A stretch of DNA of 64,000 nt from contig JAMDCQ010000010.1 in assembly GCA_023488905.1 (NCBI GenBank), positions 12 to 64,011 on the forward strand, read 5' to 3'. The notes under the pieces were generated by a model. It had not been told where the DNA came from and made no database searches. It worked only from the letters and a program-made list of their open reading frames with translations. The translations under genes and the position numbers were made by a program. Every line of letters begins with the position of its first letter. Position 1 is the first letter of the stretch. Shown in pieces: positions 1-64,000 of this stretch. The stretch comes from Candidatus Bathyarchaeota archaeon. GTDB lineage: Archaea; Thermoproteota; Bathyarchaeia; Bathyarchaeales; Bathycorpusculaceae.

Positions 1-78
1 CACTTAAAGCCATGGTGTTATTGGGTTTTATCGACAAAACTTAAGTGTCGCAGACATTTATACCATCCACCGATTGAA

Positions 79-1023
79 ATGGACAAGAACGAAGCAATTA
101 GACGGCTTGTATTCATAAAATACTTGTATGATTCAGGCGTAGACCAATCGAAGAAACCAGCGCCATTCTCGTGGCTTTCGCTGTTAATATTTCACGATAC
201 GGTTGAACTCTTTCTCGTATTAATTGCTGAATACTTAGATCAATCAGAAAAAGCCCTCAGGGAGTTGTCCTTTACTAAATACTGGGATATAATTGATCCA
301 TTATTAAAACAACATAGGAAAAATAGTTTAACTCAGCGAATTTCAATGGAGCGCTTAAACGACGCAAGAAATGCATTCAAGCACAGGGGGACAACTCCTT
401 CTGATGACACAATCACTAGCGCTAAGATTAATGTAGGGAATTTTCTAGCAGAGAACGCTAGGTTAGTTTTAGATGTAGAACTTTCGGATGTTTCATTAAT
501 CGACTTCGTTTACTTCAAGGGTGCACAAAATAGCTTGAAAGATGCGGCAAAACTTATGGAGCAAAAGAGACCTGAGGAGGCAATCGATAAAATCGCGCTT
601 GCTCTTCGCCAGTTAATTGACGACTACATTGATAGAAAGCGTCTTCTATACGGGCGCTCAATGTTTACGTTCTCAACCTTTTCAGGATGCTCAATATCCG
701 AGGACAACTTATCCGAAGTAGAATCAGTTTTTGATGAAGTCCAAGATGCACTTGAGGGGCTTGAAGAACCACTGAGGTTACTTGCATTAGGTTTAGACTA
801 CCGTAAGTATGTTAAGTTTGACCTATTAACGAGCCGAAGCATATCTAGAGATAAGGTCGAGGGCTATAAGGTCCGACGTTTAGAACGAAAGATCGACAGT
901 GAGTTAACCGAAGAGGACATCAAATTCTGTACCAATTTTGTTATTGAGTGTAGCATAGCATTAAAACAGTTTGACTTCGAGTTGAAGCCAAAGAAACCAA
1001 AGACAATTGCAGACATGAAATAG
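79..1023 (+). CDS. hypothetical protein with N-terminal HEPN-like domain (R-N-x3-H motif)
   Basis: 314-aa ORF. The helical N-terminal ~120 aa end in RNAFKH (R97..H102, nt 367-384), which fits the Rx4-6H HEPN RNase signature. The rest has no recognisable motif. Confidence 0.5.
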   Translation: MDKNEAIRRLVFIKYLYDSGVDQSKKPAPFSWLSLLIFHDTVELFLVLIAEYLDQSEKALRELSFTKYWDIIDPLLKQHRKNSLTQRISMERLNDARNAFKHRGTTPSDDTITSAKINVGNFLAENARLVLDVELSDVSLIDFVYFKGAQNSLKDAAKLMEQKRPEEAIDKIALALRQLIDDYIDRKRLLYGRSMFTFSTFSGCSISEDNLSEVESVFDEVQDALEGLEEPLRLLALGLDYRKYVKFDLLTSRSISRDKVEGYKVRRLERKIDSELTEEDIKFCTNFVIECSIALKQFDFELKPKKPKTIADMK

Positions 1024-1162
1024 CCCCCTTTGTTCCTAAGTTAGGGAAAAGGGGATTTAGAGGTAAAGGCGAGCCGCGAGATGCTTGTGGGTTATTGCAC
1101 AACCTGCCTGCAACCTGAAATGAACGCTGCAGTCGAAAAGCAATTGGCGGCTCAGTCTGCTG

Positions 1163-1199
1163 GTTGTTGTTGTGTATAGGGGTTCTCTGCAACAACAAC
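1163..1199. terminator. hairpin (10-bp stem GTTGTTGTTG/CAACAACAAC, 17-nt loop) between convergent genes
   Basis: Read directly from the sequence. It lies between the stop of ORF 79-1023 and the stop of the nuoN-like gene. Function not shown. Confidence 0.2.
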
Positions 1200-1243
1200 T
1201 AAGAGAAAAATACCTCAGAAAAATTGAAGGAAAAGATGGGGGT

Positions 1244-2758
1244 TTATGGTACTGTCCAGGGTAGTTGGCTTAGCATCGGTTGGATAAGCTCCAACACGAG
1301 GTTGGGGAACAAGCCGAAGATGAAGATGGCGACGACGAGGATGAACACTGGGATGAGGAGATATTTGTTCTCTTTGATGCGCGTGGTGACGCCGTCTTTT
1401 GGTGCTTTGCCATACATTATGTTAACGAGTCGGAATATGTAAGCCGTCTGCAACACACTGGTTAAGACGCCGATGATTGCCAGCCAAGTTAAATCAACAC
1501 TGATTGCCGCAGTGAACACGAAGTACTTTGCGATAAAGCCGCCCAATGGCGGGACACCTGCGAAGCTTAAGCCAGCGATGACAAGGGCTAAGCTGGACCA
1601 AGGCATCTTTTTGCCTACACCTGCAAAGTCGTCAAGTTTTTTGAATCCGTGGCGGTTTATGATGCCTACAGCCATGAATGCAAGGGCTGTGGTTAAGCTG
1701 CCGATCAGGAAGAAGTAGAGGTTTCCCTGCAAACCAAGTTCATTGGCGCTTGTGATGGCGACGAGGTTGTAGCCGACGTCTGCAACGCAGATGTACGCGA
1801 TTAAGCGTTTGATGTTGTTCTGTATGAGCGCGAATATGTTGCCCACGATCATTGTTAGCGCTGCAAGTGCTGCCATCATTAGTGTCCAGTCGAAGACGCC
1901 ACCGACTGAAGGTGGTAGGATGATGAAGAGTAAGATTCTGATTAGGATGTAGTAGCTGCCTTGGTCTACCAGTGCCGAGAGAAAAGCTGCGGATGGGGCT
2001 GGTGCAGCGGTGTAGGCGTCGGGTAGCCAGAAGTGGAAGGGCACGATTGCAGCTTCAATCGCGTAGCCTGCTGCGACGAAGACGAAGGCGATTATGAGCA
2101 GGTTCATGTCGGCGCCTGTTATGGTGCCGATGGCTTCGCGGACTGCGATGTAGTTGAGGCTGCCAGTTATGCCGTAAACGATTGAGAGCCCCAAAAGCAC
2201 GAAGGCTGAGGCGATGATGACCATGACTAGGTACTTTAGTGTGGCGTTGAGGCTGAAGGCATTTTTACGGTACAGCATCAGGAACGCGGCTGCGGCTGTG
2301 GCGGCTTCCCAGAAAATGAAGAATGTCAACAAGTCACCTGAAAGTACCGCGCCGACTAAAGCACCAGTTAATAGCAGCATGATTGCCATGTAGCGGTCTG
2401 AGGGGCGCTCTGCCGAATTAACGAAGAACACGGTGTATACCATTACTACTGCGGCTATTCCCACGATTATTATTGCCATGTAGAGCGCTATGGCATCAAT
2501 GAGGAAGGATGTTGCAATGGCAGGGTTTGATGTGCCGTCTAAGGTTAAGTTTAGCGGCGCGGGGTTAGCTACGCTGTAGTAGCTTAAGAAGAGGTTGACG
2601 ATGGTTATGCTTGCGATGGCGAAAACCGCAATAAACCACGCGGCGGTTAAGCCGGTTTTGTGGCTGGTTTTTCTTATCGCTCTAAAGATTGGAATTGTGA
2701 TTAGCGCTGCCACGATGAGTGTAAAGATTGGTAGTATGACGTCTAAGATTGTGACCAT
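1244..2758 (-). CDS. nuoN: NuoN-family antiporter-like membrane subunit of complex I-like operon
   Basis: 504-aa polytopic protein with NuoN/ND2-type blocks (WLPDAYTAAPAP, LKRLIAY). Last gene of the A-B-CD-H-I-J-K-L-M-N order. Confidence 0.88.
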   Translation of the reverse strand: MVTILDVILPIFTLIVAALITIPIFRAIRKTSHKTGLTAAWFIAVFAIASITIVNLFLSYYSVANPAPLNLTLDGTSNPAIATSFLIDAIALYMAIIIVGIAAVVMVYTVFFVNSAERPSDRYMAIMLLLTGALVGAVLSGDLLTFFIFWEAATAAAAFLMLYRKNAFSLNATLKYLVMVIIASAFVLLGLSIVYGITGSLNYIAVREAIGTITGADMNLLIIAFVFVAAGYAIEAAIVPFHFWLPDAYTAAPAPSAAFLSALVDQGSYYILIRILLFIILPPSVGGVFDWTLMMAALAALTMIVGNIFALIQNNIKRLIAYICVADVGYNLVAITSANELGLQGNLYFFLIGSLTTALAFMAVGIINRHGFKKLDDFAGVGKKMPWSSLALVIAGLSFAGVPPLGGFIAKYFVFTAAISVDLTWLAIIGVLTSVLQTAYIFRLVNIMYGKAPKDGVTTRIKENKYLLIPVFILVVAIFIFGLFPNLVLELIQPMLSQLPWTVP

Positions 2759-2759
2759 T

Positions 2760-4379
2760 CTATGCCACTGCTCCGAAGGTTACTGTTTGAATTAACTGCA
2801 CAAAGAACGTCGGGTAAATTCCAATCAAAACGACAAGCACCACCAAGATCGCTAGAGCCGCCTTCATGTAGTTAGGTATGTCAACGATTCTGTGTCCATG
2901 GCTCTCTGTCACTGGCGCTTCCGGTTGGCTTTGGCTTCCATGAGCGTCATGAGCAACTTGCACTGCGCCTTGCTCTTCTTTGAATTGCCCAAAGAAAACT
3001 TTAGAGATGAACCTAAGCGAGTAAGCCAACGAGAACACTGTTGCGATGAGCATCAACGCTGTTGGAATAATATAGAAGGCGCCGCCTGGGGACTGGATTA
3101 TTTGGAATGCACCCATGAAAATGAAGAATTCGCTGATGAAGCATGCCAATGGCGGTGCACCAGCGATGCTGAGGGCAGCTATCATTCCTGAGACTGTGGA
3201 GAAGGGCATCTTGCTTGCTAAGCCACCCATTTCGCGGATGTCTCTTTTCTCAGTTTGATGCATGACGCCGCCTGCGGTGAGGAAGAAAAGCCCCTTGCTG
3301 GCTGCGTGTGTAATGATGTGTAGCACAGTGCCGACGATTGCAAGGGCTATCGGCGAAGCCAATGCCACTGGGTTACCGCTGGCTAATGCCGCGGGGAATA
3401 ATGATAATCCAAACATTGTATAGCCCATGTGGGCGATGCTTGAGTATGCAATAACACGTTTGATGTCGTTTGCAACCAGCGATAATAGTGAGCCGAAGAA
3501 TGCTGTTACTACACCAATTATGGATAGTGCATAGAGGAAGTAAGTTCCGAACGATAACCCGACTGAGGGGAACACCATGCCGAAGGATAGGCGCAAGATT
3601 GCGTATGCTCCTGCGCTGATGATGACACCGCTTAGCAGGGCGGACATTGGTGCGGGGGCTTCTGAGTGTGCATCAGGGAGCCACATATGGACTGGAAAAA
3701 CTGCCATCTTGACTGCGAATCCGCCAGTTAGGGCGATTAGAATCCATTTTGCGATTTCCGAGTTTGCCGCTGTCGCCAAAATGCCTTGGGCGCTTAGCAT
3801 GTCGGTGGTTCCTGTTAGCCAGTAGGTTGCTCCGATTCCCAGCAAGACGAAGACGGCGCCTGCATGGGTGAATATGAAGAGTTTAAGCGCGGATTTGTAG
3901 CTGTTGCGGTAGCCCCATTCGCCGACTATGAAGTAGGCGGGTACGAGCATGAGTTCCCAGCAGAAGTAGAACAGGATCATGTTGCTGGTTAGGAAGACGC
4001 CTATTAAGCCAACGCTTAGCATGCATAGTAGGGCGTAGTAGACGGGGAGGTTCTTTTTGCCTGCCATGTAGTTGACTGAGTATAGGGCTGCGACGAAGAT
4101 GAGGACTAAGCTGATCATGGCTATGGAGACGCTTATGCCGTCAACGTAGAGGGCGAATTCGGTGCCGCTTAATTGTGGTATCCACTCATAGGTTTCTTTG
4201 TAGAAGTGATCAGCGCCCTGTATGGCGGGTATGGTCATTGCTAGAAGAGCTATGTTGATTAACGCGATTGCGGCGACGAAGCCTGCTGCGGCTTTAGTGG
4301 ATTTCTTTCCCGCTAAGTAGACAAAGGGGATGCTGATTGTTGGGATAGCGAATACGGACAGTAAGAGTGGTAGCGACAT
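2760..4379 (-). CDS. nuoM: NuoM-family antiporter-like membrane subunit
   Basis: 539 aa with WLPDAHSEAPAPMSALLSGV and IKRVIAYSSIAHMG blocks typical of NuoM/ND4. Separated from nuoN by 1 nt. Confidence 0.88.
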   Translation of the reverse strand: MSLPLLLSVFAIPTISIPFVYLAGKKSTKAAAGFVAAIALINIALLAMTIPAIQGADHFYKETYEWIPQLSGTEFALYVDGISVSIAMISLVLIFVAALYSVNYMAGKKNLPVYYALLCMLSVGLIGVFLTSNMILFYFCWELMLVPAYFIVGEWGYRNSYKSALKLFIFTHAGAVFVLLGIGATYWLTGTTDMLSAQGILATAANSEIAKWILIALTGGFAVKMAVFPVHMWLPDAHSEAPAPMSALLSGVIISAGAYAILRLSFGMVFPSVGLSFGTYFLYALSIIGVVTAFFGSLLSLVANDIKRVIAYSSIAHMGYTMFGLSLFPAALASGNPVALASPIALAIVGTVLHIITHAASKGLFFLTAGGVMHQTEKRDIREMGGLASKMPFSTVSGMIAALSIAGAPPLACFISEFFIFMGAFQIIQSPGGAFYIIPTALMLIATVFSLAYSLRFISKVFFGQFKEEQGAVQVAHDAHGSQSQPEAPVTESHGHRIVDIPNYMKAALAILVVLVVLIGIYPTFFVQLIQTVTFGAVA

Positions 4380-4381
4380 TT

Positions 4382-6313
4382 CTAGATTCCTCCGAAACCT
4401 ACAGTTAACACAATTAACACCATAATCAAGATGAAACCAAGCACAGCCGCAGCAACATAGTTCCTAAACGAGTCAGACGGACCTTTCTTGAGGGTCATAA
4501 CGTGACCGGGCGCGGCTGCGTCGCTGATGTCTGAGCCAACTTTGTCTGGGATGTGGGCAAATAGAGCGTTTTCGAAACGTGTAAGTGCCGCAGAGAAGCC
4601 GTTGATGCCTTTGGCTATGCCGTAGTAGAGGTCATCTATGAAGTAGGCGTGGTTTAAGATTGCAGTGAGCGGGTTTTTGCCTGCTGCGATTTTGCGGATG
4701 CCCATGAAGTTCTTGTAGTAGGACGCGTACGCCAACAGGAAGGCGGGCAAGAGAAGTAACAGGAATATGGGTGTTTCAGCGCTGGTGAAGGCTCCGAGTA
4801 ATGTGTGTTCAAGTTCGATGTGCATGAAACTGGCTATATATGGCTGCGCGATGCCCCAGACTATGCAGAGTGCCGCCAAGATTGCTGCTGGGACCAGCAT
4901 GATTTTGGGGGCTTCGTGAACGTGGATTTTTGAGATGTGCTCTGATGGTTTGCCCATGAAGACTAAGCTGAACATGCGAATACAGTAAGCGAACGTGATT
5001 GCAGTTGCAGCGAAGATAAGTATGGTTTGGATTAGGCTACCTGCGTCCATGACGCTTGTGAGGATTAAGCCTTTGCTGAAGAACGCTGCAAACGGTGGCA
5101 GTCCGCTTGTGGTAACAATCATGATAATCATTAAAGCGAATGTAAGAGGCATGGCTTTTTTGAGTCCGCCCATCAAGCGCATGTCTCGTGTACCCAACGC
5201 GTGTATGATGCCTCCCGCTAAGAGGAAACCGAGACCCTCGAAAAATGCGTGGCTAACCATGTGGAATAAACTGGCAAACCAACCCGTCGACATTGCAACG
5301 TCGGTGGTGTGTGCCATGGCTGTGCCTAAACCTGCCATCATGAAGCCGATTTGGCTAACGGTGGAGTAAGCGAGGACTCCTTTGATGTCGGTTGTCATGA
5401 GACCCAAGGTTGCGCCTATGAATGCGGTTATGACTCCGATCCAAGAGATTGTTGGGAACCAGTAAGGCTGGAGCGCCACAATTAGGGCTGGGGCTGCTGC
5501 GAAGATAAGTATGAATCTTGAAAGCAAGTAGATACCTGCTTTAACCATTGTTGCAGCGTGCAAAAGGGCGCTGACTGAGGTTGGGGCTTCCATCGCGCTG
5601 TAGAGCCAAGTGAAAAGTGGGAACTGGGCAGATTTCGCGACGGCGCCGCCTAAGACGAGGAAAGCTGTGATGACCATTAATTCTGTGTTGAAGACGCCTG
5701 ATTGGAGGCCTTCGATAACTCCGTGGAAGCTAAAGGTGCCAAACATGTAGAACAATATCGCAATCGCGGCGAGGAGCATGATGTCGCCGATGCGAGTCAT
5801 GATGAAAACTTTAACACCAGAGTGGATAGATTCGGGTTTTTTGTACCAGAAGCTAATCAAAGCGTAGCTGCATAAGCCCACCATTTCCCAGAAGATGAAC
5901 ATCTGGAGCATGTTGTCGGAGATTACTAGGCCGATCATGGAGCCGATGAAGAGCAGCAAGAGGTAGTAGTATCGGGTTAAGCCTTCTTCGCCTTTCATGT
6001 AGCCCTGCGAGTAAACAGCGATGATTAGGGCAAAGAACGCCACTAGGCAAGTGAAGAGGACGCTAAGGGAGTCGATGTATACGCCTGCCTCAACGAAGCC
6101 TGAGATCCAGGGAATGGTGTAGGTTATTGCTTCGCCTTCGCCTGACCAGACGCTGGGCACCAGTGAAAGCGCCAAGACGCCGACTATGCCTGCGATGGCT
6201 ATGACGAAGTAGTTTCGGGCTTTTTCACTGTATTTACCGATTACTGGGACAAATAGGCTTGCGATGAGTGGGATAATCCAGACGAACCATGCTGAGAATT
6301 CTTCGAGCATCAT
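4382..6313 (-). CDS. nuoL: NuoL-family antiporter-like membrane subunit
   Basis: 643 aa with FIFWEMVGLCSY and SALLHAATMVKAG blocks typical of NuoL/ND5/MrpA. Position in the operon fits. Confidence 0.88.
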   Translation of the reverse strand: MMLEEFSAWFVWIIPLIASLFVPVIGKYSEKARNYFVIAIAGIVGVLALSLVPSVWSGEGEAITYTIPWISGFVEAGVYIDSLSVLFTCLVAFFALIIAVYSQGYMKGEEGLTRYYYLLLLFIGSMIGLVISDNMLQMFIFWEMVGLCSYALISFWYKKPESIHSGVKVFIMTRIGDIMLLAAIAILFYMFGTFSFHGVIEGLQSGVFNTELMVITAFLVLGGAVAKSAQFPLFTWLYSAMEAPTSVSALLHAATMVKAGIYLLSRFILIFAAAPALIVALQPYWFPTISWIGVITAFIGATLGLMTTDIKGVLAYSTVSQIGFMMAGLGTAMAHTTDVAMSTGWFASLFHMVSHAFFEGLGFLLAGGIIHALGTRDMRLMGGLKKAMPLTFALMIIMIVTTSGLPPFAAFFSKGLILTSVMDAGSLIQTILIFAATAITFAYCIRMFSLVFMGKPSEHISKIHVHEAPKIMLVPAAILAALCIVWGIAQPYIASFMHIELEHTLLGAFTSAETPIFLLLLLPAFLLAYASYYKNFMGIRKIAAGKNPLTAILNHAYFIDDLYYGIAKGINGFSAALTRFENALFAHIPDKVGSDISDAAAPGHVMTLKKGPSDSFRNYVAAAVLGFILIMVLIVLTVGFGGI

Positions 6314-6633
6314 TGAGCTTCAACCTCGCTTTCTTCTTTCTCCGCGTTTTCCTGCATCTTTGCAATTATCTTTGAGAGGTCACCTGTCCCGTAACGCTTC
6401 GAAACCAAGACAAGCAACGCCAAGATTACGGCGCTAACGGCTGTGTCAACTGAGAACGCTAAAACCAGCAGTGCTTCTCCCAATCCCTGCGGTGAAGCAA
6501 GCATAACAAAGTTCAGCGTCGCCGCCGTTGCGATTAACTCGATTGATATGAAAACCTTGAGGAGTTGGCGATTGGTTAATAACCCGTAGATGCCGATTGC
6601 CAACATGACAAGCGCTAATATGACGAAGTCCAT
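6310..6633 (-). CDS. nuoK: NuoK-family small membrane subunit
   Basis: 107 aa with three TM segments. Sits between the J and L homologues and overlaps nuoL by 4 nt. Confidence 0.8.
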   Translation of the reverse strand: MDFVILALVMLAIGIYGLLTNRQLLKVFISIELIATAATLNFVMLASPQGLGEALLVLAFSVDTAVSAVILALLVLVSKRYGTGDLSKIIAKMQENAEKEESEVEAQ

Positions 6634-7089
6634 CTACTTCTTCCTCCGCTCATAGAGCACCACAGCAATTCCCAACGCAATCGTCAAAATAACTAACGCC
6701 TGCAACAAAACGTCAACGCCTCGGATGTCCCAGAGGGCAGTACCGAAATCGATGTCTGGTCCCACAGTGGTTTGGCCCGAAACTGAGAGGAAAATTGCGG
6801 GTAAAGAGAGAACGACGCCTGCGCCGATTAGGCCAGCGGTTTTGGCAGGGGAGGCTTTTTTGATTTGTTTTTCGCCTAGCATTTCACCTGAGAGGAATAG
6901 GATGGCTAAGGTTCCGACGCCGACTGCGAATTGGAAAATCGCAGCGTAGATGGCGCCGCTGAAAACGTAAATTATGGCTGTGAAGAGGAAAGTGCCTGAT
7001 AAGGCTGCAACGGAGTAGACGACTTCGTCGAGGAATAGGGCGAGTATGGCTGAGATTATTAGTCCGATGGCTAAGATTTCGAAGATCAT
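6634..7089 (-). CDS. nuoJ: NuoJ-family membrane subunit
   Basis: 151-aa hydrophobic protein with NuoJ-like N-terminal helices (AIFQFAVGVGTLAILFL). Operon position fits. Confidence 0.75.
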   Translation of the reverse strand: MIFEILAIGLIISAILALFLDEVVYSVAALSGTFLFTAIIYVFSGAIYAAIFQFAVGVGTLAILFLSGEMLGEKQIKKASPAKTAGLIGAGVVLSLPAIFLSVSGQTTVGPDIDFGTALWDIRGVDVLLQALVILTIALGIAVVLYERRKK

Positions 7090-7535
7090 TGTGATGCCCT
7101 CTTTTTGTATTCTGGCTTCATAACCAGCGACCCTTTATCGGTTGTCGCTAACTCGTAGAGGTCACTTTGTTTTATTGCGTCTCGGGGACAGCTTTCAACG
7201 CATTGATAGCAGAAAACGCATTTGTTTAAGTCGATTTGTGGACGCATTTTGCCCTCAACTTCAACGATTTCGATTGCTTTTGCAGGGCAGTCTCTGACGC
7301 AGACGTGACAACTTGAACCCCTCATGGCTTTGATGTCCACTCTGAAGTCCTCGCCGCATCCGAAGTCGATGGCGTTGCAGGCTTTGATTTCGTAGACCAA
7401 TTTACCTCTGCTTTCGGCAGGCAGCGTTGGCTTCACAAATGGGTACTTTGTGGTTGCAGGTTTAGTGAATAAATGGGATACCGTTCGCTTAAAGATTGGA
7501 GATATCCGCGATTTTGACTTCTTCTTTTCTGCCAT
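7086..7535 (-). CDS. nuoI: NuoI-family 2x[4Fe-4S] ferredoxin-type subunit
   Basis: Two CxxCxxCxxxCP motifs (CHVCVRDCP, CVFCYQCVESCP). I place the start at the ATG at 7535 (MAEKKK), 3 nt after the nuoH stop. The longer 7730 ORF would overlap nuoH. Confidence 0.85.
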   Translation of the reverse strand: MAEKKKSKSRISPIFKRTVSHLFTKPATTKYPFVKPTLPAESRGKLVYEIKACNAIDFGCGEDFRVDIKAMRGSSCHVCVRDCPAKAIEIVEVEGKMRPQIDLNKCVFCYQCVESCPRDAIKQSDLYELATTDKGSLVMKPEYKKRASQ

Positions 7536-7540
7536 CCTGT

Positions 7541-8557
7541 TTACACTCCAATTCCGAATGGATGATACACCCAAGTTACCAGAGCCACAGTTAACATCAG
7601 TGAGAGCAACGCTGCGGGTAGCAGTATTTTCCAGTTGCCGGTTAAGACTTGATCGATACGTAAGCGGGCCACCACTGTGGTTATGTACTCGCTGATTACT
7701 ACGACGACTAGGAGTTTTAGTACAAACCAAAGCGTGTAGAAGAACCAGTCCAACCCAAAGAACACTGGACCGCTGGAGCCGCCCAAGAACAACAAAACCA
7801 CCAATGCTGAGCCGAACACAACTTGGACATCGCGTGTTAAGTGGAGGAAGGCTAGTTTGGCGCCTGTGTATTCGGTTTCTAAACCGCCGACGAGCTCAGA
7901 TTCCGAGTGGGGAACGTCGAAGGGGTCGCGCTCCAATTCCGCTTGTATGGTAATTATAAACAGCACAAACGCCCATGGAGCCAATAAGATGAAGGGAAGG
8001 GATTGGCTTCCGGCTATGGTGGCGATGTTTAAGCTGCCAGCGATGAAAGCAGGAGTCAATGCGAGTATGTAGAGTGGAATGTCGTAGCCCAAAAACTGGG
8101 TTAAGACTCTTGCTGAACCGATTGTGCCATAGGGGTTCGCTGACGCCCAACCTGCCAAGAACAGAAGGAAGTTCGCAATGGTCGCGAAGGTTAGAATGAT
8201 AATCAAGTCGCCGTCGAAGCCGCCCGTTGAGAGAACGCTTGCGCCGTCGATAGGTAAAAAGCACATGGCGAAAACCATGATGGCAAACGCCAAAAGGGGA
8301 GAGTAGCGGAACACGAGTTTTTTGGTGTCCCTTGGCTCAATGTCTTCCTTGGTTAGGAGTTTGATGAAGTCTGCGAGGGGTTGAAGGATACCGCCGGGGC
8401 CAGCTACCATGGGGCCGACGCGGTTTTGTATGCGTGCTTCAAGTTTGCGTTCTACCCAATCACAGAACAACGTCAAGAACAGGATGAAGGTGAAGCCTGG
8501 AAAAACCAGAATTCGGAAGATCAACATTGGGTCAAGGACGAAATCCATGGTTATCAC
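7541..8557 (-). CDS. nuoH: NuoH-family membrane subunit
   Basis: 338 aa with RKLEARIQNRVGP, GILQPLADFIKL and ESELVGG blocks typical of NuoH/ND1/HycD. Confidence 0.88.
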   Translation of the reverse strand: MITMDFVLDPMLIFRILVFPGFTFILFLTLFCDWVERKLEARIQNRVGPMVAGPGGILQPLADFIKLLTKEDIEPRDTKKLVFRYSPLLAFAIMVFAMCFLPIDGASVLSTGGFDGDLIIILTFATIANFLLFLAGWASANPYGTIGSARVLTQFLGYDIPLYILALTPAFIAGSLNIATIAGSQSLPFILLAPWAFVLFIITIQAELERDPFDVPHSESELVGGLETEYTGAKLAFLHLTRDVQVVFGSALVVLLFLGGSSGPVFFGLDWFFYTLWFVLKLLVVVVISEYITTVVARLRIDQVLTGNWKILLPAALLSLMLTVALVTWVYHPFGIGV

Positions 8558-10125
8558 CTGTCAGTGCATGAGAAGCAAGGATCCAAGCTAACAAAGTTGC
8601 TCGGTACATCAGCTATGCTCTCGCCAATTGCAGTCTGTAGGAATGACGGGATGTTAGCGAATGTTGGAGTGCGGATTTTTACTCGTTCAGGCATGTCTGT
8701 GCCGTTGCTCTTTACGTAGTAGAAGAGTTCGCCTCTGGGTGCTTCTAAGCTGCAAACTGCTTCGCCAACTGGTACGGAGCGCGCTACCTCAACCTTGATT
8801 GGGCCCGCGGGTAAGTGGTCGATGGCATATTCGATTATATTTATGCTTTCTTCAACTTCGTCCATGCGAACGTTCATTCGTGCCCAAACATCGCCGTCAT
8901 CGTAAACTATTTCCTTGAATGGTATGTCGTTGTAGGCTTCGTAGGGTAGGTCTTTTCGGACATCCATGTCTACGCCTGATCCTCTTGCAACTGGACCCAC
9001 AACAGACAACTTTAACGCGTCTGTTCGGCTTAATGTGCCGACGTCTTTCATGCGGAGCCGCAGTGTGGGTTCTTCGAGGTAGATTTTTCGGTAGAATGGC
9101 AACTTGCCCCGAAGGTCTGCGAGGACAGATTTGATTTTGGGAATTTGCTCGCTAGTTATGTCTCTTCGGACGCCGCCTATAGTTATGAGTGAGCCGTAGA
9201 CGCGGTTTCCGCTGGTTAACTCGATGAGATCCATAATTGGTTCACGGTCTCTCCAGAAATACTGGAACACTGTTTCGTAACCGATTTCTAAACCTGCGTG
9301 ACCTAAAGTTAAGAGGTGGCTGTGTAGTCTGTTTAGCTCCATAGCTATGACTCTTAGGTATCGGGCGCGTTCTGGAACGGCTGGCTTTAAGATTTTTTCT
9401 ACTACACCAACGAAGCCGTATGCATGAGCGGGGTTGCAGATGCCGCAAACCCGTTCAACCAGATAAATGTCTTGCAAGTAGGTTCGTAACTCAGTGGTTT
9501 TCTCAATTCCTCGGTGAACGTAACCGATACGTGGTTCAACTCTAGTTACGGTTTCGCCGTCAACAGTGACTGAGAACTTTTCTGGCTCCAAAAGTGCAGG
9601 GTGCTGTGGACCAATTATGATTTTTACTTGTCTACCCTCGGCAGCTTTGTTAGCTTCCCTCTCTGGAGTTGGAACAAGTTTTACGCTAGAGAGGTTGATG
9701 TCTTTTCGCAGTGGATAGACGCCGTCTGGCCAGTTTTCGGGGAGAACGAAGTGCCCATTGAGTTCATTTCCTTCAAAAACAACGCCCATGAGGTCTGTTA
9801 CTTCGAGTTCATGAAAGGTTGCGCCAGTGTGAATATCGGTTAGGGTTTTGATTTTCGGGTTAGCTCTTGGCACTTCTGCTTTGATTGTAAAGAATGACTT
9901 TGCTGTGTGAATATGGTAGTATATACCCAAGTTTTCTCCGAAATCTAAACCTGTGATAGAGGTTATGCCTGTTTTTTCGTCGGCGTCGATCATGGCTTTG
10001 AGGATGTCGTGGTGTAAACCGTTGTTTGCCACAAATGAGGCTTCGCCGTTTACTCCTTTTTGAATTTGGACTTTATCGCCGAATTTAGATTGAACTAAAC
10101 TTATGAAATCTACACTATTGGGCAT
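8554..10125 (-). CDS. nuoCD: fused NuoC-NuoD homologue (HycE-like) retaining [NiFe]-hydrogenase large-subunit cysteine ligands
   Basis: 523 aa. The N-terminal ~150 aa are NuoC-like, followed by GPQHPALLEPE. It has ERVCGICNPAH (C227/C230, nt 9436-9447) and a C-terminal LDPCFSCTDR (C517/C520, nt 8566-8577), which match the L1/L2 NiFe-binding motifs. Confidence 0.85.
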   Translation of the reverse strand: MPNSVDFISLVQSKFGDKVQIQKGVNGEASFVANNGLHHDILKAMIDADEKTGITSITGLDFGENLGIYYHIHTAKSFFTIKAEVPRANPKIKTLTDIHTGATFHELEVTDLMGVVFEGNELNGHFVLPENWPDGVYPLRKDINLSSVKLVPTPEREANKAAEGRQVKIIIGPQHPALLEPEKFSVTVDGETVTRVEPRIGYVHRGIEKTTELRTYLQDIYLVERVCGICNPAHAYGFVGVVEKILKPAVPERARYLRVIAMELNRLHSHLLTLGHAGLEIGYETVFQYFWRDREPIMDLIELTSGNRVYGSLITIGGVRRDITSEQIPKIKSVLADLRGKLPFYRKIYLEEPTLRLRMKDVGTLSRTDALKLSVVGPVARGSGVDMDVRKDLPYEAYNDIPFKEIVYDDGDVWARMNVRMDEVEESINIIEYAIDHLPAGPIKVEVARSVPVGEAVCSLEAPRGELFYYVKSNGTDMPERVKIRTPTFANIPSFLQTAIGESIADVPSNFVSLDPCFSCTDR

Positions 10126-10615
10126 TTTGTTTTACCTCCTCAACTATTGGGGCAGGCTCAGCCTTTGGAGCTCCAGCCTGTTTTTTCTGCTTAGGCGGGT
10201 TTATGGCGCTGAGTAGCTTAACAACTCCATCGATGATTGCTTCGGGACGGGGGGGGCAACCCGGTATGTAAGCGCTTACGGGAACCACTTTGTCGACTCC
10301 GCCGACGACACTGTAGTTTCCCTCAAAGACGCCGCCGCTACAGGCACATGCACCGATAGCGACAACAAATTTAGGTTGCGGCATCTGGTCATAGACGCGT
10401 TTCAGTCGTTCAGCACATTGGTGCGTGACAGCACCAGTAACCAATAAAACGTCAGCGTGGCGGGGTGAAGGTTCAAGTTTTATGCCGAAACGTTCAACGT
10501 CATATTTTGGTGTGAGCAGAGCAACGATTTCTATATCGCAGCCGTTGCAGGCACCAGAGTTAAAGTGAAGAACCCAAGGAGACTTGACGCGCGCCCACGT
10601 TTTTGTGTCAGTCAC
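10115..10615 (-). CDS. nuoB: NuoB-family subunit of group 4 [NiFe]-hydrogenase small-subunit type
   Basis: 166 aa with GACNGCDIEIV, GACACSGGVF and IPGCPPRPE. The first motif is the hydrogenase CxxC type rather than the CCxxE of canonical NuoB. Confidence 0.88.
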   Translation of the reverse strand: MTDTKTWARVKSPWVLHFNSGACNGCDIEIVALLTPKYDVERFGIKLEPSPRHADVLLVTGAVTHQCAERLKRVYDQMPQPKFVVAIGACACSGGVFEGNYSVVGGVDKVVPVSAYIPGCPPRPEAIIDGVVKLLSAINPPKQKKQAGAPKAEPAPIVEEVKQNAQ

Positions 10616-10944
10616 TGATCTTTACCTCCTTCAAGGAGGACCACTCCCGCCGCGAGGATTATACCTAAATAGAGAATCAGTAGGAGAGGGTTTGTTGCTG
10701 AAATTGCAAACGCTGCAAACGCGAGAACTAGTACTGAAGCGTCAAAGATTACGAAGTAAATTAGGTACTTGTAGAGTGAGACGTTGATTTTGAGACCTTG
10801 GAAGGTGACTTTCTCTCCGCAGGCGTAGGCAGCTTGTTCGTTTTCGCTTATAACGGTTTTTGGAGCAGATCTTTTTCCTATATAGTAGATTGCGAGAGTT
10901 GCGACAAAAATTAAAACGAAAGCGACGAGCGCTTCAACAATCAT
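10612..10944 (-). CDS. nuoA: NuoA-family membrane subunit
   Basis: 110 aa with YACGE and FVIFDAS, which resemble the NuoA YECG and FLIFDVE blocks. First gene of the conserved order. Confidence 0.75.
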   Translation of the reverse strand: MIVEALVAFVLIFVATLAIYYIGKRSAPKTVISENEQAAYACGEKVTFQGLKINVSLYKYLIYFVIFDASVLVLAFAAFAISATNPLLLILYLGIILAAGVVLLEGGKDQ

Positions 10945-11165
10945 GCTGTTTTCTCTCCGTTAAAGGTCGTACCCATCAAGTCTGCCTCAAGGGAAGAGCC
11001 AATTTGGCACTTGTTATAACCGAATGCGTCTAAACGAATGTTATTAAGGGTTTCTGAAAAGCAACTAGACAAATGAACAGTACCGTCGAACATCGCTAAT
11101 GGGTAAATTGATGAAGAAATGCCATGCTTACACATGGTGCCTAGCATACTCTCTCCCATCCGCAT
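10941..11165 (-). CDS. small hypothetical ORF translationally coupled to nuoA
   Basis: 74-aa ORF whose stop overlaps the nuoA ATG (ATGA). No recognisable motif. Confidence 0.25.
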   Translation of the reverse strand: MRMGESMLGTMCKHGISSSIYPLAMFDGTVHLSSCFSETLNNIRLDAFGYNKCQIGSSLEADLMGTTFNGEKTA

Positions 11166-11315
11166 CTGCTAATTGCTCTCCTATACTGCCCCGAGATTGT
11201 TCACTAAAAGCACTACACTTGCATTTAAATTTTGAGAAAACAAACAGTTAAAATTTCATGTTTTCTTCAAAGATTCAACGTGTAAATTAAATCATACTGC
11301 ACAATGTCCAGCGGT

Positions 11316-12419
11316 CTACACCGAGATTTCATCGCTTAACCCATTCTCAGGATATGGGAACAGATGTGACTTCTCTAAGGGGTAAGTGATTGTAACTTCC
11401 TGACCGATACTAATCCAGTCTTCAGCTAAAGAAGGCCGACTAATAACGAAGCGGTCACCGTTCTCAAGCCGAACCTCATATCGGACAACAGTTCCCTCAA
11501 AAGTGGTTTTATCGATTTTACCCTGCAAACCATTCGCTACTCTAACGTGGCCACTCTTCATCTCGCAAGTTTCAGGTCTAATCGCTAAAACAACACGCTC
11601 GTTGAGCTTTATGTTCCTCTCGTTAAATGCCTTAACTTTTAAGCCCTGCCTTAACTCGATTTCCGCAGTATCACCGTCCAACGAGGTAATGTAGCCTTCA
11701 ACAAGGTTGGATTCACCGATAAAGAAAGCTACAAACAGGCTGTTGGGATGCATATAGAGTTCTTTTGGGGTTCCAATCTGGATGATTTTTCCTTTCTTCA
11801 TAACCGCGATGCGATCAGAAATCGACATAGCTTCCGCTTGGTCATGAGTAACGTGAATCGCGGTTAATTTGAGGTCTTTTGCCATTCGGCGAATTTCGTA
11901 TCGGATGTCGTTGCGGACTTTAGCGTCCAGTTGCCCCAGAGGTTCATCCAACAGCAGAGTTTTTGCGCCAGCAGCCAGCGCACGAGCGACCGCTATGCGT
12001 TGCATCATGCCGCCGCTGAGTTCACTGGGGTAAGCATTTAGCCGTTCATCGAGTTTGACGAGTTCAAGCACTTCGTGACCAATCGTTTCAGATTGCTTTG
12101 CGTCATAGTTCTTAACTTTGGGGCCATACAGGACATTGCTCCAAGCGGTCATATGAGGGAACAGGGCGAAAGTTTGGAAGACGAAGCCTATGTCGCGGTC
12201 TTCTGGGGGGTCTTTGTCGACTCTTCGGTCGCCGATGTAGATTTCGCCGCCGTCTGGGTCAATCAGTCCAGCTATAAGTCGGAGAAGAGTGGTTTTGCCG
12301 CAGCCGCTTGGACCCAATAGCGAGAAGTATTCTTGGTCATGGATGGTTAAGCTGACGTGGTCTAAGGCGTAGAGTTTTCCATATTTTTTGACAACGTTTA
12401 CTACTTTTACGTCTGGCAT
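11316..12419 (-). CDS. ABC importer ATP-binding protein (PotA/FbpC/CysA-like, C-terminal TOBE-like domain)
   Basis: Walker A GPSGCGKTT, signature LSGGMMQR and Walker B LLLDEP. The ~120-aa C-terminal extension is typical of importer ATPases. Confidence 0.9.
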   Translation of the reverse strand: MPDVKVVNVVKKYGKLYALDHVSLTIHDQEYFSLLGPSGCGKTTLLRLIAGLIDPDGGEIYIGDRRVDKDPPEDRDIGFVFQTFALFPHMTAWSNVLYGPKVKNYDAKQSETIGHEVLELVKLDERLNAYPSELSGGMMQRIAVARALAAGAKTLLLDEPLGQLDAKVRNDIRYEIRRMAKDLKLTAIHVTHDQAEAMSISDRIAVMKKGKIIQIGTPKELYMHPNSLFVAFFIGESNLVEGYITSLDGDTAEIELRQGLKVKAFNERNIKLNERVVLAIRPETCEMKSGHVRVANGLQGKIDKTTFEGTVVRYEVRLENGDRFVISRPSLAEDWISIGQEVTITYPLEKSHLFPYPENGLSDEISV

Positions 12420-12470
12420 ACCTTGTCTTCTCCTTTTGTTTGGTTTGGGGTGTTTTTATTGGTTATCATA

Positions 12471-14357
12471 CTAAACTTTTCCCTTTCTAGTTAAGAGCCG
12501 CAGGGTCAACAGAACGATGAAGCTGAACAGGATAAGCAATCCGCATGCTAAACCTACATTTAATGCGTTGACGCCTTCGATAGGTGAAATTGTGCCTCTG
12601 ACTGAGTTAACCCAGTTCACTATCAAAACAGGCGCAGTCTGTAACTGCGTGGCTACAGCCAATGTTGCACCCGTTTCGCTTACGCTTCGGGTTAAAACGA
12701 TGATTGCACCTGAAAGGACGGAGTACTTTGTTATTGGCCAAACAATTGTGCGGAAAACAGTTAGGGGTTTTGCACCTAAAGTTTTAGCGGCTTCTTCCAT
12801 GTCCACGCTTATGCGCTCCATCGCGGCGGACATAGAGCGCACGAAGTATGGGTAAGTTATTGCTAAGTGAGCAAAAACCAACAGTACAAACTCGGGAACT
12901 CCGGGAACGTTTGACCAGAAGAATTTTAGCGAGACACCCAGAGCTATCGAGGGCACGATGATTGGGATGTTGATTAATGTGTCAAGGATGGATGAGAACC
13001 ATTTACCGAAGGTTTTGCGTGCAATTAAAATCGCCATAGGTAACCCCAGAGCGATGCCCAACACCGTAACTACAGCGGCTAATCCGTAGGACAATGTGAG
13101 GCTCTGCCAGAAGCTAGCCCAGATGCCTGCACCTGTAAACGCCTCAACTAAGGTGTTTCCTGTCGCGATTGCTTGGAAAGCAGGCAAAGCTACAAACATC
13201 GAAGGGATCAACACTATTACAAAGAAAACTGCTAAAGCAATGCCGTTTCGGGTCCAAGCACCAGTCTTGTAGCTGAGTTTCTTCTCAAATGTAGGCAACC
13301 CGTGACCGAATGGAAGCTTTAGTCTTTGCCCAACTACACGAATTAATACGAAGATGATTAAGGACACAACTATGAGGATTAGACTTGCAAAAACGGTTGC
13401 GCCTTCATAGGTTCCTTGAGTGATAGCACCACTTTTGAACTGATTGCTTACTGTTTGCATGAAAACTGGACCATTGAGAAAAACCCCTGCAGCAACTATG
13501 AAAGTCGCGCCAGTTTCTGAGAGCGACCTTGCAAAAGCTAACGTGAAAGCTGCTATCAGTGAGGGCTTAATAATTGGGAACGTCACGGTCCGAGAAGCGG
13601 TTAGTGGCGGAGCGCCAAGGGTTCTAGAGGCACGTTCATACTCCATCTTGTAGTCGAGCATTGCACCTACGACGACGCGAACCACTACGGGAAATGAAAA
13701 AGTGAAATGCAGAACCATAACAAGAAGCCAACCGGGAGAGATAAACGGTTGCCCAAACAAGTCTGATATGCCGCCGCTTGAACTCCAGAACAAAAGAAGC
13801 GAATAACCCAAAGCCGCGGTAGGCACAACGAAAGGCAAATCCGCCAAAGTATCCAAAATTGTAAGCCACCTTGATTTTCCGCGGGTGATAAGCCACGCGA
13901 GCGGAACCCCTGCCAAGAGGTCAAGAGCCGCAACAACCAAACCGATGACAAACGAGGCTCCGATGGCGCCTAAAGCGGTGTTCATCAACTCGGGGTTGCC
14001 AAGGATACTATCTATGGAGCCAACTTTCGTTAATATGCCAATAATTGGGGGGATGAGGATTAAGGCAAAAAAGATTATGACGGCGGAGAGATAGAGGGTG
14101 TACTTTAGGGGTTTTTTGGAGGATAAACGATTAAGTGTGTTTGAGGCTTTGCTAAGCAAGGTGCCGCTCCTTTGGTTTACGCGCTTTTTTCTCTCAAAAG
14201 AAATCTTAATTGAGGGTTCCACTATATTAGTTGTTACATAGAAAGGGCTTCTTTCTTCATAGATTTGGCTTTTGATATATAGCCTACCTGTACCAAAAAA
14301 GCAGAAAAAGGCAACCAATGTCCAGAGGCGGGATTTGTTCAATCCGTTTGTACCCAC
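12471..14357 (-). CDS. ABC importer permease, fused double MetI-type domain (FbpB/ThiP-like)
   Basis: Two internal permease halves, each with an EAA-like loop (ASRTLGAPPL, AAKTLGAKPL). The true start is uncertain because the N-terminal ~80 aa look non-homologous. Confidence 0.82.
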   Translation of the reverse strand: MGTNGLNKSRLWTLVAFFCFFGTGRLYIKSQIYEERSPFYVTTNIVEPSIKISFERKKRVNQRSGTLLSKASNTLNRLSSKKPLKYTLYLSAVIIFFALILIPPIIGILTKVGSIDSILGNPELMNTALGAIGASFVIGLVVAALDLLAGVPLAWLITRGKSRWLTILDTLADLPFVVPTAALGYSLLLFWSSSGGISDLFGQPFISPGWLLVMVLHFTFSFPVVVRVVVGAMLDYKMEYERASRTLGAPPLTASRTVTFPIIKPSLIAAFTLAFARSLSETGATFIVAAGVFLNGPVFMQTVSNQFKSGAITQGTYEGATVFASLILIVVSLIIFVLIRVVGQRLKLPFGHGLPTFEKKLSYKTGAWTRNGIALAVFFVIVLIPSMFVALPAFQAIATGNTLVEAFTGAGIWASFWQSLTLSYGLAAVVTVLGIALGLPMAILIARKTFGKWFSSILDTLINIPIIVPSIALGVSLKFFWSNVPGVPEFVLLVFAHLAITYPYFVRSMSAAMERISVDMEEAAKTLGAKPLTVFRTIVWPITKYSVLSGAIIVLTRSVSETGATLAVATQLQTAPVLIVNWVNSVRGTISPIEGVNALNVGLACGLLILFSFIVLLTLRLLTRKGKV

Positions 14358-14424
14358 AGAGGCTTAAATACGGTTTTCCAGCTAGGAGGTACCATACTAC
14401 TGCTATTGCAGGTAATGACTGAAA

Positions 14425-14685
14425 ATGGCGGAATCGATAAGAGACATCATTTGTAACGATCTAAGATTCGGCGTAACAACAGTTCGACCAAACCGCGCCA
14501 CAAAAAACTGCCGAATACGGAAACTACTAATCGAGTATTACATAAACGACTTCACAACTATTCTGGTTATCCCCCGCTCATGCAGTCGATGCCCAAAAAT
14601 GGATGATTGCACAGACGAGTTTATCCTCCAAATAATAGAAAAATCAACCCAAAGAAAAGAAGAGGACCACCACTTTGTTCTTTAA
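14425..14685 (+). CDS. hypothetical small protein
   Basis: 86-aa ORF in an otherwise empty gap. No motif support. Confidence 0.2.
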   Translation: MAESIRDIICNDLRFGVTTVRPNRATKNCRIRKLLIEYYINDFTTILVIPRSCSRCPKMDDCTDEFILQIIEKSTQRKEEDHHFVL

Positions 14686-14709
14686 AAGTGGGTAAAGGGC
14701 ATCCGAAGT

Positions 14710-15363
14710 TTAGGCTTGGATGCTGGTCTTTTTAGGCATATAGGTTTCAGTTTCTACTTCAGGCAGTCTGTCCTTTAGGCGGCTCTCCGCAGCGACTTCA
14801 GCTTCCTCAAGAATCTGCAACGCCTCAGCGCTCGCCATAACCGTGTTCACCTGCAAATCTTGACTCTGATTGGTTGAGCCAACGATGTCTGAGAGCAGGT
14901 TGCCGATGTTGCCGAGTTCTTGGCTGGCTTCAGGCATTATGCTGCACATTTCTGAGCGGACATTGTTGAGCAAGCTTTTTGCGGGGCTCAGCACAGCAAC
15001 TACGTCGCCTAACTCGGATACTGTGCTTAGGCGCATCGAAACGCTTTGCAGGGCAAGCGAAGCATGCGAGAGCATCTTTTCAACCTTACGTATCTCAGAG
15101 AGCTCAGTCGCGAGAATGTTTGCTCGGGCTTGGTCTCTTTGCGCCATGGCTCTAATGATTCGGTTAAAGATTTCGGCGTCCCGATTCTGGAAACGCACAA
15201 CTGCGGCGTCAAGCGATTTTGTTTGTGTATCAAGCCGCTGTGTAACCATGGTTATTTGTTCTTTTAGGTTGGTTGATGGTTGCCCAACGTTTTTTATTTT
15301 TGAAACCAAAGATTCGTCGGCTGGTTCTTTGGGTTTCCATCTGTCTGTGAAGCGTCTAACCAA
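14710..15363 (-). CDS. ESCRT-III/Snf7 (CdvB)-like coiled-coil protein
   Basis: 217 aa, all-helical, with a basic N-terminal half and acidic C-terminal half and a heptad-like pattern typical of the Snf7 family. TTG start. No cdvA or Vps4 gene adjacent. Confidence 0.45.
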   Translation of the reverse strand: MVRRFTDRWKPKEPADESLVSKIKNVGQPSTNLKEQITMVTQRLDTQTKSLDAAVVRFQNRDAEIFNRIIRAMAQRDQARANILATELSEIRKVEKMLSHASLALQSVSMRLSTVSELGDVVAVLSPAKSLLNNVRSEMCSIMPEASQELGNIGNLLSDIVGSTNQSQDLQVNTVMASAEALQILEEAEVAAESRLKDRLPEVETETYMPKKTSIQA

Positions 15364-15593
15364 ACATGTTTCCCCAAACCCAACTTCTGATTCAGTGATA
15401 AAAGACTGTTCGCAAAAATAAGTTAAAACCCAACCCTGCGGGTATATGAGTTTTTATATTTATCTATAAAGAGGCAACATCTCTGCTCCATGACTTTGCA
15501 CCGAAACCCATTAGCATCGATGGTAAATTGTATTTAAACTAAAACAAAAAACAGCCGCTAAAAAGGCAAAAAGTGGTCTAAAGCTATGTGCCG

Positions 15594-15791
15594 CTACTCT
15601 TTGCTGAACCACTTGAGGTACCACTTAAAGTTCTCGCAAGTATCATTCGACGGGCAAGCCAAGCAGGGGAATTCTTTGCCCGCTTCGTCAATTAAGGCGG
15701 CTACTTTCTTTTTTGCTTCTTCATTTAGCCTCAAGAACTCGAGGCGCTTCTTAAATTCGCCATTCAACACTAAAACCCTAAACAGTAACAA
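15594..15791 (-). CDS. small hypothetical Cys-containing protein
   Basis: 65-aa ORF directly downstream of the 15824-16327 gene on the same strand. Confidence 0.3.
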   Translation of the reverse strand: MLLFRVLVLNGEFKKRLEFLRLNEEAKKKVAALIDEAGKEFPCLACPSNDTCENFKWYLKWFSKE

Positions 15792-15823
15792 GCAAGCGGC
15801 GAATAAAAAACTAACGCGTCGGG

Positions 15824-16327
15824 TTAAACGTGCATCATAGCTACAACTGTTGTATGAGCTTCCTCTATACCTGAAACTTTCTCGTGAATTGACTCAACTG
15901 CCCTCGTTAGCTCCGCCTGATCTTTTGCAGATAGCGGCACAATCAAGTCGCATGGCCCAAAAACCACATCAGCAGAAATCACCTGAGGAAACTTGAGCAG
16001 CTCTTTTTGAACTCTTTCGGCTTCTTGGGGTTCAACGTTAAGAAACATAAACGCTGAAGGCGGCCTTGAGTAGGCGGGTCCTTCAACTGCAACGATGTAG
16101 GTCATGGTTTTGGATAGGCATTTTTTGTCTCCGCCTATCATGCGGATGGGTGTGGACCACTTTTTAACGAATTCGTTTAGGTTTTTTAGTTTATCTAACT
16201 TTATGAATATGTCTATTGGTCCATAGAGTAGGGATATGTTTCCTTTGGGGATGTCCATGGCTAAAAGTTTCTCGATAAGCTCGTTGTAGTGCCCTGCCCT
16301 GCAGGTTAAACCCATATACGCTCTCAA
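15824..16327 (-). CDS. hypothetical protein with two Lrp/AsnC-type ligand-binding (RAM-like) repeats
   Basis: Two ~75-aa repeats, each with a GP(I/C)D(I/L)(F/I) block (LLYGPIDIFIKL, VVFGPCDLIVPL), as in AsnC_trans_reg domains. No HTH seen. Confidence 0.4.
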   Translation of the reverse strand: MRAYMGLTCRAGHYNELIEKLLAMDIPKGNISLLYGPIDIFIKLDKLKNLNEFVKKWSTPIRMIGGDKKCLSKTMTYIVAVEGPAYSRPPSAFMFLNVEPQEAERVQKELLKFPQVISADVVFGPCDLIVPLSAKDQAELTRAVESIHEKVSGIEEAHTTVVAMMHV

Positions 16328-16415
16328 AAAGACACCAATAAAATAACACTACTTAGACGTAAAAAACTATCGCAAATAAAGGGGACAGGGGCAAAAGCCC
16401 AAGCCTAAAAACTCA

Positions 16416-16793
16416 TTAAACGGTGATTTTCTTTGTGGTTATGATGCCTATTTCTGGTTCTGGGGTGGCGACGGTAATTTTTCTGCAGATAAGGTTGAGG
16501 GATTCTTCGGTAAAGTTTAGCATGCTTTGTCCATCAGTGGTTAGGCTGTAGACTTTGCGTGGACGCTCAAAACTCATATTCCAAGTGCTCTGCACATAGC
16601 CTTTCTTTTCCAGCTGGCCCAGTAGCGGGTACACTGTGCTGGGGCCGAAGTAGACGCCAAAGTTCTTGCGGATCTTAGTGATAACTTGGTAGCCGTGCAT
16701 GGGTTCACTACTGAGATACTGCAGTATGATCATGTCTAGGAGGCCTTTCATGAGTTTGGTTGAGACCTCTTTTTGTGAGCTTGCTTTGAACAT
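16416..16793 (-). CDS. PadR-family transcriptional regulator
   Basis: ILQYLSSEPMHGYQVITKI ... STVYPLLGQLEKKGYV is the PadR winged-helix signature. Confidence 0.85.
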   Translation of the reverse strand: MFKASSQKEVSTKLMKGLLDMIILQYLSSEPMHGYQVITKIRKNFGVYFGPSTVYPLLGQLEKKGYVQSTWNMSFERPRKVYSLTTDGQSMLNFTEESLNLICRKITVATPEPEIGIITTKKITV

Positions 16794-16856
16794 TTCTTTG
16801 TTTTTCTCCGTGTTGTGTATTTTTGTCCAACAGTTCGGCTGTTAGACTTGTATACA

Positions 16857-16878
16857 ATATGTCCACACACGGACATAT
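16857..16878. promoter_or_regulatory. palindrome ATATGTCC-N6-GGACATAT upstream of the PadR gene (candidate operator)
   Basis: Perfect 8-bp arms 64-85 nt upstream of the PadR start. It contains ATGT-N10-ACAT, close to the ATGT-N8-ACAT sites reported for PadR regulators. Confidence 0.3.
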
Positions 16879-17204
16879 CTTGAGTACAGAGTATCAATAC
16901 ACAACCATATAAACCCTAACACATAACCCAAGCATACCAAAACACACCCAAACGCAACAACAAACATGAAACTCTATGAAAATAAACACCAAACCATATC
17001 AAAAACGCAAAAAACGCCTCAAAAACAAACTGTACAACACATCAACAGAAAAATCACCGCCTCCCTTACCGACAATAAACAAAGACAAAAGCGCATGGAT
17101 GAAACAAACAAACCAGTACATTAGGAACATTTACAATGAGACAACTTTGCTAACTTATAGCGATTAACCAATGGGGTAGATAAGGCATAACGGGATCATT
17201 AAAG

Positions 17205-17278
17205 TGCGGTAACCGGGATTTGAACCCGGGTCCTAGACTTGGCAAGCCTATGTACTAACCAAGCTGTACTATTACCGC
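17205..17278 (-). tRNA. tRNA-Gly (anticodon GCC)
   Basis: Hand-folded cloverleaf. Acceptor GCGGUAA/UUACCGC, D stem GUAC/GUAC, anticodon stem UAGGC/GUCUA with loop UUGCCAA, and T arm CCGGG-UUCAAAU-CCCGG. Discriminator A, no encoded CCA. Confidence 0.85.
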
Positions 17279-17634
17279 ACGTAGTACGTGCAACGAACAA
17301 TCTAAAAACTTCCTAATAAACTATAGTTTTCAGTCTTTACGAGATTTCTATTCATTCGATAAGAAAACGCAGCATTTTACGAGTACATAGAAGCAAAATT
17401 ACTTGCTCTGTTAACATATTTCCACCTGCATGTTCAACCATCACACGCCTAAATCATCAATGTCCAGAAAACACGTCAGCATCTGGGTTTACAATCTGGA
17501 CAAGAAAGTCGCAGTGAAAAGGCGAATACGTTCTGAATTGACAAATGCGGTTGTAGGCTCTACGGAAAAGCTAAATAAACATAAATCCGCGCCATTAAAT
17601 AAACTGCTATGTAGCCACTATAGATCAGGTATGT

Positions 17635-17712
17635 GCGGTCGTAGTCTAGTTTGGTCTAGGACATCAGCCTGCCACGCTGACGACCCGTGTTCAAATCCCG
17701 GCGACCGCACCA
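17635..17712 (+). tRNA. tRNA-Gly (anticodon GCC), second divergent copy, CCA encoded
   Basis: Acceptor GCGGUCG/CGACCGC, anticodon stem UCAGC/GCUGA with loop CUGCCAC, and T arm CCGUG-UUCAAAU-CCCGG with one U-C mismatch. Discriminator A followed by CCA. Confidence 0.8.
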
Positions 17713-17774
17713 GCAACTCCCCTCATCAAGACAATTCATCGTTTAGCAAGTTGTGGTTGCCTGTTGCAAAGGCA

Positions 17775-18224
17775 TCAGCCCTTGTGGAATACTGAGGTAA
17801 ACATCATCCGCTCCACCTTGCCGTCTTTGCCTGTTACCCAGACCTCGTCAACCAACTCTACCGCCCTATCGATGTGTCGCTCATCCAAGCCAAAGGGAAA
17901 AATAACCACCAGGTAACTGCCCTCAGGTAGGCTGCGGCGTAACTGCGCTACCCGCCAGCGTAGCCACCCTAAATGGGGGCTATTTATGCACTCAACGCCA
18001 ACCATACCCTTCTCATCCCGCGCCACAACGTCAATGTGAAACGTTTTTCCGCCAAGATCAGACGATACCTCAAACCCCATCTCACGATAACCCCTATCAC
18101 ACCACAACTTTAGCGCCGCCGCAACCTTGAGGCTCTCGATAACAGCTGAACCCTTACGCGCATGCCCCTTGTAATTTTCCCTGAGCTCTTCAGGCAACTT
18201 GTTGGCGGCATCATTAGCTATCAT
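17775..18224 (-). CDS. hypothetical protein, possible PD-(D/E)xK (restriction-endonuclease-fold) nuclease
   Basis: 149 aa. The pattern E(VIESL)...GFEV...HIDVVARDEKGMVGVEC resembles Hjc/Mrr-type cores, though the usual Lys after E-x is missing. GGAGG lies 9 nt before the ATG. Overlaps the upstream RHH gene by 11 nt. Confidence 0.4.
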   Translation of the reverse strand: MIANDAANKLPEELRENYKGHARKGSAVIESLKVAAALKLWCDRGYREMGFEVSSDLGGKTFHIDVVARDEKGMVGVECINSPHLGWLRWRVAQLRRSLPEGSYLVVIFPFGLDERHIDRAVELVDEVWVTGKDGKVERMMFTSVFHKG

Positions 18225-18405
18225 TTGTAATAGCCTCCACTGGACCGACGTTAAGCTGTCGAGCCTTCTCGTTAACTAAAACCCTCACGAGCTCAGCATC
18301 GCTCTCAACGCCATAGTACTTTTTCAGCGCTTCAACTTTATTGAGCGATTCGCCTTCAAATTCCACTTGAACCTGAATTTTCCCGTTTGCAGCCATCCAA
18401 CTCAC
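18214..18405 (-). CDS. small ribbon-helix-helix (CopG/antitoxin-like) protein
   Basis: 63 aa. KIQVQVEFEGESLNKVEALKKYYGVESDAELVRVLV fits a beta-strand/helix/helix RHH layout. Coupled to the 17775-18224 gene. Confidence 0.45.
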   Translation of the reverse strand: MSWMAANGKIQVQVEFEGESLNKVEALKKYYGVESDAELVRVLVNEKARQLNVGPVEAITNDS

Positions 18406-18568
18406 CAGTACATTTTATTACGTTTAGTCACATATTATGGCATTCTATATTAACTCATTACAATTTAAGCTTAACGTGCAAAAGCGTGCAAAAACTACCA
18501 AGAACCAAAAGCAAGCAATAACAAGACTTATATCCAAATAAACACAAAAATGCACAAGGCGTAATAAA

Positions 18569-18742
18569 ATGGTGAACGATACAAACAACGAAGCATCACA
18601 AGTGCGCGTAGTTTTCCAGGGCGAACTCAAGAAACGGTTTGAAGCCGTAAAAAGACACTATTGTATAGAAAACAACGCTGAAGTGGTCCGATTACTCGTC
18701 TCGCTAAAATATGAGGACCTAAAGAAAGAAGGACGAATTTAA
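18569..18742 (+). CDS. small RHH-like protein, paralogue of 18214-18405 (57 aa, below the ORF-track cutoff)
   Basis: My translation is MVNDTNNEASQVRVVFQGELKKRFEAVKRHYCIENNAEVVRLLVSLKYEDLKKEGRI. It aligns without gaps to the 63-aa protein (QV.V.F.GE....EA.K..Y..E..AE.VR.LV). Confidence 0.4.
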   Translation: MVNDTNNEASQVRVVFQGELKKRFEAVKRHYCIENNAEVVRLLVSLKYEDLKKEGRI

Positions 18743-18777
18743 ACAAACCACAACTACAATACAGCCAGTTAATAGAG

Positions 18778-20277
18778 CTAAATGTAATATTTGAGTCTGT
18801 TTTGTAGGTACTTATCCGAATCTGGTGGGGCATTTCTCAATATCTCTCCTACTCTTTTGGCAAAGCCTATTGTTATTGGAGCTTTCGTGCAAAATTTTGC
18901 ATTGTTCCAATTTAGTTTCGTTAACGCTAATGTTTCTTCACAAATATCGTCTATTGGTGAATTACCCAAATGCTGGAGAATTTCAAGTGGAGAAGGAACC
19001 CTTGGTCCAGGATACATGCCAAGGTATGGTATAAATCCGTTTGTATACAGGAGAACGCTTTCGTCAGGCAATCTAATCATTGTCCCCCGAATAGGTGGCT
19101 GTACGCCCCATCTTACGAGCTTAAGGTTTCTAGTGCCAAAAGCTACCAAATCAAGTGTTATCCCTTCGCTTAAACCTGCTTTAAAACCTTCAATTTCATA
19201 GCTTTCGTATTTCGAGGTTTTATGTACGACAACTCTTCTAGGGAGTTGGTCGTTTTTAGAACTCTTGTACTGCGTAATCGCTTGTGTAATAATAGACGAG
19301 GCTTCTTCCTTTGTTACATGAAGGGTATAATTCTCATCTGTAATTGCTTTGCCGCCTTTGAAAACATACCCTTCGGAATCCAATGAGAATACTTGAGACA
19401 GCGCTGTTTTAACTGAAGCTGGGTCAGACCTATCCCTAAAAAATGAAACCCCTACATAACAAGTATCTGCCATAAGTTTCCTAACCCGCCAAGGAAGTCT
19501 ATTTGATTTATAAAACAAAGCAACAATCAAATTCCAATAAGTGGTCGCATCATCCTCTCGATTAGGTACTTCTGAATTGTATGGACTTGTTGTGTGAGGT
19601 CTCAAAATCTGGATGGGAATTTTATACTTCATGCATATTATCTTTATCATACTGCGTAAGTCTGTGGGTCTGAATGCTTCTAGCGCAGGAGAGGGCATCC
19701 CAAAGAATGTATCAAGCGGTCGGTGAAGACGCCTTTCTTTTTCGATAAACTTTTCTAAACTACTTTTTCTTCTCATTCCTCTATAGCCAATAGCGCCCTC
19801 TATGCAGTAATAATCTACAATTTTAGGATAAGCTAACAATAGTAACTCTGGCGAGGGGTCTTTATCAAGTAATGCCTTGATTTTTTCTTCAACGATAAGG
19901 CTAAAAAGTTCGATTCTATTTGACAGCGAAACACTCTTTTCCATTTGTGTTCTTAAGGATTCACCGTCTATTTGAGCAGCCCCTTTTACGTTTAGACGGA
20001 TTCTCAATTTGCCGATCCCGGGGAAGGCTATGTGCAGAAAAGTTCTATCTTTGCCATACGATGTTACGTTCAATTTCTCAATCAAATTTCTTGTTGCTTC
20101 TATTGATGAGGCATCCCCAATGATCCCAATGTTGATGTCGTAGTTTGCCGATTTATCGCCAAGCGGCCCTACAAGTGTCCACCCCATCTTTGGATCGGGA
20201 ACTAGTATTCCTTCCCCGACTTCAATTTGCGGTTCTTCGAAATACCTTGCAACAGGCTGGAATCTGGATAATTTCAA
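18778..20277 (-). CDS. short prokaryotic Argonaute (MID-PIWI only, catalytically inactive)
   Basis: 499 aa. MID pocket pattern is R208-x3-K212-x10-Q223...K257. PIWI blocks are TCYVGVSFF, RRVVVHKTS and PITIGFAKRVG, with a KYYI C-terminus. The catalytic D/D/H positions read S/T/K. TTG start lies 7 nt after GGAGG. Confidence 0.85.
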   Translation of the reverse strand: MKLSRFQPVARYFEEPQIEVGEGILVPDPKMGWTLVGPLGDKSANYDINIGIIGDASSIEATRNLIEKLNVTSYGKDRTFLHIAFPGIGKLRIRLNVKGAAQIDGESLRTQMEKSVSLSNRIELFSLIVEEKIKALLDKDPSPELLLLAYPKIVDYYCIEGAIGYRGMRRKSSLEKFIEKERRLHRPLDTFFGMPSPALEAFRPTDLRSMIKIICMKYKIPIQILRPHTTSPYNSEVPNREDDATTYWNLIVALFYKSNRLPWRVRKLMADTCYVGVSFFRDRSDPASVKTALSQVFSLDSEGYVFKGGKAITDENYTLHVTKEEASSIITQAITQYKSSKNDQLPRRVVVHKTSKYESYEIEGFKAGLSEGITLDLVAFGTRNLKLVRWGVQPPIRGTMIRLPDESVLLYTNGFIPYLGMYPGPRVPSPLEILQHLGNSPIDDICEETLALTKLNWNNAKFCTKAPITIGFAKRVGEILRNAPPDSDKYLQNRLKYYI

Positions 20278-20279
20278 GG

Positions 20280-21779
20280 CTAGTCCTCCAAAGATGTCTC
20301 ATCGAGTGGGTTAATGTCTCCAGTTTCGTCATTGGTTACAACATAGTCTAAAGGTTCAGATTTCAGAGAATCAAGAAAATCTGCACCAGTATGTTGATCC
20401 TCGGCAATTCCAAAGCTCGTTTTAGAAGTTAATGACAGAATTGAAACAATTACTTTGCCAGGTTCTTGGCCTAAATGCACTTCTTCCTTGTTCCCTGCGA
20501 GAATATGAAGCCATAGTTTCATGTCGTACAAGTAGTTGTTATTATGATAGTAAACATTTTTCTTTGTGCTAATTCGTACATTCAATCGATTATCGAGAGG
20601 TTGCAAGCCATCCCTTGTAAGGACACGTATTGGTTCAATGATTAGGTATACTCCATTTCCCAGAATTGTAAATCTTAAACGACCGCCAAAATGTTCGCAA
20701 TATGTCAAACGACCGGTATTTTTGTTGATTTTTAAGTTAACGAGTTCACGAGTGCTAGTGGCCTTATATGGCGTCCATGTTACTGATGGTACAGACCCCC
20801 CAAAATATCTCATGTAATAACGGTCCCTATCGGCGTCATAAAAGAATCTTTTACTCTTACAAAGCTCTTTGAGATTAAAATTCAACAATTTGACTAGTTT
20901 TTGATTGAGTTTGGGGTCATCAAGCCATTCTTGCGTTGAGTGCTCGGCTCCTGAAGAGCTAACACAAAGGCTTAATGGGTTTAATTCATCAAATGGACAA
21001 AAAGAGTATATTAGCTCATCCTCTAATAGGAACGCGGGAGTTTTCACTTCACCTTTTAAGTTTTCTTTAATTTTGGCATATATGTCATTTGCAAATCGAT
21101 ATTTTGTATTTGCAGAAAAGATTTTGTCGGGCAGCTCCTTAACGGGGTATAGATTTGACCATAAAGTCTCTTCCAAGCAATCTGGCTTCATTTTATGGTT
21201 TAGGACATTCAATGCATCTATGGGGATTTCGGATGTGTCTCTTTCTTCAGATGTGCGTTTTAAAAGAGCCCAAAAAAGATGCCAAAATTCCTCACCTGTA
21301 GCCGCAACGGTTGCCGAATTTCTCCTAGTGTAAACAGTCCCTTGTCTGAAAGCGACTTTATCGATGCCGTGTTCATCCTTATAAGCGCCTTCTGATTTCG
21401 GGATTACTAGGGAACCGATCGAACCGTGGATAAAGAGAATGGGGAACTTTCGATTTTTCCCTGCGACTAAAGAAATGTGCTCGAAGTAAGTGATTTTTAT
21501 GTGTCCCGTTGTCCACTTTGAAAATTTTTCAACCCAAGTCTGTGAATCTTTATGGAAATTTTCATCTATCCCAATTGGCTTGAAGGTTCCATCTTGAACG
21601 CCAAATATAATGTACCCGCCGCCCGAGTTCGCCATGCCGTAGACATCTTTTGCTATCTCCAACCAGTCCTTTGTGGTATCGTTAAATTTTTCCTTGTAAT
21701 CAAGGTCGGAAGACTCAATTTTTCTATTAATGAGTTCTTGAGCCAACTCAGGGCTGATTTCCATTAACTCCCCTCTCAA
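20280..21779 (-). CDS. pAgo-associated protein: N-terminal Schlafen/AlbA_2-like domain fused to a putative APAZ region
   Basis: ESSDLDYKEKF...AKDVYGMANSGGGYIIFGVQDG...GTVYTRRNS matches the AlbA_2 pattern (E..lEfK...AfaNt.GG.l.iGV.d.G...yiR.gs). Its stop is 2 nt before the pAgo start. The APAZ assignment comes only from position and length. The ATG at 21764, preceded by GAGG, may be the real start. Confidence 0.6.
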   Translation of the reverse strand: MRGELMEISPELAQELINRKIESSDLDYKEKFNDTTKDWLEIAKDVYGMANSGGGYIIFGVQDGTFKPIGIDENFHKDSQTWVEKFSKWTTGHIKITYFEHISLVAGKNRKFPILFIHGSIGSLVIPKSEGAYKDEHGIDKVAFRQGTVYTRRNSATVAATGEEFWHLFWALLKRTSEERDTSEIPIDALNVLNHKMKPDCLEETLWSNLYPVKELPDKIFSANTKYRFANDIYAKIKENLKGEVKTPAFLLEDELIYSFCPFDELNPLSLCVSSSGAEHSTQEWLDDPKLNQKLVKLLNFNLKELCKSKRFFYDADRDRYYMRYFGGSVPSVTWTPYKATSTRELVNLKINKNTGRLTYCEHFGGRLRFTILGNGVYLIIEPIRVLTRDGLQPLDNRLNVRISTKKNVYYHNNNYLYDMKLWLHILAGNKEEVHLGQEPGKVIVSILSLTSKTSFGIAEDQHTGADFLDSLKSEPLDYVVTNDETGDINPLDETSLED

Positions 21780-21919
21780 CTCATTTCAGGGTCATCACAA
21801 GCTTAAGAGTTATTGCACACTATTATTATATTTTCAACGAATTTTTTTAATACTTTAACACTTTACTGTCTATCCTTAGTTATAGAAGCATCCCTTGAGA
21901 ACGCAGGTAAGGCAAAAAG

Positions 21920-22066
21920 TTAAGTTAACTCGCTTGCATGTTCAGCTTCTTTTATCATCTCGATTTTTCTTCCAGCATTCTTCATTCTTAAGTAAATGTA
22001 TTTAGTCTGAACCACTTTTTCGCCGTTTTCAAGTCTTACAAGAACAACCCCTTTCTCGTGTCCCAT
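21920..22066 (-). CDS. small hypothetical protein (48 aa, not in ORF track)
   Basis: MGHEKGVVLVRLENGEKVVQTKYIYLRMKNAGRKIEMIKEAEHASELT. The ATG is preceded by GAGGTGA at a 6-nt spacing. Confidence 0.35.
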   Translation of the reverse strand: MGHEKGVVLVRLENGEKVVQTKYIYLRMKNAGRKIEMIKEAEHASELT

Positions 22067-22376
22067 TAGATTCACCTCGCAGTTCTTGTTCAAGGGAAAC
22101 TTGGCTTAAAGTTTTTCAGAACTCAGCCATCGCCCAAAGTTACCTGAACCGAGGGAGGTCATAGGTCCATACGGAGAGATTGCGCGGTTTTCTACATTGG
22201 CTTTGGTTGGTTATAAAAGGAGTTTTTTGTTTGTGAAGATTTTTTATTGGGGTGGGTGTGGTGTTGGTTTGGTTGCGTGCGGTTGCCTGACTGTATGGGC
22301 TGTTGGGTATTGCACGGTGGTTCTTGTGGGGAAAATAGCGGTCGCTACATGGTGCCACACGCATAATCGCGTGTTT

Positions 22377-22516
22377 CTATGTATTCTTGTGAAGAAAATC
22401 GCATAGCCCACACCGAAACAGAAGATGAAAACGGTTGCAAACCCAAAACACAGCCGCCCCCAACTGCTGTCGTGTGGTGTGCCGTAAACCAAAACACCCA
22501 CATAAAGAACGCAGAC
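22377..22516. repeat. left copy of ~140-bp inverted repeat (83-bp perfect core 22426-22508)
   Basis: Direct comparison with the reverse complement of 25281-25420. The core is identical and identity decays outward. Confidence 0.85.
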
Positions 22517-22534
22517 ACAAAAAAGAAAAGAAGG

Positions 22535-23314
22535 CTAGTTTACGTCGTTGGTTTCGATTTTCTTTACCATCTCAGCTACAATCTTGGTGAATGGGTGGTC
22601 AGGTTTATCCTGTGCGAAGATAAAGTTGCCTTCGGCGCGTAGAACCTCGCAGAAACATGGTACCATGCCAAGCATGGGCACTTTGTAGTCCGCCTTTATT
22701 TTTGTCTGCATCTCAGTCTTTCGGGATGATAAAGACGGGTCCAGCACCTTGTTTAGGACCAAGCCTGTTTTCTTCTCGAAGAGGTTGTAGAGTTCGGCTA
22801 GCATGCGTTTTGTGCCGTCTACGTCTGAGCGGTCGCCTGTTGTTGCAACCACCACGAAATCTGCTGCTACGATGGCGTTGATTGAGGAGTATTGGAGTCC
22901 TGGGCTTGTGTCGAAGACTAGGTAGTCGAATTTTTGGTCTCTTAGAAGGCTCTCTCTGAGCGCTAAAATTCTGCCTAACGCTCGCATTTCCCATTTACGG
23001 TCTTTGGAGGACATGTCGCGGATGGCTTCCGTAGACGGGTTAGCGAGGCAAGCGTAGAATTTTCCACTGCCGGGTATTCTTGGGCTCATGTCGACTATGG
23101 CTTTGTCGATTTCGCAGCTGTTGTTTAAATAATCGTTGAACCAAGTTTCGACGTTTTGGGCTTTTAGTATGGCAAATAAGCTTGGAGCTCTGAAGTCTAA
23201 GTCGAAGAGGCAAACTTTTTTTCCGTTCTTAGCAAGCGTGGCGGCAATGTTGACGGCCATTGAGGTTTTTCCAGTTCCACCCTTATAGGAGTGTACAGCG
23301 ATTATTTTGCTCAT
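22535..23314 (-). CDS. ParA/MinD-family P-loop ATPase
   Basis: Deviant Walker A HSYKGGTGKTS. LVFDTSPG and the overall MinD/ParA layout fit. 259 aa. Confidence 0.9.
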   Translation of the reverse strand: MSKIIAVHSYKGGTGKTSMAVNIAATLAKNGKKVCLFDLDFRAPSLFAILKAQNVETWFNDYLNNSCEIDKAIVDMSPRIPGSGKFYACLANPSTEAIRDMSSKDRKWEMRALGRILALRESLLRDQKFDYLVFDTSPGLQYSSINAIVAADFVVVATTGDRSDVDGTKRMLAELYNLFEKKTGLVLNKVLDPSLSSRKTEMQTKIKADYKVPMLGMVPCFCEVLRAEGNFIFAQDKPDHPFTKIVAEMVKKIETNDVN

Positions 23315-23318
23315 AATC

Positions 23319-23759
23319 TCAACTCTGTGCTTCCCTGTCTATGTAGAAGTAAGCTTTGCGGCCTTTGCGCTCCTTTTTAATGTAACCCATGATAACTAAT
23401 TGATTAAGATAAGCACTCTCAACTGCTCTAGCTCGTTGCGTCTGCTCCGCAACTTCCTCGGCTGTCGCTTTTGAGCACCGGCAAATCGTCATAGCGGTCT
23501 TTCGAAGGTGATCAGGCATAGAGAGAAGCGTCATGACATCCAACGACGCGTCGGGTATGGCTGGTACGTTATGTGGGTTAGGGTTTGCTGGACTGTTTTT
23601 TTGGATCTCGATCATGACTTCCATTTTCTCGTTAAGTTTCTCGAGGCTCTCCTCTATTTTTTCGAGTATGTTTAAGGGTTTTTTGCTGGATAGGTCGTTT
23701 CTAATCACTTTTATCCCCGAGTTGTTTTTCATGTGTACAGTTGTTGGATAACTAAACAC
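23319..23759 (-). CDS. winged-helix protein co-transcribed with ParA (candidate partition adaptor or centromere binder)
   Basis: 146 aa. The C-terminal part, ATAEEVAEQTQRARAVESAYLNQLVIMGYIKKERKGRKAYFYI, is MarR/TrmB-like wHTH. Its stop is 4 nt before the ParA start. Confidence 0.5.
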   Translation of the reverse strand: MFSYPTTVHMKNNSGIKVIRNDLSSKKPLNILEKIEESLEKLNEKMEVMIEIQKNSPANPNPHNVPAIPDASLDVMTLLSMPDHLRKTAMTICRCSKATAEEVAEQTQRARAVESAYLNQLVIMGYIKKERKGRKAYFYIDREAQS

Positions 23760-23898
23760 GTTAAGTGTTTATTAAGTCTTGCGATACTGAACTAAGTATT
23801 TTTGAAAAACATTTAACACTAAAAAACACCCAAAATTAAATGAAAAAATAAAGCAGACCTAAAAAAGAATAATAAACGGGGGTTAGAAAGTTGGGAGT

Positions 23899-24192
23899 TT
23901 AGTAGGGAACAGAAACCTGATTCCTTGCTTCCTCTACTATTGGCAGAACTTGTTTTAGTTCCTTGAAGTACTTCAAAACGGTAATGCCACGTTGGGTGAC
24001 AGCGAAAACTACACGCCGTTTACCAATCGTGCGCTCTTCCACTAGACCCTGTTTCATCAGAAAGTCTAGGTATTCTTTGAGGACACTGCAGTTAACGTTT
24101 GCCTTGTACATGACGTGGGTTAGCTTTAGGGGGCCACGATGTGCAAGTACCGTAAGGATATCGACGTACATTTCTAGTTTAGATCGACGCAC
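23899..24192 (-). CDS. small winged-helix DNA-binding protein
   Basis: 97 aa. ILTVLAHRGPLKLTHVMYKANVNCSVLKEYLDFLMKQGLVEE is a common archaeal wHTH family pattern. Confidence 0.65.
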   Translation of the reverse strand: MRRSKLEMYVDILTVLAHRGPLKLTHVMYKANVNCSVLKEYLDFLMKQGLVEERTIGKRRVVFAVTQRGITVLKYFKELKQVLPIVEEARNQVSVPY

Positions 24193-24282
24193 TTTATACT
24201 CCTCGTGTTTTGGTAAAGATTCTCAGTCTTGATATAAATCAATTATGTATTACTAATCAGTATTAAACTCCATAGATAGGGC

Positions 24283-24633
24283 TTAGCAGGCTGCTTTCTC
24301 TATGGTATTGTTTAACACGTTTAATCTATTTTCGAAGGCAGTCACCATGTCATCTAGCAATATTTCACGCAATTCTGTAGACAATCCGGTGATCTGTTCA
24401 TCAAAAACGTTGGCTAATTTAGCCTCTAATTGTTTTCTGTTTTTATCCGCAATTTGTTTCATGTACACATCATCCTCCAATTTACACAATGGAAACTCCA
24501 ATTGTTGGAAGCCATATAACTGACTTATGAAAGCGTCCTCTGAATCAAAAATAAGTACCAAAAAACTGAACCCACCCTCGGATTCGCGGATACTTAGTGT
24601 TAATCCTCTGTTCCTCAGCGTTATCACTTTCAT
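24283..24633 (-). CDS. hypothetical protein
   Basis: 116-aa ORF with no motif. Same strand as the partition genes. Confidence 0.4.
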   Translation of the reverse strand: MKVITLRNRGLTLSIRESEGGFSFLVLIFDSEDAFISQLYGFQQLEFPLCKLEDDVYMKQIADKNRKQLEAKLANVFDEQITGLSTELREILLDDMVTAFENRLNVLNNTIEKAAC

Positions 24634-24840
24634 AATGTCTCAAGTCATAAATAACCTAATGTATGTTGCAACGAATCCACACACTTTCTATTCATGCCAC
24701 CGCCTTGACAAAAAATTGAGTTTCTATTCCAATTAGTTTTGTTGTTTATGCGCAGCAACCACATAATGATTTAACCCGCCAAGATATTCAATTATTGAAT
24801 AAAATGCCATTTTTATGGTTACATTTCGGGCAGTCTTTTT

Positions 24841-25167
24841 ATGTTAAGTAATGTTAAGGAGAAATCGTGGAGCGTTTTTCTGGTTAACGGCTACATGGCA
24901 AACGACCAAGTTCGAGCACTGCGATGCGAAAACTGCAAGGCAACAACCGAAGTTTTAGTTGCAAACCACCACAACCCCAACCTGCTCCTCTATGGCTGCA
25001 AGGCTAGCAAATGCAGGCATCGTCTTCTTCGGCTGGATCTGACCAATGAAATATCAAACAAACTGACGTTTCAACAAGGAACAAACGCTACTATGGCAAA
25101 GGAAATCTACTGCGAAACAATTGCCCCCACAATTTCCTCCTACAATGTGGATATTAGGCAAACTTAA
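24841..25167 (+). CDS. hypothetical protein with possible zinc ribbon (CxxC...CxxxxC)
   Basis: 108-aa ORF containing CENCKA...CKASKC. The internal Met at nt 24895 may be the start. Confidence 0.3.
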   Translation: MLSNVKEKSWSVFLVNGYMANDQVRALRCENCKATTEVLVANHHNPNLLLYGCKASKCRHRLLRLDLTNEISNKLTFQQGTNATMAKEIYCETIAPTISSYNVDIRQT

Positions 25168-25280
25168 CCTGCTTGCACGACCGATTGCAAATGCCAGAGT
25201 CACACCATAAACGTAGGCGTTGAAGCTGCAGGTGAGAAATAAACGCCGAAGGTGGGGGTGAATTCGATCAGTGCAGCTTT

Positions 25281-25420
25281 GTCTGCGCTCTTTATGTGGG
25301 TGTTTTGGTTTACGGCACACCACACGACAGCAGTTGGGGGCGGCTGTGTTTTGGGTTTGCAACCGTTTTCAACGTCTGCTTCGGTGTGGGCTGTGCAATT
25401 TCCACCACACGCCATACATG
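25281..25420. repeat. right copy of ~140-bp inverted repeat (perfect core 25289-25371)
   Basis: Reverse complement matches 22377-22516. Confidence 0.85.
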
Positions 25421-25515
25421 CCTCTATGTTGAAACCAACACCCTGTGAACGTGAAACCATGATGAACTTGAAATTATTTCCACATCCCCTCGGCCGCCAC
25501 ACCCAAGCAGAGTGA

Positions 25516-25668
25516 TGGAGAGAGTCGAAGAAGCCATCCAAGCCAGCACCCACCAAAGTTACAAAAGCGCTTTCCAAATTGGGCCTTAAAATTACCAGAA
25601 AGCAGGGCAACCACGTGGTTCTAAAACATCCATATGACCGCCTCAGGTCTGATTACACGACAAACTGA
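25516..25668 (+). pseudogene. HicA-like toxin remnant (no start codon, truncated)
   Basis: The open frame reads ...PTKVTKALSKLGLKITRKQGNHVVLKHPYDRLRSDYTTN*. It resembles the HicA core (aLeklGf...rqkGSHv.l.hp) but lacks a start codon and the C-terminal part. Confidence 0.35.
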
Positions 25669-25922
25669 GCACTGCACTCTACTTTATTGTATTGCGCTCT
25701 ATGTGCCGTACCGTTTTCTGTAGTCCTGTAGAACAACAATACAGCCACATAAGCGTCAACAACGCAATTTTGCTCCCATCCGCAATTCAAACTTGATCCT
25801 TTTCCACCAACAAACCTGTACACATGCAGAACTGCTCTACACTTGGCATGTTAGAAATCAAATAAGCCCATAGCGCGAGATATGGATTTGGAGGCTGAAA
25901 GAAAAGCTCGAGGGAGAAGTAA

Positions 25923-26168
25923 ATGCAATCAGCTGTAGGGCCTTTGCTGCTGTTAACGTCCTCGGCGATGTTTTCGTGTATAGTAATCGGCTTTGCGGTA
26001 GGTGTGTCCGTTCAAACCCTTCAAGACCCCCAAACTCTTGCGCAGGAACAGTTTAACCGCTTAGAACTTGCACTTAATCAATCGAGTGGTTGGTTCAACC
26101 AAACTTACCCCCCACAAACCCCAAACCCACAACCCCCCACACAAAACGAAACATCGCCCTCCCCCTAA
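25923..26168 (+). CDS. small hypothetical membrane-anchored protein with Pro/Gln-rich tail
   Basis: 81-aa ORF with an N-terminal hydrophobic helix. Confidence 0.3.
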   Translation: MQSAVGPLLLLTSSAMFSCIVIGFAVGVSVQTLQDPQTLAQEQFNRLELALNQSSGWFNQTYPPQTPNPQPPTQNETSPSP

Positions 26169-26275
26169 TTTTTTTCCGCCCACAAAGAGCATAATTGATT
26201 GCCTGCTTTGTCTTCATTTTGACAGCCAGCTTTAAAAGCAAATGGGGAATCATCGTTAACTCGTTTGTGATCTCT

Positions 26276-26458
26276 ATGGGGAATGAGGGGAAAGGGACAT
26301 TATTTAGACGAAAAGACGATCGATATCTACTTTATCTGCCAGTTCGAGTGGTGGACGACAGCATGTTCCCGCTTAAATGTGACGGTTCCATGCCTGTTAA
26401 AGTGAAATTCAACCCAGCCGACGGCAAATTAATCGTGGAAAAATGGCGCGAAGAATAA
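26276..26458 (+). CDS. AbrB/SpoVT-like small DNA-binding protein (possible antitoxin type)
   Basis: MGNEGKGTLFRRKDDRYLLYLPVRVVDDSMFPL...DGKLIVEK resembles the swapped-hairpin AbrB pattern. Start placed at the internal Met of ORF 26195-26458. Confidence 0.35.
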   Translation: MGNEGKGTLFRRKDDRYLLYLPVRVVDDSMFPLKCDGSMPVKVKFNPADGKLIVEKWREE

Positions 26459-26552
26459 CCGCCTAATTTAACACTTTTTTGTCGCAGTCTTACAGTCACA
26501 TATTCTTTTAAAACATACCAGCTTTTGGCTTGGCTAAAGAGATGCCCTAAAC

Positions 26553-26678
26553 ATGTATGAAACCTACAAGTGCCCCATCTGCAAAACAGAATTCCAAAAC
26601 CCAGAAGAACTAAGACAACACAGACTGGCGACACATAAAGGCCACACGCACTTCGCCAAAGTGGGTGCTTCTCAGTAG
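26553..26678 (+). CDS. small C2H2 zinc-finger protein (41 aa, not in ORF track)
   Basis: MYETYKCPICKTEFQNPEELRQHRLATHKGHTHF has the CxxC-x12-HxxxxH pattern. Confidence 0.45.
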   Translation: MYETYKCPICKTEFQNPEELRQHRLATHKGHTHFAKVGASQ

Positions 26679-26750
26679 GTCTCTGTTGTTGCTGCATGTT
26701 GTTCGCCAACTATTTATCCATCAAAGAAACACTACAAATGAGGCAAGCCG

Positions 26751-27194
26751 ATGAAAGAACTTACCGTAACTAGTTCCGCCTTCAAAAACAATCAGCGTAT
26801 CCCCGAAAAATACACTTGCATAGGCGAAGGCATAAACCCGCAGCTCTCCATCGACGGCATTCCCGAAGGCACAAAAAGCCTTGCATTAATTTTTGATGAC
26901 CCTGACGCGGTAGGTGGAACCTTCGATCACTGGATACTCTACAACATCCCGCCCACCCAAAGCCAAATCGGCGAAAACTCTTTTGTAGGCATTGCGGGCT
27001 TAAACAGTGACCAGGAACCCGTCTATGCGCCGCCCTGTCCGCCGCCTGGCAAAAACCACCGCTACACTTTCAAAGTTTACGCGTTGGATGTTACGCTGAC
27101 TTTAGGCGGAAAAGCTGCGAAACGCGATGTTGAAAAAGCCATGAAAGGGCATCTCCTTGCCGAGGGAAAGCTGGTGGGGCTGTTTAACCGATAA
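26751..27194 (+). CDS. YbhB/YbcL-family PEBP (Raf-kinase-inhibitor-like) protein
   Basis: ALIFDDPDAVGGTFDHWILYNIP and GKNHRYTFKVYALD are PEBP signature blocks. Confidence 0.85.
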   Translation: MKELTVTSSAFKNNQRIPEKYTCIGEGINPQLSIDGIPEGTKSLALIFDDPDAVGGTFDHWILYNIPPTQSQIGENSFVGIAGLNSDQEPVYAPPCPPPGKNHRYTFKVYALDVTLTLGGKAAKRDVEKAMKGHLLAEGKLVGLFNR

Positions 27195-27264
27195 CAACCA
27201 AGCGACCTGTGGCGGATTTAGTTTAACGTTAAATAGTCATTTTGTTGATTATTATTGAGCAGGT

Positions 27265-28410
27265 TTGAACCGCAAACTCACCATAGCCATAACTGTCGTC
27301 TTGATTTTGGTTGTTGTTTTTTCGCTTTTTTTGGCGCAGCTCTTGCTTAGCAACAGCCAAGCACAACCCCGAGAATTCTACGTAGGCGTCATGTTCGCGT
27401 ATGGCAATGAAACCTCGCAGGTGAAAGCGTTGGTTGATAAAGTGAAGGATTACACCAATCTCTTTATACTCGGTTCAGTGGACCTGTTATCTAACGAATC
27501 TGCCCTCAACGAAGCCTGCGACTACATCTACAACGCAAACCTAAACTTTATCGTCCAGTTCCGAGGACTCCAAATATACAACTACACCATCACTGACTGG
27601 ATCGAGACGGCACACCAAAGGTACGGTGACCTCTTTTTAGGCATCTACCGCTACGATGAACCCGGCGGAAACCAAGTTGACAACGGTCCCGCCCAACTCA
27701 TAAACAGCACAGCTTACACGCCCGGCATGACCTACGTAGACATGGCTCGGAGCTACGTGGGTAACCTCTCCGTTTTTCCCTGCTACTACCTCGACTATAC
27801 ACCAAAGATGTTCACTTCAGACTACGCACTTTATTGGTTTGACTACCAAGCAGACTACACTACGATCTTCGCCGAATTTGTGGGCAACCAGAGCAGAGAA
27901 CGCCACATCGCCCTATGCCGAGGCGCAGCGGAAGCCTTCGATAAAGACTGGGGCGCCGTAGTGACATGGAAATATGATCAAGCACCCTACCTTGAGAGCG
28001 GAGAGGAACTCTACAGCGACTTGGCTTTGGCGTACAGTGCAGGCGCCAAATACGCCCTCGTCTTTAGTTACCCAGAAGTTACTGACTTTGGAATCTTGGC
28101 GGAGGAGCACTTTGACGCTCTAAGGCGTTTCTGGGATACCTTGCATAGTAACCCCGCAAGCTTTGGCACAAACAACCCCGAAGTCGCCTACGTCGTGCCC
28201 GCGGATTACGGTTTTGGTTTCCGAAGACCAGACGACACCATCTGGGGCCTGTTCCCACCCGACGAATACTCGGCTAAAATCTTCAACGACGCCCAAGCGT
28301 TAACTACCACGTATGGTGCACGCTTAAACATCTTCTACGACGAACCACAAATAGCAACTCTGCTGGGGAACTACACAAGGGTCTATTATTGGAACCAAAC
28401 AATCCCCTAA
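27265..28410 (+). CDS. hypothetical N-terminally anchored extracytoplasmic protein
   Basis: 381-aa ORF with an N-terminal TM helix and several N-x-S/T sequons. No catalytic motif recognised. Confidence 0.55.
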   Translation: MNRKLTIAITVVLILVVVFSLFLAQLLLSNSQAQPREFYVGVMFAYGNETSQVKALVDKVKDYTNLFILGSVDLLSNESALNEACDYIYNANLNFIVQFRGLQIYNYTITDWIETAHQRYGDLFLGIYRYDEPGGNQVDNGPAQLINSTAYTPGMTYVDMARSYVGNLSVFPCYYLDYTPKMFTSDYALYWFDYQADYTTIFAEFVGNQSRERHIALCRGAAEAFDKDWGAVVTWKYDQAPYLESGEELYSDLALAYSAGAKYALVFSYPEVTDFGILAEEHFDALRRFWDTLHSNPASFGTNNPEVAYVVPADYGFGFRRPDDTIWGLFPPDEYSAKIFNDAQALTTTYGARLNIFYDEPQIATLLGNYTRVYYWNQTIP

Positions 28411-28486
28411 AAAGCCCGTCATATTTGCCGCCTATTAGCGGTTCTATGTTGAAAACTATAAGAGGGGGCTCAGTAATGGCTGTTTT

Positions 28487-29128
28487 TCAACCAAACCGAG
28501 CTTTTTTCTGCTTCTTTTTGGGTGCCGCCTTGGGTTTGCTCATCGCGAAAGCTTTCCTCAAATCCGCTGGAGTGGTTGCGGTGAAAAAGGATTTGAAGTC
28601 AGGGTCAATCTGCTCAATAACCATCGTTGAGAGGTAACGTACGCCTCGTAGCTTCTCCACCATAGCTTCCATGTCAACTTCGCCCTCCGCCAATGCCGCC
28701 CTGGAGGCGTCAAGCGCCATTTTGGTGCAGTAAACCGCATGTAGCGGTTCGCATTCTTGGTTAGTCCAACGGGGCACCACCGCCGCCTTACCAACGCATA
28801 ACTCAAACAGCAACGACAGAAGCTCATGCGAAACAAAGGGGCTGCCAGCAGGCAAAACCAGAGTGTAGTCGCCTTTGGTTGCTTCAAAACCCGCCAACGC
28901 CCCAGATAATGCGCTCTCGTCTTTGCTTTCGTTAACTGTAAACCTTATGTCGGGTGCGACGAATTTGGCGTAGGCGTCGGCGCATTCCTGCGAATCAACA
29001 ACCACCACTATCTCGTCGACAAGGTCTCCTATTGCGGTTACTACGTAGTTTAGTAGGGGTTTGCCTTCTAACTCTGCAACTGCCTGTGCGCTAATTCCAC
29101 CTGCTAAAATAACTGCTGACCTATCCAT
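28487..29128 (-). CDS. MobA-like NTP transferase (molybdenum cofactor guanylyl/cytidylyl-transferase family)
   Basis: The N-terminal AVILAGGIS...GKPLL nucleotide-binding motif and the ~190-aa core fit the family. Lys-rich tail. Confidence 0.65.
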   Translation of the reverse strand: MDRSAVILAGGISAQAVAELEGKPLLNYVVTAIGDLVDEIVVVVDSQECADAYAKFVAPDIRFTVNESKDESALSGALAGFEATKGDYTLVLPAGSPFVSHELLSLLFELCVGKAAVVPRWTNQECEPLHAVYCTKMALDASRAALAEGEVDMEAMVEKLRGVRYLSTMVIEQIDPDFKSFFTATTPADLRKAFAMSKPKAAPKKKQKKARFG

Positions 29129-29218
29129 AACAACATCACAATGGCAATCCTAGCATGTATAGTAGAGTTTAAGTTTTTTGCACAGCACTGCGTGCAAACA
29201 GACGGGGAAAAAGGGGGG

Positions 29219-30910
29219 TTAGATTTCGGCTTTGCGAATCAATCCTTCTGCGCTGTTGAGGTTTATTCGGTAGAACACAACTGTGATGACTGCGGCGATG
29301 ACGGCGCTGATTATTACGGGGAGTGTGAAGTCGATGGCGGCAAGGGATTCAAATGTGAGGGGGGAGGACAGCAGCATGCCGAGGAGGGAGGGTATGAAGG
29401 GGGAGAGTATGCCTAGGGCGGCTAGTGCGCAGGCACCTAAGCTCATGTATGACCATGAGGGGCGTATCATTCGGGGTCTTGGAGTAACAGAGAAATCAGC
29501 GCCCTTGAAGCCGATAGATAACGCAATGGAGCCCAATGGGAAAACTAAGAAGAGCCCTTCTAGGAAGCCGACTGCGATTATGTTTATCGGCGGATTGTAG
29601 AATATTGTGCCTATTGTTCCCGTTATGAGCAGCGTGACTATCGCGAAGAAGAGTAGGAAAGCAAATTTGCTCTTAACCAAGTTCTTGGGCGATATTGGCG
29701 ATGCGTAGATTCTCCACACTGCTTCGCCTTCTTCGCCTATCAACATGTTTCCAAGCGACATAGCCATGATGCTTGAGGATAACAGGAAAATCATCCCCAG
29801 AAACATTAAGCTGACTTCTTGTGGTGCCCCTTGATTGGTGATACCGATGGACTGCATCAGCGGGATTATGACGAAAACTATGGGTACGATGAATAAACCG
29901 ATTAGTTCCCGTCTGCGAGTGAAGGAGCGAATGTCTTTGCGTATTATTGCTGCTTCAGCGGAGGTGAAGCCGAGTTTGCCCAGCATTCCTGTTTTTGGTG
30001 CGTATGTTCCGCCTGCTTGGATGCGGATTGCGGGTGGCTCGTAGAGTCCGAAGCGCTCATTGAGTTTTATGCCTAGATAGTAGAGTGCGGCTATGAACGC
30101 AGCTGTTAATGCAATGAAGAGTAGACCTTCTAGGATTATGCCGTTGTATAGATAGAAGAGTGTTAAACCTGGCCAGATGAAGGGGATAAACCAGAAAGAA
30201 CTTTGGAAGGTGTTTAAGCCTTGAATGAAGTTTGTGAAGCCCTGTGTTATCGAGAAGTAGACGACGTAGAAGATCAAGAAGAATGTGATAGAGCCAATGA
30301 ATCTGACCCAGACGGCTGCTCTGCCGCTTGACTTGTAAACTGCGCCAGTGAAACGCACTTGAATGATCCTTAGGATCTCGGTAGTGGAGCTACCCATGAA
30401 TGCCGCAGCTAACATGAAAACTGTAGTTACGAGCGCGGGCAAGATTAAACCGTTGAAGCCTGCAAAGACAAGCAGCCCAGCCGAGAAACCTATAGTCAAC
30501 GCAACGGGTAACCCCAGCAAATTAGACAGTATGGATGCTAAGGTTTGTTCCTGCCACGTAATGGGTAACCAGTAGTTTACCCGTGTGGTCACTTTGACGC
30601 CGCTTAGTTGAATTTGCTGCAGCATCGAGAAAACAATGCTGAAAATCAGCACCAGTGTGGGCATGATGATAAAGAAGCCTAGTGCAGAAGTCTCAAGTGA
30701 AGGCAAGGGAATTTCGCTGGGTGCCGAGTAGACTTCAGCGGCGATTGCGTTTGCGCCCAAACCGCCAAGGACACCGATTATAGCTGCAACCCAGTAGGGC
30801 CAATAAGCCAAAATGCGGTTTTCCCTATAGCGGGTCTTTTTTACACCTCGAATGAGCCTGCCTGATTTGCGCTCAACCCGTATCAGGGCGAGAACGTTTT
30901 TCCAGTTCAT
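29219..30910 (-). CDS. polytopic membrane permease of ABC-2-type exporter
   Basis: 563 aa with more than 10 TM segments. Overlaps the upstream ABC ATPase gene by 4 nt. Confidence 0.65.
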   Translation of the reverse strand: MNWKNVLALIRVERKSGRLIRGVKKTRYRENRILAYWPYWVAAIIGVLGGLGANAIAAEVYSAPSEIPLPSLETSALGFFIIMPTLVLIFSIVFSMLQQIQLSGVKVTTRVNYWLPITWQEQTLASILSNLLGLPVALTIGFSAGLLVFAGFNGLILPALVTTVFMLAAAFMGSSTTEILRIIQVRFTGAVYKSSGRAAVWVRFIGSITFFLIFYVVYFSITQGFTNFIQGLNTFQSSFWFIPFIWPGLTLFYLYNGIILEGLLFIALTAAFIAALYYLGIKLNERFGLYEPPAIRIQAGGTYAPKTGMLGKLGFTSAEAAIIRKDIRSFTRRRELIGLFIVPIVFVIIPLMQSIGITNQGAPQEVSLMFLGMIFLLSSSIMAMSLGNMLIGEEGEAVWRIYASPISPKNLVKSKFAFLLFFAIVTLLITGTIGTIFYNPPINIIAVGFLEGLFLVFPLGSIALSIGFKGADFSVTPRPRMIRPSWSYMSLGACALAALGILSPFIPSLLGMLLSSPLTFESLAAIDFTLPVIISAVIAAVITVVFYRINLNSAEGLIRKAEI

Positions 30911-31686
30911 CGGAGAAGTTCCTCAACGACGGGTTTTAAGTCGCCTGTTCCGGTTAACTTGAGGAATATGTCTTCTAAGCCGCTACTGGGTAAACTTGCT
31001 TTTTCTCTAAGCTCGTTAATGGTGCCCAAAGCCAAGATGTTGCCTTGGTACATGATGCCGATTCGGTCGCATACTGCTTCGGCGATTTCAAGCACGTGTG
31101 TGGATAGGATGGTGGTTACGCCTTGCAGTTTGAGTTGATGGAACAGGTCTTTGGCGATTCTTGCGCTTCGGGGGTCTAAGGCGTTTAGGGGTTCATCGAG
31201 TATGAGGAGTTTGGGTTTGTTGAGGAACGCTGAGATTAAGCTGAGTTTCTTCTTCATGCCATCAGAGTAGCTGTTTATCATGTCGCCTTCTCGGCCTTCA
31301 AGCTGGAGGGCTTTTAAGTACTCGTTTATGCGTTGCTGCTTCTCAGCTGGCGGCACGCCGTAGATGTCGGCGATGAAATCGAGGTATTCTATTCCAGTTA
31401 AAAACTCATATACGCTGGGCGATTCGGGGACGTAACCAACCTGCTGCTTGACAGCGACGGGTTCTTTCTGTACGTCTAGGCCTAGTACGGTGACGGAGCC
31501 GGCGGTTGGTTGCACCAATCCTAAGAGCATTTTTAGGGTGGTGGATTTGCCTGAGCCGTTTGGGCCTAGGAGTGCGAAGATTTCGCCTGTTTGTATGGTT
31601 AGGTCGATGTTGTTTACGGCGACTAATTCGTCGTAGCGTTTTGTTACTGCTTTTAGTTCTACTGCGTTGGGGGCTTCCATGTTCAA
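30907..31686 (-). CDS. ABC transporter ATP-binding protein (ABC-2/DrrA-like)
   Basis: Walker A GPNGSGKST, signature YSDGMKKKL and Walker B LILDEP. Confidence 0.9.
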   Translation of the reverse strand: MNMEAPNAVELKAVTKRYDELVAVNNIDLTIQTGEIFALLGPNGSGKSTTLKMLLGLVQPTAGSVTVLGLDVQKEPVAVKQQVGYVPESPSVYEFLTGIEYLDFIADIYGVPPAEKQQRINEYLKALQLEGREGDMINSYSDGMKKKLSLISAFLNKPKLLILDEPLNALDPRSARIAKDLFHQLKLQGVTTILSTHVLEIAEAVCDRIGIMYQGNILALGTINELREKASLPSSGLEDIFLKLTGTGDLKPVVEELLR

Positions 31687-31925
31687 ATCACCCTATTTTT
31701 ACCAAAATACAGTAAAGATTTACCTTTAAATATTTCGGTAAACTAATTCAGGTAGGCCACTTCCCAATAGAAAGCCATCAGTATTTAAGCCTACAGCAAA
31801 TTCCACGATTCAACAACAAACAAGCGCCTTACCACCAAAAAACCAACTCAGCCCTCATAAGTGAGTCAACAAAATTAATTAAGACTGCCAAGTACATGGT
31901 ACACAAAAACGGCTGAGCCCCAAAA

Positions 31926-33305
31926 ATGAAAGCTGCCCTAAAAACAGTTCTTTCTAAACGCGCCATCACCATCGTCCTTTCAGCCCTGCTCATAATGACC
32001 GCCATAAACACCTACCTGATTTTGGAGGGCACCCGCTTAGCCAACATCACCAACGTAGTAAACTATGACTTTGTGCTCTCTCAGGACGGCGTCACCTACA
32101 AACTCAAAAATAGCTACACAGGCTACATCTCTGAGCATCCAAAAAGCGCTTCCTCAGCGCTTAACGCGGCGTTTTCGCAGGGCAAATCCGTCTACCTAAA
32201 CCCCGGGACATACGAGTTAACCGACGACGTCTACGTGGTCAATAAGTTTGATGCGAAAATCGTTAGTGACGAAGCCATAATTCAGGGTAACGGATACAAA
32301 ATCGTTGTTTACGGGGATGACTACACTAAATCACAGGACGCATTGATTTCGGGGTTAACAATCATAAATGCGACGGTTCGAGTTGAGAACTCTTTTGCCA
32401 CAACCATAACCAACACCAAATTCATCAACGCAACCACAGGCATAGAATTCGCAAACACAAACACATGGAGCGAATACAACAAAGTGGAGAATTGCCAGTT
32501 CATCAACAACACCGAAGGCATCGCTTTCCGAACCCCCGTCAACGGCACCCAAATCGGCAACGACATCGGGAACACCACTGGTTCCTACGCATCCTCCGTA
32601 ATCGAACGCTGCTACTTTAACATCCAAGACTTCTCAGTGGGCATAAGCGTAGAAAAGTGGGCAGAATTCTCTGACAGCCAAATTCAAAATGTACGCTTCT
32701 GGATGGGAGAAAACGACCATCGCAGTAACCAAACCGCACTGCACGTAGATGGCTCCATGTATCAGACGCTGCTGTTTGGAGTGGTTTTTGAGTGTTTCAC
32801 CTCTGACCCAATTTACATATTTGCCATAGACTTAGGCGAAAACTGTGATCCCGCGCCCATTCTTGACGGTGGCGTAAGCTTCTTGGGCAACTGGACTACA
32901 CGAATTCATAATCCATTCGGGATTTGGCTTTCGGGCGTAGGAAGCGTGTTTGAGCGGGAGGTTGCAGTTCCAATCGGCGTCAACGGGCAATACGGCGGAA
33001 ACGCAAGCATAGAGTGCAAACCACTCAAGATTTTTAACTTTAAACCCAAAATCGAGGTTTCAGGCAGCTTCAGCCAAAACGAAATCGTTACGGTACGAAT
33101 CCGAATAGAATACATCGACAACGTTATTTCCAGTCCCGTTACTCGAACCTTCAATGGTAGCGGCTCAGCGTGGCTGACTGATGATGAAATGATGCAACTT
33201 TATTCGTCTCAGAGTATTGTTTGGGCGATAATTGTTGATGCTAAAACAAACGTGGGTTCAACTGGGGCGTCGGTTACAGTGACGGGTTACGGCGCATCAG
33301 GGTAG
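31926..33305 (+). CDS. secreted or anchored protein with right-handed parallel beta-helix (PbH1) repeats
   Basis: N-terminal TM or signal segment. Repeated ~22-aa units such as ITNTKFINATTGIEFANT and VENCQFINNTEGIAFRT. Confidence 0.55.
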   Translation: MKAALKTVLSKRAITIVLSALLIMTAINTYLILEGTRLANITNVVNYDFVLSQDGVTYKLKNSYTGYISEHPKSASSALNAAFSQGKSVYLNPGTYELTDDVYVVNKFDAKIVSDEAIIQGNGYKIVVYGDDYTKSQDALISGLTIINATVRVENSFATTITNTKFINATTGIEFANTNTWSEYNKVENCQFINNTEGIAFRTPVNGTQIGNDIGNTTGSYASSVIERCYFNIQDFSVGISVEKWAEFSDSQIQNVRFWMGENDHRSNQTALHVDGSMYQTLLFGVVFECFTSDPIYIFAIDLGENCDPAPILDGGVSFLGNWTTRIHNPFGIWLSGVGSVFEREVAVPIGVNGQYGGNASIECKPLKIFNFKPKIEVSGSFSQNEIVTVRIRIEYIDNVISSPVTRTFNGSGSAWLTDDEMMQLYSSQSIVWAIIVDAKTNVGSTGASVTVTGYGASG

Positions 33306-33357
33306 ACTTGAGGTCACAAAAGAGCGCAAAAACCTTGAGTTTACGACCCCTTTAGCG

Positions 33358-33762
33358 CTATGGGTGAAACACAATTGGAAAAATGCACTCCATGAAAGCA
33401 GTAAGATCCTCGCGCGATTCTTTAAATTTCTCTATCCTCTTCTGGCCCTTTGGGGCTAAGCTAAAAGAGGTTTTCTTTGCAACTTTCTCGCTTTTAACAA
33501 AACCCTTTCGTTCCATAGCGTAAAGTGCTGCATACACTGTACCTGGACTTAGTGCAAGTGCGAACTTTTGATTAAGAGTAACGACTAAATCGTACCCGCT
33601 TAATCCTTCGTCATTTCTAAGTTCTATTAGAATGATTAAGTCCAGAAATTCTTTGACAATCCGCACTTTAATTTCCTGTACCGTTAATGAGTCATCAGAT
33701 TCGGGATGGTTTTGTGGATTCATCAGTTCAGATTGGCATTTTTGCCATATAACGTTTTGCAT
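33358..33762 (-). CDS. PadR-family transcriptional regulator
   Basis: LIILIELRNDEGLSGYDLV...PGTVYAALYAMERKGFV is the PadR signature. Confidence 0.8.
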   Translation of the reverse strand: MQNVIWQKCQSELMNPQNHPESDDSLTVQEIKVRIVKEFLDLIILIELRNDEGLSGYDLVVTLNQKFALALSPGTVYAALYAMERKGFVKSEKVAKKTSFSLAPKGQKRIEKFKESREDLTAFMECIFPIVFHP

Positions 33763-33840
33763 AACCTTATCAGAAGCAAAAAAAGAGAAAGAAAGAGTTA
33801 ACTGACAGTAAAGGCAGCCAAAATCCCGTGGTCTCTTTTC

Positions 33841-33865
33841 AAGGGGGTCTAGTCACGGCAGAGCA
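33841..33865. repeat. left arm of perfect 25-bp inverted repeat (AAGGGGGTCTAGTCACGGCAGAGCA)
   Basis: Exact reverse complement of 36242-36266. Confidence 0.9.
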
Positions 33866-33936
33866 GCAACATGCGACATGTTTGATGTAAGTTTAAATCT
33901 AAACCTAAACATTACTTCTCAAAGGAGCTTGACGAA

Positions 33937-34743
33937 GTGTCATTTGTCTTCAACATACCCTACCGCGACAACATCAAACTTAAGCAGGTAATGGAGAAAG
34001 TCAAAAAAGACAAAAAACTCCAAACCTACTGGAAATGCTCAAACGTTATGGCTATAGAGCGCATGGGCTACACTGACCATGGACCAACCCACGTTAAAAT
34101 CGTAGCCAACATCGCGTTGCGGCTTCTGCGCATTTTGGTTGAAAAGAAACTCATCACCCCAAGCATTGTGGAGAGCTACAAGATGAACAATGACGACGCC
34201 GAAGTCGTAGTCGTTTTAGGTTCAATCCTGCATGATTTGGGTATGATTGTACAGCGGTTAAATCACGAAAAATACAGCGCAACACTTGCACTCACCGTTT
34301 TAGACAACCTCTTAACGCCGACCTACGACGAGGAAGAACGCGTCATCATAACCTCAGAAGTGCTACACGCCATCGTCTGCCACGAGGAGCAACCCAACAA
34401 TGAACCCGCAAACAGAATCCTCACCAAAGAAGCAGGTATAGTGGGCATCGCGGACGCGTTGGATATGGAAGCTGGCAGAGCAAGGATTCCGTTTAATGCA
34501 GGAAAAATCGACATCCACGCCGTCTCAGCGCTCAGCATTGAGAAAGTCGAAGTAGAAGTAACAGAGGGCGCACCTAAACCTATCACCATAAAAATCAAAA
34601 TGTCCAACTCCGCAGGTGTTTTCCAAATCGACGAACTCCTCAAACCCCGCATCATCAAATCGGGGCTAGAAAAATTCTTTCACGTAACCGCAGAAATCAC
34701 GGGCGAAAAAGAAACCCGTATAATAGAAAAATTCGAAATCTAA
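33937..34743 (+). CDS. HD-domain phosphohydrolase
   Basis: HGPTHVKIV...LGSILHDLGM supplies the H...HD metal motif. GTG start preceded by AAGGAG. Confidence 0.7.
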   Translation: MSFVFNIPYRDNIKLKQVMEKVKKDKKLQTYWKCSNVMAIERMGYTDHGPTHVKIVANIALRLLRILVEKKLITPSIVESYKMNNDDAEVVVVLGSILHDLGMIVQRLNHEKYSATLALTVLDNLLTPTYDEEERVIITSEVLHAIVCHEEQPNNEPANRILTKEAGIVGIADALDMEAGRARIPFNAGKIDIHAVSALSIEKVEVEVTEGAPKPITIKIKMSNSAGVFQIDELLKPRIIKSGLEKFFHVTAEITGEKETRIIEKFEI

Positions 34744-34837
34744 ATTTCCCCTTTTGCAAAGAACATTAAAGCCACTTAGACAATATTAAAGGCTAAAAAG
34801 ATAACCGTACAAATAACACGGCAGGAGAAATGGTTAG

Positions 34838-36220
34838 GTGGATACCAGAAAAGAAGTTGACCCCTTAGGCGAACGCGCCATCCCCCAAAACGCCTACTTT
34901 GGCATTCAAACGTTTAGGGCAACAGAAAACTTTCCCGTAAGCGGACTAAAAGCACCCATCCAAATCATCAAAGCATACGCGCTCATCAAAAAAGCCGCCG
35001 CAGCCGCGAACATGCAGGTGGGGTGGCTGGACCAAAAAATCGGCAAAGCCATCATAGCCGCCTGTGACGAAGTTCTCGATGGCAAACTCGTTGACCAATT
35101 CGTGGTGGATGTTTTCCAAGCGGGCGCAGGAACATCGTTTAACATGAACACCAACGAAGTCCTCGCTAATCGGACGCTCGAAATCTTGGGTAAATCCAAA
35201 GGCGACTACAAATCGGTGAGCCCAAACGATCACGTCAACATGGCGCAATCCACCAACGACACATACCCAACTGCGCTTCACGTGTCAGTTTTGATAGCGC
35301 TTCAACCCCTGCTAAAAGCGCTCGACGAGTTGGCTGCCGCTTTCGAGGAGTTAGCCAAGAAAAACGCGGACGTACTGAAGTCTGGCAGGACGCATTTGCA
35401 GGATGCTGTTCCAGTCACTATGGGGCAGGAATTCTCCGCTTACGCCTCAGCCATCACCCACGCCGCCGCTGAGCTGCGCAAACGCCAAGAAAACCTCTAC
35501 ATGGTCGCTTTAGGCGGCACCGCCACCGGAACAGGCGCCAACAGCCACCCAAAATACAAACGGCTTGCAGTGGCAGAACTCGCCAAACTTTCTGGTTTTC
35601 CACTTAAACCTGCAGCTAACAATTTTGAGGCGCTACAAAGCCACAGGGCGGCGCAAACGGTTTCCAGCGGCTTAAAAGAACTCGCCTTAGAACTTATCCG
35701 CATTGCTAACGATTTGCGGTTGCTTGCTTCTGGGCCGACAACGGGCTTAAACGAAATTACCTTGCCGCCTGTGCAGCCTGGTTCATCGATTATGCCTGGC
35801 AAAGTTAACCCTGTGATGGCGGAGTGCCTCAACATGGTTGCTTACCAAGTAGTCGGCTGCGACGCCGCCGTTTCCATGGCGGTGCAAGCGGGGCAACTGG
35901 AACTAAACGTCATGACACCCGCAATCGCCTACAACATGCTCTTCAGCATCCAAATCCTGAGCAATTACATTCCAGTATTCACCGAGCGATGCGTCAGGGG
36001 CATAACTGTGGACGAGAAACGCTGCGAACAATACCTCGAAAAAAATCCCTCGCTTGCCACTCTGCTGGCGCCCAAAATAGGGTATTTGGAAGCGGCAAAA
36101 ATTGCTAAACAAGCTCAAGCAGAGAACCGCACCGTAAAAGAGGTAGCGCTCGAAAAGGGATTGCCTAAAGCTGAGTTGGAGCGGGTTTTCAGCCGCAAAA
36201 ACCTCCTAAACGAGCAGTAA
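34838..36220 (+). CDS. aspA: aspartate ammonia-lyase / class II fumarase family lyase (AspA-like)
   Basis: Signature GSSIMPGKVNP is present. YFGIQTFRATENF and NMAQSTNDTYPTA resemble AspA more than FumC (GAQTQRS, NRSQSSND). Confidence 0.75.
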   Translation: MDTRKEVDPLGERAIPQNAYFGIQTFRATENFPVSGLKAPIQIIKAYALIKKAAAAANMQVGWLDQKIGKAIIAACDEVLDGKLVDQFVVDVFQAGAGTSFNMNTNEVLANRTLEILGKSKGDYKSVSPNDHVNMAQSTNDTYPTALHVSVLIALQPLLKALDELAAAFEELAKKNADVLKSGRTHLQDAVPVTMGQEFSAYASAITHAAAELRKRQENLYMVALGGTATGTGANSHPKYKRLAVAELAKLSGFPLKPAANNFEALQSHRAAQTVSSGLKELALELIRIANDLRLLASGPTTGLNEITLPPVQPGSSIMPGKVNPVMAECLNMVAYQVVGCDAAVSMAVQAGQLELNVMTPAIAYNMLFSIQILSNYIPVFTERCVRGITVDEKRCEQYLEKNPSLATLLAPKIGYLEAAKIAKQAQAENRTVKEVALEKGLPKAELERVFSRKNLLNEQ

Positions 36221-36241
36221 CCCAGCTACTTTGCTACGCGT

Positions 36242-36266
36242 TGCTCTGCCGTGACTAGACCCCCTT
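36242..36266. repeat. right arm of perfect 25-bp inverted repeat
   Basis: TGCTCTGCCGTGACTAGACCCCCTT, the reverse complement of 33841-33865. Confidence 0.9.
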
Positions 36267-36370
36267 ATTTAAAGGCGGATACGAAAACGTATGCGGAAGC
36301 TTGAGGAGTTTGTTGCTCTCAGCGACCTCCCCTCCCCCTATATAAAGCAGAAAACGCTAATACCCTAAAG

Positions 36371-36882
36371 GTGCACTCTTTGCCAAAGCTTGTTGCAGTC
36401 GTCGGCGGAAAACACTCAGGCAAAACAACCGTCATCAAACACTTAATCACCGAGTTCACACGCCGCGGATACCACGTAGGCACAATCAAAGATATTGTTC
36501 GCATCCAAACCTTGGATACACCGCAAAAAGAAACCGACCGCTACAGCAAAGCCGGAGCCGAAATCAACGTAGCAGTTCCAAAAGAAGAAACGGTGATTTT
36601 CATAAGAAAGGCGGCTTAACCTACGAGATACTGCCACACCTACACGAGCTGGACTACGTCTTTTTGGAAGGTTTTGAGTCAGAAAAAGAGATACCAAAAA
36701 TTGTCGCGGCTAAAACAGCCGAAGAAGCCCAAAACTACCTTGACAACTCAACAATCGCCCTCTCAGGCATCATAACCGCCAGCGAAGAAGAAAAAAAGAA
36801 ACTCTATTCGAAAATTCCAGTAGTTAACAGTGAAAAAGAGATAGAAAAATTAGCAGATTTAGTCGAGAAAGCACTTAGGTAA
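36371..36882 (+). pseudogene. mobB: mobB (molybdopterin-guanine dinucleotide biosynthesis adapter) interrupted by a 1-nt frameshift
   Basis: ORF 36371-36619 carries the P-loop VVGGKHSGKTT. Its homologous continuation (GGLTYEILPHLHELDYVFLEGFESEKEIPKIV...) runs in another frame from about nt 36610 into ORF 36664-36882. Confidence 0.6.
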
Positions 36883-37381
36883 CGTCAATTGCCGCTACGC
36901 CGCGGACCCATCTTTGGGCGTATTGGTCGTCGCCGATGATTAGGCGCAGTGGTCCCTCGCCGCCGTCTTTAAGAACAGTTAAAGGCGCGCCGTCTTTTTG
37001 ATAGGCTATGATTGTGTTTTGGTTTTGGGCTTCTTGGAGGGTTATGGTTGTTCCGTAGCCGTCTGAAGCTTGGATGAATACTGATGTTGCGTTACTGTTT
37101 GTTTGGGCTTGGTTTAGTAGGTCATTTAGGCGGACGCCCTTGTAGTTGAAGACTCCGTTGTCCTCTTGGTGGCTGCTCGATGATAGAGTTACCTGTACGG
37201 TTACTGATGGCATCGTTTCCAGTTCAGTGAGTGATAGCGTTTTTGGGCTGTTGACGTTGCCCTTAAGTTGCAGGGAACTTGCGGGTTGCCCAGCGTCGGG
37301 TCGAGTATAATAGTAGAGGGGAACGGCTGCTACGATTAAGAGAAGAAACACTATGAGGGCAATTTTAGTTGCTTTCGTCAT
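36875..37381 (-). CDS. exported protein with one oxidoreductase molybdopterin-binding-like (SUOX/YedY-fold) domain
   Basis: LKGNVNSPKTLSLTELETMP...GVRLNDLL...ASDGYGTTITL...IIAYQKDGAPL...GPLRLIIG...RWVRGVAAIDV follows the Oxidored_molyb pattern. Start placed at MTKATK, with a TM anchor. Confidence 0.55.
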   Translation of the reverse strand: MTKATKIALIVFLLLIVAAVPLYYYTRPDAGQPASSLQLKGNVNSPKTLSLTELETMPSVTVQVTLSSSSHQEDNGVFNYKGVRLNDLLNQAQTNSNATSVFIQASDGYGTTITLQEAQNQNTIIAYQKDGAPLTVLKDGGEGPLRLIIGDDQYAQRWVRGVAAIDVT

Positions 37382-37392
37382 GCCACTCACTT

Positions 37393-38316
37393 TTAGGAGA
37401 CTGTTATTTCTGCGACCCATCTTACCCAGTTTTGACCCCACTTGAATTCTTCTGTGGGCACGAACAATCGGAAGGGTGCGCCGTCGTCGGGTAAGAGGTA
37501 AGCGCCGTTTTCTTGGTAGCCCACCAGCATGCCCGTGCTCTGTACTTGCGCTAAAGTGAATTCGCGGCTGTAACCGTCGATAGCTGTTACAGTAATTTTT
37601 GTTGCGCCTGAGGAGACGCCGCTTGCTTGCAGAATACTTTGCAATGTAACACCCGTCCAGTCTGAAGTGCGCTGGGGTTCGCCGCCGGGAGCAAACGCCG
37701 CATTCACGGTTTTTACTTCGTAATTAGTTATGTTGCTGCCTGTCAGTACCATTGGGTGGGTCACGGTGCCATTGACTGTTATGGTCCATGGGTTGAGGTT
37801 AATTTCTGCGACACTTTTAACGTTAAAGTTTGATACTAAGCCGGGTGCAATTAGTTTCAGAGGCCCCTCGGAAGTGTCGCTTATCCATTGGCCATCCTTG
37901 ACAAACGCCAAGATGAATTCGCTACCCTCGTATTGGGTGCTGTTGAAGGCTTGATAGGTGTTTATGGTACGTTTGAAGCCATCCCCTGCAATAACATCGA
38001 TGAAACCTGCACCCCATGAAGCGCCCGTTTCGTTGAGCAGATGCGTGACGGTTACACCGATGTAGGTGGCTGTTTCGCCTTTGATGGTGTGGGTCACGGT
38101 TGTAAGCGGCATCTGCGCCAAATCGGATATGCTAAGGGTTTTCTCGGTGGCGATGTCGCCTGTTACCTTCAGTTGTGCAGTTGGCGGATTACCTGTAGGC
38201 AGAAGCGGATTCGCTGAGTTGTTGTTTCCGTTTAAGTAATAGATTGACGCGGTAAGGGCAATTACGATTATGGCTACTGCAGCCAAAGCTATGATTATTT
38301 TACTGTTTTTGTTCAA
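37393..38316 (-). CDS. exported protein with two oxidoreductase molybdopterin-binding-like domains
   Basis: Two repeats end in GPLKLIAPG...VKSVAEINL and APFRLFVP...NWVRWVAEITV. A TTG at 38316, 8 nt after GGAGG, is the likely start. The ORF track extends to 38382. Confidence 0.55.
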   Translation of the reverse strand: MNKNSKIIIALAAVAIIVIALTASIYYLNGNNNSANPLLPTGNPPTAQLKVTGDIATEKTLSISDLAQMPLTTVTHTIKGETATYIGVTVTHLLNETGASWGAGFIDVIAGDGFKRTINTYQAFNSTQYEGSEFILAFVKDGQWISDTSEGPLKLIAPGLVSNFNVKSVAEINLNPWTITVNGTVTHPMVLTGSNITNYEVKTVNAAFAPGGEPQRTSDWTGVTLQSILQASGVSSGATKITVTAIDGYSREFTLAQVQSTGMLVGYQENGAYLLPDDGAPFRLFVPTEEFKWGQNWVRWVAEITVS

Positions 38317-38884
38317 GGTTTTTTCCTCCAATTCCAAGTTTTCCAATCCTAACAAGAAGCATGTTAGCGATGAACCCGCCAATGCAGCCGCTTATCGCGG
38401 CGATAACAGCCAAAAACGAGAGCACAACAAGGGGCAAAAACAGCACCAATGCACCCACCAAGACAGTTCCGACGACGTTGGCGATTGCAGAAGCGCCCAT
38501 GCAGCATCCGAGGCAGCAGGCTTTGTGTCGGGAGAGCACGAAGAAAGCGTCGATTGCTAAGCCAGGACCGAGGTAGATAACAAAGGACAGCAGCCCAAAG
38601 TTGCCGTATGGAAGCACCAGGCTGATGAGGGCTTGAATCAGTGACACCATCGTGGCGGCGCCTGTTTTGCGTATGAAACCGAAAGCCATGACGGGCCACA
38701 TCATGTAGAGACCTCCTGTGACTGCGCCTGTGGGGACGTAGAAGGCTCCGATTACTGGTCCAAGTAGAGGGTGGAGAACGTTTTTGGTTGCTAAACCTAA
38801 GGCGGCGAAGAGTGCCATCAGGACTAGGTCGACGGTTGCGATTTTTAGGTTACTGTTGTGTAGGGGTTGGTTTGGCTGGTTCAT
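38300..38884 (-). CDS. hydrophobic membrane protein, ECF-transporter S-component-like
   Basis: 194 aa with about 6 TM helices. No firm motif. First gene of the cluster with the two Mo-domain proteins. Confidence 0.4.
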   Translation of the reverse strand: MNQPNQPLHNSNLKIATVDLVLMALFAALGLATKNVLHPLLGPVIGAFYVPTGAVTGGLYMMWPVMAFGFIRKTGAATMVSLIQALISLVLPYGNFGLLSFVIYLGPGLAIDAFFVLSRHKACCLGCCMGASAIANVVGTVLVGALVLFLPLVVLSFLAVIAAISGCIGGFIANMLLVRIGKLGIGGKNLEQKQ

Positions 38885-38990
38885 CTCAGGTTCGATGTTA
38901 TAGGTTGGTAATATCGAGGAATTAAAACATTACCCCAACACAAACAACAAGAAACATCAAAACAAAACAATAAAAAGAAAAAGAGGGCAC

Positions 38991-40259
38991 TTACTGCTTG
39001 GCTAATTCCCCAAGAATCTCTTTAGCGCGATCCACACGGACTTTACGTTCCTTAACCATCCGCTCCGCCACCAACTCAATCTGCGCCCCCTTCGCGCCCG
39101 CGTTAACAGCGATGTTGCGCGCGTGCAGAGACATGTGCCCCCGCTGAATACCCTCACTTGAAAGCGCACGGAGTGCGGCGAGGTTTTGGGCTAGGCCAAC
39201 TGCGGCTAAGACTTCGGCGAATTCGTTAGCGCTTTTCACGTTTAGGATTTTCATGGCGATTCGCGCGATGGGGTGAGTTTTGACTGCGCCGCCGATTAAG
39301 CCGACAGCCATCGGCAACTCGATTGAGCCTTCCAAGTCGCCGTTTGCGTTTTTGGTCCACTTCGAGAACGACGTGTAGGCGCCGTTGAGGGCTGCGTAGG
39401 CGTGTCCGCCTGCTTCGATGGCGCGGTGGTCGTTGCCTGTGGCTAAGACGACGGCTATTATGCCGTTCATTGCGCCTTTGTTGTGGGTGGCAGCGCGGTA
39501 TGGGTCGGCTGCTGCAAACGCGGAGGCGTATGCGATGCCTTCGACGACTGCTTCTCCGCCCACGGCTTCTTTGGGTACGGTGCAGGTAGCTTTCGCGAGG
39601 CGCTTCACTGCTAGGTTCGAGATGATTCTTAGGTAGACTTGTCCACCTGTTAGTTCCTCGATCATGGGGGAAACGGCTTCAGCCATCGTGTTTACGGCGT
39701 TGGCGCCCATGGCGTCGCGGCAGTCAACGAACAATTCAACAATAAGCATCTTACCCATGGAGGTTTGAATAACTTTTGCGCATAGATCTTTTGCGCCGCC
39801 GCCGAACGAATTCAATACGGGGTCTTGTTCATTTGCCTTCTTCAAGATGTCGTTTCTAGCAGTCAATACCTTCATCTGTGCGTACTCTGCATCCTTGAGC
39901 TTGACAACTTGGATTTGCCCAATCATAACGGGGTCGGTGCTGCTGGTTTTAAATCCTCCACCGTCGCGGACCATCTTCGCGGCGTAGCTGGCGGCTGCGA
40001 TAACGCTGGGTTCCTCCGTCGCCATCGGGATGATGTAGTCTTTGCCGTTGATTTGGAAGTTTACGGCGACGCCGAGGGGTTCTGGAAAGACGCCGATGAG
40101 GTTCTCCACCATGTGATCAGCAACATCAATGGGCAAGGAGCAGGATTGCTGCAGAAGCTGCTTTTCCTCTTCGGTTAAGTCAGCAAAATCCGCGATTAGT
40201 GCTAACCGCTCTTTAGGCGGCAACTTGTAGAAGCCTGAAATAACAGATGACTTAGACAT
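38991..40259 (-). CDS. hmgA: hydroxymethylglutaryl-CoA reductase, class II type
   Basis: ENLIGVFPEPLGVAVNFQINGKDYIIPMATEEPSVIAAASYAAK and DAMGANAVN closely resemble class II (Pseudomonas mevalonii-type) blocks. 422 aa with no membrane domain. Confidence 0.88.
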   Translation of the reverse strand: MSKSSVISGFYKLPPKERLALIADFADLTEEEKQLLQQSCSLPIDVADHMVENLIGVFPEPLGVAVNFQINGKDYIIPMATEEPSVIAAASYAAKMVRDGGGFKTSSTDPVMIGQIQVVKLKDAEYAQMKVLTARNDILKKANEQDPVLNSFGGGAKDLCAKVIQTSMGKMLIVELFVDCRDAMGANAVNTMAEAVSPMIEELTGGQVYLRIISNLAVKRLAKATCTVPKEAVGGEAVVEGIAYASAFAAADPYRAATHNKGAMNGIIAVVLATGNDHRAIEAGGHAYAALNGAYTSFSKWTKNANGDLEGSIELPMAVGLIGGAVKTHPIARIAMKILNVKSANEFAEVLAAVGLAQNLAALRALSSEGIQRGHMSLHARNIAVNAGAKGAQIELVAERMVKERKVRVDRAKEILGELAKQ

Positions 40260-40336
40260 ACAGTGTCACTTTGCATGTTTCTGTTTGGTTTTGGGCTTTT
40301 AAACTTAACCGAAAACCTACCAGAAAAACTGGTGTT

Positions 40337-41416
40337 CTACAATGTTGTTTGGGGTGTGCTTCGGGGCATGGCTACCGCGGATACGCCGAGGCGTTTGCAG
40401 ATTTCTTTGGCTAATGCGTCGCCGTTGCTTCGGAAGTTGTCGGTGATGACTTGTTTGGCTTTGGTGCGCCTGACGTATTCGATTAAGCCATCAAAATCCG
40501 AGTGATCGCTCAGTGCTATGAGGTGTTCGCGGTCGCCGATTTGGCGACAGGGCTTCTGGAATTCCCAGCCGCTCACACAAAGCCGAGCGTTGTGCAGTCC
40601 CACGTGTTGGCGTTGGTTCATGTGGTAGAAGGCGACGCAGGGCAAGTTGCCGTCCAAGAGTTCATGACCTTCCTTGTCGGTGGAACGTGAGATGGGACCA
40701 AGCTGCATGCCGTGTTTTTCGCAGACTTGGGTTACTTCAAAGACGCGCTCGGGCATCACAAACGGCACTTGGACGTCGGCGTCGCGGAGCAGCTTCATGA
40801 CTTCTTGGAGTTTGCCATGATAACCAAAAACGTAGACTGCGCCGCCGCGCAACCGCTTCTCAATCATATCCACTAGCAGTTGCCGCACGTCCACATCGAA
40901 GTTGCGCCTGCAAGATGGGGTACCATAAGTTGCTTCAACCACCAAAACGTCGCAGTCAACGGCTTTGGTGCCTTCCATTCGGAAATCCCCCGACCACGCA
41001 ATGCGGATTCCGCCTGCGTCTTCGACGAGCACTTGGCATGCACCCAAAATGTGGTCAGCTTTGAGAAGGGTAATTTTTTCGTCGCCAAACTTGAAGGGCT
41101 TACCGTACTCCAAGGTTCGAACGGATTTCTGATGCAGGTTCAGTTTTTCGTCGAGTGTTTCGGCTAGGTCGCGGGTGGCTTTGGTCATGAGAACTTTTTC
41201 GCAGCACTTGACGCTTTTTCGTAGGCCACAGAGGTGGTCGGCGTGGGCATGCGTCACAACCCGCAGCGGACGCGCGTCGAAAGCGTCGCAGGCGACACTG
41301 TCCCCTAAGAGAACCGCGCCGTTCTTGGTTACAAGTGCCCGTTCCGCCACGCTTAAGCCTTCAAGTTCAGGTTCTTTCTGTTTTTTCTGCCAGCCACTCA
41401 ACCAGCTGCGGGGCAT
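40337..41416 (-). CDS. MBL-fold metallo-hydrolase, beta-CASP-like
   Basis: Has the VVTHAHADHLCG metal motif and a C-terminal LSDHSDFDGLIEYV block reminiscent of beta-CASP motif C. Confidence 0.65.
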   Translation of the reverse strand: MPRSWLSGWQKKQKEPELEGLSVAERALVTKNGAVLLGDSVACDAFDARPLRVVTHAHADHLCGLRKSVKCCEKVLMTKATRDLAETLDEKLNLHQKSVRTLEYGKPFKFGDEKITLLKADHILGACQVLVEDAGGIRIAWSGDFRMEGTKAVDCDVLVVEATYGTPSCRRNFDVDVRQLLVDMIEKRLRGGAVYVFGYHGKLQEVMKLLRDADVQVPFVMPERVFEVTQVCEKHGMQLGPISRSTDKEGHELLDGNLPCVAFYHMNQRQHVGLHNARLCVSGWEFQKPCRQIGDREHLIALSDHSDFDGLIEYVRRTKAKQVITDNFRSNGDALAKEICKRLGVSAVAMPRSTPQTTL

Positions 41417-41774
41417 TGTCGGTTTCGATTTTGAATCTTATGGGCCCCAGCGGTGACTCAGCGGTTTCTTCGGAGAAAGATACGTGCCCTGCATAGGCGA
41501 CTTGCTTGTTTAGAAAGAAGCTGATGGTGTTGCCGCGGGTGGATTTGAAGAGCAGCCGTCTGGCGGCGTCGCGGATGCGGTCGTTACGCATCATTTTGCG
41601 TAGGTTAGTGAGTGAGTCTTGCCCTTTTGCTTCTGCGAACAGGGTACTGCCCCTTTGTGCGGGTTTAACTATGATTGCGGCGTTGCATAGTACGTTGTTG
41701 ATTGCTGTCCGCACTTTTTCCTCGTCTTCGGTGGGGTTAACTTCTGCTTCTACAAAAACTGTTACTTCAACCAT
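41367..41774 (-). CDS. UPF0201-family predicted RNA-binding protein
   Basis: The N-terminus VEVTVFVEAEVNPTEDEEKVRTAINNVL matches the conserved archaeal UPF0201 pattern. Paired with a UPF0200-type kinase gene, as is usual. Confidence 0.55.
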   Translation of the reverse strand: MVEVTVFVEAEVNPTEDEEKVRTAINNVLCNAAIIVKPAQRGSTLFAEAKGQDSLTNLRKMMRNDRIRDAARRLLFKSTRGNTISFFLNKQVAYAGHVSFSEETAESPLGPIRFKIETDNAPQLVEWLAEKTERT

Positions 41775-42379
41775 TTCTGCTCTATCCTGCCAAAATTCTC
41801 CGTTACCAGCGCCTTGAAGCCTTCTATGCTGTTATCGTTAACTAGTATCTTCTCAGCCATCGCTATAACATTTCCCAAACCCACACCGAGTTCGCGCATG
41901 TCGCGTTCGTGGAAGACTTCGTAGTTTGGGGGGTCGTCGCTTCTGCCACGAAGCCTAAGCCGCTCAAACCTCACTTGCGGAGGCGCATGCACCCCCACGA
42001 GGGTAAAGCTGGCAAAGTGCTCCCTGAAAATGTCTGCTTCGTAGAGGCTTCTTAAGCCGTCGATTAGAACGCGGTTGCTGGGTTGCTGCTCGATTTTTGG
42101 AATACATTTTTTGGCTATAACATAGTTGCCTTCCTGCGCACGCAACTCCAGCATGACTTTGCCCACGTTCTGCGGCGTCGGCTCTAAACCACGCAAGCGA
42201 GTTTGCTCCCGCACCACATCACCCATCGCCACAATATCATAGCCTAACTCCTTTGCGGTTTCAACAACAAGCGATTTGCCTGAGCCGGGCATGCCGCCTA
42301 AGCCCACAACAAGTTTGACAGCGTCCACTCTCTCTAACCCTTTTTTGGTTGTATAGCAGACACCTACACTAAAAAGCAT
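41762..42379 (-). CDS. P-loop nucleotide kinase-like protein (UPF0200 / dephospho-CoA-kinase-like)
   Basis: VVGLGGMPGSGKSLVVETAKELGYDIVAMGDVVRE gives a Walker A motif and the family pattern. Confidence 0.55.
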   Translation of the reverse strand: MLFSVGVCYTTKKGLERVDAVKLVVGLGGMPGSGKSLVVETAKELGYDIVAMGDVVREQTRLRGLEPTPQNVGKVMLELRAQEGNYVIAKKCIPKIEQQPSNRVLIDGLRSLYEADIFREHFASFTLVGVHAPPQVRFERLRLRGRSDDPPNYEVFHERDMRELGVGLGNVIAMAEKILVNDNSIEGFKALVTENFGRIEQKWLK

Positions 42380-42443
42380 TTACATTACTGCCAAGAAAAA
42401 CAATTCTCGACATTCTGTGGAGTATTGACCACTTGGAGGGCTT

Positions 42444-44108
42444 TTAGCAAGGCTGGTTTTTCGGTCCTCTCAAAGCAGAGAACACCGCCGCCAAGAAGCA
42501 AAGAACCGCCGCAATAACGAAGGCGATAGTTAACGCCGACATGAAGGGCGCTGCAATCGCGTTGGGGAAGAACGTTTGCCCCTCCAGAACCGCACGGGAA
42601 GCATCGGGCAACCCCGCTGCAAGCGGCCCCATACCTTGTAGCAGTGTGCCAATCGGGTTATACCCCAAGAAAGCGGCGAAAAGCGCACCCGAAGCGGGCG
42701 TGGCGCTGAATGCGTCAGCTAGTTGCTGCGATGCGCCTGCGTTTGCGACTGCTGTGGAGAGGGCGGCGGGGAGGGTTGCGTTTAGGGATATGATTATTAT
42801 GCTGAAGAATATGGCTTGGCTGATGGTTTGTCCGCAGTTTTGCAGGGTGGAGCGCATGCCTGAGGCGGCTCCTCGGTGCTCGGCGGGGCAGCTGTTCATG
42901 ACGGATGCCATGTTTGGAGACATGAAGATGCCGTTTCCGAGACCCATGATGAGCAGTATCAGCGCGAAGGGGAAGTATTCAAAGTTAGCTGGTAGCAATG
43001 TGAAGAGCAGAAACGTTATGCCTGTGATTATCATGCCTGCTGTTGCGAGCACTCTTGCGCCGTGTTTGTCGGAGAGCCAGCCGCTTAAGGGTCCAGTGAT
43101 GGCGATGCCGATGGACATGGGAATCATAAATATGCCTGCCCAGAAAGGCGAATCCTCATAGGTGTAGCCGTGAAGCGGTAGCCAGATCCCCTGCAGTAGC
43201 ACAACTAGCATAATCATGACGCCGCCTCTTGACATCGAACTGAGGAAGGTGGCGACGTTGCCTGCGGCGAAGGTGCGGTTCTTGAAGAGGTCAAGGCGGA
43301 ACATGGGGTCCTCTACGCGGCGTTCTATGAATGGAAACGCCATCAACAAGGCCGCGCCTACAGCTAAAGAAGCAACAACGAAGGGGTTACTCCAGCCCAT
43401 CGGCGAGGCACCGTAAGGCGTCAACCCATAAGTGATGCCTAACAGAATCAGGGTTAAGCCGCCGCCGAAGCAGATGTTACCCCAGATGTCAAGTTTCTGT
43501 TTCTTTCGTGTTACATGTTGCTCTTTTAGTTTCCAATAAGACCAAACCGTGCCGACTACCCCGACTGGGACACTGACCAAAAAGACCAGCCGCCAATCAT
43601 AAACCGCCAAAACACCACCTAAGACTAAGCCGATTAGTGAGCCTGCGAGGAACGCTAACTGGTTTATGCCCAAGGCTTTGCCGCGTTCGTTTTCGGGAAA
43701 AGCGTCAGTTATGATGGCTCCACTGTTGGAGAAAAGGAAAGCTGCGCCGACGCCCTGTATGATGCGGAAAACTATGAGTTCGATGGCGCCTGCATCGCCC
43801 GTGTGAGGTGTTATGGAGAGCAGGATTGAGCCGACGGTGAATATGGCGAAGCCCAGATTGTAGAGGCGCACTCTGCCGTAGATGTCTGAGAGGCGCCCAA
43901 AAGTCACCAGGAGCACCGCGGTTACGATGCTGTAGCCAAACATAACCCAGAGCAGGTATTGGAAGCTGGTGAAGGGGTCTATGTTTATGCCTCTAAAAAT
44001 CGATGGCAAAGCAATCAAAACGATGGTCATGTCGATGGATGCCATCAGCATGCCAAGGGTCGTGTTTGAGAGTGCTACCCATTTGTATTGTACCATAAAT
44101 TTAGTCAT
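42444..44108 (-). CDS. MFS transporter, DHA2 (14-TM EmrB/QacA-like) family
   Basis: 554 aa with about 14 TM helices. GRLSDIYGRVRLY is MFS motif A. N-terminal W.ALSNTTLGMLMASID pattern. Confidence 0.85.
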   Translation of the reverse strand: MTKFMVQYKWVALSNTTLGMLMASIDMTIVLIALPSIFRGINIDPFTSFQYLLWVMFGYSIVTAVLLVTFGRLSDIYGRVRLYNLGFAIFTVGSILLSITPHTGDAGAIELIVFRIIQGVGAAFLFSNSGAIITDAFPENERGKALGINQLAFLAGSLIGLVLGGVLAVYDWRLVFLVSVPVGVVGTVWSYWKLKEQHVTRKKQKLDIWGNICFGGGLTLILLGITYGLTPYGASPMGWSNPFVVASLAVGAALLMAFPFIERRVEDPMFRLDLFKNRTFAAGNVATFLSSMSRGGVMIMLVVLLQGIWLPLHGYTYEDSPFWAGIFMIPMSIGIAITGPLSGWLSDKHGARVLATAGMIITGITFLLFTLLPANFEYFPFALILLIMGLGNGIFMSPNMASVMNSCPAEHRGAASGMRSTLQNCGQTISQAIFFSIIIISLNATLPAALSTAVANAGASQQLADAFSATPASGALFAAFLGYNPIGTLLQGMGPLAAGLPDASRAVLEGQTFFPNAIAAPFMSALTIAFVIAAVLCFLAAVFSALRGPKNQPC

Positions 44109-44192
44109 CTGAGCTGGATTGGGAATTTTTTGCTAAAAAGGCGGGGGATTTATAAAAAGTTTGTTGGGGAACAAACCTGTTCCCATATTGGT

Positions 44193-47100
44193 CTATTCGA
44201 TTTTTGGTTCTGGTTGGGGCTGTTCTTGGGGTTGGTTGTCTTCGAAGTGTTTTATGCGTTGCAGGCGTTTTATGGGGTTGTACCAGTTCCATTTGCCAAA
44301 CACTGACATCACCGCGGGCACAAGGTAGGTTCGCACCACCAACGCATCGATGAGGATGCTGAAAGCGAATGCGAAACCCATCTCTTTCATCATCATGTTG
44401 CTTGAAAGCATCAAAGCACCAAGCGACCCTGCAAGGATGACGGCTGCAGCTGTAATGATGCCGCCTGTTTGTTGAACTGCGTGTACGATGGCGTCGTTTA
44501 GGCTTTGTCCTTTAGCGGCTTCTTCACGTATGCGGGTTAGGATGAATATGTTGTAGTCCATGCCTAAACCAAGCAGCAGCACGAAGAGGATTAGCGGCGT
44601 TATGAATAGTAAGCCGTAGCCGAATACGCTTTGGAATACTACTACAGTAATTGCAAGCGTCCAGACGATGCTCATGAGCACTGAGAGAACTGCGAAGACA
44701 GGCAGAATCAATGAACCCAACACGAAGAACAGCACTAAGCCGACGCCTAAAGCCACGATTGGTAGAATCTGGTTAAACTGGTTCTGGAAAGTTACTCTTG
44801 TATCAAGGGTGGCGCCTGTTGTTCCATCCACATAGATGCCTGTTATGTTCGCAGTGCCGTCGTAGGTTGCATGTAGAGAGTCACGGAGTGCTTGGGCGTA
44901 GTTCATGGCTTCCGTTGAGTAGGGGTCTACAGTGAATTGCACGGTTATCAGCGCTGACTGGTTATCTGCGCCTATGGTATCGATTATGCCGCTGTAGGTG
45001 GTTGAGTCGGTTTCGTTTGTGATGGTTCGGTAATCTACTGCTTCGCCAAACGGCATCGTGGGCCCAGTAACTTGATGGATACCTCCACTGCTTGCTATAC
45101 CAGATGACATGCTCTGCAACGTCGCCATTTCACCCAAATTAAACCCACCATTGTTCACTATGGGGTTCTCGAAAGTTACGACGACGTATGTTGGCATCAG
45201 CCTGCCGCCGCCAAAGGAGTCAGTGAGAGCGTTGGAAGCGGCAACCGATTCTAAATTGCCGGATGCGCTACCCAAGAGGTTGTATGTCGGCGTCGTGGTT
45301 GCATAGACATAGAATGTAGGCACCGTAACTAAGACCGCGATGAGTATGATTACTTTGCCGTGTTTCACTGAGAATGCTCCGCTTCTTGCGAAGTAGCCGC
45401 CTCTGCGTTGGTTCTTTTCTTTTATGCTTTTGGCGTAGCGTTCGAATCGTTCGCCAGAGTTGGGCCAGAAGATTCTGTCTCCTAAAATTGCTGTGAGTGC
45501 TGGTGCAACAGTTAAGGAAGCAAGCAATGTAACGATGACGCCTAAGCCGACGATGATACCCATCGTTTGCATCATAACCATCGAGGTGGCTGAAAGCGCG
45601 AGGAATGAGATGATGACGGTTGCGCCGCTGGTTACGATGCTTTCGCCTGCCCAAGTGATGGATTTCTTGATTGCTTCAAACAGGGGCAGTTTGTTAATTC
45701 TTTCCTCTCGGTGACGGGCTACGATGAAAATGCTGTAGTCTGTGCCCACCCCGATGAGTACCGTTAAGAGTACAGTGGTTACAGTGTAGTCCACTTGGTT
45801 TAAGTATGTACCCACCAGGTAGGGGAAAATCTGAGAAACACCAAGCCCCACACCTATCGTGCCCAAAGTGATGATTGGGGTGACGATGGAGCGGAAAAAC
45901 AGTGCAGTAGCAATTACCAGAAGCGCAATTGTAACTGGAAGGATAAGTTCAAGGTCCTGATTGGTGGATTGCCCAAAGTCGTAGTTTAAAGCGTCATTCC
46001 CTGTAACTTGGGCTGAAGTTACGTCTGTGGGGTTTTGAACTAATTTTTCTGCGATGATTTCCCGTATCGCTAAGAGGTTAGCGTTATCCGAGTTCTCAAA
46101 AGTGATTGAGACCAAAGTAACGTCATTTGCGGGTGAAACAAACGATGTGATCAAAGATTTGAAGGGCTGCCCAATGTTGAAGGCATCAGGGTTAGAAACA
46201 ACTTGGGAAGCTAAAGTTCTAATCGCACTCTCTGTTGCGTTTTCACCCATATCATAGATGGCTTCGACCAATTCTTCAGACAGGCTGGATTCGTTAGCGA
46301 CGTAGTTGATGGTTAGGTTTTTGATTTTAGCGTTTGTATCGGCAGTGTTGCCGTTTAGGTAGTCCTGCAGTTTTAGGGTTGAAGCGATTTGGTTGGCAAA
46401 GTCTGTTTCTGTGGCGTTTAAGTAGGTAGCGATGAATTGGGCGTTGGCTATGTCAGCGGCTGTGGAGGCGGTGCTGTTAATCCATGTTGGGGAGGGTATT
46501 GGAAGCGTTGGAACTCTTCTTGTCCAAGAAGCATTAAAGAGATCCAATAGGTGGGAAGTGTAATCGTTGAAGGATGACTCATCGATGTCTTTGAGTATCT
46601 TCTCTGTTTGCTCGTAAGAGACACTGTTGAATGTGGGTATGAATTTGGTCATGCCAAACTGTTCAGGATACCAAATAACCTCATTGGCGAGGTATGAGAG
46701 GGCAAAAGAGGAGGGTGATTTACCCAAGTCGTAGGCGGCTCTAACGAAGGAGGGGGCTGAATTTGCCTGATTGGCGACGTAATTTACTGAAAAGTCACAT
46801 AGTTGCGCGTTGTTTTGTTCCTGAGTGTTATACATGAAGTGATCAAGTGTGAAAGCTTGGGTTAAAGCGGTAACGAAGGCTTTCATGGTTGCGTTACCTG
46901 CTAAGGCAGTGTTGATGTATTGTTGGTTGGTGATGTTTGCAGCAAAAGATGCCCTAACTGCGGTGGGTAAAGCTTGGGTTTCGGGGTTCTGGAAGGTGCC
47001 CACCCAGGTAGCGTTGAACACGTACAGCAAAGGAGCGGTGTATTGGTCGTATGAGGCGGGGTCGGCTTGTTGAAGTATGGCGGCTGTTTGAGTGTATGCC

Positions 47101-48392
47101 ACTTCGTTAAAGGTTGAAATGAAGTCGGTCCCCATGTTGTATGCGGCTGGATCAAAGATTATTGTGTCAGCCAAAGAGTTCAATGCTGAGTCAGAGGGGG
47201 TTTCGCCCAAGTTGTAGGCGACTGTGACAAATTCAGGTGAGGATAAACCACCTGAACCAGCGACCACGGTTTGAATGGCAAAAGCGGTTAGAGCGGCGTT
47301 GTTTTGCTCTGGCGTGTAAGTTAGATAATTCTCAAAGGTCAAAGCACTTGTTAATGCTGTGACGAACGCTTGGCTTGTGGGGTCTCCCGCTAGGAAGGTG
47401 TTGATGTATAGTTGGTTTGTTTGGGTTGAAGCTGCGGTGGCTCGCTCAAGCGGGGTCCATGTGGCGGTTTGGGGGTCTGAGAAACTTTGAGTCCATGCAC
47501 CGTAGAAAGCATCCAGCAACTGTGAGGTGTACAGTGTGAATGCTTCTGGGTCGGCTTGTTGGAGGGTAGTGGCGGTTTGTTGGTAAGCGATCTGGTTAGA
47601 TTGGCCTACGTCGACTGTTTGGCTGTATGTTTGGGTCCAAACGTCTAGGAAAATGGCGGGGCCGCCGTAGAGGATATTGTAGGTTAAGTTCCCGTTTTGT
47701 AGCGCGACAAATACGCCTTGATTGCTTTGGTTGAGGCCATCCACAAGTTGGAGATGCGTCTGGTTGTATGCGGTTGCCCAAACGGTGCTGTAAGCGGCTG
47801 GAACACCGTAGAGTAGGCTGTAGGTCATGTTGGCGTTTTCCATAAGCGTGTAAACGCCTTGGTTGGTTTGGCTGATGCCTGATGTTAATTGTTCTTTGGC
47901 TGTGTTGTAAGCCTGGTACCAGACGTTGGAGTATATGGTTGGGACACTGTAGAGTAAATTGTAGGTCAAGTTTCCGCCATAGTAGGCGGCGTAAACTCCT
48001 TCGTTGGTTTGATTAAGTGCGGGGATTAGAATTGTGTAGACGCTGGTTATGTTTTTTATTCCAGTTACGCTGGAGCTGCCGTTTATGGCGTCTGATAATT
48101 CTTTTATAAATTGTTGAGTTGCCAGTGACGAGGCGTCACGGGTGGAGATTACGATAACCAGTGAATCGTTGGATACTGATTTCTTGAATTGCGCAGAGAT
48201 TATGTCTTCTGCTAGGGCGGATTCTTGGTTGCTGTCGGTTGATGCCTCCATGTTTAAGGAGGAGACACCTGTAGCTGTTGCTACTATAGGTAAGATGATT
48301 GCCAAAAGCAGTATCCAGACACCGAGTATGGCCCACTTACGTTTAGTAATTGTGTGGCCGAGCTTTGAGAAGGCGTTATTTCCGTTAGCCAA
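44193..48392 (-). CDS. MMPL/RND-superfamily transporter with a ~750-aa repeat-rich extracytoplasmic insertion
   Basis: 1399 aa. Two MMPL-type 6-TM bundles (GVGTDYSIFIVARHREE, GLGMDYNIFILTRIREE). The first loop carries 3 x ~45-aa and 3 x ~160-aa repeats. Confidence 0.85.
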   Translation of the reverse strand: MANGNNAFSKLGHTITKRKWAILGVWILLLAIILPIVATATGVSSLNMEASTDSNQESALAEDIISAQFKKSVSNDSLVIVISTRDASSLATQQFIKELSDAINGSSSVTGIKNITSVYTILIPALNQTNEGVYAAYYGGNLTYNLLYSVPTIYSNVWYQAYNTAKEQLTSGISQTNQGVYTLMENANMTYSLLYGVPAAYSTVWATAYNQTHLQLVDGLNQSNQGVFVALQNGNLTYNILYGGPAIFLDVWTQTYSQTVDVGQSNQIAYQQTATTLQQADPEAFTLYTSQLLDAFYGAWTQSFSDPQTATWTPLERATAASTQTNQLYINTFLAGDPTSQAFVTALTSALTFENYLTYTPEQNNAALTAFAIQTVVAGSGGLSSPEFVTVAYNLGETPSDSALNSLADTIIFDPAAYNMGTDFISTFNEVAYTQTAAILQQADPASYDQYTAPLLYVFNATWVGTFQNPETQALPTAVRASFAANITNQQYINTALAGNATMKAFVTALTQAFTLDHFMYNTQEQNNAQLCDFSVNYVANQANSAPSFVRAAYDLGKSPSSFALSYLANEVIWYPEQFGMTKFIPTFNSVSYEQTEKILKDIDESSFNDYTSHLLDLFNASWTRRVPTLPIPSPTWINSTASTAADIANAQFIATYLNATETDFANQIASTLKLQDYLNGNTADTNAKIKNLTINYVANESSLSEELVEAIYDMGENATESAIRTLASQVVSNPDAFNIGQPFKSLITSFVSPANDVTLVSITFENSDNANLLAIREIIAEKLVQNPTDVTSAQVTGNDALNYDFGQSTNQDLELILPVTIALLVIATALFFRSIVTPIITLGTIGVGLGVSQIFPYLVGTYLNQVDYTVTTVLLTVLIGVGTDYSIFIVARHREERINKLPLFEAIKKSITWAGESIVTSGATVIISFLALSATSMVMMQTMGIIVGLGVIVTLLASLTVAPALTAILGDRIFWPNSGERFERYAKSIKEKNQRRGGYFARSGAFSVKHGKVIILIAVLVTVPTFYVYATTTPTYNLLGSASGNLESVAASNALTDSFGGGRLMPTYVVVTFENPIVNNGGFNLGEMATLQSMSSGIASSGGIHQVTGPTMPFGEAVDYRTITNETDSTTYSGIIDTIGADNQSALITVQFTVDPYSTEAMNYAQALRDSLHATYDGTANITGIYVDGTTGATLDTRVTFQNQFNQILPIVALGVGLVLFFVLGSLILPVFAVLSVLMSIVWTLAITVVVFQSVFGYGLLFITPLILFVLLLGLGMDYNIFILTRIREEAAKGQSLNDAIVHAVQQTGGIITAAAVILAGSLGALMLSSNMMMKEMGFAFAFSILIDALVVRTYLVPAVMSVFGKWNWYNPIKRLQRIKHFEDNQPQEQPQPEPKIE

Positions 48393-48498
48393 ATAGGGAC
48401 ACTTCCGTTTCTTGATATGGTGATTTTAATCTCAGTAAGGAAAGCATGGCTTCTCTTTAAGATTGCACCGCGTATACTCGGGTTTTCAATAGAAATAT

Positions 48499-49182
48499 AT
48501 GCATTCAAGCAATATTAGGCATATGCGCCGACTCATACTTGAAGCCTCAGAAAAAGAACTACAAAAAGCAGGCATCGAACTCCCCCCGCTGAAAAAAATA
48601 AAAGCCCTCGAACTCCTCTACTTCCTAAGACAAGACGACCACGAACTAGCCACCATCTCACGCATAGAACTCCTCGACCCAACAATGAAAATCCAAGACC
48701 TAAAAGATTCAGGCTTACTCCTCGACGCCCAAATCATTGAGCAAGAAAAAAGCGGCGCCTACATACTTTTCACCCGCACCGCCTCACCCACCTTACAAAA
48801 CGTTCTAAACAACTTGGGCATTGGAGGAGGTTACTTGTTTCCGCCACTGGGCATCGCAGATGGCAAAGTAAGGTTTTCTTTTTTGGGCAACGAGCAGCAG
48901 GTTAAAGATTTTATGGAAAAAATCAATGCCATAGGCATCCATTTCCGCGTGGTTCTGCTTGCAGACGCCAACTTTTCACCCATTTCGCCGCTTAGTCAGC
49001 TAACGGCGAAGCAGCGGGAGGTTTTGCTTGCCGCCTACAAGTACGGCTACTACGATATCCCAAGAAAAATAACCTCCGAAGAGCTGGCAAAAAAGATAGG
49101 GCTCGTGAATTCCACCGTCGTTGAGCATCTACGCAAAGCAGAACAACGCCTAATCAAACAGATAATCGAAAACAAATTCTAG
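48499..49182 (+). CDS. HTH_10 (bacterio-opsin-activator-type) DNA-binding protein
   Basis: C-terminal LTAKQREVLLAAYKYGYYDIPRKITSEELAKKIGLVNSTVVEHLRKAEQRL. Divergent from the MMPL gene. Confidence 0.75.
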   Translation: MHSSNIRHMRRLILEASEKELQKAGIELPPLKKIKALELLYFLRQDDHELATISRIELLDPTMKIQDLKDSGLLLDAQIIEQEKSGAYILFTRTASPTLQNVLNNLGIGGGYLFPPLGIADGKVRFSFLGNEQQVKDFMEKINAIGIHFRVVLLADANFSPISPLSQLTAKQREVLLAAYKYGYYDIPRKITSEELAKKIGLVNSTVVEHLRKAEQRLIKQIIENKF

Positions 49183-49370
49183 CTTTCCCTAAGAACAACC
49201 GCTTTAGCTGGGCACTCCGCCGCGCACAACCCGCAACCGTGACATAAACCCATATCCACCACCGCTGGCTCCCCCTCACCCAACCGAAAAACAGCCTTAA
49301 TCGGGCAAGCCTTGGCGACCGCACATTTCTTGCAGCAGATGCACTTTTCAGGATTGATTATGGCTTTCAT
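49179..49370 (-). CDS. 2x[4Fe-4S] ferredoxin
   Basis: 63 aa with CICCKKCAVAKACP and CHGCGLCAAECP. Confidence 0.8.
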   Translation of the reverse strand: MKAIINPEKCICCKKCAVAKACPIKAVFRLGEGEPAVVDMGLCHGCGLCAAECPAKAVVLRES

Positions 49371-50148
49371 TTTTGGCGGCCTTTAGCAGTTCTTTGAGGG
49401 TTTTGTGGCATTTGCTGCATTCAAACATGGCGTTGCCGCATGAGGGACAAAACAGCTCCTCGCTCAGCAGGCATTCCAGAATCGCCAAAAGCTCCGCTTT
49501 GTTGTGCAAGTCATGTTCGGACTCCACTTTAGGTGCGGGTGGCTCTGTGGGTTTGGGTTTTTCTTCGTTCACTATTTCCTGATAGACCCTTGAGATGCTG
49601 GTTTTTCCTTCTCGGAGCTTCTGTTTTTCGTCTTCACTGGCTTTCTCTAGGATTTTTTTGCCCCGCTCCAGAGTCCGCGCTGAAACACCCGCCTTTTTCG
49701 CTACGACTTCGGTGGCTTTTGATTTGATTTCTGGTTCAGGCAGCGGGTCTGCGTCTTCTTCTTGCGCTAACCCAAGCTGCACGTCACGGCCGTTCTTGCC
49801 GCCTTTTGACTGGCGCTTTTTGGCAAGGGCACGCTCTATCTCCAGCAGCGGAACAGCTAACTCGACAAGTTGAAAGTTGTTTAGGTGCCGACGCCGCAGG
49901 TTGGCTTCTATGACGAATTTTTTTTCGAGGAGTTTGTCGTCGAATTGTTTGACTTCGAAATCTGGTTCTATGCCCAGTTCTGTGCAGGCTCGGAAGCGGT
50001 GGTGTCCGTCGAGGACTTCTAGGTCGCCGTTTACGATTATGGGGTAGTGTTGGCCTTCGGTTTGGATTGATCGTTTGAGTTCAGCGAATTCTTCTTCTGA
50101 CATTTGGGGCAGTAGTTTGTCGTATTCGGGGTTTAAGTGCAGGCTCAT
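49348..50148 (-). CDS. ParB/Srx-fold nuclease-like protein with C-terminal zinc ribbon
   Basis: YPIIVNGDLEVLDGHHRFRAC is the ParB N-terminal domain motif. The C-terminal part has CPSCGN...CSKCHK. Overlaps the ferredoxin gene by 23 nt. Confidence 0.7.
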   Translation of the reverse strand: MSLHLNPEYDKLLPQMSEEEFAELKRSIQTEGQHYPIIVNGDLEVLDGHHRFRACTELGIEPDFEVKQFDDKLLEKKFVIEANLRRRHLNNFQLVELAVPLLEIERALAKKRQSKGGKNGRDVQLGLAQEEDADPLPEPEIKSKATEVVAKKAGVSARTLERGKKILEKASEDEKQKLREGKTSISRVYQEIVNEEKPKPTEPPAPKVESEHDLHNKAELLAILECLLSEELFCPSCGNAMFECSKCHKTLKELLKAAKNESHNQS

Positions 50149-50328
50149 GGGTGTATCGCCTTCTCTTTGTATGAATAATTATTTAAGGTAAGAGGTAAAA
50201 GCACAGTTTTATGCAGCCCGCCGCATCTTTTGAGCCGTCACCCCGTTGAATCGGTAAACCACAAGTATTATTAGATGCAATGTACCCTAATTCTTAATCA
50301 GTTAACCTAATCTCATAATTGCGAGTAA

Positions 50329-50345
50329 AATCGCATAATGCGATT
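50329..50345. promoter_or_regulatory. 17-bp palindrome AATCGCAT-A-ATGCGATT upstream of dnaG, with a further TGCGA half-site at 50320-50324
   Basis: Read directly from the sequence. Lies in the intergenic region between the ParB-like gene and dnaG. Confidence 0.25.
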
Positions 50346-50415
50346 AACATAATCAACCTAAACATAAATAATTTACAGGAGAGTCACACTTACGGGAGCA
50401 TCCCAAACCTTTACT

Positions 50416-51594
50416 ATAAAGTACGTTGTACACGCTAAATTTGATATTGAAGGAGTCGTAGAAAAACCCGACGTCATAGGCGCAGTTTTTGGGCAAACAG
50501 AGGGACTTTTTGGTCCAGAACTCGATTTGCGCGAATTGCAGAAGACTGGGCGCATCGGCAGAATCGAAATCGACTTGCATTCTAAAAATGACCGCACAAA
50601 CGGTTCAATCACCATACCCACCAGCCTTGACCGCGTTTCCACAGCCCTCATAGCCGCAAGCGTTGAGAGCATAAACCGCGTCGGCCCCTGCAGCGCCAAA
50701 GTCAATTTGGAACGCATCGAAGACATCCGCGAAGCCCGCCGAAAAGTCATCATCGACCGCGCCAAAGAAATCTTGCACCGATGGAACATCGAATCCATGC
50801 CCAGCGTGGACGAAGTCTATAAAGAAATCAGCGACACCATGAAAGTCGGCAAAGTCGAAAAATACGGCCCCGAAGACCTACCAGCAGGCCCAGGCTTAGA
50901 GGGCGCCAAAGACATCTTCGTAGTCGAAGGACGCGCAGACGTCATCAACCTCATGCGCTGTGGAATCTTTAACACTGTTGCACTTGAAGGCGCCAAAGTT
51001 CCTGATTCAATTAAGAAAATCACCAAAGAACGCAACGCCACCGCGCTGCTTGACGGCGACAGAGGCGGCGACCTAATCCAAAAAGAGCTGCTGCAAGTCA
51101 CCAACGTCAAATTCATCGGTCGCGCTCCAAGAGGCAAAGAAATCGAGGAATGCAACTGCAAAGAAATCAACGACGCCATCGAAGGCAAAGTTTCAGTTTC
51201 TGAACTCAAAGAGGGTAAACCACAGCAGCAACAGCAAGCACCCCCGCAGCCGCCGGCACCCAAAAAAGTCGCCATCCCCCAACCGCCCAAAATCCAAGTT
51301 CCTGACACCATCAGCCAAGCAGCCAAAGCCCTCGTCGGCACACTCGAAGCAGTCCTGCTCAACGAAAAACTCGAATTAATCGAGCGCCTACCAGTTAGCC
51401 AACTTGCAGAGAAACTTCAACAGATAACAGGCGTTGACACCATCGTCTTCGACGGCATCATCACCCAACGCATCGTAGACATCGCAGCGGACAAATCCAT
51501 CAAACGCATCGTAGCCTCACGCATATCCGAAGCAGTAAAACCAGCACTCAACGTTGCCCTGATAACTTTCCAGCAGGCAATCCCCCCAGCCTAA
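50416..51594 (+). CDS. dnaG: archaeal DnaG (Toprim) primase/exosome-associated protein; start codon non-canonical or mutated
   Basis: KYVVHAKFDIEGVVEKPDVIGAVFGQTEGLFGPELDLRELQKTGRIGRIEI and the Toprim block IFVVEGRADVINL...LLDGDRGGDL are present. The conserved N-terminus begins at an ATA codon (50416). The first ATG/GTG/TTG in frame is the TTG at 50527. Confidence 0.85.
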   Translation: MKYVVHAKFDIEGVVEKPDVIGAVFGQTEGLFGPELDLRELQKTGRIGRIEIDLHSKNDRTNGSITIPTSLDRVSTALIAASVESINRVGPCSAKVNLERIEDIREARRKVIIDRAKEILHRWNIESMPSVDEVYKEISDTMKVGKVEKYGPEDLPAGPGLEGAKDIFVVEGRADVINLMRCGIFNTVALEGAKVPDSIKKITKERNATALLDGDRGGDLIQKELLQVTNVKFIGRAPRGKEIEECNCKEINDAIEGKVSVSELKEGKPQQQQQAPPQPPAPKKVAIPQPPKIQVPDTISQAAKALVGTLEAVLLNEKLELIERLPVSQLAEKLQQITGVDTIVFDGIITQRIVDIAADKSIKRIVASRISEAVKPALNVALITFQQAIPPA

Positions 51595-53975
51595 AAGTAT
51601 TCTGTTAGGCTCTTTGTTTTCTCTTCTTTTGTTATTCGCTCAAGTTCTTTTTGAGTTACTTTGAAGAATTCCAGTATCCTTGCGGCCGCGGGCAAAACTT
51701 GGTTAGTTACGTAGTAGTCAACATCGACTTCTTCGAGTTTGGCGAATACGTGGGGTTTCACGCGGGTGTTAAGCGCCCCTTTCCCAGCTAAAACTACGTA
51801 GCCCACTTTGTCGCCGCTCCCAAGTGTCCAGCCCTTCTCCAGCAACAGTTTCGCCGCCTCCACATGGGGAGCCTTCACCGCATACTGCTCAGGCGGCTTT
51901 GTAAGAGTCTTCCAAATAACAAGGCTATCCAGCGGCACCCTTCTACGGCGCAAATCAGTCACCACCGAATGCACATAGGCAACTGCATTTTTGGGCGATT
52001 GCTCCTTCAAAATAATTTCAAGCACATGCTCCTGCACCTGCTTAGCCACCTCCGCCCAATCCCCCCGAATAACCTCCAAACCCACAATATCCAAGCTACC
52101 GTCTTGGTGTAGACCTGCGTAGCGTTTTTTGGCTTCGGTAAAAAAGATGCGCTTGTAGATTTCACCGATTTCCACGTCGAGCTTGAGTTCAGCTTTTATG
52201 TCCTTTTGCAGTTGGTCGGCTTTGGTTTTGTCGTAGTTGATGAATAAGCTATCCGTGTCGCCATAAACCACGCCTATCCCCGCCCGTTGAGCCATCTGCG
52301 ACGCTGTCAAAATGATGTACCTGCCCCACGCCGATGCGGCTTCAGCGACGGGTTTAATGTACCATCTGGCGCCCACCCACCCAGCGTAACCATAAGCGGC
52401 GTTTGTGAGAATTTTAACTGCTTTTTGGCGTGCATCTAAAACTTGGTATTCGACGGTTTTTGGGTTTAGGGCCCTCATTTTATGGCGTATATTGCCCCTT
52501 ACATCGATTAGGTATGTGAGGGCTTCTTTGTAGAATCCGGGCGGCGACTTACGGAAACGGTACCCCACCTCGGGCGCTTTGTAGGAGCCGCCTTCGGGGT
52601 CAGGCTGGTCTGGTTCAATGTAAGTGTCTGGGGACAGGTTGTAGGTTATCATGATGTTTGGGTACATAGATTTAAAGTCCAAAACGGCGATGTTGTCATG
52701 CAAACCGGGTTTGGGAGAAAGCACTAGCCCCCCGGCATAGGACATGTACTGTTGCTCGAGGCGTCTGGGCACTAATTCGCCGATTTTCTGCGCCAGCTTA
52801 ATCAAGTACCAGTCCACGCGAAAACCAGTCGCCGCCGTCATAACATGATCTAAGGGTAAACTGGTTAAACCCGACATCTGCATGGCAAAGTCAAGCAGCA
52901 ACCCCGCCACTCCGTAGACTCTGCGTGCGCTGTCCAGCGAAAACCGCTCCAACTCAGGCCGCTTCTCAGGGGCATCCCAGTATTCCGCGACCAAAACATC
53001 CTCAACCACACCCTCCCCCACCGAGCCGACTCCTAAGTGCTCAGCAAAGTTAGCAAGAGTTTTCACCTTCACCTCAGGAAACATATCCGAAAAATCAGCC
53101 AAATCCACATTCACAATCCCAGTAACTGAAACGTGACCGTAAACGCTGGTGTGCGGTTCGAAGCCTGCGCGGTCGAAATCCAATTTCAGCTTGTGCTTGT
53201 GGCATCGGGTTTTCAGATAGGTCCAGTCGGTGACGTTTCCGCCGTAGTTTGCGATGATGTCGGGGTCAAATTCTTTGATGTATACGTTGAAGTCCGTGAG
53301 TAGTTGCTTGTCGTTCATGTTTTTGTCGGCGGTAAATTGGTGTTCTTCTCCGTTGCTGGCAACCGTTGAGATTAATACGACGGGGTTTCGGTCAGGTTTA
53401 GGCGTGCCCTCTTGGCTGTAACAAACCATTGAGAAAGCCAACGTCCTCAAACCTGGCACAACTGGACTATCCAGCGGTTTAGGCGGAGAATTTAGAGCAT
53501 AAACCTTAGCTACCCTGACGCCTTGGGTGTTTTGCTCTTCTGCCACTTCTGCTTCATGCCAGCCACAGGGCACAACGCCGTTGTCGATTAGGTAGCGCAT
53601 GGCTGCGCGTATGTCGTCTTCTAGGCAGTCTGATACGCCGTCGAGTTTTCGAAGGGCTTTGGCGACTTGGGCTGTTTTGGTCGAGTTTTTGCAGGTGACT
53701 TTTATAGCGGTGACGGGTTTGCCGAAGAAGCGGCGGCTGACAACCTCTGTTTTGGCTACTTCCCCAGCAGATGCCCTCAGGATTTCCTGCGCGACTGCGT
53801 CGGGGTTAGCGCCTCCATGAAGAACCACATAGAAGTAGGCGGCAAAGTTGCGCTCAACCAACAGCACATGGTTGCCCTCCTGATCGATGCCCCAAAGCCA
53901 CAGCTCAACAGTGTCGTCGTCCACTTTGGGGTTGATGTCGAGCAGCCAAAAAACAAATTTCAAAGCAACCAACAC
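51591..53975 (-). CDS. polB: family B DNA polymerase with degenerate 3'-5' exonuclease motifs
   Basis: Pol motifs DFKSMYPNIMITYNLSPDT, KILTNAAYGYAG and VVYGDTDSLFI are intact. Exo I reads LAFSMV (not FDIE) and Exo III reads FSLDS (not YxxxD). Confidence 0.93.
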   Translation of the reverse strand: MLVALKFVFWLLDINPKVDDDTVELWLWGIDQEGNHVLLVERNFAAYFYVVLHGGANPDAVAQEILRASAGEVAKTEVVSRRFFGKPVTAIKVTCKNSTKTAQVAKALRKLDGVSDCLEDDIRAAMRYLIDNGVVPCGWHEAEVAEEQNTQGVRVAKVYALNSPPKPLDSPVVPGLRTLAFSMVCYSQEGTPKPDRNPVVLISTVASNGEEHQFTADKNMNDKQLLTDFNVYIKEFDPDIIANYGGNVTDWTYLKTRCHKHKLKLDFDRAGFEPHTSVYGHVSVTGIVNVDLADFSDMFPEVKVKTLANFAEHLGVGSVGEGVVEDVLVAEYWDAPEKRPELERFSLDSARRVYGVAGLLLDFAMQMSGLTSLPLDHVMTAATGFRVDWYLIKLAQKIGELVPRRLEQQYMSYAGGLVLSPKPGLHDNIAVLDFKSMYPNIMITYNLSPDTYIEPDQPDPEGGSYKAPEVGYRFRKSPPGFYKEALTYLIDVRGNIRHKMRALNPKTVEYQVLDARQKAVKILTNAAYGYAGWVGARWYIKPVAEAASAWGRYIILTASQMAQRAGIGVVYGDTDSLFINYDKTKADQLQKDIKAELKLDVEIGEIYKRIFFTEAKKRYAGLHQDGSLDIVGLEVIRGDWAEVAKQVQEHVLEIILKEQSPKNAVAYVHSVVTDLRRRRVPLDSLVIWKTLTKPPEQYAVKAPHVEAAKLLLEKGWTLGSGDKVGYVVLAGKGALNTRVKPHVFAKLEEVDVDYYVTNQVLPAAARILEFFKVTQKELERITKEEKTKSLTEYF

Positions 53976-54263
53976 AAAATAACATAAGCAGAAAACCCCT
54001 TTAAACTTTAAAAGAAAACAAGAGAAAACTCAGGCTAGAATATGAAAATCAAAAAGGCTCTGCTATGCAGCTTGCTCATTTTGGTAATCGCTGTATCTGG
54101 CTTGGTGCTGTATCATACACCCAATCGCCCCCAAAACAGCGGAGCCCAAGACGAGGACGAAAGAGTTCTGAACCAAGAAAGCGGCAAATCGTTCAACTAC
54201 GAAGACTGTTGTAACAGGACAGAGGTTGACAGCTTTACTGCCCAAAAAAAGCTAAAATATACA

Positions 54264-54351
54264 TGGTGCAGGGGGTGGGATTCGAACCCACGAACCTCTA
54301 CAGGATAGGCTCCTGAAGCCTACGCCTTTGACCAGGCTCGGCGACCCCTGC
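54264..54351 (-). tRNA. tRNA-Leu (anticodon CAG), CCA encoded
   Basis: Acceptor GCAGGGG/CCCCUGC, anticodon stem UAGGC/GCCUA with loop UUCAGGA, long variable arm, and T arm GUGGG-UUCGAAU-CCCAC. Discriminator A followed by CCA. Confidence 0.85.
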
Positions 54352-54424
54352 ACACAATTGTTGACTATTGAAAAATAATTCTGACTGATAAATATATGCC
54401 GCTGACTGCTGGCGTTCTGCTCGG

Positions 54425-55078
54425 TTGCCAAAGCTTAAATCCCAAAGCAACAGATTGATTGTTCCATGTGGGTTGTCTATGGCTTTGAGTTGGAGAAAAT
54501 GGACTAAAAACGATGTACTCTTCGGCATAATTGTCCCAATAATCGTAGTTTTGCTCATTGTCGGAATCTCTCAAATCACCTTACTTATCGGCTACACCTC
54601 CGAGAGCGCAGGCATACTCATCGGCATAACCATGGAAATCCTCGAACTCACCATAATCGTCGCAGTTCCCCTAATGCTTGGGCTGCTCTGGAATCAATGG
54701 GCTGGCGGCGCATCAGGCTTCATCATGGGCACATTCTACGCCCTATACTGGTCCAACGCGTTTGAGGGCGCTCACGGGTCAGGCACAGTCCTACTTGGAT
54801 ACGTTCTTAGTGCAATGCTCATAGGATACATGGCTGGCGCCTTGAACAAGCGCTCTGACGACTTCCGAAGAATGCTAATCTCAGGCGTAATCGCCACAAC
54901 CATCGGCGGTGTGATGCTCTTTGGAATTTTTCAGCTTTCCACAGCAAACGTCGTAACGGGCTCTGATGGCTTTATTCTAACTCTTCTGCCTCGTATAGCG
55001 GCTGGTGCAATCATACCCGTCCTTGCCAAAGTATTCTTCTGGTACGGTATGGGCGTAAACAAGAAAACAAATCAGTAA
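54425..55078 (+). CDS. hypothetical integral membrane protein
   Basis: 217-aa ORF with about 6 TM helices. Start uncertain. Confidence 0.45.
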   Translation: MPKLKSQSNRLIVPCGLSMALSWRKWTKNDVLFGIIVPIIVVLLIVGISQITLLIGYTSESAGILIGITMEILELTIIVAVPLMLGLLWNQWAGGASGFIMGTFYALYWSNAFEGAHGSGTVLLGYVLSAMLIGYMAGALNKRSDDFRRMLISGVIATTIGGVMLFGIFQLSTANVVTGSDGFILTLLPRIAAGAIIPVLAKVFFWYGMGVNKKTNQ

Positions 55079-55103
55079 CCTTTTCCTTTTTGAGGCTACT
55101 CCT

Positions 55104-55265
55104 GTGAGTTTTGCTGAGTGTGACCAAAAAACCTGCATACACCACAAAAACGGTTACTGTACCCTCAAAGACCCAGAGAAAACTGGGCAATGCTGCCTTG
55201 ACTTCGAGGATGCAATGGATTTTTTGCGGTTGAGGGCTGACGCTGTGAGGGGAACGCTCGGTTAA
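55104..55265 (+). CDS. small Cys-rich hypothetical protein (53 aa, GTG start, not in ORF track)
   Basis: VSFAECDQKTCIHHKNGYCTLKDPEKTGQCCLDFEDAMDFLRLRADAVRGTLG. DUF1540-like spacing of cysteines. Weak support. Confidence 0.2.
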   Translation: MSFAECDQKTCIHHKNGYCTLKDPEKTGQCCLDFEDAMDFLRLRADAVRGTLG

Positions 55266-55289
55266 GCACTTGAGTGGGTGCGACGTTAG

Positions 55290-55733
55290 TTAATCATTAG
55301 TAGCTTGGGTGAGGCCTCTTTCTTTGAGCCAGGACTTTATCTTCGCCTCAATCTGCTCTCTTACTTCCCTAAACTTCGCTATTTGCTCTTCTTGAGAACC
55401 CGAAACTGCCGCGGGGTCATCGAAGGGCCAATGGAGTCGGGTTGAAACGCCCGGGAAGGTGGGGCATTTTTCTTCAGCTTTGGCGCATACCGTGATTATT
55501 ATGCCGAAGTGCATTTTTCCGAGGAACTGTTTGAGGTCTTTTGAGGTGTGTTCGCTCATTTCAATTCCCGCTTCATTCATGACCTTTAGTGTTAGTGGGT
55601 GGATGGGTTTTGGGTCGAAGCCTGCACTGTAGACGTCAAAGTGTTCGCCGCCATATTTTCTTAGGAGTGCTTCGGCCATTTGGCTTCGGGCAGAATTGCC
55701 GGTGCATAAGAAAATAACTTTTGTTTTGTTCAT
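55290..55733 (-). CDS. arsC: arsenate reductase, LMW-PTP (thioredoxin-coupled) type
   Basis: KVIFLCTGNSARSQMAEAL has the CX5R P-loop, followed by the SAG block. Start placed at MNKTKV (55733). The longer ORF overlaps the ferredoxin gene. Confidence 0.85.
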   Translation of the reverse strand: MNKTKVIFLCTGNSARSQMAEALLRKYGGEHFDVYSAGFDPKPIHPLTLKVMNEAGIEMSEHTSKDLKQFLGKMHFGIIITVCAKAEEKCPTFPGVSTRLHWPFDDPAAVSGSQEEQIAKFREVREQIEAKIKSWLKERGLTQATND

Positions 55734-55747
55734 GATTTCAAACCCGT

Positions 55748-56029
55748 TTAGGCTTCTTTTTTGAGTTGCTCGATTATTTTCTCTGTTTCCTCTTCTGATG
55801 GATGCGTTATAGCGCCTGCGGGGCAGATGTCTTCGCAACCTCTACAGAAAACCACGCATCTGTTCGGGTTTATTATAGTTATTTTTTTCCCATTTTTCTC
55901 TTCGATCGTAAAGGTTTTCATGTGGCAGAAGTCGACACATTTGCCGCATGTTGTGCATTTTTGGTAATCGATTTTTGGGTCCCATGGAATTTTGTCTCTG
56001 GGGGTGCCTCCGTATGTTTCTTCAGTCAA
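55748..56029 (-). CDS. 4Fe-4S ferredoxin-domain protein in ars cluster
   Basis: CTTCGKCVDFC and CVVFCRGCEDICP motifs. 93 aa. Confidence 0.7.
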   Translation of the reverse strand: MTEETYGGTPRDKIPWDPKIDYQKCTTCGKCVDFCHMKTFTIEEKNGKKITIINPNRCVVFCRGCEDICPAGAITHPSEEETEKIIEQLKKEA

Positions 56030-56066
56030 GGTGTTTGCCTTCTTGCAAATTCCATAACAATATGTA

Positions 56067-56080
56067 AATATTTAAATATT
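56067..56080. promoter_or_regulatory. AT-rich palindrome AATATTTAAATATT in the divergent ferredoxin/arsR promoter region (TATA-like or operator candidate)
   Basis: Perfect 14-bp palindrome 4 nt before the ATG at 56084 and ~22 nt before the ATG at 56102. The latter spacing would fit a leaderless arsR transcript. Confidence 0.3.
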
Positions 56081-56083
56081 GCT

Positions 56084-56446
56084 ATGGAGTTAATCTGCCT
56101 TATGACCCAGCAAACAACAAATCAACTCCGCTTCAAAGCCCAAGTCTTCCACGCCCTCTCAGCCTCCGACAGACTCGAAATCCTCGAATTCCTCCGAGAC
56201 GGCGAAAAATGCGTCTGCGAAATCGTCCCCCACCTAAGCCTAATCCAACCCGTCGTATCCAGACACCTAAAAATCCTCAAAGACGCCGGCCTCATAAGAT
56301 GCAGAAAAGACGGAACCAAACGAATGTACTCAACCGTTGACGCAAAAATATACGATACAATCGATGCTTTGACGCCACCGCTTGTTGGTGCTTTACAGAA
56401 AGAGGTTATGGCTCAAGTTAGTTGCACGTTTTGTGATGAGGGATAA
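56084..56446 (+). CDS. arsR: ArsR/SmtB-family metalloregulator
   Basis: FHALSASDRLEILEFLRDGEKCVCEIVPHLSLIQPVVSRHLKILKDAGLI has the wHTH and the CVC metalloid site. The start is either 56084 or 56102. Confidence 0.8.
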   Translation: MELICLMTQQTTNQLRFKAQVFHALSASDRLEILEFLRDGEKCVCEIVPHLSLIQPVVSRHLKILKDAGLIRCRKDGTKRMYSTVDAKIYDTIDALTPPLVGALQKEVMAQVSCTFCDEG

Positions 56447-56448
56447 TT

Positions 56449-57501
56449 TTGGGAACCGAGCGGGAACACTTGAAGAAGGAATTATCGTTGGGGCTTTGGG
56501 AAAAGTACCTGACCGTGTGGATAGCCATCTGCATTGTCGTTGGCTTGCTGATGGGGCGTTTTGTTCCCGCTTTTGGGCAGTTCATGGAGTCATTAAAGTT
56601 CGCTCAACTCTCCATCCCCATTGGGATATTGCTTTTCTTCATGATGTACCCAACAGTGGTGGGGATTCGTTTTAGCGATGTTAAGCAGGCTACAAGAAAC
56701 CCTAAACCCCTAATCGTAACAGTAATCGCCAATTGGATAATAGCGCCTCCGTTGATGACGTTTTTAGCCAACACATTCCTTGCAGGAAGTCCCCAGTACA
56801 TTCCAGGTTTAATCCTACTTGGTCTTTCCCCCTGCACTGCAATGGTTATGTGGTGGATGTACCTCGCCAAAGGCGACATGGCTCAAGGCTTAATCAACAC
56901 TGCAATAAACGCCCTTCTAATGCTGGGACTTTACGCCCCTTTGGCGGCATTCTATTTGGGGGTAAGCGGCATACCCGTTCCATGGGATTTGATCGCGTTA
57001 AGCGTTTTAGTTTTCATCGCGCTGCCCGTAACAGCGGGCGCAATATCGCGCAATCTCATAGTCAAGAAGAAAGGCGAAGAATACTTCAAAGACAAATTCA
57101 ACCCAGTCGTTGGCAAAATATCCATCGTGGCATTGTTGCTTACTTTGATTGTTTTGTTCTCTTTTGAGGGACAAACCATCCTAAACGACCCCTTACTTGT
57201 GGGCTATCTCGCATTACCCAACTTGCTACATTACGCCATAATGATTGCTTGGACGTACCCGCTTGGCTACTTTTTAGGGTGGAAATACGAAAGCGCCATC
57301 GACACAACCATAATCGGGAGCAGCAGTCACTTCGAAGTAGCCATCGCCGTAGCCGTCACTCTTTACGGTATCGGTTCAGGCGCGGCTTTAGCAACTGTGA
57401 TTGGACCGCTTTTTGAAGTTCCGCTTATGCTTCTGCTTGTGAAACTTGGGTTGCGGACGAGAAAATACTTCCCCAAGAAAAAAGCACCTTGGTCAAACTA
57501 A
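56449..57501 (+). CDS. acr3: ACR3-family arsenite efflux permease
   Basis: 350 aa with about 10 TM helices. LGLSPCTAMVMWW matches the conserved ACR3 Cys-containing block. TTG start. Confidence 0.88.
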   Translation: MGTEREHLKKELSLGLWEKYLTVWIAICIVVGLLMGRFVPAFGQFMESLKFAQLSIPIGILLFFMMYPTVVGIRFSDVKQATRNPKPLIVTVIANWIIAPPLMTFLANTFLAGSPQYIPGLILLGLSPCTAMVMWWMYLAKGDMAQGLINTAINALLMLGLYAPLAAFYLGVSGIPVPWDLIALSVLVFIALPVTAGAISRNLIVKKKGEEYFKDKFNPVVGKISIVALLLTLIVLFSFEGQTILNDPLLVGYLALPNLLHYAIMIAWTYPLGYFLGWKYESAIDTTIIGSSSHFEVAIAVAVTLYGIGSGAALATVIGPLFEVPLMLLLVKLGLRTRKYFPKKKAPWSN

Positions 57502-57513
57502 AATCATAGATTA

Positions 57514-58293
57514 ATGGTGACAAGAATGAAAAACAAAAATGAAGAGGTAAAGAAAACAGTAAAGAAAGCCTACTCCAAAATCGCCACAAACAGCAATTCC
57601 TGTTGCTGCCAATGCGGCTGCGGAACCCTTGACAAACAAACTGTCAAAAAAGTCTCTAAAAGCATCGGGTACTCCGAAGAAGAAATGAACGCTGTGCCCG
57701 AAGCAAACCTCGGCTTAGGTTGCGGAAACCCAACTGCCTTTAGCAGCATCAAGGAAGGTGACACCGTTCTTGACTTGGGAAGCGGTGCTGGCTTTGACTG
57801 TTTTTTGGCATCCAAAAAAGTTGGCCAAAACGGTAAGGTCATCGGGTTAGATATGACTGAGGAGATGGTTGCTAAAGCTCGGCTTCTAGCCAAAGAGCAC
57901 GGCTACGCAAACGTGGAGTTTAAGTTGGGCGATATTGAAAAGATGCCAATCGACGATGGCTCTGTTGATGTTATAATAAGTAATTGTGTTATCAATCTCG
58001 CGCCTGACAAGTTGAAAGTGTTCAAAGAAGCGTATCGTGTGCTTAGGAGCGGCGGCAAAATGTATGTTTCAGACATAGTTCTGCTTGGAAAGCTTACTGA
58101 TGAGCAGTTAAAAGATGAAGACTTGCTTTCTGGATGCGTCGCTGGGGCACTGCAGAAGGATGGTTACATAGTTAAAATACGGCAGGCAGGCTTCAAAGTA
58201 AAAATCCTCGGCGAAGACAAAGAAATAAGCAAAACGCAATACAGCGGAATAGCCCTCGAGAGCATAAAAATTGAAGCAACAAAACTGGGTTGA
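57514..58293 (+). CDS. arsM: arsenite S-adenosylmethionine methyltransferase
   Basis: N-terminal Cys cluster [12 protein letters not shown] motif [11 protein letters not shown], and LSGCVAGAL with the conserved Cys. Confidence 0.85.
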
Positions 58294-58300
58294 TAAAAAA

Positions 58301-59566
58301 ATGAAAAAACAAATACTTGTTGTCTTATTTGTTGTAGTTCTGTTGTCTCCATTTTTCGCGAATGCAATAGCAGCTTCTTCTGGCGATGACTGGTCGATGT
58401 TTCGCGGAGATTTAAAACACACTGGGTACTCAACTACTGCTCCTGCAACATCAAATGAGGCGCTCTGGAAATTCGACACAGAATCAACCATAGGTGCATC
58501 TCCAACGATTGTAGATGGAAAAGTCTACATTGCATCTAACGCTGGCTCAATCTATTGTCTTAACGCAAAGGATGGTTCCCAAATATGGACAGTTAGCTTA
58601 AGCTCTATGTCGATAGTGAGTTCCTCCATGGCTTATTCTGAGGGGCGTCTTTACTTTGGTAGCTTTAACGGTTATGTGTACTGTTTAGATGCAGCTAACG
58701 GTAGGATTGTGTGGTCTTATTTGACGAGAGATAGTATTCAGTCGTCTCCAGCAGTCGCAAATGGACATGTTTACATTGGTTCTTGGGATGGAGACCTCTA
58801 CTGTATAGATGCACTATCAGGTAACAAGGTTTGGAATTACACCACAGGTGCGTTGGTGGATTCTTCTCCTGCAGTTGTAGAGGGCAGGGTCTATTTTGGT
58901 TCAGCTGACAAAAACTTTTACTGCCTCGATGCTACAACAGGAGAAAAAATTTGGAGTTATGCTACAGATAAAACCATACAATCTTCCCCTGCAGTCGTAG
59001 ATGGATATGTCTACATAGGTTCACAGGACAGCAACATCTATTGCCTAAACGCTTTGACAGGCGAGAAGGTGTGGAACTCTTGGATAGAGAGTTGGGTTGA
59101 CTCTTCACCTGCCGTGGCTAACGGGTACGTCTACATAGGTTCAGGTGTATCAGACACTCCAGATAAAAATGTCTACTGCTTAAACGCGCAGACTGGAGAA
59201 AAAGTGTGGAGCTACCAAACCTACGATGGCATCTATTCCTCTCCAGCGGTGGCTGGTGACTATGTTTATGTTGGCGGTTGGGATGGCAACATTTACTGTC
59301 TCAACGCGACAGACGGAACACAAATTTGGATATACACGACACAGGCGCAAATCAACTCTTCGCCTGCGGTCTCAGATGGAATTGTCTACATTGCGTCATG
59401 GGATCACAACGTTTACGCTTTGGGTTCGCAGGCGGCAGGTCAATCTGGCGGCGTTGATAGCTGGGTAATCGTCGTTGCGATTGTGGCTGCCGCGGTGGTT
59501 TTGGCTGCTGCCTTGATCGTGCTTAGGGGCAAAAAACAGGGTTCCAAACGTCCAAAACACCGATAA
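58301..59566 (+). CDS. PQQ-like beta-propeller repeat protein, signal peptide and C-terminal TM anchor
   Basis: At least 8 repeats of the (V/I)Y(I/F)GS.DG.(L/I)YCL(N/D)A.(T/D)G..(V/I)W type. Start placed at MKKQILVV. Confidence 0.8.
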   Translation: MKKQILVVLFVVVLLSPFFANAIAASSGDDWSMFRGDLKHTGYSTTAPATSNEALWKFDTESTIGASPTIVDGKVYIASNAGSIYCLNAKDGSQIWTVSLSSMSIVSSSMAYSEGRLYFGSFNGYVYCLDAANGRIVWSYLTRDSIQSSPAVANGHVYIGSWDGDLYCIDALSGNKVWNYTTGALVDSSPAVVEGRVYFGSADKNFYCLDATTGEKIWSYATDKTIQSSPAVVDGYVYIGSQDSNIYCLNALTGEKVWNSWIESWVDSSPAVANGYVYIGSGVSDTPDKNVYCLNAQTGEKVWSYQTYDGIYSSPAVAGDYVYVGGWDGNIYCLNATDGTQIWIYTTQAQINSSPAVSDGIVYIASWDHNVYALGSQAAGQSGGVDSWVIVVAIVAAAVVLAAALIVLRGKKQGSKRPKHR

Positions 59567-59904
59567 CTAACCCCGCCCCCAATTTTTGATTGTACCTGCT
59601 TGTGGATTTGCCCACAACCAGCCAGTAACACAAACCAGACGCAGACACCAAAGCAGAAGCTTTAGCTAAGCTTCCGAGAAGATGAAGAATAGGGACGACA
59701 CCCTCTTCTTCTTAATACAAAAAACAAAACACCCAATCGTACTGGTTTTGAAAAGAGGGTACGGAGACAACTAAGAAACAAACAGCGATACCATGAACTG
59801 CCACCCGCAATTAACCCTGCTTGGACGCAGATACTTCAACAAGTCAGCGGAAGCAGAAGCTACAATGCAACTGAGAACGCAACTAGAAACTCCTCCAGAA
59901 CCGC

Positions 59905-60297
59905 TTAGTGGCTGACTTCGGCTTCCCGGTTCTTTAGCTTTTCTTCGAGAAGAACTAGCAGCTCCTGGGGCTTCACCGGCTTAACCAGATAAGCGTCTGC
60001 GCCTTCATCAAGCGCCTTAACGCCCGTTTCCAGCGAAGGAAAACCAGTAATCATAATTTTAACGGTGTTTTGGAGGGGCTTTTTTAGTTTCGCAAGCAAA
60101 TCCGTGCCATCCATGTCAGGCAAACGGATGTCTACCAGTGCCAAATCGTAGTGGCGGCTGTCGGTTTTCTCTATGGCTTCTTTGCCTGTTTCCGCGGTGT
60201 CAATTTCATAACCGCTTTTTTGTAGAATACGGGTAAAAGTTCGAAGTATAGATTTGTCGTCATCTACAACGAGTATGGTTTTTTTATGGGCTGCCAA
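59905..60297 (-). CDS. single-domain response regulator (CheY-like receiver)
   Basis: ILVVDDD...DLALVDIRLPDMDG...MITG...K fits the receiver acidic pocket, phospho-Asp and Lys pattern. Confidence 0.9.
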   Translation of the reverse strand: MAAHKKTILVVDDDKSILRTFTRILQKSGYEIDTAETGKEAIEKTDSRHYDLALVDIRLPDMDGTDLLAKLKKPLQNTVKIMITGFPSLETGVKALDEGADAYLVKPVKPQELLVLLEEKLKNREAEVSH

Positions 60298-60537
60298 CTT
60301 TCAACATCCTTCTAAATATATCGGCGACCAAGCTGAGTTGGATATGCCGATAACTGAACCTGCAACACCAGACCATTTAGTTTGATGTTACAAAGTCATC
60401 TTAATTTGCGGTTCGTCGTTTTTAACAATGATTTTCGGTATTAATAAACGCTGTCCCCTCTGCAGAAAACAGCAGCCCGCGCGGCGTAAGATACAATAAG
60501 GATATAAAACGCGGAAACGAAGGATAAAGTGTAGGTT

Positions 60538-62013
60538 TTGACAGCAGAAATGTCTACACCTTTCTCGTCTTTTTCGTATAGGATAACGCCTGAGGTTCCG
60601 CCCAGCTACTACGAGAAGCTCTTTGACTTCATCTATACCCAGTATTTGGTGCCTCAGAAGCAGCGGTTCACAGACATCACGCGTGAATCCACAAGCAAAG
60701 GCGAAAAACTAACCTACACTGTAACTGATTCGCAGGGAAACCGCTTCTTCTACGTTGAAGTCAAAAGCGGCACACCCTTCGAATTAACCATCAGCCCATT
60801 AACCTCGGTTGCATCTCACACTGCGGCTGAAGAAGCAAAACAAGACATCCTAATAGCCATGCAGCTTTTTTCGCAGAACGCCCGCAATGCATCAGTGTAC
60901 TTTGCTTGGCGCGAAGGCGAAGAAATCGTGCCAGAAGCCTATACCAAACCTGAAAAATCGTTAAACAGGCTTTTTCTTGAAACGCAGATTCTGTTTTTTG
61001 TGGTGTTCATAGTTTTTGGCATGATAATTTTTGTTTCCATCTCTACGGCGTTGCCAGACGCCTTCTGGATTGCACCCTTGATTCTTATAGGTATCCAGTT
61101 TGGTTTCGTGTTTTTCTCGAACCGCTTTATCGCGCGCAGCGGGGACTGGCATATCACTAAAGAAAACCCCATCATACACTTCCTGGAATATTATCTGCCC
61201 ATATCTGAGACTAATGATTTCACCAAGAGTTACCCACGCGAAACCTTGATTGCCATAAAAAAAGAAATCTATGACGAAATCATCGCCAAAAAAGGGGAAG
61301 TGGACGCGGAATCTGCGCAGAAGGTTTTTCAAAAGTACGGCGTTCCCTGCGAGTTACAGAACCTTAAAGCAAAAAAAGTCAACGTCTACGAACTCGTCAA
61401 GGGCATAGCTGACCGCTTCCGTTTTCCCATGCCTGAAGTGGTTGTTTCCAACACCATGGTTCCCAACGCGGCAGCTTCAGGTCCCAGCCCCAAACGCGGC
61501 CTAGTCCTAATAACAACGGGCATTTTGGCGCAGCTTAGTGAAGAAGAGTTACAAGGCGTTTTGGGTCATGAATTTGGGCACCTCAAAGGACGCGACCCTT
61601 TAATCCTGTATGGGTTAGTGTCAGCCGAGTTTCTTTTTCGCTTCTATGTGTTGTTTCCACTGTTCCCAGTGATTTTCTCTTCTTTTCTGTTCTTTGCCTA
61701 TTTCTGGGCTGTCATGGTGCTGATTTTCTTCATTGCTAAATTCTTTGAAGCTCGCGCTGACTTGGTGTCCGCTATGGTTGTAGGTAAGCCGCAGGTTCTG
61801 GCTGGGTCATTGGAGAAGATCGGTTTCCAAAGGCTCCTCTATGAGCGCACCCCGTCCTATCGTGTTCAGGAATGGCTGGGGCTAGATCCTCATCCGCCAA
61901 TCTATTTCAGGGTGAATCGTCTTGAGACTCTTTCGCCTGATTTTATTCGAAATCCTCTGATACAATCGATAAAAGATGTTACAAAAGGTTTTATCGCAAC
62001 CCTCAAAAGTTAG
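60538..62013 (+). CDS. M48-family (HtpX-like) zinc metalloprotease with extra N-terminal domain
   Basis: HEFGHLKGRD is the HExxH motif, flanked by TM helices. TTG start, with an alternative ATG at 60550. Confidence 0.72.
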   Translation: MTAEMSTPFSSFSYRITPEVPPSYYEKLFDFIYTQYLVPQKQRFTDITRESTSKGEKLTYTVTDSQGNRFFYVEVKSGTPFELTISPLTSVASHTAAEEAKQDILIAMQLFSQNARNASVYFAWREGEEIVPEAYTKPEKSLNRLFLETQILFFVVFIVFGMIIFVSISTALPDAFWIAPLILIGIQFGFVFFSNRFIARSGDWHITKENPIIHFLEYYLPISETNDFTKSYPRETLIAIKKEIYDEIIAKKGEVDAESAQKVFQKYGVPCELQNLKAKKVNVYELVKGIADRFRFPMPEVVVSNTMVPNAAASGPSPKRGLVLITTGILAQLSEEELQGVLGHEFGHLKGRDPLILYGLVSAEFLFRFYVLFPLFPVIFSSFLFFAYFWAVMVLIFFIAKFFEARADLVSAMVVGKPQVLAGSLEKIGFQRLLYERTPSYRVQEWLGLDPHPPIYFRVNRLETLSPDFIRNPLIQSIKDVTKGFIATLKS

Positions 62014-62069
62014 CTACGGCTTGGCAGAAACCCTTATCCGCTTGATTTAGCTATTTTTTACCGCTTGTT

Positions 62070-63026
62070 TTGGAGATGCTTGGCATGAGCTACAATGTGC
62101 AGTTGATTGACTCAAAAGAGAAAGAAACCCTCTATGAAGCGTACGAACCCAGACTTCTTTATACCAGTAAAGCCGAAATCTACGGTTGCTGCATAAAACT
62201 CCTAACCGACTCGCCAAAAATCAAGGACCTCTGGGAAGACAATTTTTTTTCTGATAACGAAAACACCCGTTCACACGGTCGCCTCATCGTGCTAAATATC
62301 TCCGGTCAACCTTTAAGCGTGAAATATGACGCCTACACAAAAACGGCTTTCTTGATAAACGTGGATTACTACGGTTGGGTAAAAAGCATCGCGTTAGCTG
62401 TGGCAGGAGACATTCTTGAGGATGAGCATAGAATTTACTCGGTTCATGGTGCCTCGATAGACCTCGGTTGCCTTGGCGTTTCTATCATCGGTCCCTCTGG
62501 TAGCGGGAAAACGACGCATTCCTGGGGTTTGTTGAGAAATCCTACTGCACGGTTGGTCAGTGACGACTGGTATTTCGTTAGGCTTAGTACACGTGAACCG
62601 TTAGCGTTTAGTTCAGAGAAGAAAACTTACATTCAAGCTGACATCGGCAAAATTTGGAATGAATACGAACGACTTGTAGATAAAGCCCAGTTAGATGAAC
62701 GGGGCAGAGCTGTCGTTAATGTTCGCTGGATTGTGGGCAACGGCGGTGTGATCCCAATGATGACGCTACACAAGATTATTCTACTAAAACGTGACCCCGC
62801 CGACGCCAGTATCGTTACCTCGCTTGATGTGGATGGGGCGTTGCGGTTTATGCTTGAACAGAATTTCTGCAACCCTCACCAACTGGTGCGTGACCAAAGG
62901 AAAACTGAGTTAAGAACCAACTTTTTCGAGAAGCTCTTTGAGCAAACTGAAGTTTACCTTGTGAACACCACTGGTTCGCCGCAGGATACTCAGGGCGTTA
63001 TCCGAAGCCTTCTATCTTTAAAGTGA
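62070..63026 (+). CDS. P-loop protein of the HprK/PEPCK-like kinase fold
   Basis: IIGPSGSGKTTHSWGL...LVSDDWYF parallels the PEPCK/HprK pattern G.SG.GKTT...DDEHGW. Function unknown. ATG alternatives at 62076 and 62085. Confidence 0.4.
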   Translation: MEMLGMSYNVQLIDSKEKETLYEAYEPRLLYTSKAEIYGCCIKLLTDSPKIKDLWEDNFFSDNENTRSHGRLIVLNISGQPLSVKYDAYTKTAFLINVDYYGWVKSIALAVAGDILEDEHRIYSVHGASIDLGCLGVSIIGPSGSGKTTHSWGLLRNPTARLVSDDWYFVRLSTREPLAFSSEKKTYIQADIGKIWNEYERLVDKAQLDERGRAVVNVRWIVGNGGVIPMMTLHKIILLKRDPADASIVTSLDVDGALRFMLEQNFCNPHQLVRDQRKTELRTNFFEKLFEQTEVYLVNTTGSPQDTQGVIRSLLSLK

Positions 63027-63089
63027 AAATTTCTATACAAAAAATAATAAACTAGCAAGGTAGCAATTACTCCAAGAGGCAAAAAAAGC

Positions 63090-64000
63090 TTGAAACTACT
63101 CTTCGTCGCAATAGACGGCATGGGCGACTTACCCATCGAAGCCTTAGGTAACAAAACAACCCTTGAAGCAGCCCAAACCCCCAACCTTGACTCTTTAGCC
63201 AAGAATGGAAAAACAGGTTTAATGTACACGGTTGGAAGAGGTATTGCGCCTGAAAGTGATGTTGCCGTCATTTCTCTTTTAGGATATGACCCCTTCAAGT
63301 ATAGTACCGGCAGAGGCGTAACCGAAGCAGCGGGAATAGACCTTAAAATGAAAGATGGCGATTTGGCGCTGCGGTGCAACTTTGCCACATTGGGGCAAGG
63401 CAAAAATATTTTGGACCGCAGGGTGGGAAGAAACCTCACAACCGAAGAAGCCACCGAACTTAGTAAAGCCGTCAACAGCGAAGTCAAACTCACATCTTAC
63501 CCAGCAACCTTCGAATTCAAGAACACACTGGGTCATCGAGCTGTTCTGCTCATCAAAAGCAAAGACAAACCACTGTGCAGCCACATAACCAACAGCGACC
63601 CAGCTTACGCAATAATCAACGGCTTAGGCGTCGCACAACTTAACCCAGAAATGGTGCTGAAAACCTGCGAACCCATGGATAACAGTGAAGCCGCCAAAGT
63701 TTCAGCTGGTTTAGTTAACGAGTTCATAGAGAAATCGCATCAACTATGGGAGACCCACCCCATCAACATTAAACGCTCTAAAGAGGGTAAATTAAAAGCC
63801 AATGTAGTCTTAACTCGCGATGCTGGGCATCTGCTGCCAAAATTCTTCAACATCAACCAGCACTACAATGTCAATTTTGCCTGCCTCGCTGACATGCACA
63901 CCGAGCGGGGTATCGCACAGCTAGCGGGTATGGAGTCCTCGCTTCTTCCGCCGCCTACTGGCAACCTGCAAGCCGACTGCGAATACCGCGTAAAAGCACT
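63090..64000 (+). CDS. apgM: cofactor-independent phosphoglycerate mutase, archaeal type (partial; runs off the window end)
   Basis: My translation from the TTG at 63090 is KLLFVAIDGMGDLPIEALGNKTTLEAAQTPNLDSLAKNGKTGLMYTV...LRCNFATL...RRVGRNL. This is the typical ApgM N-terminal half. Not in the ORF track because there is no stop within the window. Confidence 0.85.
   Translation, partial: MKLLFVAIDGMGDLPIEALGNKTTLEAAQTPNLDSLAKNGKTGLMYTVGRGIAPESDVAVISLLGYDPFKYSTGRGVTEAAGIDLKMKDGDLALRCNFATLGQGKNILDRRVGRNLTTEEATELSKAVNSEVKLTSYPATFEFKNTLGHRAVLLIKSKDKPLCSHITNSDPAYAIINGLGVAQLNPEMVLKTCEPMDNSEAAKVSAGLVNEFIEKSHQLWETHPINIKRSKEGKLKANVVLTRDAGHLLPKFFNINQHYNVNFACLADMHTERGIAQLAGMESSLLPPPTGNLQADCEYRVKA

Follow-up and report, generated by a model that had tools for sequence, protein, structure and literature searches.

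A probable Hfo-type [NiFe] hydrogenase on a complete complex I/Fpo-like chassis in a member of the Bathyarchaeia

An 'Fpo-like 11-subunit [NiFe] hydrogenase', Hfo, was described in Bathy-6 Bathyarchaeia by Loh, Hervé and Brune (2021; PMC7886697), who report a fused hfoCD carrying the L1 and L2 motifs and place the enzyme in HydDB subgroup 4g. Complex I-like group 4 [NiFe] hydrogenases (4j/4m/4p/4q) were reported in 2024 from Heimdallarchaeia (bioRxiv 10.1101/2024.07.04.601786). A search of the literature found no biochemistry of the Heimdallarchaeia enzymes and, in the accessible work including the newer papers, no biochemical characterisation of Hfo or other subgroup 4g enzymes. The 11 core subunits, their order and the full L/M/N arm are common to the present locus, to Fpo and Fpo-like complexes (Methanosarcina, Methanothrix and Methanomassiliicoccales) and to bacterial Nuo/Nqo. 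MBH has one antiporter-like subunit together with an Mrp-type Na+ module, while in Hyc the only antiporter-like subunit is HycC, and the complex docks a formate dehydrogenase. Both MBH (Pyrococcus furiosus, PDB 6CFW) and Hyc (Escherichia coli formate hydrogenlyase, PDB 7Z0S) share with our locus the [NiFe] motifs and the small-subunit CxxCxxE. The locus lies on the minus strand (10944..1244) of the window, by which we mean the whole 64 kb stretch of DNA analysed, and is very probably an Hfo orthologue, that is, a group 4 (HydDB 4g) energy-converting hydrogenase on a complete complex I/Fpo chassis. A preliminary description had left open whether the subgroup was already classified; it is, as Hfo of subgroup 4g (PMC7886697), and the hydrogenase reading is supported yet not new. 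Lineage, gene order, fused hfoCD and L1/L2 motifs are shared with the published Hfo, FpoFO and NuoEFG are absent from both, and we see no essential difference from what the accessible text describes, the window holding another species-level orthologue. The same operon is carried by WQVG01000063.1 (MAG Emb289P1_bin127), listed in that source as phylotype 8 of lineage TB2, whose CD protein is 81% identical to that of the window.

Ten tightly packed ORFs, with overlapping or adjoining start and stop codons, encode homologues of NuoA, B, fused C-D, H, I, J, K, L, M and N in the order A-B-CD-H-I-J-K-L-M-N, and this ten-gene order recurs in 20 complete loci from Bathyarchaeia species genomes. All expected Pfam families exceeded their gathering scores, Oxidored_q4 (NuoA) and Oxidored_q3 (NuoJ) included. 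The 11 of the '11-gene operon' first proposed holds for subunits if the fused C and D are counted as two; the genes number ten. ORFs and Pfam matches agree with the complex I gene order, the presence of NuoA and NuoJ homologues and the absence of nuoEFG, and no nuoEFG, hox or hyp genes were found within the whole 64 kb. NuoA and NuoJ, though present as claimed, are not strict markers of complex I, as NuoA-like and NuoJ-like subunits occur beyond it. The operon opens with hfoA (10612..10944, minus strand, as are all features below; 110 aa; PF00507 26.3 bits, cut-off 23.3), which is 72-88% identical among Bathyarchaeia loci, followed by hfoB (10115..10615; 166 aa; PF01058 123.9 bits), a homologue of hydrogenase small subunits and NuoB, and by hfoCD (8554..10125; 523 aa), which according to Pfam and its motifs joins a NuoC-like domain to a [NiFe] large subunit. 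The hfoH ORF (7541..8557; PF00146 288 bits) opens at GTG 8557; its true start is likely the ATG at 8548, giving 335 aa where relatives have 335-336 aa. The NuoI homologue hfoI (7086..7535; Pfam), with two [4Fe-4S] clusters and a Lys-rich N-terminus, has the same 149-aa model in relatives, and it is followed by hfoJ (6634..7089; 151 aa; PF00499 35.5 bits, cut-off 33.2) and hfoK (6310..6633; 107 aa; PF00420).

The remaining three genes encode antiporter-like subunits: hfoL of NuoL type (4382..6313; 643 aa; TIGR01974 NDH_I_L 420.8 bits, cut-off 407.5), hfoM of NuoM type (2760..4379; 539 aa; TIGR01972 321 bits, cut-off 263.8) and hfoN of NuoN type (1244..2758; 504 aa; TIGR01770 249.6 bits, below the cut-off of 332.6). 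HfoL covers the TIGR01974 profile end to end (positions 4-629 of 630), has a C-terminal extension forming a lateral helix, and keeps E143, K227, K258 and K414 invariant. In HfoM, E142, K224 and E417 are invariant and the TM8 Lys is replaced by S255; in HfoN, E151 and K411 are canonical, and the TM7 and TM8 Lys are replaced by E235 and Q266, both invariant in 23 species. HfoK conserves E32 and has V66 in place of the second canonical Glu. The membrane arm thus carries non-canonical charged residues and departs from complex I in the TM7 Glu of HfoN and in the lack of a TM8 Lys in HfoM and HfoN.

HfoCD contains only five cysteines, of which four are the [NiFe] ligands. The L1 motif is ERVCGICNPAH (RVC227GIC230NPAH) and L2 is LDPCFSCTDR (DPC517FSC520TDR), directly followed by the stop codon; the codon positions first given for C227 (nt 9445-9447), C230 (9436-9438), C517 (8575-8577) and C520 (8566-8568) are exact. 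Pfam places a PF00374 NiFeSe_Hases match at residues 205-272. RxCGICxxxH is kept in 120/120 close homologues (72-93% identity) and DPCFSCTDR forms the C-terminal end in 119, the remaining one being a partial sequence two residues short. Conservation of the cysteines had been set beforehand as a test, and all four are invariant in these 120 homologues and in 31 species-level genomes; judged from the alignments, this is not chance. The second-sphere hydrogenase residues E180 (in HPALLEPEKF), H234, D515 and the terminal R523 are likewise invariant. That HfoCD ends directly after DPCxxCxxR stands, while the parallel drawn with Mbh-type subunits comes solely from the deposited PDB chain 6cfw_L, which may be a processed form. 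By comparison, E. coli HycE (569 aa) runs past its L2 motif and has hycI within the hyc cluster. HycI removes the C-terminal tail of HycE. A NuoC-like domain is likewise found at the N-terminus of HycE, and among solved structures MbhL and HycE are the best sequence matches and HycE the best fold match: phmmer against PDB sequences gave 290 bits for MbhL and 280 for HycE, above Nqo4 (245) and MbsL (176), and the AlphaFold model of HfoCD (pLDDT 74.6, with low confidence at 162-208 and 488-523, which hold E180 and the L2 motif) matched HycE 7z0s_E best in the PDB (TM 0.80). HfoCD scores 351.5 against the NCBIfam equivalog cut-off of 360 for NuoD and 304.9 against that of 600 for FpoD, below both, and, as the preliminary description warned of routine annotation, public records label such proteins 'NADH-quinone oxidoreductase subunit C/D'.

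The HfoB motif is SGAC23NGC26DIE29, that is, CxxCxxE as described and not the CCxxE of complex I NuoB; it aligns with the hydrogenase small-subunit type of HycG (CNGCEIE) versus CCYVE in NuoB. The [4Fe-4S] ligands of HfoB are predicted to be C23, C26, C90 and C120. In HfoI, the first cluster motif is unusual (C52-x22-C75xxC78xxxC82P).

In a bootstrapped distance tree (NJ, 200 replicates, on anonymous cluster representatives and not a curated maximum-likelihood tree), the D domain of the window groups among four-cysteine hydrogenase subunits. A split between NuoD plus Methanosarcina FpoD on one side and the window protein with all four-cysteine sequences on the other appears in 197/200 replicates (194-200/200 overall), so the window protein does not nest in the NuoD/FpoD clades; its nearest representatives at 50% clustering are almost all four-cysteine sequences. 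Promethearchaeota/Hodarchaeota MAGs supply the second-closest representative, a fused CD protein with about 50% identity whose gene lies in an A-B-CD-H-I cluster. With the Heimdallarchaeia enzymes the locus shares a peripheral arm of NuoB, C, D and I without NuoEFG, a [NiFe] site in NuoD and a predicted ferredoxin partner (bioRxiv 10.1101/2024.07.04.601786), whereas the NuoL lateral helix is a feature of the window operon and a 37-residue C-terminal extension one of the Asgard CD protein. Group 4 hydrogenases of Anaerolineae (44-51% identical) also have fused CD, [NiFe] motifs and adjoining B, H and I; their loci, however, follow the order L-M-B-CD-H-I-hycI with a HycI-type protease gene, and A, J and N homologues were not detected in them, with K in one.

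The reading as a NiFe hydrogenase with a full complex I membrane arm, and not an NADH-quinone oxidoreductase, is supported because the four cysteines are invariant, quinone-binding residues are replaced, HfoB has CxxCxxE and the D domain lies apart from NuoD/FpoD; the PDB scores point the same way. Those refuting tests of the preliminary description that could be run, including clade membership and cysteine conservation, all favoured this reading. The complete set and order of complex I subunits and the NuoL and NuoM profile scores above NCBIfam cut-offs would also suit a ferredoxin-oxidising Fpo-like or Nuo-like respiratory complex (as in Methanothrix and Methanomassiliicoccales) with a membrane or other non-H+ acceptor, in which the cysteines form another metal site or a relic. 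D-domain identity to Nqo4 (40%) is near that to MbhL (44%), and a 2024 Bathy-6 study regards clusters of this kind as Fpo/Nuo-like, with PQQ or lignin as speculative acceptors. The statement that NuoD and FpoD have lost the cysteines holds for NuoD, which keeps none, but Methanosarcina FpoD retains two of the four, and therefore partial retention without hydrogenase activity occurs. We nevertheless regard such a complex as unlikely: none of the four cysteines, nor E180, H234, D515 or R523, varies in lineages as far apart as 58% identity, the quinone-binding His38 and Tyr87 of Nqo4 align with L179 and G228, the protein stands outside the NuoD and FpoD clades, the 2024 study reports no known quinone pathway, and methanophenazine biosynthesis genes were not found in Bathy-6 by Loh et al. 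(PMC7886697).

An NAD(H)-linked instead of ferredoxin-linked ion-translocating hydrogenase, with the module docking a NuoEFG/HoxEFU-like diaphorase encoded elsewhere, is suggested by the Bathyarchaeum tardum paper, which notes a NuoEFG-like cluster adjoining Hox and proposes that NADH might feed the complex, and by the co-occurrence of Hfo with Hox in the accessible part of Loh et al. (PMC7886697). It appears very unlikely, given that the operon, the 64 kb window and the flanking DNA of about 40 related loci contain no E, F or G gene, that the cited EFG-like genes are part of the Hox cluster, and that electron transfer from NADH to H2 thermodynamically needs energy input. An Mbx/MBS-like sulfane-sulfur (polysulfide) reductase, though of the same superfamily and similar fold (rank 28 among structural matches), is highly improbable, with MbsL scoring far below MbhL, the two-cysteine ('CDCD'-type) sequences forming a clade separate from the window protein, and the locus lacking the Mrp-type Na+ module that MBH and MBS have.

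In the favoured hydrogenase reading, HfoI, with its two [4Fe-4S] clusters, would exchange electrons with ferredoxin, and HfoB would relay them through its one [4Fe-4S] cluster to a NiFe(CN)2CO centre. The D domain of HfoCD would hold this centre by C227, C230, C517 and C520, and 2H+ + 2e- and H2 would interconvert there. HfoH, A, J and K would couple this redox step to the movement of H+ or Na+ across the membrane by the three antiporter-like subunits L, M and N, which the HfoL lateral helix would clamp. Physiology would set the direction: reduced ferredoxin may drive H2 evolution and build an ion gradient, or a gradient may drive H2-dependent ferredoxin reduction for Wood-Ljungdahl acetogenesis, the latter being the proposal in the available text of Loh et al. 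(PMC7886697). In about 40 related loci, no hyp maturation gene lies 10 kb or less from the operon, and the supplement of that paper, as far as available, lists only scattered hypA/E/F, in draft MAGs. Solitary or rearranged paralogues occur among relatives, one genome having a solitary hfoCD copy. These paralogues, the HfoI cluster-1 motif, the L/M/N charge pattern and the small upstream ORF described below were not found in the accessible part of Loh et al. (PMC7886697).

A BRE/TATA-like archaeal element, AAAATTTAAATGC (11221..11233), precedes the hfoA ATG by about 277 nt and lies within a block at least 80% conserved in the nucleotide alignment of 28 Bathyarchaeia loci; it is a putative operon promoter. 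Between the two, a small conserved ORF (10941..11165; 74 aa) has a stop overlapping the hfoA start (ATGA). One reading frame is uninterrupted over 65-90 codons in about 25 of these 28 loci, and the other two contain 3-13 stops. The peptide is merely 23-45% identical between loci, mismatches by codon position are flat (0.42/0.45/0.47 versus 0.22/0.11/0.53 in hfoA), and searches of Pfam and Rfam gave no match; it may be a leader that is translated, or a small protein that evolves fast. At the other end, the sequence directly after the hfoN stop is T-rich (TTTT, TTTTT, TTTTT; 1201..1240) and is plausibly an archaeal oligo-T terminator.

The complex-I-ordered operon with a [NiFe]-type catalytic core is confirmed, and the system is already known as the Hfo of Bathyarchaeia. 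The operon runs on the reverse strand from 10944 to 1244 as ten open reading frames whose stop and start codons overlap or abut, namely hfoA (10612-10944), hfoB (10115-10615), the fused hfoCD (8554-10125), hfoH (7541-8557, with the true start likely at 8548), hfoI (7086-7535), hfoJ (6634-7089), hfoK (6310-6633), hfoL (4382-6313), hfoM (2760-4379) and hfoN (1244-2758); a T-rich tract lies downstream of the hfoN stop. All ten products match their expected complex-I families above Pfam gathering thresholds (for instance HfoA with PF00507, NuoA, and HfoJ with PF00499, NuoJ), HfoCD has a further match to the N-terminal part of PF00374, the nickel-dependent hydrogenase family, and by Pfam and NCBIfam the eleven conserved complex-I core subunits are all represented in the order A-B-CD-H-I-J-K-L-M-N. 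The extent and gene order given in the preliminary description therefore stand, while its count of eleven genes does not, because C and D are fused and the number of reading frames is ten. HfoB, HfoL and HfoM pass the NCBIfam subfamily cut-offs for NuoB, NuoL and NuoM, and the D domain reaches none of the equivalog cut-offs for NuoD and FpoD (351.5 against 360; 304.9 against 600). HfoL aligns to positions 4-629 of the 630 in the NuoL profile and therefore includes the C-terminal lateral-helix extension.

The predicted hydrogen-active site is complete in HfoCD. Only five cysteines occur in its 523 residues, and four of them form the [NiFe] ligand set: C227 and C230 in ERVCGICNPAH and C517 and C520 in LDPCFSCTDR, at exactly the nucleotides reported earlier and with the stop codon directly after the final arginine. 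Both motifs (RVCGICNPAH for L1 and DPCFSCTDR for L2) fit the group 4 patterns C[GS][ILV]C[AGNS]xxH and [DE][PL]Cx[AGST]Cx[DE][RL]. Conservation of the four cysteines in close homologues was evaluated against 5.8 billion protein clusters, among which at least 120 relatives with 72-93% identity were retrieved; among the matches listed, RxCGICxxxH is present in all 120, and DPCFSCTDR forms the C-terminal end in 119, the remaining one being a partial sequence. Those with an organism name nearly all come from Bathyarchaeia or Bathyarchaeota. Across 31 species-level genomes, too, the ligand columns are invariant, and an alignment of 54 sequences adds H175-F184 (HPALLEPEKF), H234, D515 and R523 to the invariant positions. 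The glutamate of HPALLEPEKF is the proton-relay glutamate, and the second-sphere residues E180, H234, D515 and R523 align with those of Pyrococcus furiosus MbhL and E. coli HycE. Since HfoCD ends at the L2 arginine, no C-terminal endopeptidase step is expected. Tails of 7-54 residues are found on the CD proteins of the sister lineage P0121, an Asgard relative and many others. That second Bathyarchaeota lineage (L004, ENA k141_787223, represented by P0121) shares the order A-B-CD-H-I-J-K-L-M-N, and its CD is 58% identical to that of the window; unlike the window's family, it extends 30 residues past the L2 arginine.

The electron-transfer subunit next to this site is also of the hydrogenase type, as had been proposed from its GACNGCDIE motif. 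In a three-way alignment, AC23NGC26DIE29 of HfoB corresponds to CNGCEIE in E. coli HycG rather than to SCCYVE in NuoB, and the tandem-cysteine CCxxE motif of cluster N2 in NuoB is absent from HfoB. The residues C23, C26, E29, C90 and C120 align with HycG and fit a CxxCxxE...C...CP pattern for one predicted [4Fe-4S] cluster.

Comparison of HfoCD with homologues of known function points in the same direction. Against solved structures, sequence scores were highest for MbhL (290 bits) and HycE (280), followed by Nqo4, the NuoD of T. thermophilus (245), and MbsL of the sulfur-reducing MBS (176). In complex I, His38 and Tyr87 of Nqo4 hold the quinone head group; these positions align with L179 and G228 of HfoCD, and both quinone-holding residues are therefore absent. 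Among the best 150 hits of an exhaustive HMMER search of 1.84 billion cluster representatives, nearly all of the closest carry the four cysteines. A neighbour-joining tree (138 sequences, 359 columns, 200 bootstraps; a distance method only) paired the window with P0121 in 174 of 200 replicates, the next closest sequences being an Asgard (Promethearchaeota/Hodarchaeota) fused CD protein and a Moorella glycerini protein. The large subunit lies outside the NuoD/FpoD clades: 21 NuoD-type sequences, E. coli NuoCD and Nqo4 among them, were split from the window in 200/200 replicates, and the NuoD side of that split holds no four-cysteine sequence. The split was recovered in 197/200 replicates when the clade with Methanosarcina FpoD (P0201) was added to NuoD, and in 194/200 when a two-cysteine 'CDCD' clade was added as well. 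In this distance tree, the protein thus branches among hydrogenase large subunits, apart from NuoD, FpoD and MbxL. Fold alone does not separate a hydrogenase from complex I: the AlphaFold model of HfoCD (pLDDT 74.6, with low confidence at the N-terminal sheet of the D domain and in the L2 region) gave HycE as its best Foldseek match with a TM score of 0.80, and E. coli NuoCD scored 0.77.

Taken on sequence grounds, these results support a membrane-bound [NiFe] hydrogenase on a complex-I chassis, with predicted activity. The main alternative, a respiratory Fpo-like complex that delivers electrons to an acceptor other than protons, would share the gene order; an invariant and complete NiFe site, the lack of the quinone ligands and the tree placement all speak against it. 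A sulfur reductase resembling MBS is unlikely in view of the sequence scores and the clade placement. A variant linked to NADH through Hox or NuoEFG-like subunits is improbable and finds no support in the gene neighbourhoods. The absence of nuoEFG held up, in that neither NuoEFG nor FpoF was found in the operon or in any reading frame of at least 90 amino acids in the 64-kb window, and Pfam searches of the ten operon proteins and 50 other reading frames across the 64 kb did not detect NuoE, NuoF, NuoG, Hox or Hyp families.

The preliminary description had left open whether this subgroup was already classified, and it is. Loh et al. (PMC7886697) name the complex Hfo, assign its orthologues to HydDB 4g and define it in lineage TB2, and their supplement enumerates the genes from hfoA, B, CD, H and I onward, C and D being fused, with the entry 'hfoCD NiFe4/PF00329'. 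Both Hfo and the operon of the window have the order A-B-CD-H-I-J-K-L-M-N without FpoFO or NuoEFG, and both have a fused CD with L1 and L2. Scanning GTDB species genomes recovered about 38 Bathyarchaeia loci with 58-88% identity, 20 of them with all ten genes in the same order and the others broken by contig ends or frameshifts. One of these (L018, contig WQVG01000063.1) belongs to MAG Emb289P1_bin127, a TB2 genome (phylotype 8 of that lineage); the CD of this locus and that of the window share 81% identity, and the subunits before the contig end (A through L) are 70-85% identical with the order kept. By sequence and gene order, the operon is hence judged orthologous to the TB2 loci on which the definition of Hfo rests. 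A 2024 study contributed two 'Bathy6' MAGs at 84-86% identity, so that the window belongs to Bathy-6 or close to it. The cultivated Bathyarchaeum tardum also has the cluster, and its authors cite Hfo. The operon is present as well on the complete Bathyarchaeia chromosomes OY970286.1 and OY969706.1. Comparable Complex-I-like [NiFe] hydrogenases with shorter membrane arms are described in Heimdallarchaeia (2024 preprint, bioRxiv 10.1101/2024.07.04.601786). A literature search returned no biochemical characterization of Hfo, of any 4g enzyme, or of the B. tardum or Heimdallarchaeia counterparts. The operon at L033 (JBLNCY010000038.1, 'Methanocella sp.') and the CD protein P0005 ('Candidatus Acidoferrales bacterium') are 85-86% identical to those of the window, and these labels probably reflect mis-binned or mislabelled MAG contigs. 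A different layout is seen in bacterial fused-CD relatives from Anaerolineae and NC10 MAGs (L039-L048, L052 and L053; 38-51% identical), which have the order L-M-B-CD-H-I-hycI, a more conventional group 4 arrangement with the maturation protease gene (hycI) adjoining.

Hfo-type enzymes are an evolutionarily important class, being the living systems that most clearly bridge energy-converting hydrogenases and complex I: the full membrane arm and the gene order of complex I occur together with an intact predicted hydrogen-producing site. This significance was recognized in 2021 and widened to Asgard archaea in 2024; the window adds one more Hfo orthologue and a few small observations. In anoxic sediments few archaeal groups are more abundant than Bathyarchaeia, and routine mis-annotation of Hfo as NADH-quinone oxidoreductase distorts their metabolic models. 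The earlier warning against such annotation was well placed: relatives are annotated as 'NADH-quinone oxidoreductase subunit C/D', and also as 'Ni,Fe-hydrogenase III large subunit'.

To judge from homology with MBH, FHL and complex I, ferredoxin would dock at HfoI, whose N-terminus is rich in lysine, and electrons would pass from the two HfoI clusters via the HfoB cluster to the NiFe site in HfoCD, where protons and H2 would be interconverted. HfoH, HfoA, HfoJ and HfoK would link this redox reaction to the three antiporter-like subunits. Loh et al. (PMC7886697) favour gradient-driven ferredoxin reduction by H2 for acetogenesis, with the reverse direction as the alternative. The first [4Fe-4S] motif of HfoI (residues 52-82) is without the first cysteine of CxxCxxCxxxCP (GSSC75HVC78VRDC82P). 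A family-conserved C52 lies 22 residues upstream in an insertion of about 20 residues, whose second cysteine, C59, is not conserved; C52 is predicted to supply the missing ligand of cluster 1. Maturation genes were sought with E. coli HypA-F and HycI by tblastn in the window and about 50 related loci, where the only matches were hycI beside the Anaerolineae/NC10 clusters; neither the 64-kb window nor, in related loci, the 10 kb around the operon contained a hyp gene. Table S2 of Loh et al. (PMC7886697), as far as it is accessible, has hypA, hypE and hypF only scattered among Bathy-6 draft MAGs, and the supplement of the Bathyarchaeum tardum paper has no hyp entries.

Conserved charged residues support a membrane arm that is probably functional. 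The TM5 glutamate is conserved in L, M and N, the TM7 lysine in L and M, and E32 in the NuoK homologue, and the conserved TM12 residue is lysine in L, glutamate in M and lysine in N. Several positions depart from complex I: in HfoN, E235 and Q266 replace the TM7 and TM8 lysines; in HfoM, S255 replaces the TM8 lysine; and in HfoL, K258 (TM8) and E359 stand where E. coli NuoL has threonine and lysine, respectively. Across 22-23 species these substitutions in L, M and N vary little or not at all, with one exception each at HfoM S255 and HfoL E359. The second glutamate position of HfoK is V66, and valine is found there in 25 of 26 species.

Upstream of hfoA, a 74-amino-acid reading frame (10941-11165, reverse strand) overlaps with its end the hfoA start codon (ATGA). 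A stop-free frame of 65-90 codons recurs at about 25 of 28 Bathyarchaeia loci, with 3-13 stops in the other frames. Its peptide is 23-45% identical between loci, with mismatch fractions of 0.42, 0.45 and 0.47 at the three codon positions, and a conventionally constrained protein was ruled out because the mismatches are flat across codon positions. The small frame had no Pfam match and the leader matched no Rfam family; it may be a leader that is translated, or a small protein that evolves fast. A conserved TATA-like element, AAAATTTAAATG, lies at 11233-11221 on the reverse strand, about 277 nt upstream of hfoA. The small frame and the membrane-arm charge departures could be features beyond the published description of Hfo. 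On this reading, the frame would be a real, undescribed first hfo cistron, either a leader controlling hfoA-N or a fast-evolving accessory or assembly protein, and the family-invariant departures (HfoN Glu235/Gln266, HfoM Ser255, HfoL Lys258/Glu359) would give a coupling unlike that of complex I, for example with another ion stoichiometry or a bias to gradient-driven ferredoxin reduction. We consider this reading speculative and rather unlikely.

Two related genomes carry additional copies of Hfo genes. A solitary hfoCD, 88% identical to that of the window and with L1 and L2 intact, is present at L007 (9842-11560 of CAWGYA010000008.1) in MAG MFD02416.bin.1.292, which also has a full hfo operon (L017). 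Masking or an artefact was suspected because only CD matched, and this was rejected, the locus being an intact hfoCD whose neighbouring genes are different ones. Its probable start codon is a GTG with a GGGG ribosome-binding site ahead of it; the copy lies between genes for cysteine desulfurase (iscS), a NifU-like protein (iscU) and a DsrE-like protein and a tightly coupled nitroreductase gene, and no other Hfo subunit gene was found near it in L007. A rearranged paralogous cluster is found at L029 (9501-19589 of CAZTRN010000013.1), the second locus of that MAG being L028. In it, B-CD-I share one strand, H and A lie on the opposite strand, and K and three antiporter-like genes come next; its identity to the window is 83% for B, 66% for CD and only 32-41% for the other subunits.

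Within the window, the region immediately upstream of the operon holds an ABC transporter pair (11316-14357, reverse strand; an ABC_tran protein with TOBE_2 and a fused BPD_transp_1 permease), and this pair, together with PadR and AsnC-type regulators further upstream, is syntenic in three related loci (L005, L006 and L057). Two tRNA-Gly(GCC) genes lie on opposite strands about 360 nt apart, at 17204-17278 (reverse) and 17635-17712 (forward), with Rfam tRNA model scores of 67 and 59 bits. A 1399-amino-acid MMPL-family membrane protein is encoded at 44193-48392 on the reverse strand, and a PQQ-type beta-propeller protein, of a family reported to be expanded in Bathy-6 (PMC11697101), at 58271-59566 on the forward strand.

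Follow-up and report, generated by a model that had tools for sequence, protein, structure and literature searches.

A two-gene Schlafen-APAZ and short Argonaute cassette in an archaeal genome and its predicted mode of action

Short prokaryotic Argonaute (pAgo) systems form the largest Argonaute group in prokaryotes. The effectors characterised so far act through NAD+ depletion (SIR2, TIR) or indiscriminate degradation of DNA and RNA (DREN, HNH), and target-induced oligomerisation is the activation mode of all characterised short pAgo systems. To our knowledge, pAgo defence has received almost no experimental study in Bathyarchaeia, Nitrososphaeria, Thorarchaeota and Nanohaloarchaea.

"Schlafen/Alba" has figured in lists of APAZ-appended domains since at least 2023, and Schlafen (SLFN)-APAZ partners of short pAgos are included in two phylogenies of 2026. 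In 2026, a fused long-B SLFN-pAgo, further bacterial Schlafens and Cash, a CRISPR-linked protein, were each shown to be triggered tRNases. In RzAgo, the SLFN-pAgo of Runella zeae, tRNA is cleaved upon RNA-guided DNA recognition, and the Schlafen domains must pair, mimicking the bilobed mammalian fold (bioRxiv 10.64898/2026.05.29.728809). Bacterial Slfn and Cash (Schlafen-Csx15) are switched on by oligomerisation or filaments, and their cleavage of tRNA leads to abortive infection (PMC13056530; PMC13462974). The triggered-tRNase concept is thus already anticipated by the 2026 literature. The novelty that the initial annotation of the present locus attached to a Schlafen-type effector was overstated, as SLFN-APAZ partners of short pAgos had already appeared in several papers. 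A literature search found no functional study of the two-gene, ATPase-less SLFN-APAZ/short pAgo form, and the cassette described here is a new archaeal member of this catalogued, functionally uncharacterised subtype.

Organisation and conservation of the cassette

The window, i.e., the whole stretch of DNA analysed (64,000 nt), comes from a Bathyarchaeia-type archaeon. Two minus-strand ORFs of 499 aa each were verified at the coordinates first assigned to them (Table 1). Pfam, PADLOC, solved-structure searches and AlphaFold/Foldseek were concordant in identifying the cassette as a Schlafen(AlbA_2)-APAZ gene followed by a short pAgo gene.

Table 1. Features of the SLFN-APAZ/short pAgo cassette, in window coordinates
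Feature	Coordinates	Strand	Basis or remark
T-rich stretch	18721..18750	-	30-55 nt past the pAgo stop; read from the sequence
Short pAgo gene (MID + catalytically dead PIWI)	18778..20277	-	499 aa, TTG start; PADLOC, PDB matches
PIWI* domain, residues ~266-499, C-terminal YYI	18781..19482	-	S278, T354, K474 at slicer positions
MID 5′-phosphate pocket R208, K212, Q223, K257	19507..19656	-	Family conservation
Gene junction	20275..20289	-	GGAGG 20289-20285, TAG stop 20282-20280, TTG start 20277-20275
SLFN-APAZ gene	20280..21779	-	ORF from TTG 21779; likely start ATG 21764, 494 aa
Acidic C-terminal tail, residues 451-499	20283..20429	-	Conserved; last codons carry GGAGG before the pAgo start
APAZ domain, residues ~207-450	20430..21161	-	phmmer, PADLOC, Foldseek
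Schlafen/AlbA_2 single-lobe nuclease domain (predicted), residues ~10-180	21240..21752	-	AF2 model, Foldseek
Predicted catalytic motif E22-x4-D27-x-K29	21693..21716	-	Conservation in homologues
Promoter/leader region	21781..21865	-	Extent from end of similarity to closest relative; promoter role inferred

The junction reads GGAGG-ACTAGCC-TTG, with the 2-nt gap and the GGAGG 7 nt 5′ of the pAgo TTG that had been described; this GGAGG-stop-2 nt-TTG arrangement upholds the translational coupling proposed for the upstream partner. Like junctions, with gaps of -8 to +7 nt and GGAGG or GGAAGG, were found in eight related loci, and the position homologous to the pAgo TTG is ATG in the relatives. The upstream protein probably starts at the ATG at 21764, because its homologues all begin at residue 6; GAGGGGAG lies before this codon.

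The two genes were adjacent in 12/12 related loci, down to 28%/38% identity, so that the expected co-occurrence in relatives was borne out. The APAZ gene was the only gene specifically associated with the pAgo across these loci, and no third conserved gene was present in the related loci examined. Homologues were collected as about 70 clusters for SLFN-APAZ (45-88% identity, all aligned from residue 6) and about 80 clusters for the pAgo (42-73% identity); the longest contig of 38 of the 70 SLFN-APAZ clusters had the same size as that of some pAgo cluster. Identities of the two partners correlated with r = 0.98, indicating co-evolution, and single-chain SLFN-APAZ-pAgo fusions occur (P0220 and P0251, Thorarchaeota). 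Moreover, solved heterodimers contain homologues of both proteins, the pAgo and SLFN-APAZ, as their chains A and B. Together, the fusions, the correlation and this homology suggest that the two proteins form a heterodimer.

Named relatives of the cassette were all archaeal. Labelled members of the family belonged to Bathyarchaeia, Nitrososphaeria, Thorarchaeota and Nanohaloarchaea, and among members with a taxonomic label the family appears largely archaeal.

The cassette is self-contained. With the closest relative (L008/L009, 80% identity), similarity at the nucleotide level covers 18778-21865 and ends there, and the flanks vary in every locus, with type I R-M genes, transposases, integrase and RadC/Fic among them. 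The "AT-rich island" mentioned in the initial annotation proved to be only a modest dip in GC (0.39-0.42 vs 0.44-0.50 in the flanks). On reading the sequence, an AT-rich TATA-like stretch was seen upstream of the SLFN-APAZ gene (approximately 21821-21834). The T-rich stretch past the pAgo gene is possibly an archaeal oligo-T terminator; beyond it lie approximately 370 nt of non-coding DNA and then the next minus-strand gene.

In 2 of the 12 related loci one partner is frameshifted (the pAgo in L002, with SLFN-APAZ split in L010), which reflects either occasional loss of the system or mis-assembly of these sequences. Such damage, the non-ATG (TTG) start of the pAgo and the rarity of the family (3 loci in 185,579 species, in species-representative genomes) could suggest a remnant, decaying or domesticated, that no longer serves defence in the host genome. 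This is very improbable for the present cassette, since both ORFs are intact and full length, the key motifs are all kept, the TTG stands at the relatives' ATG position with a conserved GGAGG upstream, and dN/dS against the closest relative was 0.03-0.04 for both genes, indicating purifying selection.

Domains of the two proteins

The downstream protein matched the PADLOC pAgo_I model with E = 1.6e-113 (residues 11-499 against model positions 4-455 of 455). In sequence searches against short pAgos in the PDB, E values were approximately 1e-53 for SPARDA and SPARHA, 1e-40 for SPARTA and 2e-24 for SPARSA, with matches spanning residues 12-483, confirming the short pAgo call. Long pAgos gave E values of approximately 1e-5 only, the best matches being class I short pAgos. 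These full-length PADLOC and PDB matches show a protein of MID and PIWI only, without N or PAZ domain.

The 5′-end binding pocket first placed by eye is conserved, R208 being present in 66/68 family members and K212, Q223 and K257 in 68/68, and the same residues are kept in 38 outgroup short pAgos. Three positions of the slicer tetrad, those of the catalytic D, D and H/D, were mapped via motif context and alignment end-points to the long pAgos 6qzk_A and 1yvu_A. S278, T354 and K474 fell at, or not more than 2 residues from, the positions that we take to be the catalytic Asp residues of these proteins. Across the 68 family members they are occupied by S/A/T, T/S and R/K/Q, respectively, and never by an acidic residue; thus the predicted degeneracy of the slicer site stood, and at the three mapped positions there is no DEDX tetrad.

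In the upstream protein, profile searches for AlbA_2 and APAZ similarity found both (Pfam, PADLOC, phmmer). PADLOC APAZ models ("PNTD1-PNTD2") matched residues ~200-445 with E of approximately 1e-27. The assignment of the C-terminal part as APAZ, initially putative, was confirmed by the HNH-APAZ protein of SPARHA (9om4_A) both in sequence (phmmer, E = 2.8e-16, residues 199-462) and in fold, this chain being the best Foldseek match (E = 1.2e-13, TM 0.74 normalised to target), followed by the APAZ chains of SPARDA, SPARTA and SPARSA. No TIR, SIR2, DREN (DUF4365) or HNH domain was found in the protein; PADLOC partner-model matches were confined to residues ~190-460, and those to SIR2-containing models involved the APAZ part only.

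The C-terminal tail carries 13 D/E vs 2 K/R, with a family mean net charge of -12. It is conserved at G457, D461, L469, D470, N490 and P491, and its model pLDDT is low. By analogy, it is predicted to plug the guide/target channel, as the acidic C-tail of the SPARTA APAZ protein is autoinhibitory. Since the acidic tail has been reported as SPARTA-specific and is absent in SPARSA, we put forward this role in the SLFN-APAZ family as a hypothesis.

The N-terminal Schlafen/AlbA_2 domain recognised initially was confirmed by Pfam SLFN_AlbA_2 (PF04326), which matched residues 22-159 with 53.8 bits (cut-off 25.3; E = 3.5e-14) over profile positions 1-116 of 118. PF04326 was the sole Pfam match of the protein at E ≤ 1, and no GHKL ATPase domain was found. 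The AF2 model of residues 1-190 (pLDDT 92.4) has a single lobe of about 170 aa, and all 31 of its 31 Foldseek matches in the PDB (E < 2e-3) have the Schlafen/AlbA_2 fold, including SLFN11/13/5/14/12, the SAMD9 tRNase domain and DIP2311. The TM values, normalised to query, were 0.34-0.52, which is modest with respect to eukaryotic SLFNs and a point against the mechanism proposed below.

The domain contains the motif E22-SSDL-D27-Y-K29, followed by YGMAN at 47-51 (a SAFAN-like box), GGG at 53-55 and G60-V-Q-D63. Among 46 close homologues, K29, N51, G53-55 and G60 do not vary, and E22 and D27 reach at least 90% conservation. When 39 sequences of the wider family were compared, E, D/E, K and N51 each occurred in 39/39 and the Gly core was invariant. 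Position 63 is E in 19 of these sequences, D in 11, K in 6, N in 2 and Q in 1; in several members the acid is found one residue earlier, at position 62. This looser conservation of the third acidic residue in the wider family counts against the proposed nuclease site. The E(x)4(D/E)xK and SAFAN motifs mark active SLFN nucleases (bioRxiv 10.64898/2026.05.29.728809; PMC13056530), and the nuclease motif proved indispensable in human SLFN11, bacterial Slfn, Cash and RzAgo. Its conservation here suggests a metal-dependent endoribonuclease that acts on tRNA or rRNA.

Against a nuclease, prokaryotic AlbA_2 was annotated as DNA-binding by Ryazansky 2018 (PMC6299218), and NCBI homologues are named "putative DNA binding domain-containing protein" or "helix-turn-helix domain-containing protein". 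The domain could accordingly be a non-catalytic nucleic-acid binder (for guide acquisition, as a DNA tether or as a regulator) in a system acting by binding/occlusion or through an unlinked host effector. We regard this as quite unlikely: the metal-binding motif E-x4-(D/E)-x-K is kept by 39/39 diverse members, strong purifying selection would be superfluous for simple binding, an enzymatic effector occupies the same position in every other short pAgo clade, and the loci hold no third conserved gene.

Proposed mechanism and significance

The best explanation, which we consider fairly probable, is a guide-RNA/target-DNA-activated and oligomerisation-dependent tRNase that causes abortive infection, with the acidic C-tail as the gate. 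The short pAgo would be bound via the APAZ domain, which would complete the Argonaute channel with an N/L1/L2-like half, and a 5′-phosphorylated small guide would be anchored in the MID pocket, most likely RNA by analogy with SPARTA, SPARDA and SPARHA; the interface and the substrate are also proposed by analogy. In the resting state, the tail would probably lie in the basic guide/target channel, and the single-lobe Schlafen domains would be separate and inactive. Once the guide pairs with complementary DNA of an invader, the tail would be expelled and pAgo-pAgo interfaces bared, through which heterodimers may join as tetramers or filaments. This assembly would pair the Schlafen domains and rebuild the two-lobed Schlafen cleft, and the putative metal-dependent site E22/D27/K29/D63 would then cut host tRNA, possibly rRNA, halting translation and leading to dormancy or death. 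In RzAgo and Cash, too, Schlafen domains of a single lobe have to dimerise or form filaments. Because the cassette has no GHKL ATPase, unlike fused long-B SLFN-pAgo, assembly should be driven by pAgo/APAZ and be ATP-free. The guide-dependent tRNA/rRNA cleavage first hypothesised for this locus has a strong precedent in that fused protein (bioRxiv 10.64898/2026.05.29.728809).

The complex may also sense targets as proposed while its Schlafen domain is a broader collateral nuclease acting on rRNA, mRNA, ssDNA or invader nucleic acid, with an outcome like that of SPARDA/SPARHA. Among solved structures, both proteins are indeed closest to the DNase-type S2B systems SPARHA and SPARDA, Cash also cuts 16S rRNA in vitro (PMC13462974), and SLFN5, SLFN11 and SAMD9 also bind DNA according to structure titles. 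However, in all prokaryotic Schlafen effectors characterised to date (bacterial Slfn, Cash, RzAgo) tRNA is the main substrate, and the catalytic motif is of the RNase-family type; this broader activity therefore seems unlikely.

If the tRNase reading holds, a Schlafen effector would bring translation shut-off by tRNA cleavage into the short-pAgo repertoire and join two immune families, Argonaute and Schlafen, both conserved from prokaryotes to humans. Without the assembling ATPase of SLFN-pAgo, the cassette offers a natural setting in which to ask if Argonaute and APAZ suffice as a scaffold for building the active Schlafen cleft. A guide-programmable, target-activated tRNase could also serve nucleic-acid detection. 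More tentatively, the cassette might represent a fifth, mostly archaeal, mechanistic class of short-pAgo immunity, in which the pAgo/APAZ scaffold replaces the GHKL ATPase and an ATP-independent tRNase is assembled by target-induced oligomerisation, the acidic C-tail holding it off as long as no target DNA is bound. Such a system would have the first short-pAgo effector to act on translation rather than on NAD+ or DNA, in a lineage reaching Asgard archaea as single-chain SLFN-APAZ-pAgo fusions.

Comparison with known systems

The cassette has the features of a short pAgo system: MID and PIWI only, no acidic slicer residues, the 5′ pocket and an APAZ gene in the operon. Membership of SPARTA, SPARSA, SPARDA or SPARHA was ruled out, as the N-terminal domain of the partner is Schlafen and not TIR, SIR2, DREN or HNH. 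The SLFN-pAgo class (Kuzmenko et al. 2026) was also ruled out, since a stop codon and a frame change separate the two ORFs, residues 200-450 are APAZ with no GHKL ATPase ("Schlatpase" supradomain), and the pAgo core is short class I, not long-B.

SPARHA (AcaSPARHA, PDB 9om4; PMC12738770) provides the best solved match of both proteins, its pAgo (E = 1.1e-53) being tied with the SPARDA pAgo 9jsb_A. It is likewise a two-gene operon with effector-APAZ upstream of an S2-type MID-PIWI* pAgo with conserved 5′-P pocket; its effector is a filament-forming HNH DNase that degrades DNA, whereas the N-terminal ~180 aa here are Schlafen/AlbA_2. SPARTA (TIR-APAZ, clade S2A) has the heterodimer architecture predicted here, and an acidic C-tail is present on the APAZ protein in both. 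In metagenomes, the pAgos closest to the present one outside the SLFN group (34-35% identity) carry TIR-APAZ partners; the TIR NADase of SPARTA depletes NAD+, in contrast to the RNase against translation predicted here. SPARDA (DREN/DUF4365-APAZ) has the same APAZ fold, and its target-induced filament activation is a likely model for effector assembly here; the SPARDA effector differs in being a DREN nuclease of the PD-(D/E)xK type, which degrades DNA and RNA collaterally. In the og_40 proteins of Ryazansky et al. 2018 (PMC6299218), Schlafen is likewise found on an APAZ protein beside a short pAgo, but these are SIR2_1 + Schlafen + APAZ, whereas the present protein is Schlafen + APAZ only.

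RzAgo (bioRxiv 10.64898/2026.05.29.728809) likewise combines an Argonaute sensor with a single-lobe Schlafen domain having E(x)4(D/E)xK and SAFAN; the preprint describes the Schlafen domains of SLFN-APAZ proteins as no more than distant relatives of its Clade II. In RzAgo, a long-B pAgo core forms part of one extra-long polypeptide, in which a GHKL ATPase drives ATP-dependent tetramerisation; here there are two proteins, a short pAgo and an APAZ adaptor, without an ATPase domain. Bacterial Slfn (PMC13056530) and Cash (PMC13462974) share the modular conserved Schlafen nuclease lobe. Their sensors are a phage-protein-binding Ig domain and a cA4-binding Csx15 domain, respectively, in place of which a guide-loaded Argonaute/APAZ scaffold is proposed here.

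The short Argonaute and its partner protein

The downstream of the two genes encodes a protein (pAgo) that matched the PADLOC model pAgo_I from end to end (E=1.6e-113). Its best solved relatives were the short pAgos of SPARDA (9jsb, 9qbl, and 9qbp) and SPARHA (9om4_B), with E-values of about 1e-53, followed by those of SPARTA (1e-40 to 6e-35) and SPARSA (2e-24), whereas long pAgos gave only about 1e-5; these four are short pAgo systems with DREN, HNH, TIR, and SIR2 effectors, respectively, on APAZ. NCBIfam had no model for either protein of the pair, the sole match being one of 25 bits to a long-Ago equivalog with a cut-off of 700 bits. Judged from its sequence, this protein belongs to the short pAgos.

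Residue conservation was read from 68 family members aligned with 38 outgroup short pAgos, and the MID pocket was conserved in both sets. In the family, R208 was present in 66 of the 68 members and K212, Q223, and K257 in all 68. Three positions that the initial annotation had equated with slicer residues and read as non-acidic proved to be S/A/T, T/S, and R/K/Q across the 68 members, and were never acidic. These positions, which do not include the glutamate finger, were mapped from alignment end-points, local motifs, and the residue numbers of the catalytic sites. The end-points to the long pAgos 6qzk and 1yvu put them at most 2 residues from the catalytic aspartates.

In the upstream protein (SLFN-APAZ), Pfam SLFN_AlbA_2 matched residues 22–159 (53.8 bits; gathering cut-off 25.3), PADLOC models of APAZ-bearing pAgo partners matched only residues 190–460 or thereabouts (E about 1e-27), and phmmer aligned the SPARHA HNH-APAZ chain 9om4_A with residues 199–462 (2.8e-16). 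The AlphaFold2 model (pLDDT 81) displayed confident domains at residues 10–180 and 207–450 and a low-confidence tail at 451–499, and its top Foldseek matches were the APAZ chains of SPARHA (TM 0.74, normalised to target), SPARDA, SPARTA, and SPARSA. Residues 1–190, modelled separately, reached a pLDDT of 92.4; all 31 significant PDB matches of this part had the Schlafen/AlbA_2 fold, namely human SLFN11, SLFN13, SLFN5, SLFN14, and SLFN12, the SAMD9 tRNase domain, and DIP2311. As modelled, SLFN-APAZ is a protein of two domains and a tail. Pfam, PADLOC, phmmer, and Foldseek support the initial annotation of a short pAgo with a Schlafen/AlbA_2-APAZ partner.

With about 170 aa, the Schlafen domain forms a single lobe, and Pfam detected no ATPase or other further domain in SLFN-APAZ. 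The 49-residue tail, borne by a net-basic APAZ domain, contains 13 D/E against 2 K/R; in the family, its mean net charge is -12 and conserved positions are present. NCBI names for SLFN-APAZ homologues include "ATP-binding protein", "helix-turn-helix domain-containing protein", and "putative DNA binding domain-containing protein"; neither an ATPase nor an HTH domain behind these names was detectable in the window protein, and the first name derives from an older name of PF04326.

In recent papers, the marks of an active Schlafen nuclease are the motif E(x)4(D/E)xK, a SAFAN box, and a third acidic residue within a Gly/hydrophobic core (bioRxiv 10.64898/2026.05.29.728809; PMC13056530). The corresponding residues of SLFN-APAZ, E22-SSDL-D27-Y-K29, YGMAN47-51, GGG53-55, and G60-V-Q-D63, were at least 90% conserved or invariant among 46 close homologues. 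In 39 sequences of the wider family, E22, D/E27, K29, N51, and G60 were each found in 39/39, and the third acidic residue was placed less strictly, at position 62 or 63. The nuclease motif is, as far as sequence can tell, intact; beside this pattern, a role of the Schlafen domain as a non-catalytic binding module appears unlikely.

Linkage of the two genes

The junction between the genes (Table) agreed with the initial annotation in its GGAGG, stop, 2-nt gap, and TTG start. Relatives carry ATG at the codon homologous to this TTG, behind the same GGAGG, which supports the pAgo start. For the upstream gene, the ORF annotated initially stands but its start probably does not: all alignments of homologues begin at residue 6 and GAGGGGAG precedes the ATG at 21764, so this ATG is probably the true start, giving a product of 494 aa.

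Table. Features of the pAgo module and its surroundings in the window
Feature	Position	Strand	Remarks
tRNA-Gly(GCC) gene 1	17204-17278	(-)	like gene 2, lies past the small ORFs that follow pAgo
tRNA-Gly(GCC) gene 2	17635-17712	(+)	3' CCA encoded
Two small overlapping ORFs	17775-18405	(-)	63 and 149 aa, overlapping by 11 nt; ~370 nt downstream of pAgo
pAgo ORF	18778-20277	(-)	499 aa
Gene junction	TAG stop 20282-20280; TTG start 20277	(-)	2-nt gap; GGAGG 7 nt 5' of start; sequence reads ...TTGGAGGACTAGCCTTGAAA
SLFN-APAZ ORF	20280-21779	(-)	499 aa
Inverted repeat	22388-22517 and 25280-25409		130 nt; 93% complementary; brackets the 2.8-kb cassette
ParA-like ATPase	22535-23314		in 2.8-kb cassette; PHROG ParA-like, E=4e-29
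TrmB-like wHTH protein	23319-23759		in 2.8-kb cassette
HTH_45 protein	23899-24192		in 2.8-kb cassette

Homologue searches returned about 70 clusters for SLFN-APAZ (45–88% identity) and about 80 for pAgo (42–73%); for at least 38 of the 70 SLFN-APAZ clusters, the longest contig was equal in size to that of a pAgo cluster. Since a scan of species-representative genomes gave only 3 loci (L001–L003), the wider evidence was drawn from nine metagenomic or MAG contigs (L004–L012). Co-occurrence of the genes in relatives was borne out: SLFN-APAZ lay directly 5' of pAgo in every retrieved locus, the two being spaced by -8 to +7 nt, the most distant syntenic locus (L012) being at 28%/38% identity. Outgroup pAgos at 34–35% identity were partnered by TIR-APAZ. 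Identities of the two partners were correlated (r=0.98, ten loci), and dN/dS against the closest relative was 0.029 for SLFN-APAZ and 0.040 for pAgo; the DNA common with this relative was 18778–21865 only, namely both genes and about 100 nt upstream.

Broken genes were observed at two loci. In L002, a Bathyarchaeia genome, pAgo (9499–10988) is interrupted by two frameshifts and spread over three reading frames, and in L010 (3513–4999) SLFN-APAZ is split into ORFs of 68 aa and 432 aa. They are either assembly errors or pseudogenes, and the latter would be in keeping with a toxic effector being costly. The broken copies favour, and the dN/dS values argue against, a reading of the cassette in the window as a decaying remnant, which is very improbable.

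When 1.84 billion representatives were searched with a profile, the SLFN-APAZ family proved to be broader, and among the 150 top-ranking representatives about 38 covered both domains. Three of these representatives were single-chain SLFN-APAZ-pAgo (MID-PIWI) fusions (P0220, 913 aa; P0251, 981 aa; P0219, 744 aa), and the two full-length ones came from Candidatus Thorarchaeota (Asgard) MAGs (MCF2138277.1 and NHI83436.1). They parallel the SIR2-APAZ-pAgo fusions known from clade S1A; no mention of SLFN-APAZ-MID-PIWI fusions was found in the literature examined. With natural fusions and co-evolution as surrogates for heterodimer formation, the co-occurrence, synteny, co-evolution, selection, and fusions together lend support to a putative module of two physically interacting proteins.

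Host and genomic surroundings

Among the window's proteins, those of Complex I and ABC transporters fell into clusters of at least 90% identity with proteins of a "Candidatus Bathyarchaeota archaeon" MAG, and this MAG was collinear with 1318–16583 at 85.6% nucleotide identity, its contig stopping there. Two independent assemblies of a close relative (GCA_026014685.1 and a Logan contig; 85.6% nucleotide identity) end at about 16400–16583, just short of the tRNA-Gly/pAgo/ParA stretch, which may point to a region that varies between strains and disrupts assembly. The module's named relatives were all archaeal (Nitrosotenuis, other Nitrososphaerota, Bathyarchaeia, Thermoproteota, Thorarchaeota, and Nanohaloarchaea). 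Viral contigs yielded no SLFN-APAZ relative, and a virus-borne origin is therefore not supported.

GC content was 0.39–0.42 over 18–22 kb versus 0.44–0.50 in the flanks. The "AT-rich island" described initially corresponds to this modest GC dip, and an island around the pAgo module is plausible. The two tRNA-Gly(GCC) genes are divergent in orientation, about 360 nt apart, and only about 78% alike. When either end of the adjacent tRNA-Gly gene was searched for att-like duplicates, only the gene itself was recovered, with no partial copy elsewhere in the window, and a discrete tRNA-integrated element is not supported.

The only lead for the two small ORFs downstream of pAgo was a weak REase_MTES_1575 match (E=0.018), with nothing further in Pfam, PADLOC, NCBIfam, or PHROG. 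They may form a small cassette of the toxin-antitoxin-like or nuclease type; as a third component they were ruled out, being missing from all related pAgo loci. The 2.8-kb cassette beside the module holds two further small ORFs without assignment, and its inverted-repeat arms matched no Rfam family; it may be plasmid-derived or mobile. At 58496–59398, a 42-nt unit occurs six times, mostly with a spacing of 120 nt, within an ORF of 431 aa (58271–59566); it is an ordinary protein repeat and looks like a beta-propeller (PQQ-like) motif of the type "SSPAV..G.VYIGS".

Flanking genes differed at every locus and included type I R-M genes, transposases, an integrase, and RadC/Fic. Type I R-M genes neighbour the module in L004 and L010, the latter additionally with a DUF4365 gene; RadC plus Fic are found in L010 and L011; and L013, a SPARTA-like locus, adjoins AbiE and PIN/Phd toxin-antitoxin pairs. 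Related pAgo modules at these four loci occupy defence or mobile contexts.

Proposed mechanism and relation to known systems

In all characterised short pAgo systems, an APAZ protein and pAgo form a heterodimer whose 5'-P guide RNA pairs with invader DNA, and target-induced oligomerisation turns on the effector, through tetramers in SPARTA and SPARSA and through filaments in SPARDA and SPARHA. The prokaryotic Schlafen effectors that have been characterised are all tRNases, and all become active on assembly. Upon sensing a phage protein, bacterial Slfn oligomerises (PMC13056530), and Cash (Schlafen-Csx15) forms filaments induced by cA4 (PMC13462974). In RzAgo, the fused long-B SLFN-pAgo of Runella zeae, two single-lobe Schlafen domains must pair, mimicking the bilobed mammalian fold, and tRNA cleavage follows once target DNA has been recognised through the RNA guide and ATP has bound (bioRxiv 10.64898/2026.05.29.728809).

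Given a short-pAgo scaffold, a single-lobe Schlafen domain, and no ATPase, oligomerisation driven by pAgo/APAZ is the most economical model. The two proteins would form a complex carrying a 5'-P guide RNA; target binding would lead to oligomerisation and thereby pair the single-lobe Schlafen domains, and the paired domains would cleave tRNA, causing translation arrest and abortive infection. The acidic C-tail may be autoinhibitory, because it resembles the acidic C-tail of SPARTA, which plugs the guide/target channel. By analogy, we consider such a target-triggered, pAgo/APAZ-assembled Schlafen tRNase somewhat probable, and the RzAgo precedent likewise favours the guide-dependent translation shut-off put forward initially as a working hypothesis. 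Next to the tRNase activity of the characterised Schlafen effectors, a broader collateral nuclease keeps a small but appreciable likelihood.

The architecture was already on record. An APAZ orthogroup carrying SIR2 plus Schlafen was reported by Ryazansky 2018 (PMC6299218), a 2023 SPARTA preprint named "Schlafen/Alba" among domains appended to APAZ, the 2025 SPARHA paper (PMC12738770) noted "additional uncharacterized effectors" in clade S2B, and the 2026 Cash paper (PMC13462974) linked a Schlafen cluster with short pAgos. The novelty seen initially was overstated for the architecture; on the function of the exact two-gene form, a literature search among papers open without subscription found no study. 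The locus is thus an archaeal instance of a subtype that has been catalogued but not characterised. That an Argonaute can control a Schlafen tRNase was shown in 2026 for a related architecture, which reduces the novelty here.

The locus displays the testable defining features of both a short pAgo system and the Schlafen/AlbA_2 nuclease family. Membership of SLFN-pAgo, SPARTA, SPARSA, SPARDA, and SPARHA was ruled out because their defining domains are absent: unlike SLFN-pAgo, the window system is not a single chain and has neither a GHKL domain nor a long-B core, and it differs from the other four in having no TIR, SIR2, DREN, or HNH effector.

Follow-up and report, generated by a model that had tools for sequence, protein, structure and literature searches.

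The two inverted arms that bracket a ParA-encoding block in the genome of a Candidatus Bathyarchaeota archaeon are probably two members of a lineage-specific, non-coding repeat family, whose units would be polar, ~150-190 nt long and marked by a 42-nt head that hardly varies. In the lineage of the window (the whole 64-kb stretch of DNA that was analysed), the family is spread over tens of loci, and its link to the ParA block is old. Between the arms lies a par-like gene block that is native to the chromosome and conserved in Bathyarchaeia, and the repeat unit acts at the level of DNA or RNA and not as a protein.

A repeat search of the window returned one long inverted pair, with arms of 130 nt at 22388-22517 and 25280-25409 that are 93% complementary and lie 2762 nt apart. 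Both copies read outwards. The left one (the "a-copy", minus strand) begins at a distance of 17 nt from the stop codon of ParA (22535-22537), the right one (the "b-copy", plus strand) 113 nt beyond that of orf108 (24841-25167), in agreement with the sharp inner ends and the enclosed ORFs of the original prediction. Base-by-base comparison bears out the perfect core of 83 nt, in which 22426-22508 (minus strand) is the exact reverse complement of 25289-25371 (plus strand), with the first mismatches at 22509/25288 and 22425/25372. The outer extent of the similarity also proved accurate: BLAST pairs 22379-22517 with 25280-25419 (140 nt, 91.4%), and a fainter, gapped similarity runs outwards beyond the arms to ~22325/25480. 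Similarity to the family as a whole reaches ~22330, more weakly, on the left (nhmmer 22523-22361) and ~25447-25475 on the right (nhmmer 25274-25447). The 42-nt head, CTGCGCTCTTTATGTGGGTGTTTTGGTTTACGGCACACCACA, occupies 25283-25324 on the plus strand, and the left copy has its equivalent at 22473-22514 (minus strand). Each of two 30-mers taken from the core matches just the two arms in the window with up to three mismatches, against an expectation of 0 from shuffled sequences; hence, the repeat is far beyond chance. A 30-mer scan, BLAST and a family profile search found no further family copy within the 64-kb window. Beyond each arm there is a head-like sequence in the opposite orientation: one at 25726-25760 (minus strand), ~290 nt past the right copy, is decayed, contains TTATGTGGCTG and may be the remnant of a further copy, and one past the left copy at 22223-22271 (plus strand) is weak and uncertain, with an alignment score ~2.8 standard deviations above shuffles.

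The dispersal of the family is apparent from the k-mer depths of Logan contigs, which served as the measure of copy number. In the source metagenome (X1, run SRR10267473) the contig word depths of the head sum to ~2900-3700, compared with 25-39 for ParA when the same threshold of 80% is applied. The head exceeds ParA by 335 to 6 in X2, a sister run, and by 103 to 3.5 in X8; as ParA genes below 80% nucleotide identity go uncounted, these figures possibly overestimate the copies per genome. Sixty-one contigs overlap the repeat, with inner flanks that are many and different. The head is nearly invariant across tens of copies in the source metagenome and was seen again, with varied flanks, in four other metagenomes. 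According to the original prediction, occurrence at many unrelated loci would make the repeat a generic MITE-like element; it does occur at many unrelated loci, but its old tie to the ParA block exceeds what a generic MITE would show. The family is previously undescribed. Exact patterns gave no match to a 44-mer and one chance match to a 20-mer (L001) in GTDB representative genomes, and no match to a 22-mer and three chance matches to a gapped tail pattern (L009-L011) in JGI metagenome contigs. Three pattern scans of IMG/VR produced one chance match (L021), and blastn against plasmid and phage collections did not match the repeat. With Rfam 15 the window had no match at the gathering score, and the region 21780-26200 had none up to E = 10. 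A search of the literature on Bathyarchaeia ParA or repeats found nothing relevant.

The enclosed operon is encoded on the minus strand and starts with a 116-aa ORF (24283-24633), of which the C-terminal ~60-67 residues alone are conserved in frame, the gene called in relatives being 59-63 aa long. It is followed by a 97-aa HTH_45 winged-helix protein that is Sso10a-like (23899-24192), a 146-aa protein with a C-terminal, AspA-like winged helix (wHTH; 23319-23759), whose best sequence matches among solved structures are to AspA at a weak E of 0.015-0.02, and the ParA/MinD-type P-loop ATPase (22535-23314), a conserved Bathyarchaeia chromosomal gene. Divergent from the operon, on the plus strand, lies orf108 (24841-25167), a Cys-rich ORF of 108 aa conserved in all relatives examined. 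The order orf108 / ~60 aa / HTH_45 / wHTH / ParA recurs in every one of these relatives, and more than 100 Bathyarchaeia proteins, on MAG contigs of up to 3.3 Mb, share 81-97% identity with ParA. The only exact matches to the window's proteins were on Logan contigs of the source run itself (L002 and L003). The window is collinear with the close relative L005 at ~85% identity over 22520-25121 and 26216-32982; the 1.09-kb segment 25122-26215, which contains the right copy and an 81-aa ORF, is missing there. The earlier view of these genes as plasmid-like, or as a captured module, does not survive this comparison: synteny with relatives covers both the block and the right flank of the window, ParA homologs sit on contigs of chromosomal size, and among all relatives examined there was no related chromosome in which the block is absent or displaced with repeats at its ends.

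In seven of nine lineages the operon has a copy at one end or at both. A copy lies directly 3' of ParA in seven of nine, and a second, inverted copy is found across the block in three: the window, L013/14 and L019/20. In all loci, a family profile search found copies solely at the ends of the ParA block. L020 has an inverted repeat of its own, of 166 nt with 87% complementarity and a spacing of 2808 nt. Relative to orf108, the second copy is on the 3' side in the window and L020 and on the 5' side in L013; in L004-7 and L015 the operon is present and no copy flanks it. Lineages whose ParA differs by 12% have the copy 3' of ParA at the same site. The synteny break points coincide with both window copies, and the place of the NTP_transf_3 gene varies: L013 and L015 have it downstream (+), the window and L005 upstream (+), and L008 and L020 upstream (-). 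A separate observation is that one repeat copy borders a short-pAgo defence island.

The two copies are 88% identical in the window, 93% in L020 and 70% in L013, against 50-68% between genomes. Greater likeness within than between genomes implies recombination or gene conversion between the copies; the L013 pair is hardly closer (70%) than copies elsewhere (up to 68%), and because the position of the second copy varies between lineages, independent local duplications could explain the within-genome similarity instead of gene conversion. The 83-nt core would derive from recent homologous recombination of inverted members, either as gene conversion or as a recent local inverted duplication, and we infer that it reflects neither the end of a captured module nor coding constraint. 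The homology of the arms would make the 2.76-kb block potentially invertible through ordinary homologous recombination. Concerted inverted repeats, such as those of chloroplasts or those flanking invertible segments, are likewise more alike within a genome than between genomes and likewise have a perfectly identical core with diverged edges; the present arms differ in being very short (130-166 nt) and part of a larger dispersed family, with inversion only a potential. The proposal that the repeats are recombination or inversion sites is partly supported, by the likeness within genomes and the position at synteny break points, and undercut by the absence of a recombinase in or beside the block. 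It is very unlikely that the arms serve a programmed, site-specific switch that inverts the block. Inverted arms with identical cores and a neighborhood rearranged among relatives, as seen in the position of NTP_transf_3, would fit such a switch, but Pfam scans of all ORFs in and beside the block found no integrase, invertase or recombinase gene, the orientation of the block relative to the distant flanks HD-Lyase_1 and UbiA is the same in the window, L005 and L013, and the arms belong to a dispersed family. A simple inversion history drawn from the NTP_transf_3 position was dropped in view of this constant orientation, as were distinct L-type and R-type tails as a sign of inversion, the tails grading into each other.

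The original prediction also raised the possibility of duplicated small ORFs, with each copy encoding a small, hydrophobic, outward-read protein (MWVFWF...). The frame is indeed open in both window copies (57 and 87 aa), and by our own reading some 30-nt variant fragments of other copies translate conservatively in that frame. Protein homologs are lacking, however: the outward ORF, and the other five frames joined in one query, had no match in a collection of 5.8 billion protein sequences. The substitutions between the two window copies are all non-synonymous, and no frame is open across all 10 copies, the indels being mostly of 1-2 nt. L012 has TTG in place of the ATG and then a TGA, L013 has a stop at codon 7, and a 1-nt indel separates even the two L020 copies. 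In our own count, variable positions fall 12, 11 and 9 times on the three codon positions, with no third-position excess. A protein product is very unlikely.

What a unit acting as DNA or RNA might do is best weighed against known classes of element. The family may be a selfish, non-autonomous element (MITE, REP or IS200/IS605-derived) lacking a host function, in which case the ParA pair would be two insertions; we regard this as possible, if doubtful. MITEs, REP/BIME elements and IS200/IS605-derived PATEs are likewise short (here ~120-190 nt), non-coding, intergenic and present in tens of copies, often just 3' of genes, and they too act as recombination substrates and show presence/absence polymorphism with clean borders. 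Such a polymorphism is seen at one site, where L005 reads ...CTCTCTTT|AGGAAAAATC and L008 and L012 have 118-122 nt between the same flanks. Further, (T)CTTT precedes the head in all copies, with CTCTTT retained at the empty L005 site, the L008 unit ends in a 6-bp hairpin (CAACAT-TTG-ATGTTG), and the decayed head-like sequences of opposite orientation lie 290-460 nt away in the window. Against this, no clear terminal inverted repeats, target duplication or strong palindrome were found here, and no partner transposase or RAYT was identified. The check for terminal repeats yielded the weak opposite head-like sequences at 22223-22271 and 25726-25760 and none beside the L008, L013, L016 and L020 copies, and the comparison of the empty L005 site with the filled L008 and L012 sites left a TTT(T) at each border that is ambiguous. 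A transposase with matching ends did not turn up, and the plasmid and phage collections and IMG/VR gave no match to the repeat; the 64-kb window has no RAYT transposase. Elements derived from IS200/IS605 insert 3' of a short fixed target, lack terminal inverted repeats and target duplications and have subterminal hairpins; there is no TnpA or TnpB near the repeat, whose hairpins are weak. Moreover, one member is fixed next to ParA across diverged lineages: its shared site among lineages with a 12% ParA difference marks the copy 3' of ParA as an old resident rather than a recent insertion. The combination of an invariant head with tens of loci, on the other hand, looks more like duplicative spread than like the conservation of binding sites.

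Such sites are what would be expected if the units were cis elements of a partition-like system, with the AspA-like and/or Sso10a-like winged-helix proteins binding the head motif TTATGTGGGTG... and the TGTGG...CCACA pairs at sites that bracket the operon and are scattered over the chromosome, a reading we consider rather unlikely. In several lineages the oldest family members sit on either side of the par-like operon, and the protein encoded just upstream of ParA finds its best match among solved structures in AspA, the centromere-binding protein of pNOB8. That match is weak (E ~0.02), and a single-sequence structure model of the 146-aa protein has a pLDDT of 37.7 and is unusable. There are 5 occurrences of the motif TTATGTGGNTG in the window where 0.09 would be expected, an enrichment that is partly by construction, as the pattern was set after the promoter site had been seen; four of the five lie within 22495-25752, and one is in the operon's divergent promoter region, where the head-like TTATGTGGTTG (24756-24766, minus strand) is conserved in position in L005 and L008. 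When a 15-mer was searched with 3 mismatches allowed, the result was not significant. The combined density of TGTGG and CCACA is 20-23 per kb for the units and 2.2 per kb for the window, and the conserved TGTGG/CCACA pairs never covary, as would sequence-specific DNA sites rather than RNA stems. The operon without a flanking copy in L004-7 and L015 speaks against this reading. Centromere-like sites of ParA systems include the AspA site of pNOB8, parC1 and parC2 flanking par2 of pB171, chromosomal parS and the SegB sites. These systems likewise have repeated cis sites on both sides of a ParA operon encoding small DNA-binding proteins and a related motif in its promoter region; the present units are far longer than the known motifs, their binding is putative, and some relatives' operons have no flanking copies. 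In its full form, the proposal has a Bathyarchaeia partition system, made up of an AspA-like winged-helix protein and ParA/MinD, use the units as centromere-like or operator sites on the chromosome, with an inverted pair around the operon, a recurrence in its promoter region, others scattered elsewhere and gene conversion keeping them identical within a genome; this is unlikely. Archaeal origin ORB elements, also considered, have TTCC...GAA core motifs and lie inverted around an AT-rich region next to orc1/cdc6 (PMC1904270). They were set aside, since the tail motif TTCTTGTGGAGAAAA has TTCT and not TTCC, Orc1/Cdc6 is absent from the window and the arms lie 2.8 kb apart around genes.

It is also unlikely that the unit is a 3'-end RNA element, that is, a shared 3' UTR, terminator or stabilizer transcribed with the upstream gene. 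The position is compatible: copies begin 12-45 nt beyond the stop codon of an upstream gene and read in that gene's direction, or else they follow T-rich tracts, convergent genes flank many copies, and runs of T4-T6 are conserved across lineages at fixed alignment positions. A soil metatranscriptome contig of a close relative extends 67 nt past the ParA stop into the head, but the RNA contigs are unstranded and may include DNA. The idea of a shared terminator or 3' UTR is weakened by the T-tracts of ParA's own, which precede the repeat and are present in L005, which has no repeat, and the second copies of L013 and L020 are not read by an upstream gene in the same manner. A hairpin closed by TGTGG/CCACA can form in five of seven heads, with z-scores of about -0.2 to -2.4 (RNA parameters). 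The folding and covariance analysis that had been suggested as a check found no conserved RNA fold or significant covariation in the copies: RNAalifold gave no consensus structure (-1.7 to -3 kcal/mol; 6 and 10 copies, both strands for the 6-copy set), and the single-sequence folds, with z = 0.15 and -1.6, are not significant. A C/D-box sRNA was rejected, ATGATGA being present at ~25455 and a D box absent, and an outward promoter for the flanking genes is unlikely, as the next genes are mostly convergent.

For the Bathyarchaeia, which are abundant and uncultured, to our knowledge nothing is known of chromosome segregation and rearrangement. In them, the ParA block now appears as a strongly conserved chromosomal locus to which a non-coding repeat family is tied and whose two flanking copies are kept alike within a genome. 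The repeats have a practical consequence in that they cause assembly breaks in these MAGs; the Logan contigs that hold the locus break inside the 83-nt core. Were the repeats selfish, they would still mark rearrangement hot spots. If it is true that the winged-helix proteins of the block bind them, they would offer a testable handle on archaeal chromosome partition.

A repeat search of the window recovered two inverted arms, 22388-22517 (-) and 25280-25409 (+), each of 130 nt, 93% complementary and spaced 2762 nt apart; by BLAST the match covers 140 nt at 91.4% identity, and weak gapped similarity runs further outwards. Alignment of the copies bears out the perfect 83-nt core of the original prediction, with 22426-22508 being the exact reverse complement of 25289-25371 and the nearest mismatches falling at 22509/25288 and 22425/25372. 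The inner ends of the arms are abrupt: 17 nt separate the left arm from the ParA stop, and orf108 ends 113 nt before the right arm. A window-wide search found only these two copies, with no third in the 64 kb.

The arms enclose a ParA/MinD ATPase (22535-23314, -), a 146-aa winged-helix protein whose best match, AspA of pNOB8, is weak (E about 0.02; 23319-23759, -), a 97-aa Sso10a-like HTH_45 protein (23899-24192, -), an ORF with a conserved C-terminal ~60 aa (24283-24633, -) and the divergent, Cys-rich orf108 (24841-25167, +). Four of these five ORFs could be named from Pfam and PDB sequence searches. Of the more than 2900 homologues of the ParA protein, the top 120 show 81-97% identity, and all source-named ones among them belong to Bathyarchaeota/Bathyarchaeia, on contigs of up to 3.3 Mb. 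The same gene block occurs in every relative fetched, and the closest long contig (L005, GCA_026014685.1) is collinear with two segments of the window, 22520-25121 and 26216-32982 (about 85% identity), so that the orientation of the block relative to its right flank (PEBP, a 381-aa gene, NTP_transf_3, 12TM and ABC) is native. The remaining window is archaeal chromosome, with Nuo, family B polymerase and HMG-CoA reductase. This conservation within Bathyarchaeia argues against the plasmid-like module originally seen here and indicates that the enclosed genes are a native block rather than a plasmid-like insert.

The 116-aa ORF at 24283-24633 is likely overlong: relatives conserve one frame over residues 50-116 and a different one further upstream, and their gene callers give 59-63 aa for its counterpart. 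This upstream DNA is conserved but non-coding, and it includes the motif at 24756-24766. In three small-RNA metatranscriptome runs from soil (X5-X7), a close relative's contigs cover 23878-24469, over the HTH_45 gene and the ~60-aa ORF, at a word depth of about 550-2900, as against about 90 over ParA and its partner; several of these contigs end in Illumina adapter sequence.

The arms had further been proposed to encode duplicated small hydrophobic proteins. In that frame, 100% of the differences between the window copies are amino-acid-changing, and among ten aligned copies from six lineages every frame is stop-interrupted in at least one copy. In L012 the window's ATG TGG reads TTG TGA, and codon 7 of the L013 copy is a stop. 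Indels among the ten copies are mostly of 1 or 2 nt, with the two copies of L020 themselves differing by a 1-nt indel, and the variable positions of the metagenome copies number 12, 11 and 9 by codon position (hand count). No protein homologue was found among 5.8 billion sequences, a collection that includes genes called on the source run's contigs, either for the proposed ORF or, separately, for the five other frames joined. The proposed ORFs thus find no support, and the comparisons indicate that the repeat is non-coding. Nor was an RNA fold detectable in it: Rfam models returned nothing, covariance analysis gave no consensus structure (RNAalifold, -1.7 to -3 kcal/mol, pairing only the invariant TGTGG/CCACA), and a hairpin in the head, the near-invariant 42 nt at 25283-25324, is possible in five of seven lineages and not significant.

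The window derives from a mine-tailings metagenome, and run X1 (SRR10267473) contains 95% of its sampled words. When the contigs of X1 are aligned on the region, word depth is about 24-26 over the flanking genes and, at 90% likeness, about 240-325 over the repeat; at 80% likeness, it is about 3000-3700 over the head and drops along the unit (one family member, ~150-190 nt) to about 1000 and further to 200. With the 80% threshold applied to both, ParA and head depths are 25-39 and about 2900 in X1, about 6 and 335 in X2, about 3.5 and 103 in X8, and about 3.2 and 20 in X3. There are therefore tens of copies per ParA-bearing genome in the window's lineage, an estimate drawn from contig k-mer depths that is too high if the head is common to other organisms. 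Within the head (25284-25324), no position varies in ≥2% of the X1 depth. The original prediction held that occurrence at many unrelated loci would make the repeat a generic MITE-like element; it is overlapped by 61 X1 contigs with inner flanks of several unrelated classes, and differently flanked copies of the head occur in sediment, mine-drainage, soil-RNA and further metagenomes, so by that reasoning it is a dispersed repeat. No match to it was found in Rfam, PLSDB plasmids, phage records or IMG/VR, only chance matches came from scanning GTDB representative genomes and JGI metagenome contigs for exact patterns, and a literature search on the family found nothing.

A profile built from six copies and run against the window and all loci of relatives placed family members at the ends of the ParA block only. 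ParA is followed directly on its 3' side by a copy in the window, L008, L012, L013/14, L016-18, L019/20 and one soil RNA contig, and a second, inverted copy lies across the block in the window, L013/14 and L019/20; L008 has only a tail remnant on that side, and the profile search found no copy at the block in L004-7 and L015. The inverted repeat of L020 (3839-4004/6813-6978; 166 nt, 87% complementary, 2808 nt apart) is close in geometry to the window's. Relative to orf108, the second copy lies on the 3' side in the window and L020 and on the 5' side in L013; its position is therefore not strictly conserved. The empty site in L005 is clean (...CTCTCTTT|AGGAAAAATC), and L008 and L012 have 118-122 nt there. 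The tie of the family to the ParA block is thus an old one.

Mobile genes gather around the ParA block. In L019, a DDE_Tnp_1 transposase gene (7119-7964), absent from the sister contig L020, is inserted just past the ParA-adjacent copy and leaves an inverted repeat of 116 nt instead of 166 nt. In L016-18, HicA and an IS240-type transposase lie downstream of ParA, and in L019/20 a PIN/RHH pair lies upstream.

Over the shared core, identity is 88% for the window pair, 93% for the L020 pair and 70% for the L013 pair, as against 50-68% between genomes. The window pair shares six states (25329, 25347, 25364, 25372, 25379 and 25397) that differ from the X1 family majority, which makes each copy the closest relative of the other. 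Higher identity within than between genomes would be the expected product of gene conversion between inverted copies, and repeated local inverted duplication would leave the same pattern; either way, the perfect core would reflect homologous recombination acting on the two copies rather than any constraint from coding or from a plasmid end. A crossover within the arm homology would flip the 2.76-kb block, and contigs covering the locus break within the core.

Left of 22520, the window's match to L005, L008 and L012 ends, and low-GC DNA that includes a short pAgo system takes over; 25122-26215, comprising the right copy and an 81-aa ORF, is missing in L005. In L008 the PEBP-to-NTP_transf_3 segment is inverted, beginning at the second-copy remnant, and NTP_transf_3 takes three positions relative to the block among relatives. 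A simple history of repeat-mediated inversion is not readable from these rearrangements, the orientation of the block relative to distant flanks being constant.

The low-GC stretch (0.39-0.42) begins directly past the left repeat and contains, at 18778-21779 (-), a 499-aa short prokaryotic Argonaute that PADLOC assigns to pAgo class I (E 1.6e-113). The preceding gene encodes its partner, also of 499 aa, which combines a Schlafen/AlbA_2 domain at the N-terminus with an APAZ-like region (PNTD1-PNTD2) at the C-terminus. The stretch is absent from the relatives fetched, and the two genes resemble a short-pAgo defence system whose effector is of the Schlafen type. Two divergent tRNA-Gly(GCC) genes, 17204-17278 (-) and 17635-17712 (+), lie 360 nt apart at the opposite edge of this stretch; they are different, about 80% alike over aligned 121-nt stretches, and one may have been brought by an inserted element. 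Between the right repeat and the PEBP gene, 26553-26678 encodes a 41-aa protein with a single C2H2 zinc finger; gene calling in L005 gives a counterpart of the same length.

As to what the unit does, we regard each of three readings as doubtful at best. It may be a protein-binding site: the window contains five occurrences of TTATGTGGNTG where 0.09 are expected, four lie within 22495-25752, and one, in the operon's divergent promoter region, is kept in L005 and L008. TGTGG/CCACA is also ten-fold enriched in the units, with no covariation; however, the TTATGTGGNTG pattern was picked post hoc, and a 15-mer search was not significant. The fifth exact occurrence, at 63578-63588 (-), is far from the ParA locus and has no other likeness to the family. 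The unit may alternatively act as a 3'-end RNA element, since copies begin 12-45 nt past stop codons or T-rich tracts, T-runs are conserved and the soil RNA contig extends 67 nt beyond the ParA stop into the head, but ParA has its own T-tracts where the repeat is absent. Multiple copies and the clean empty site would suit a selfish repeat, for which no clear TIR, TSD or transposase was found.

We are fairly confident in the joint description, in which the family is non-coding and dispersed, the block is native and recombination has homogenised the core. The family is best filed as a dispersed intergenic repeat type whose conserved link to a par-like operon is unusual.
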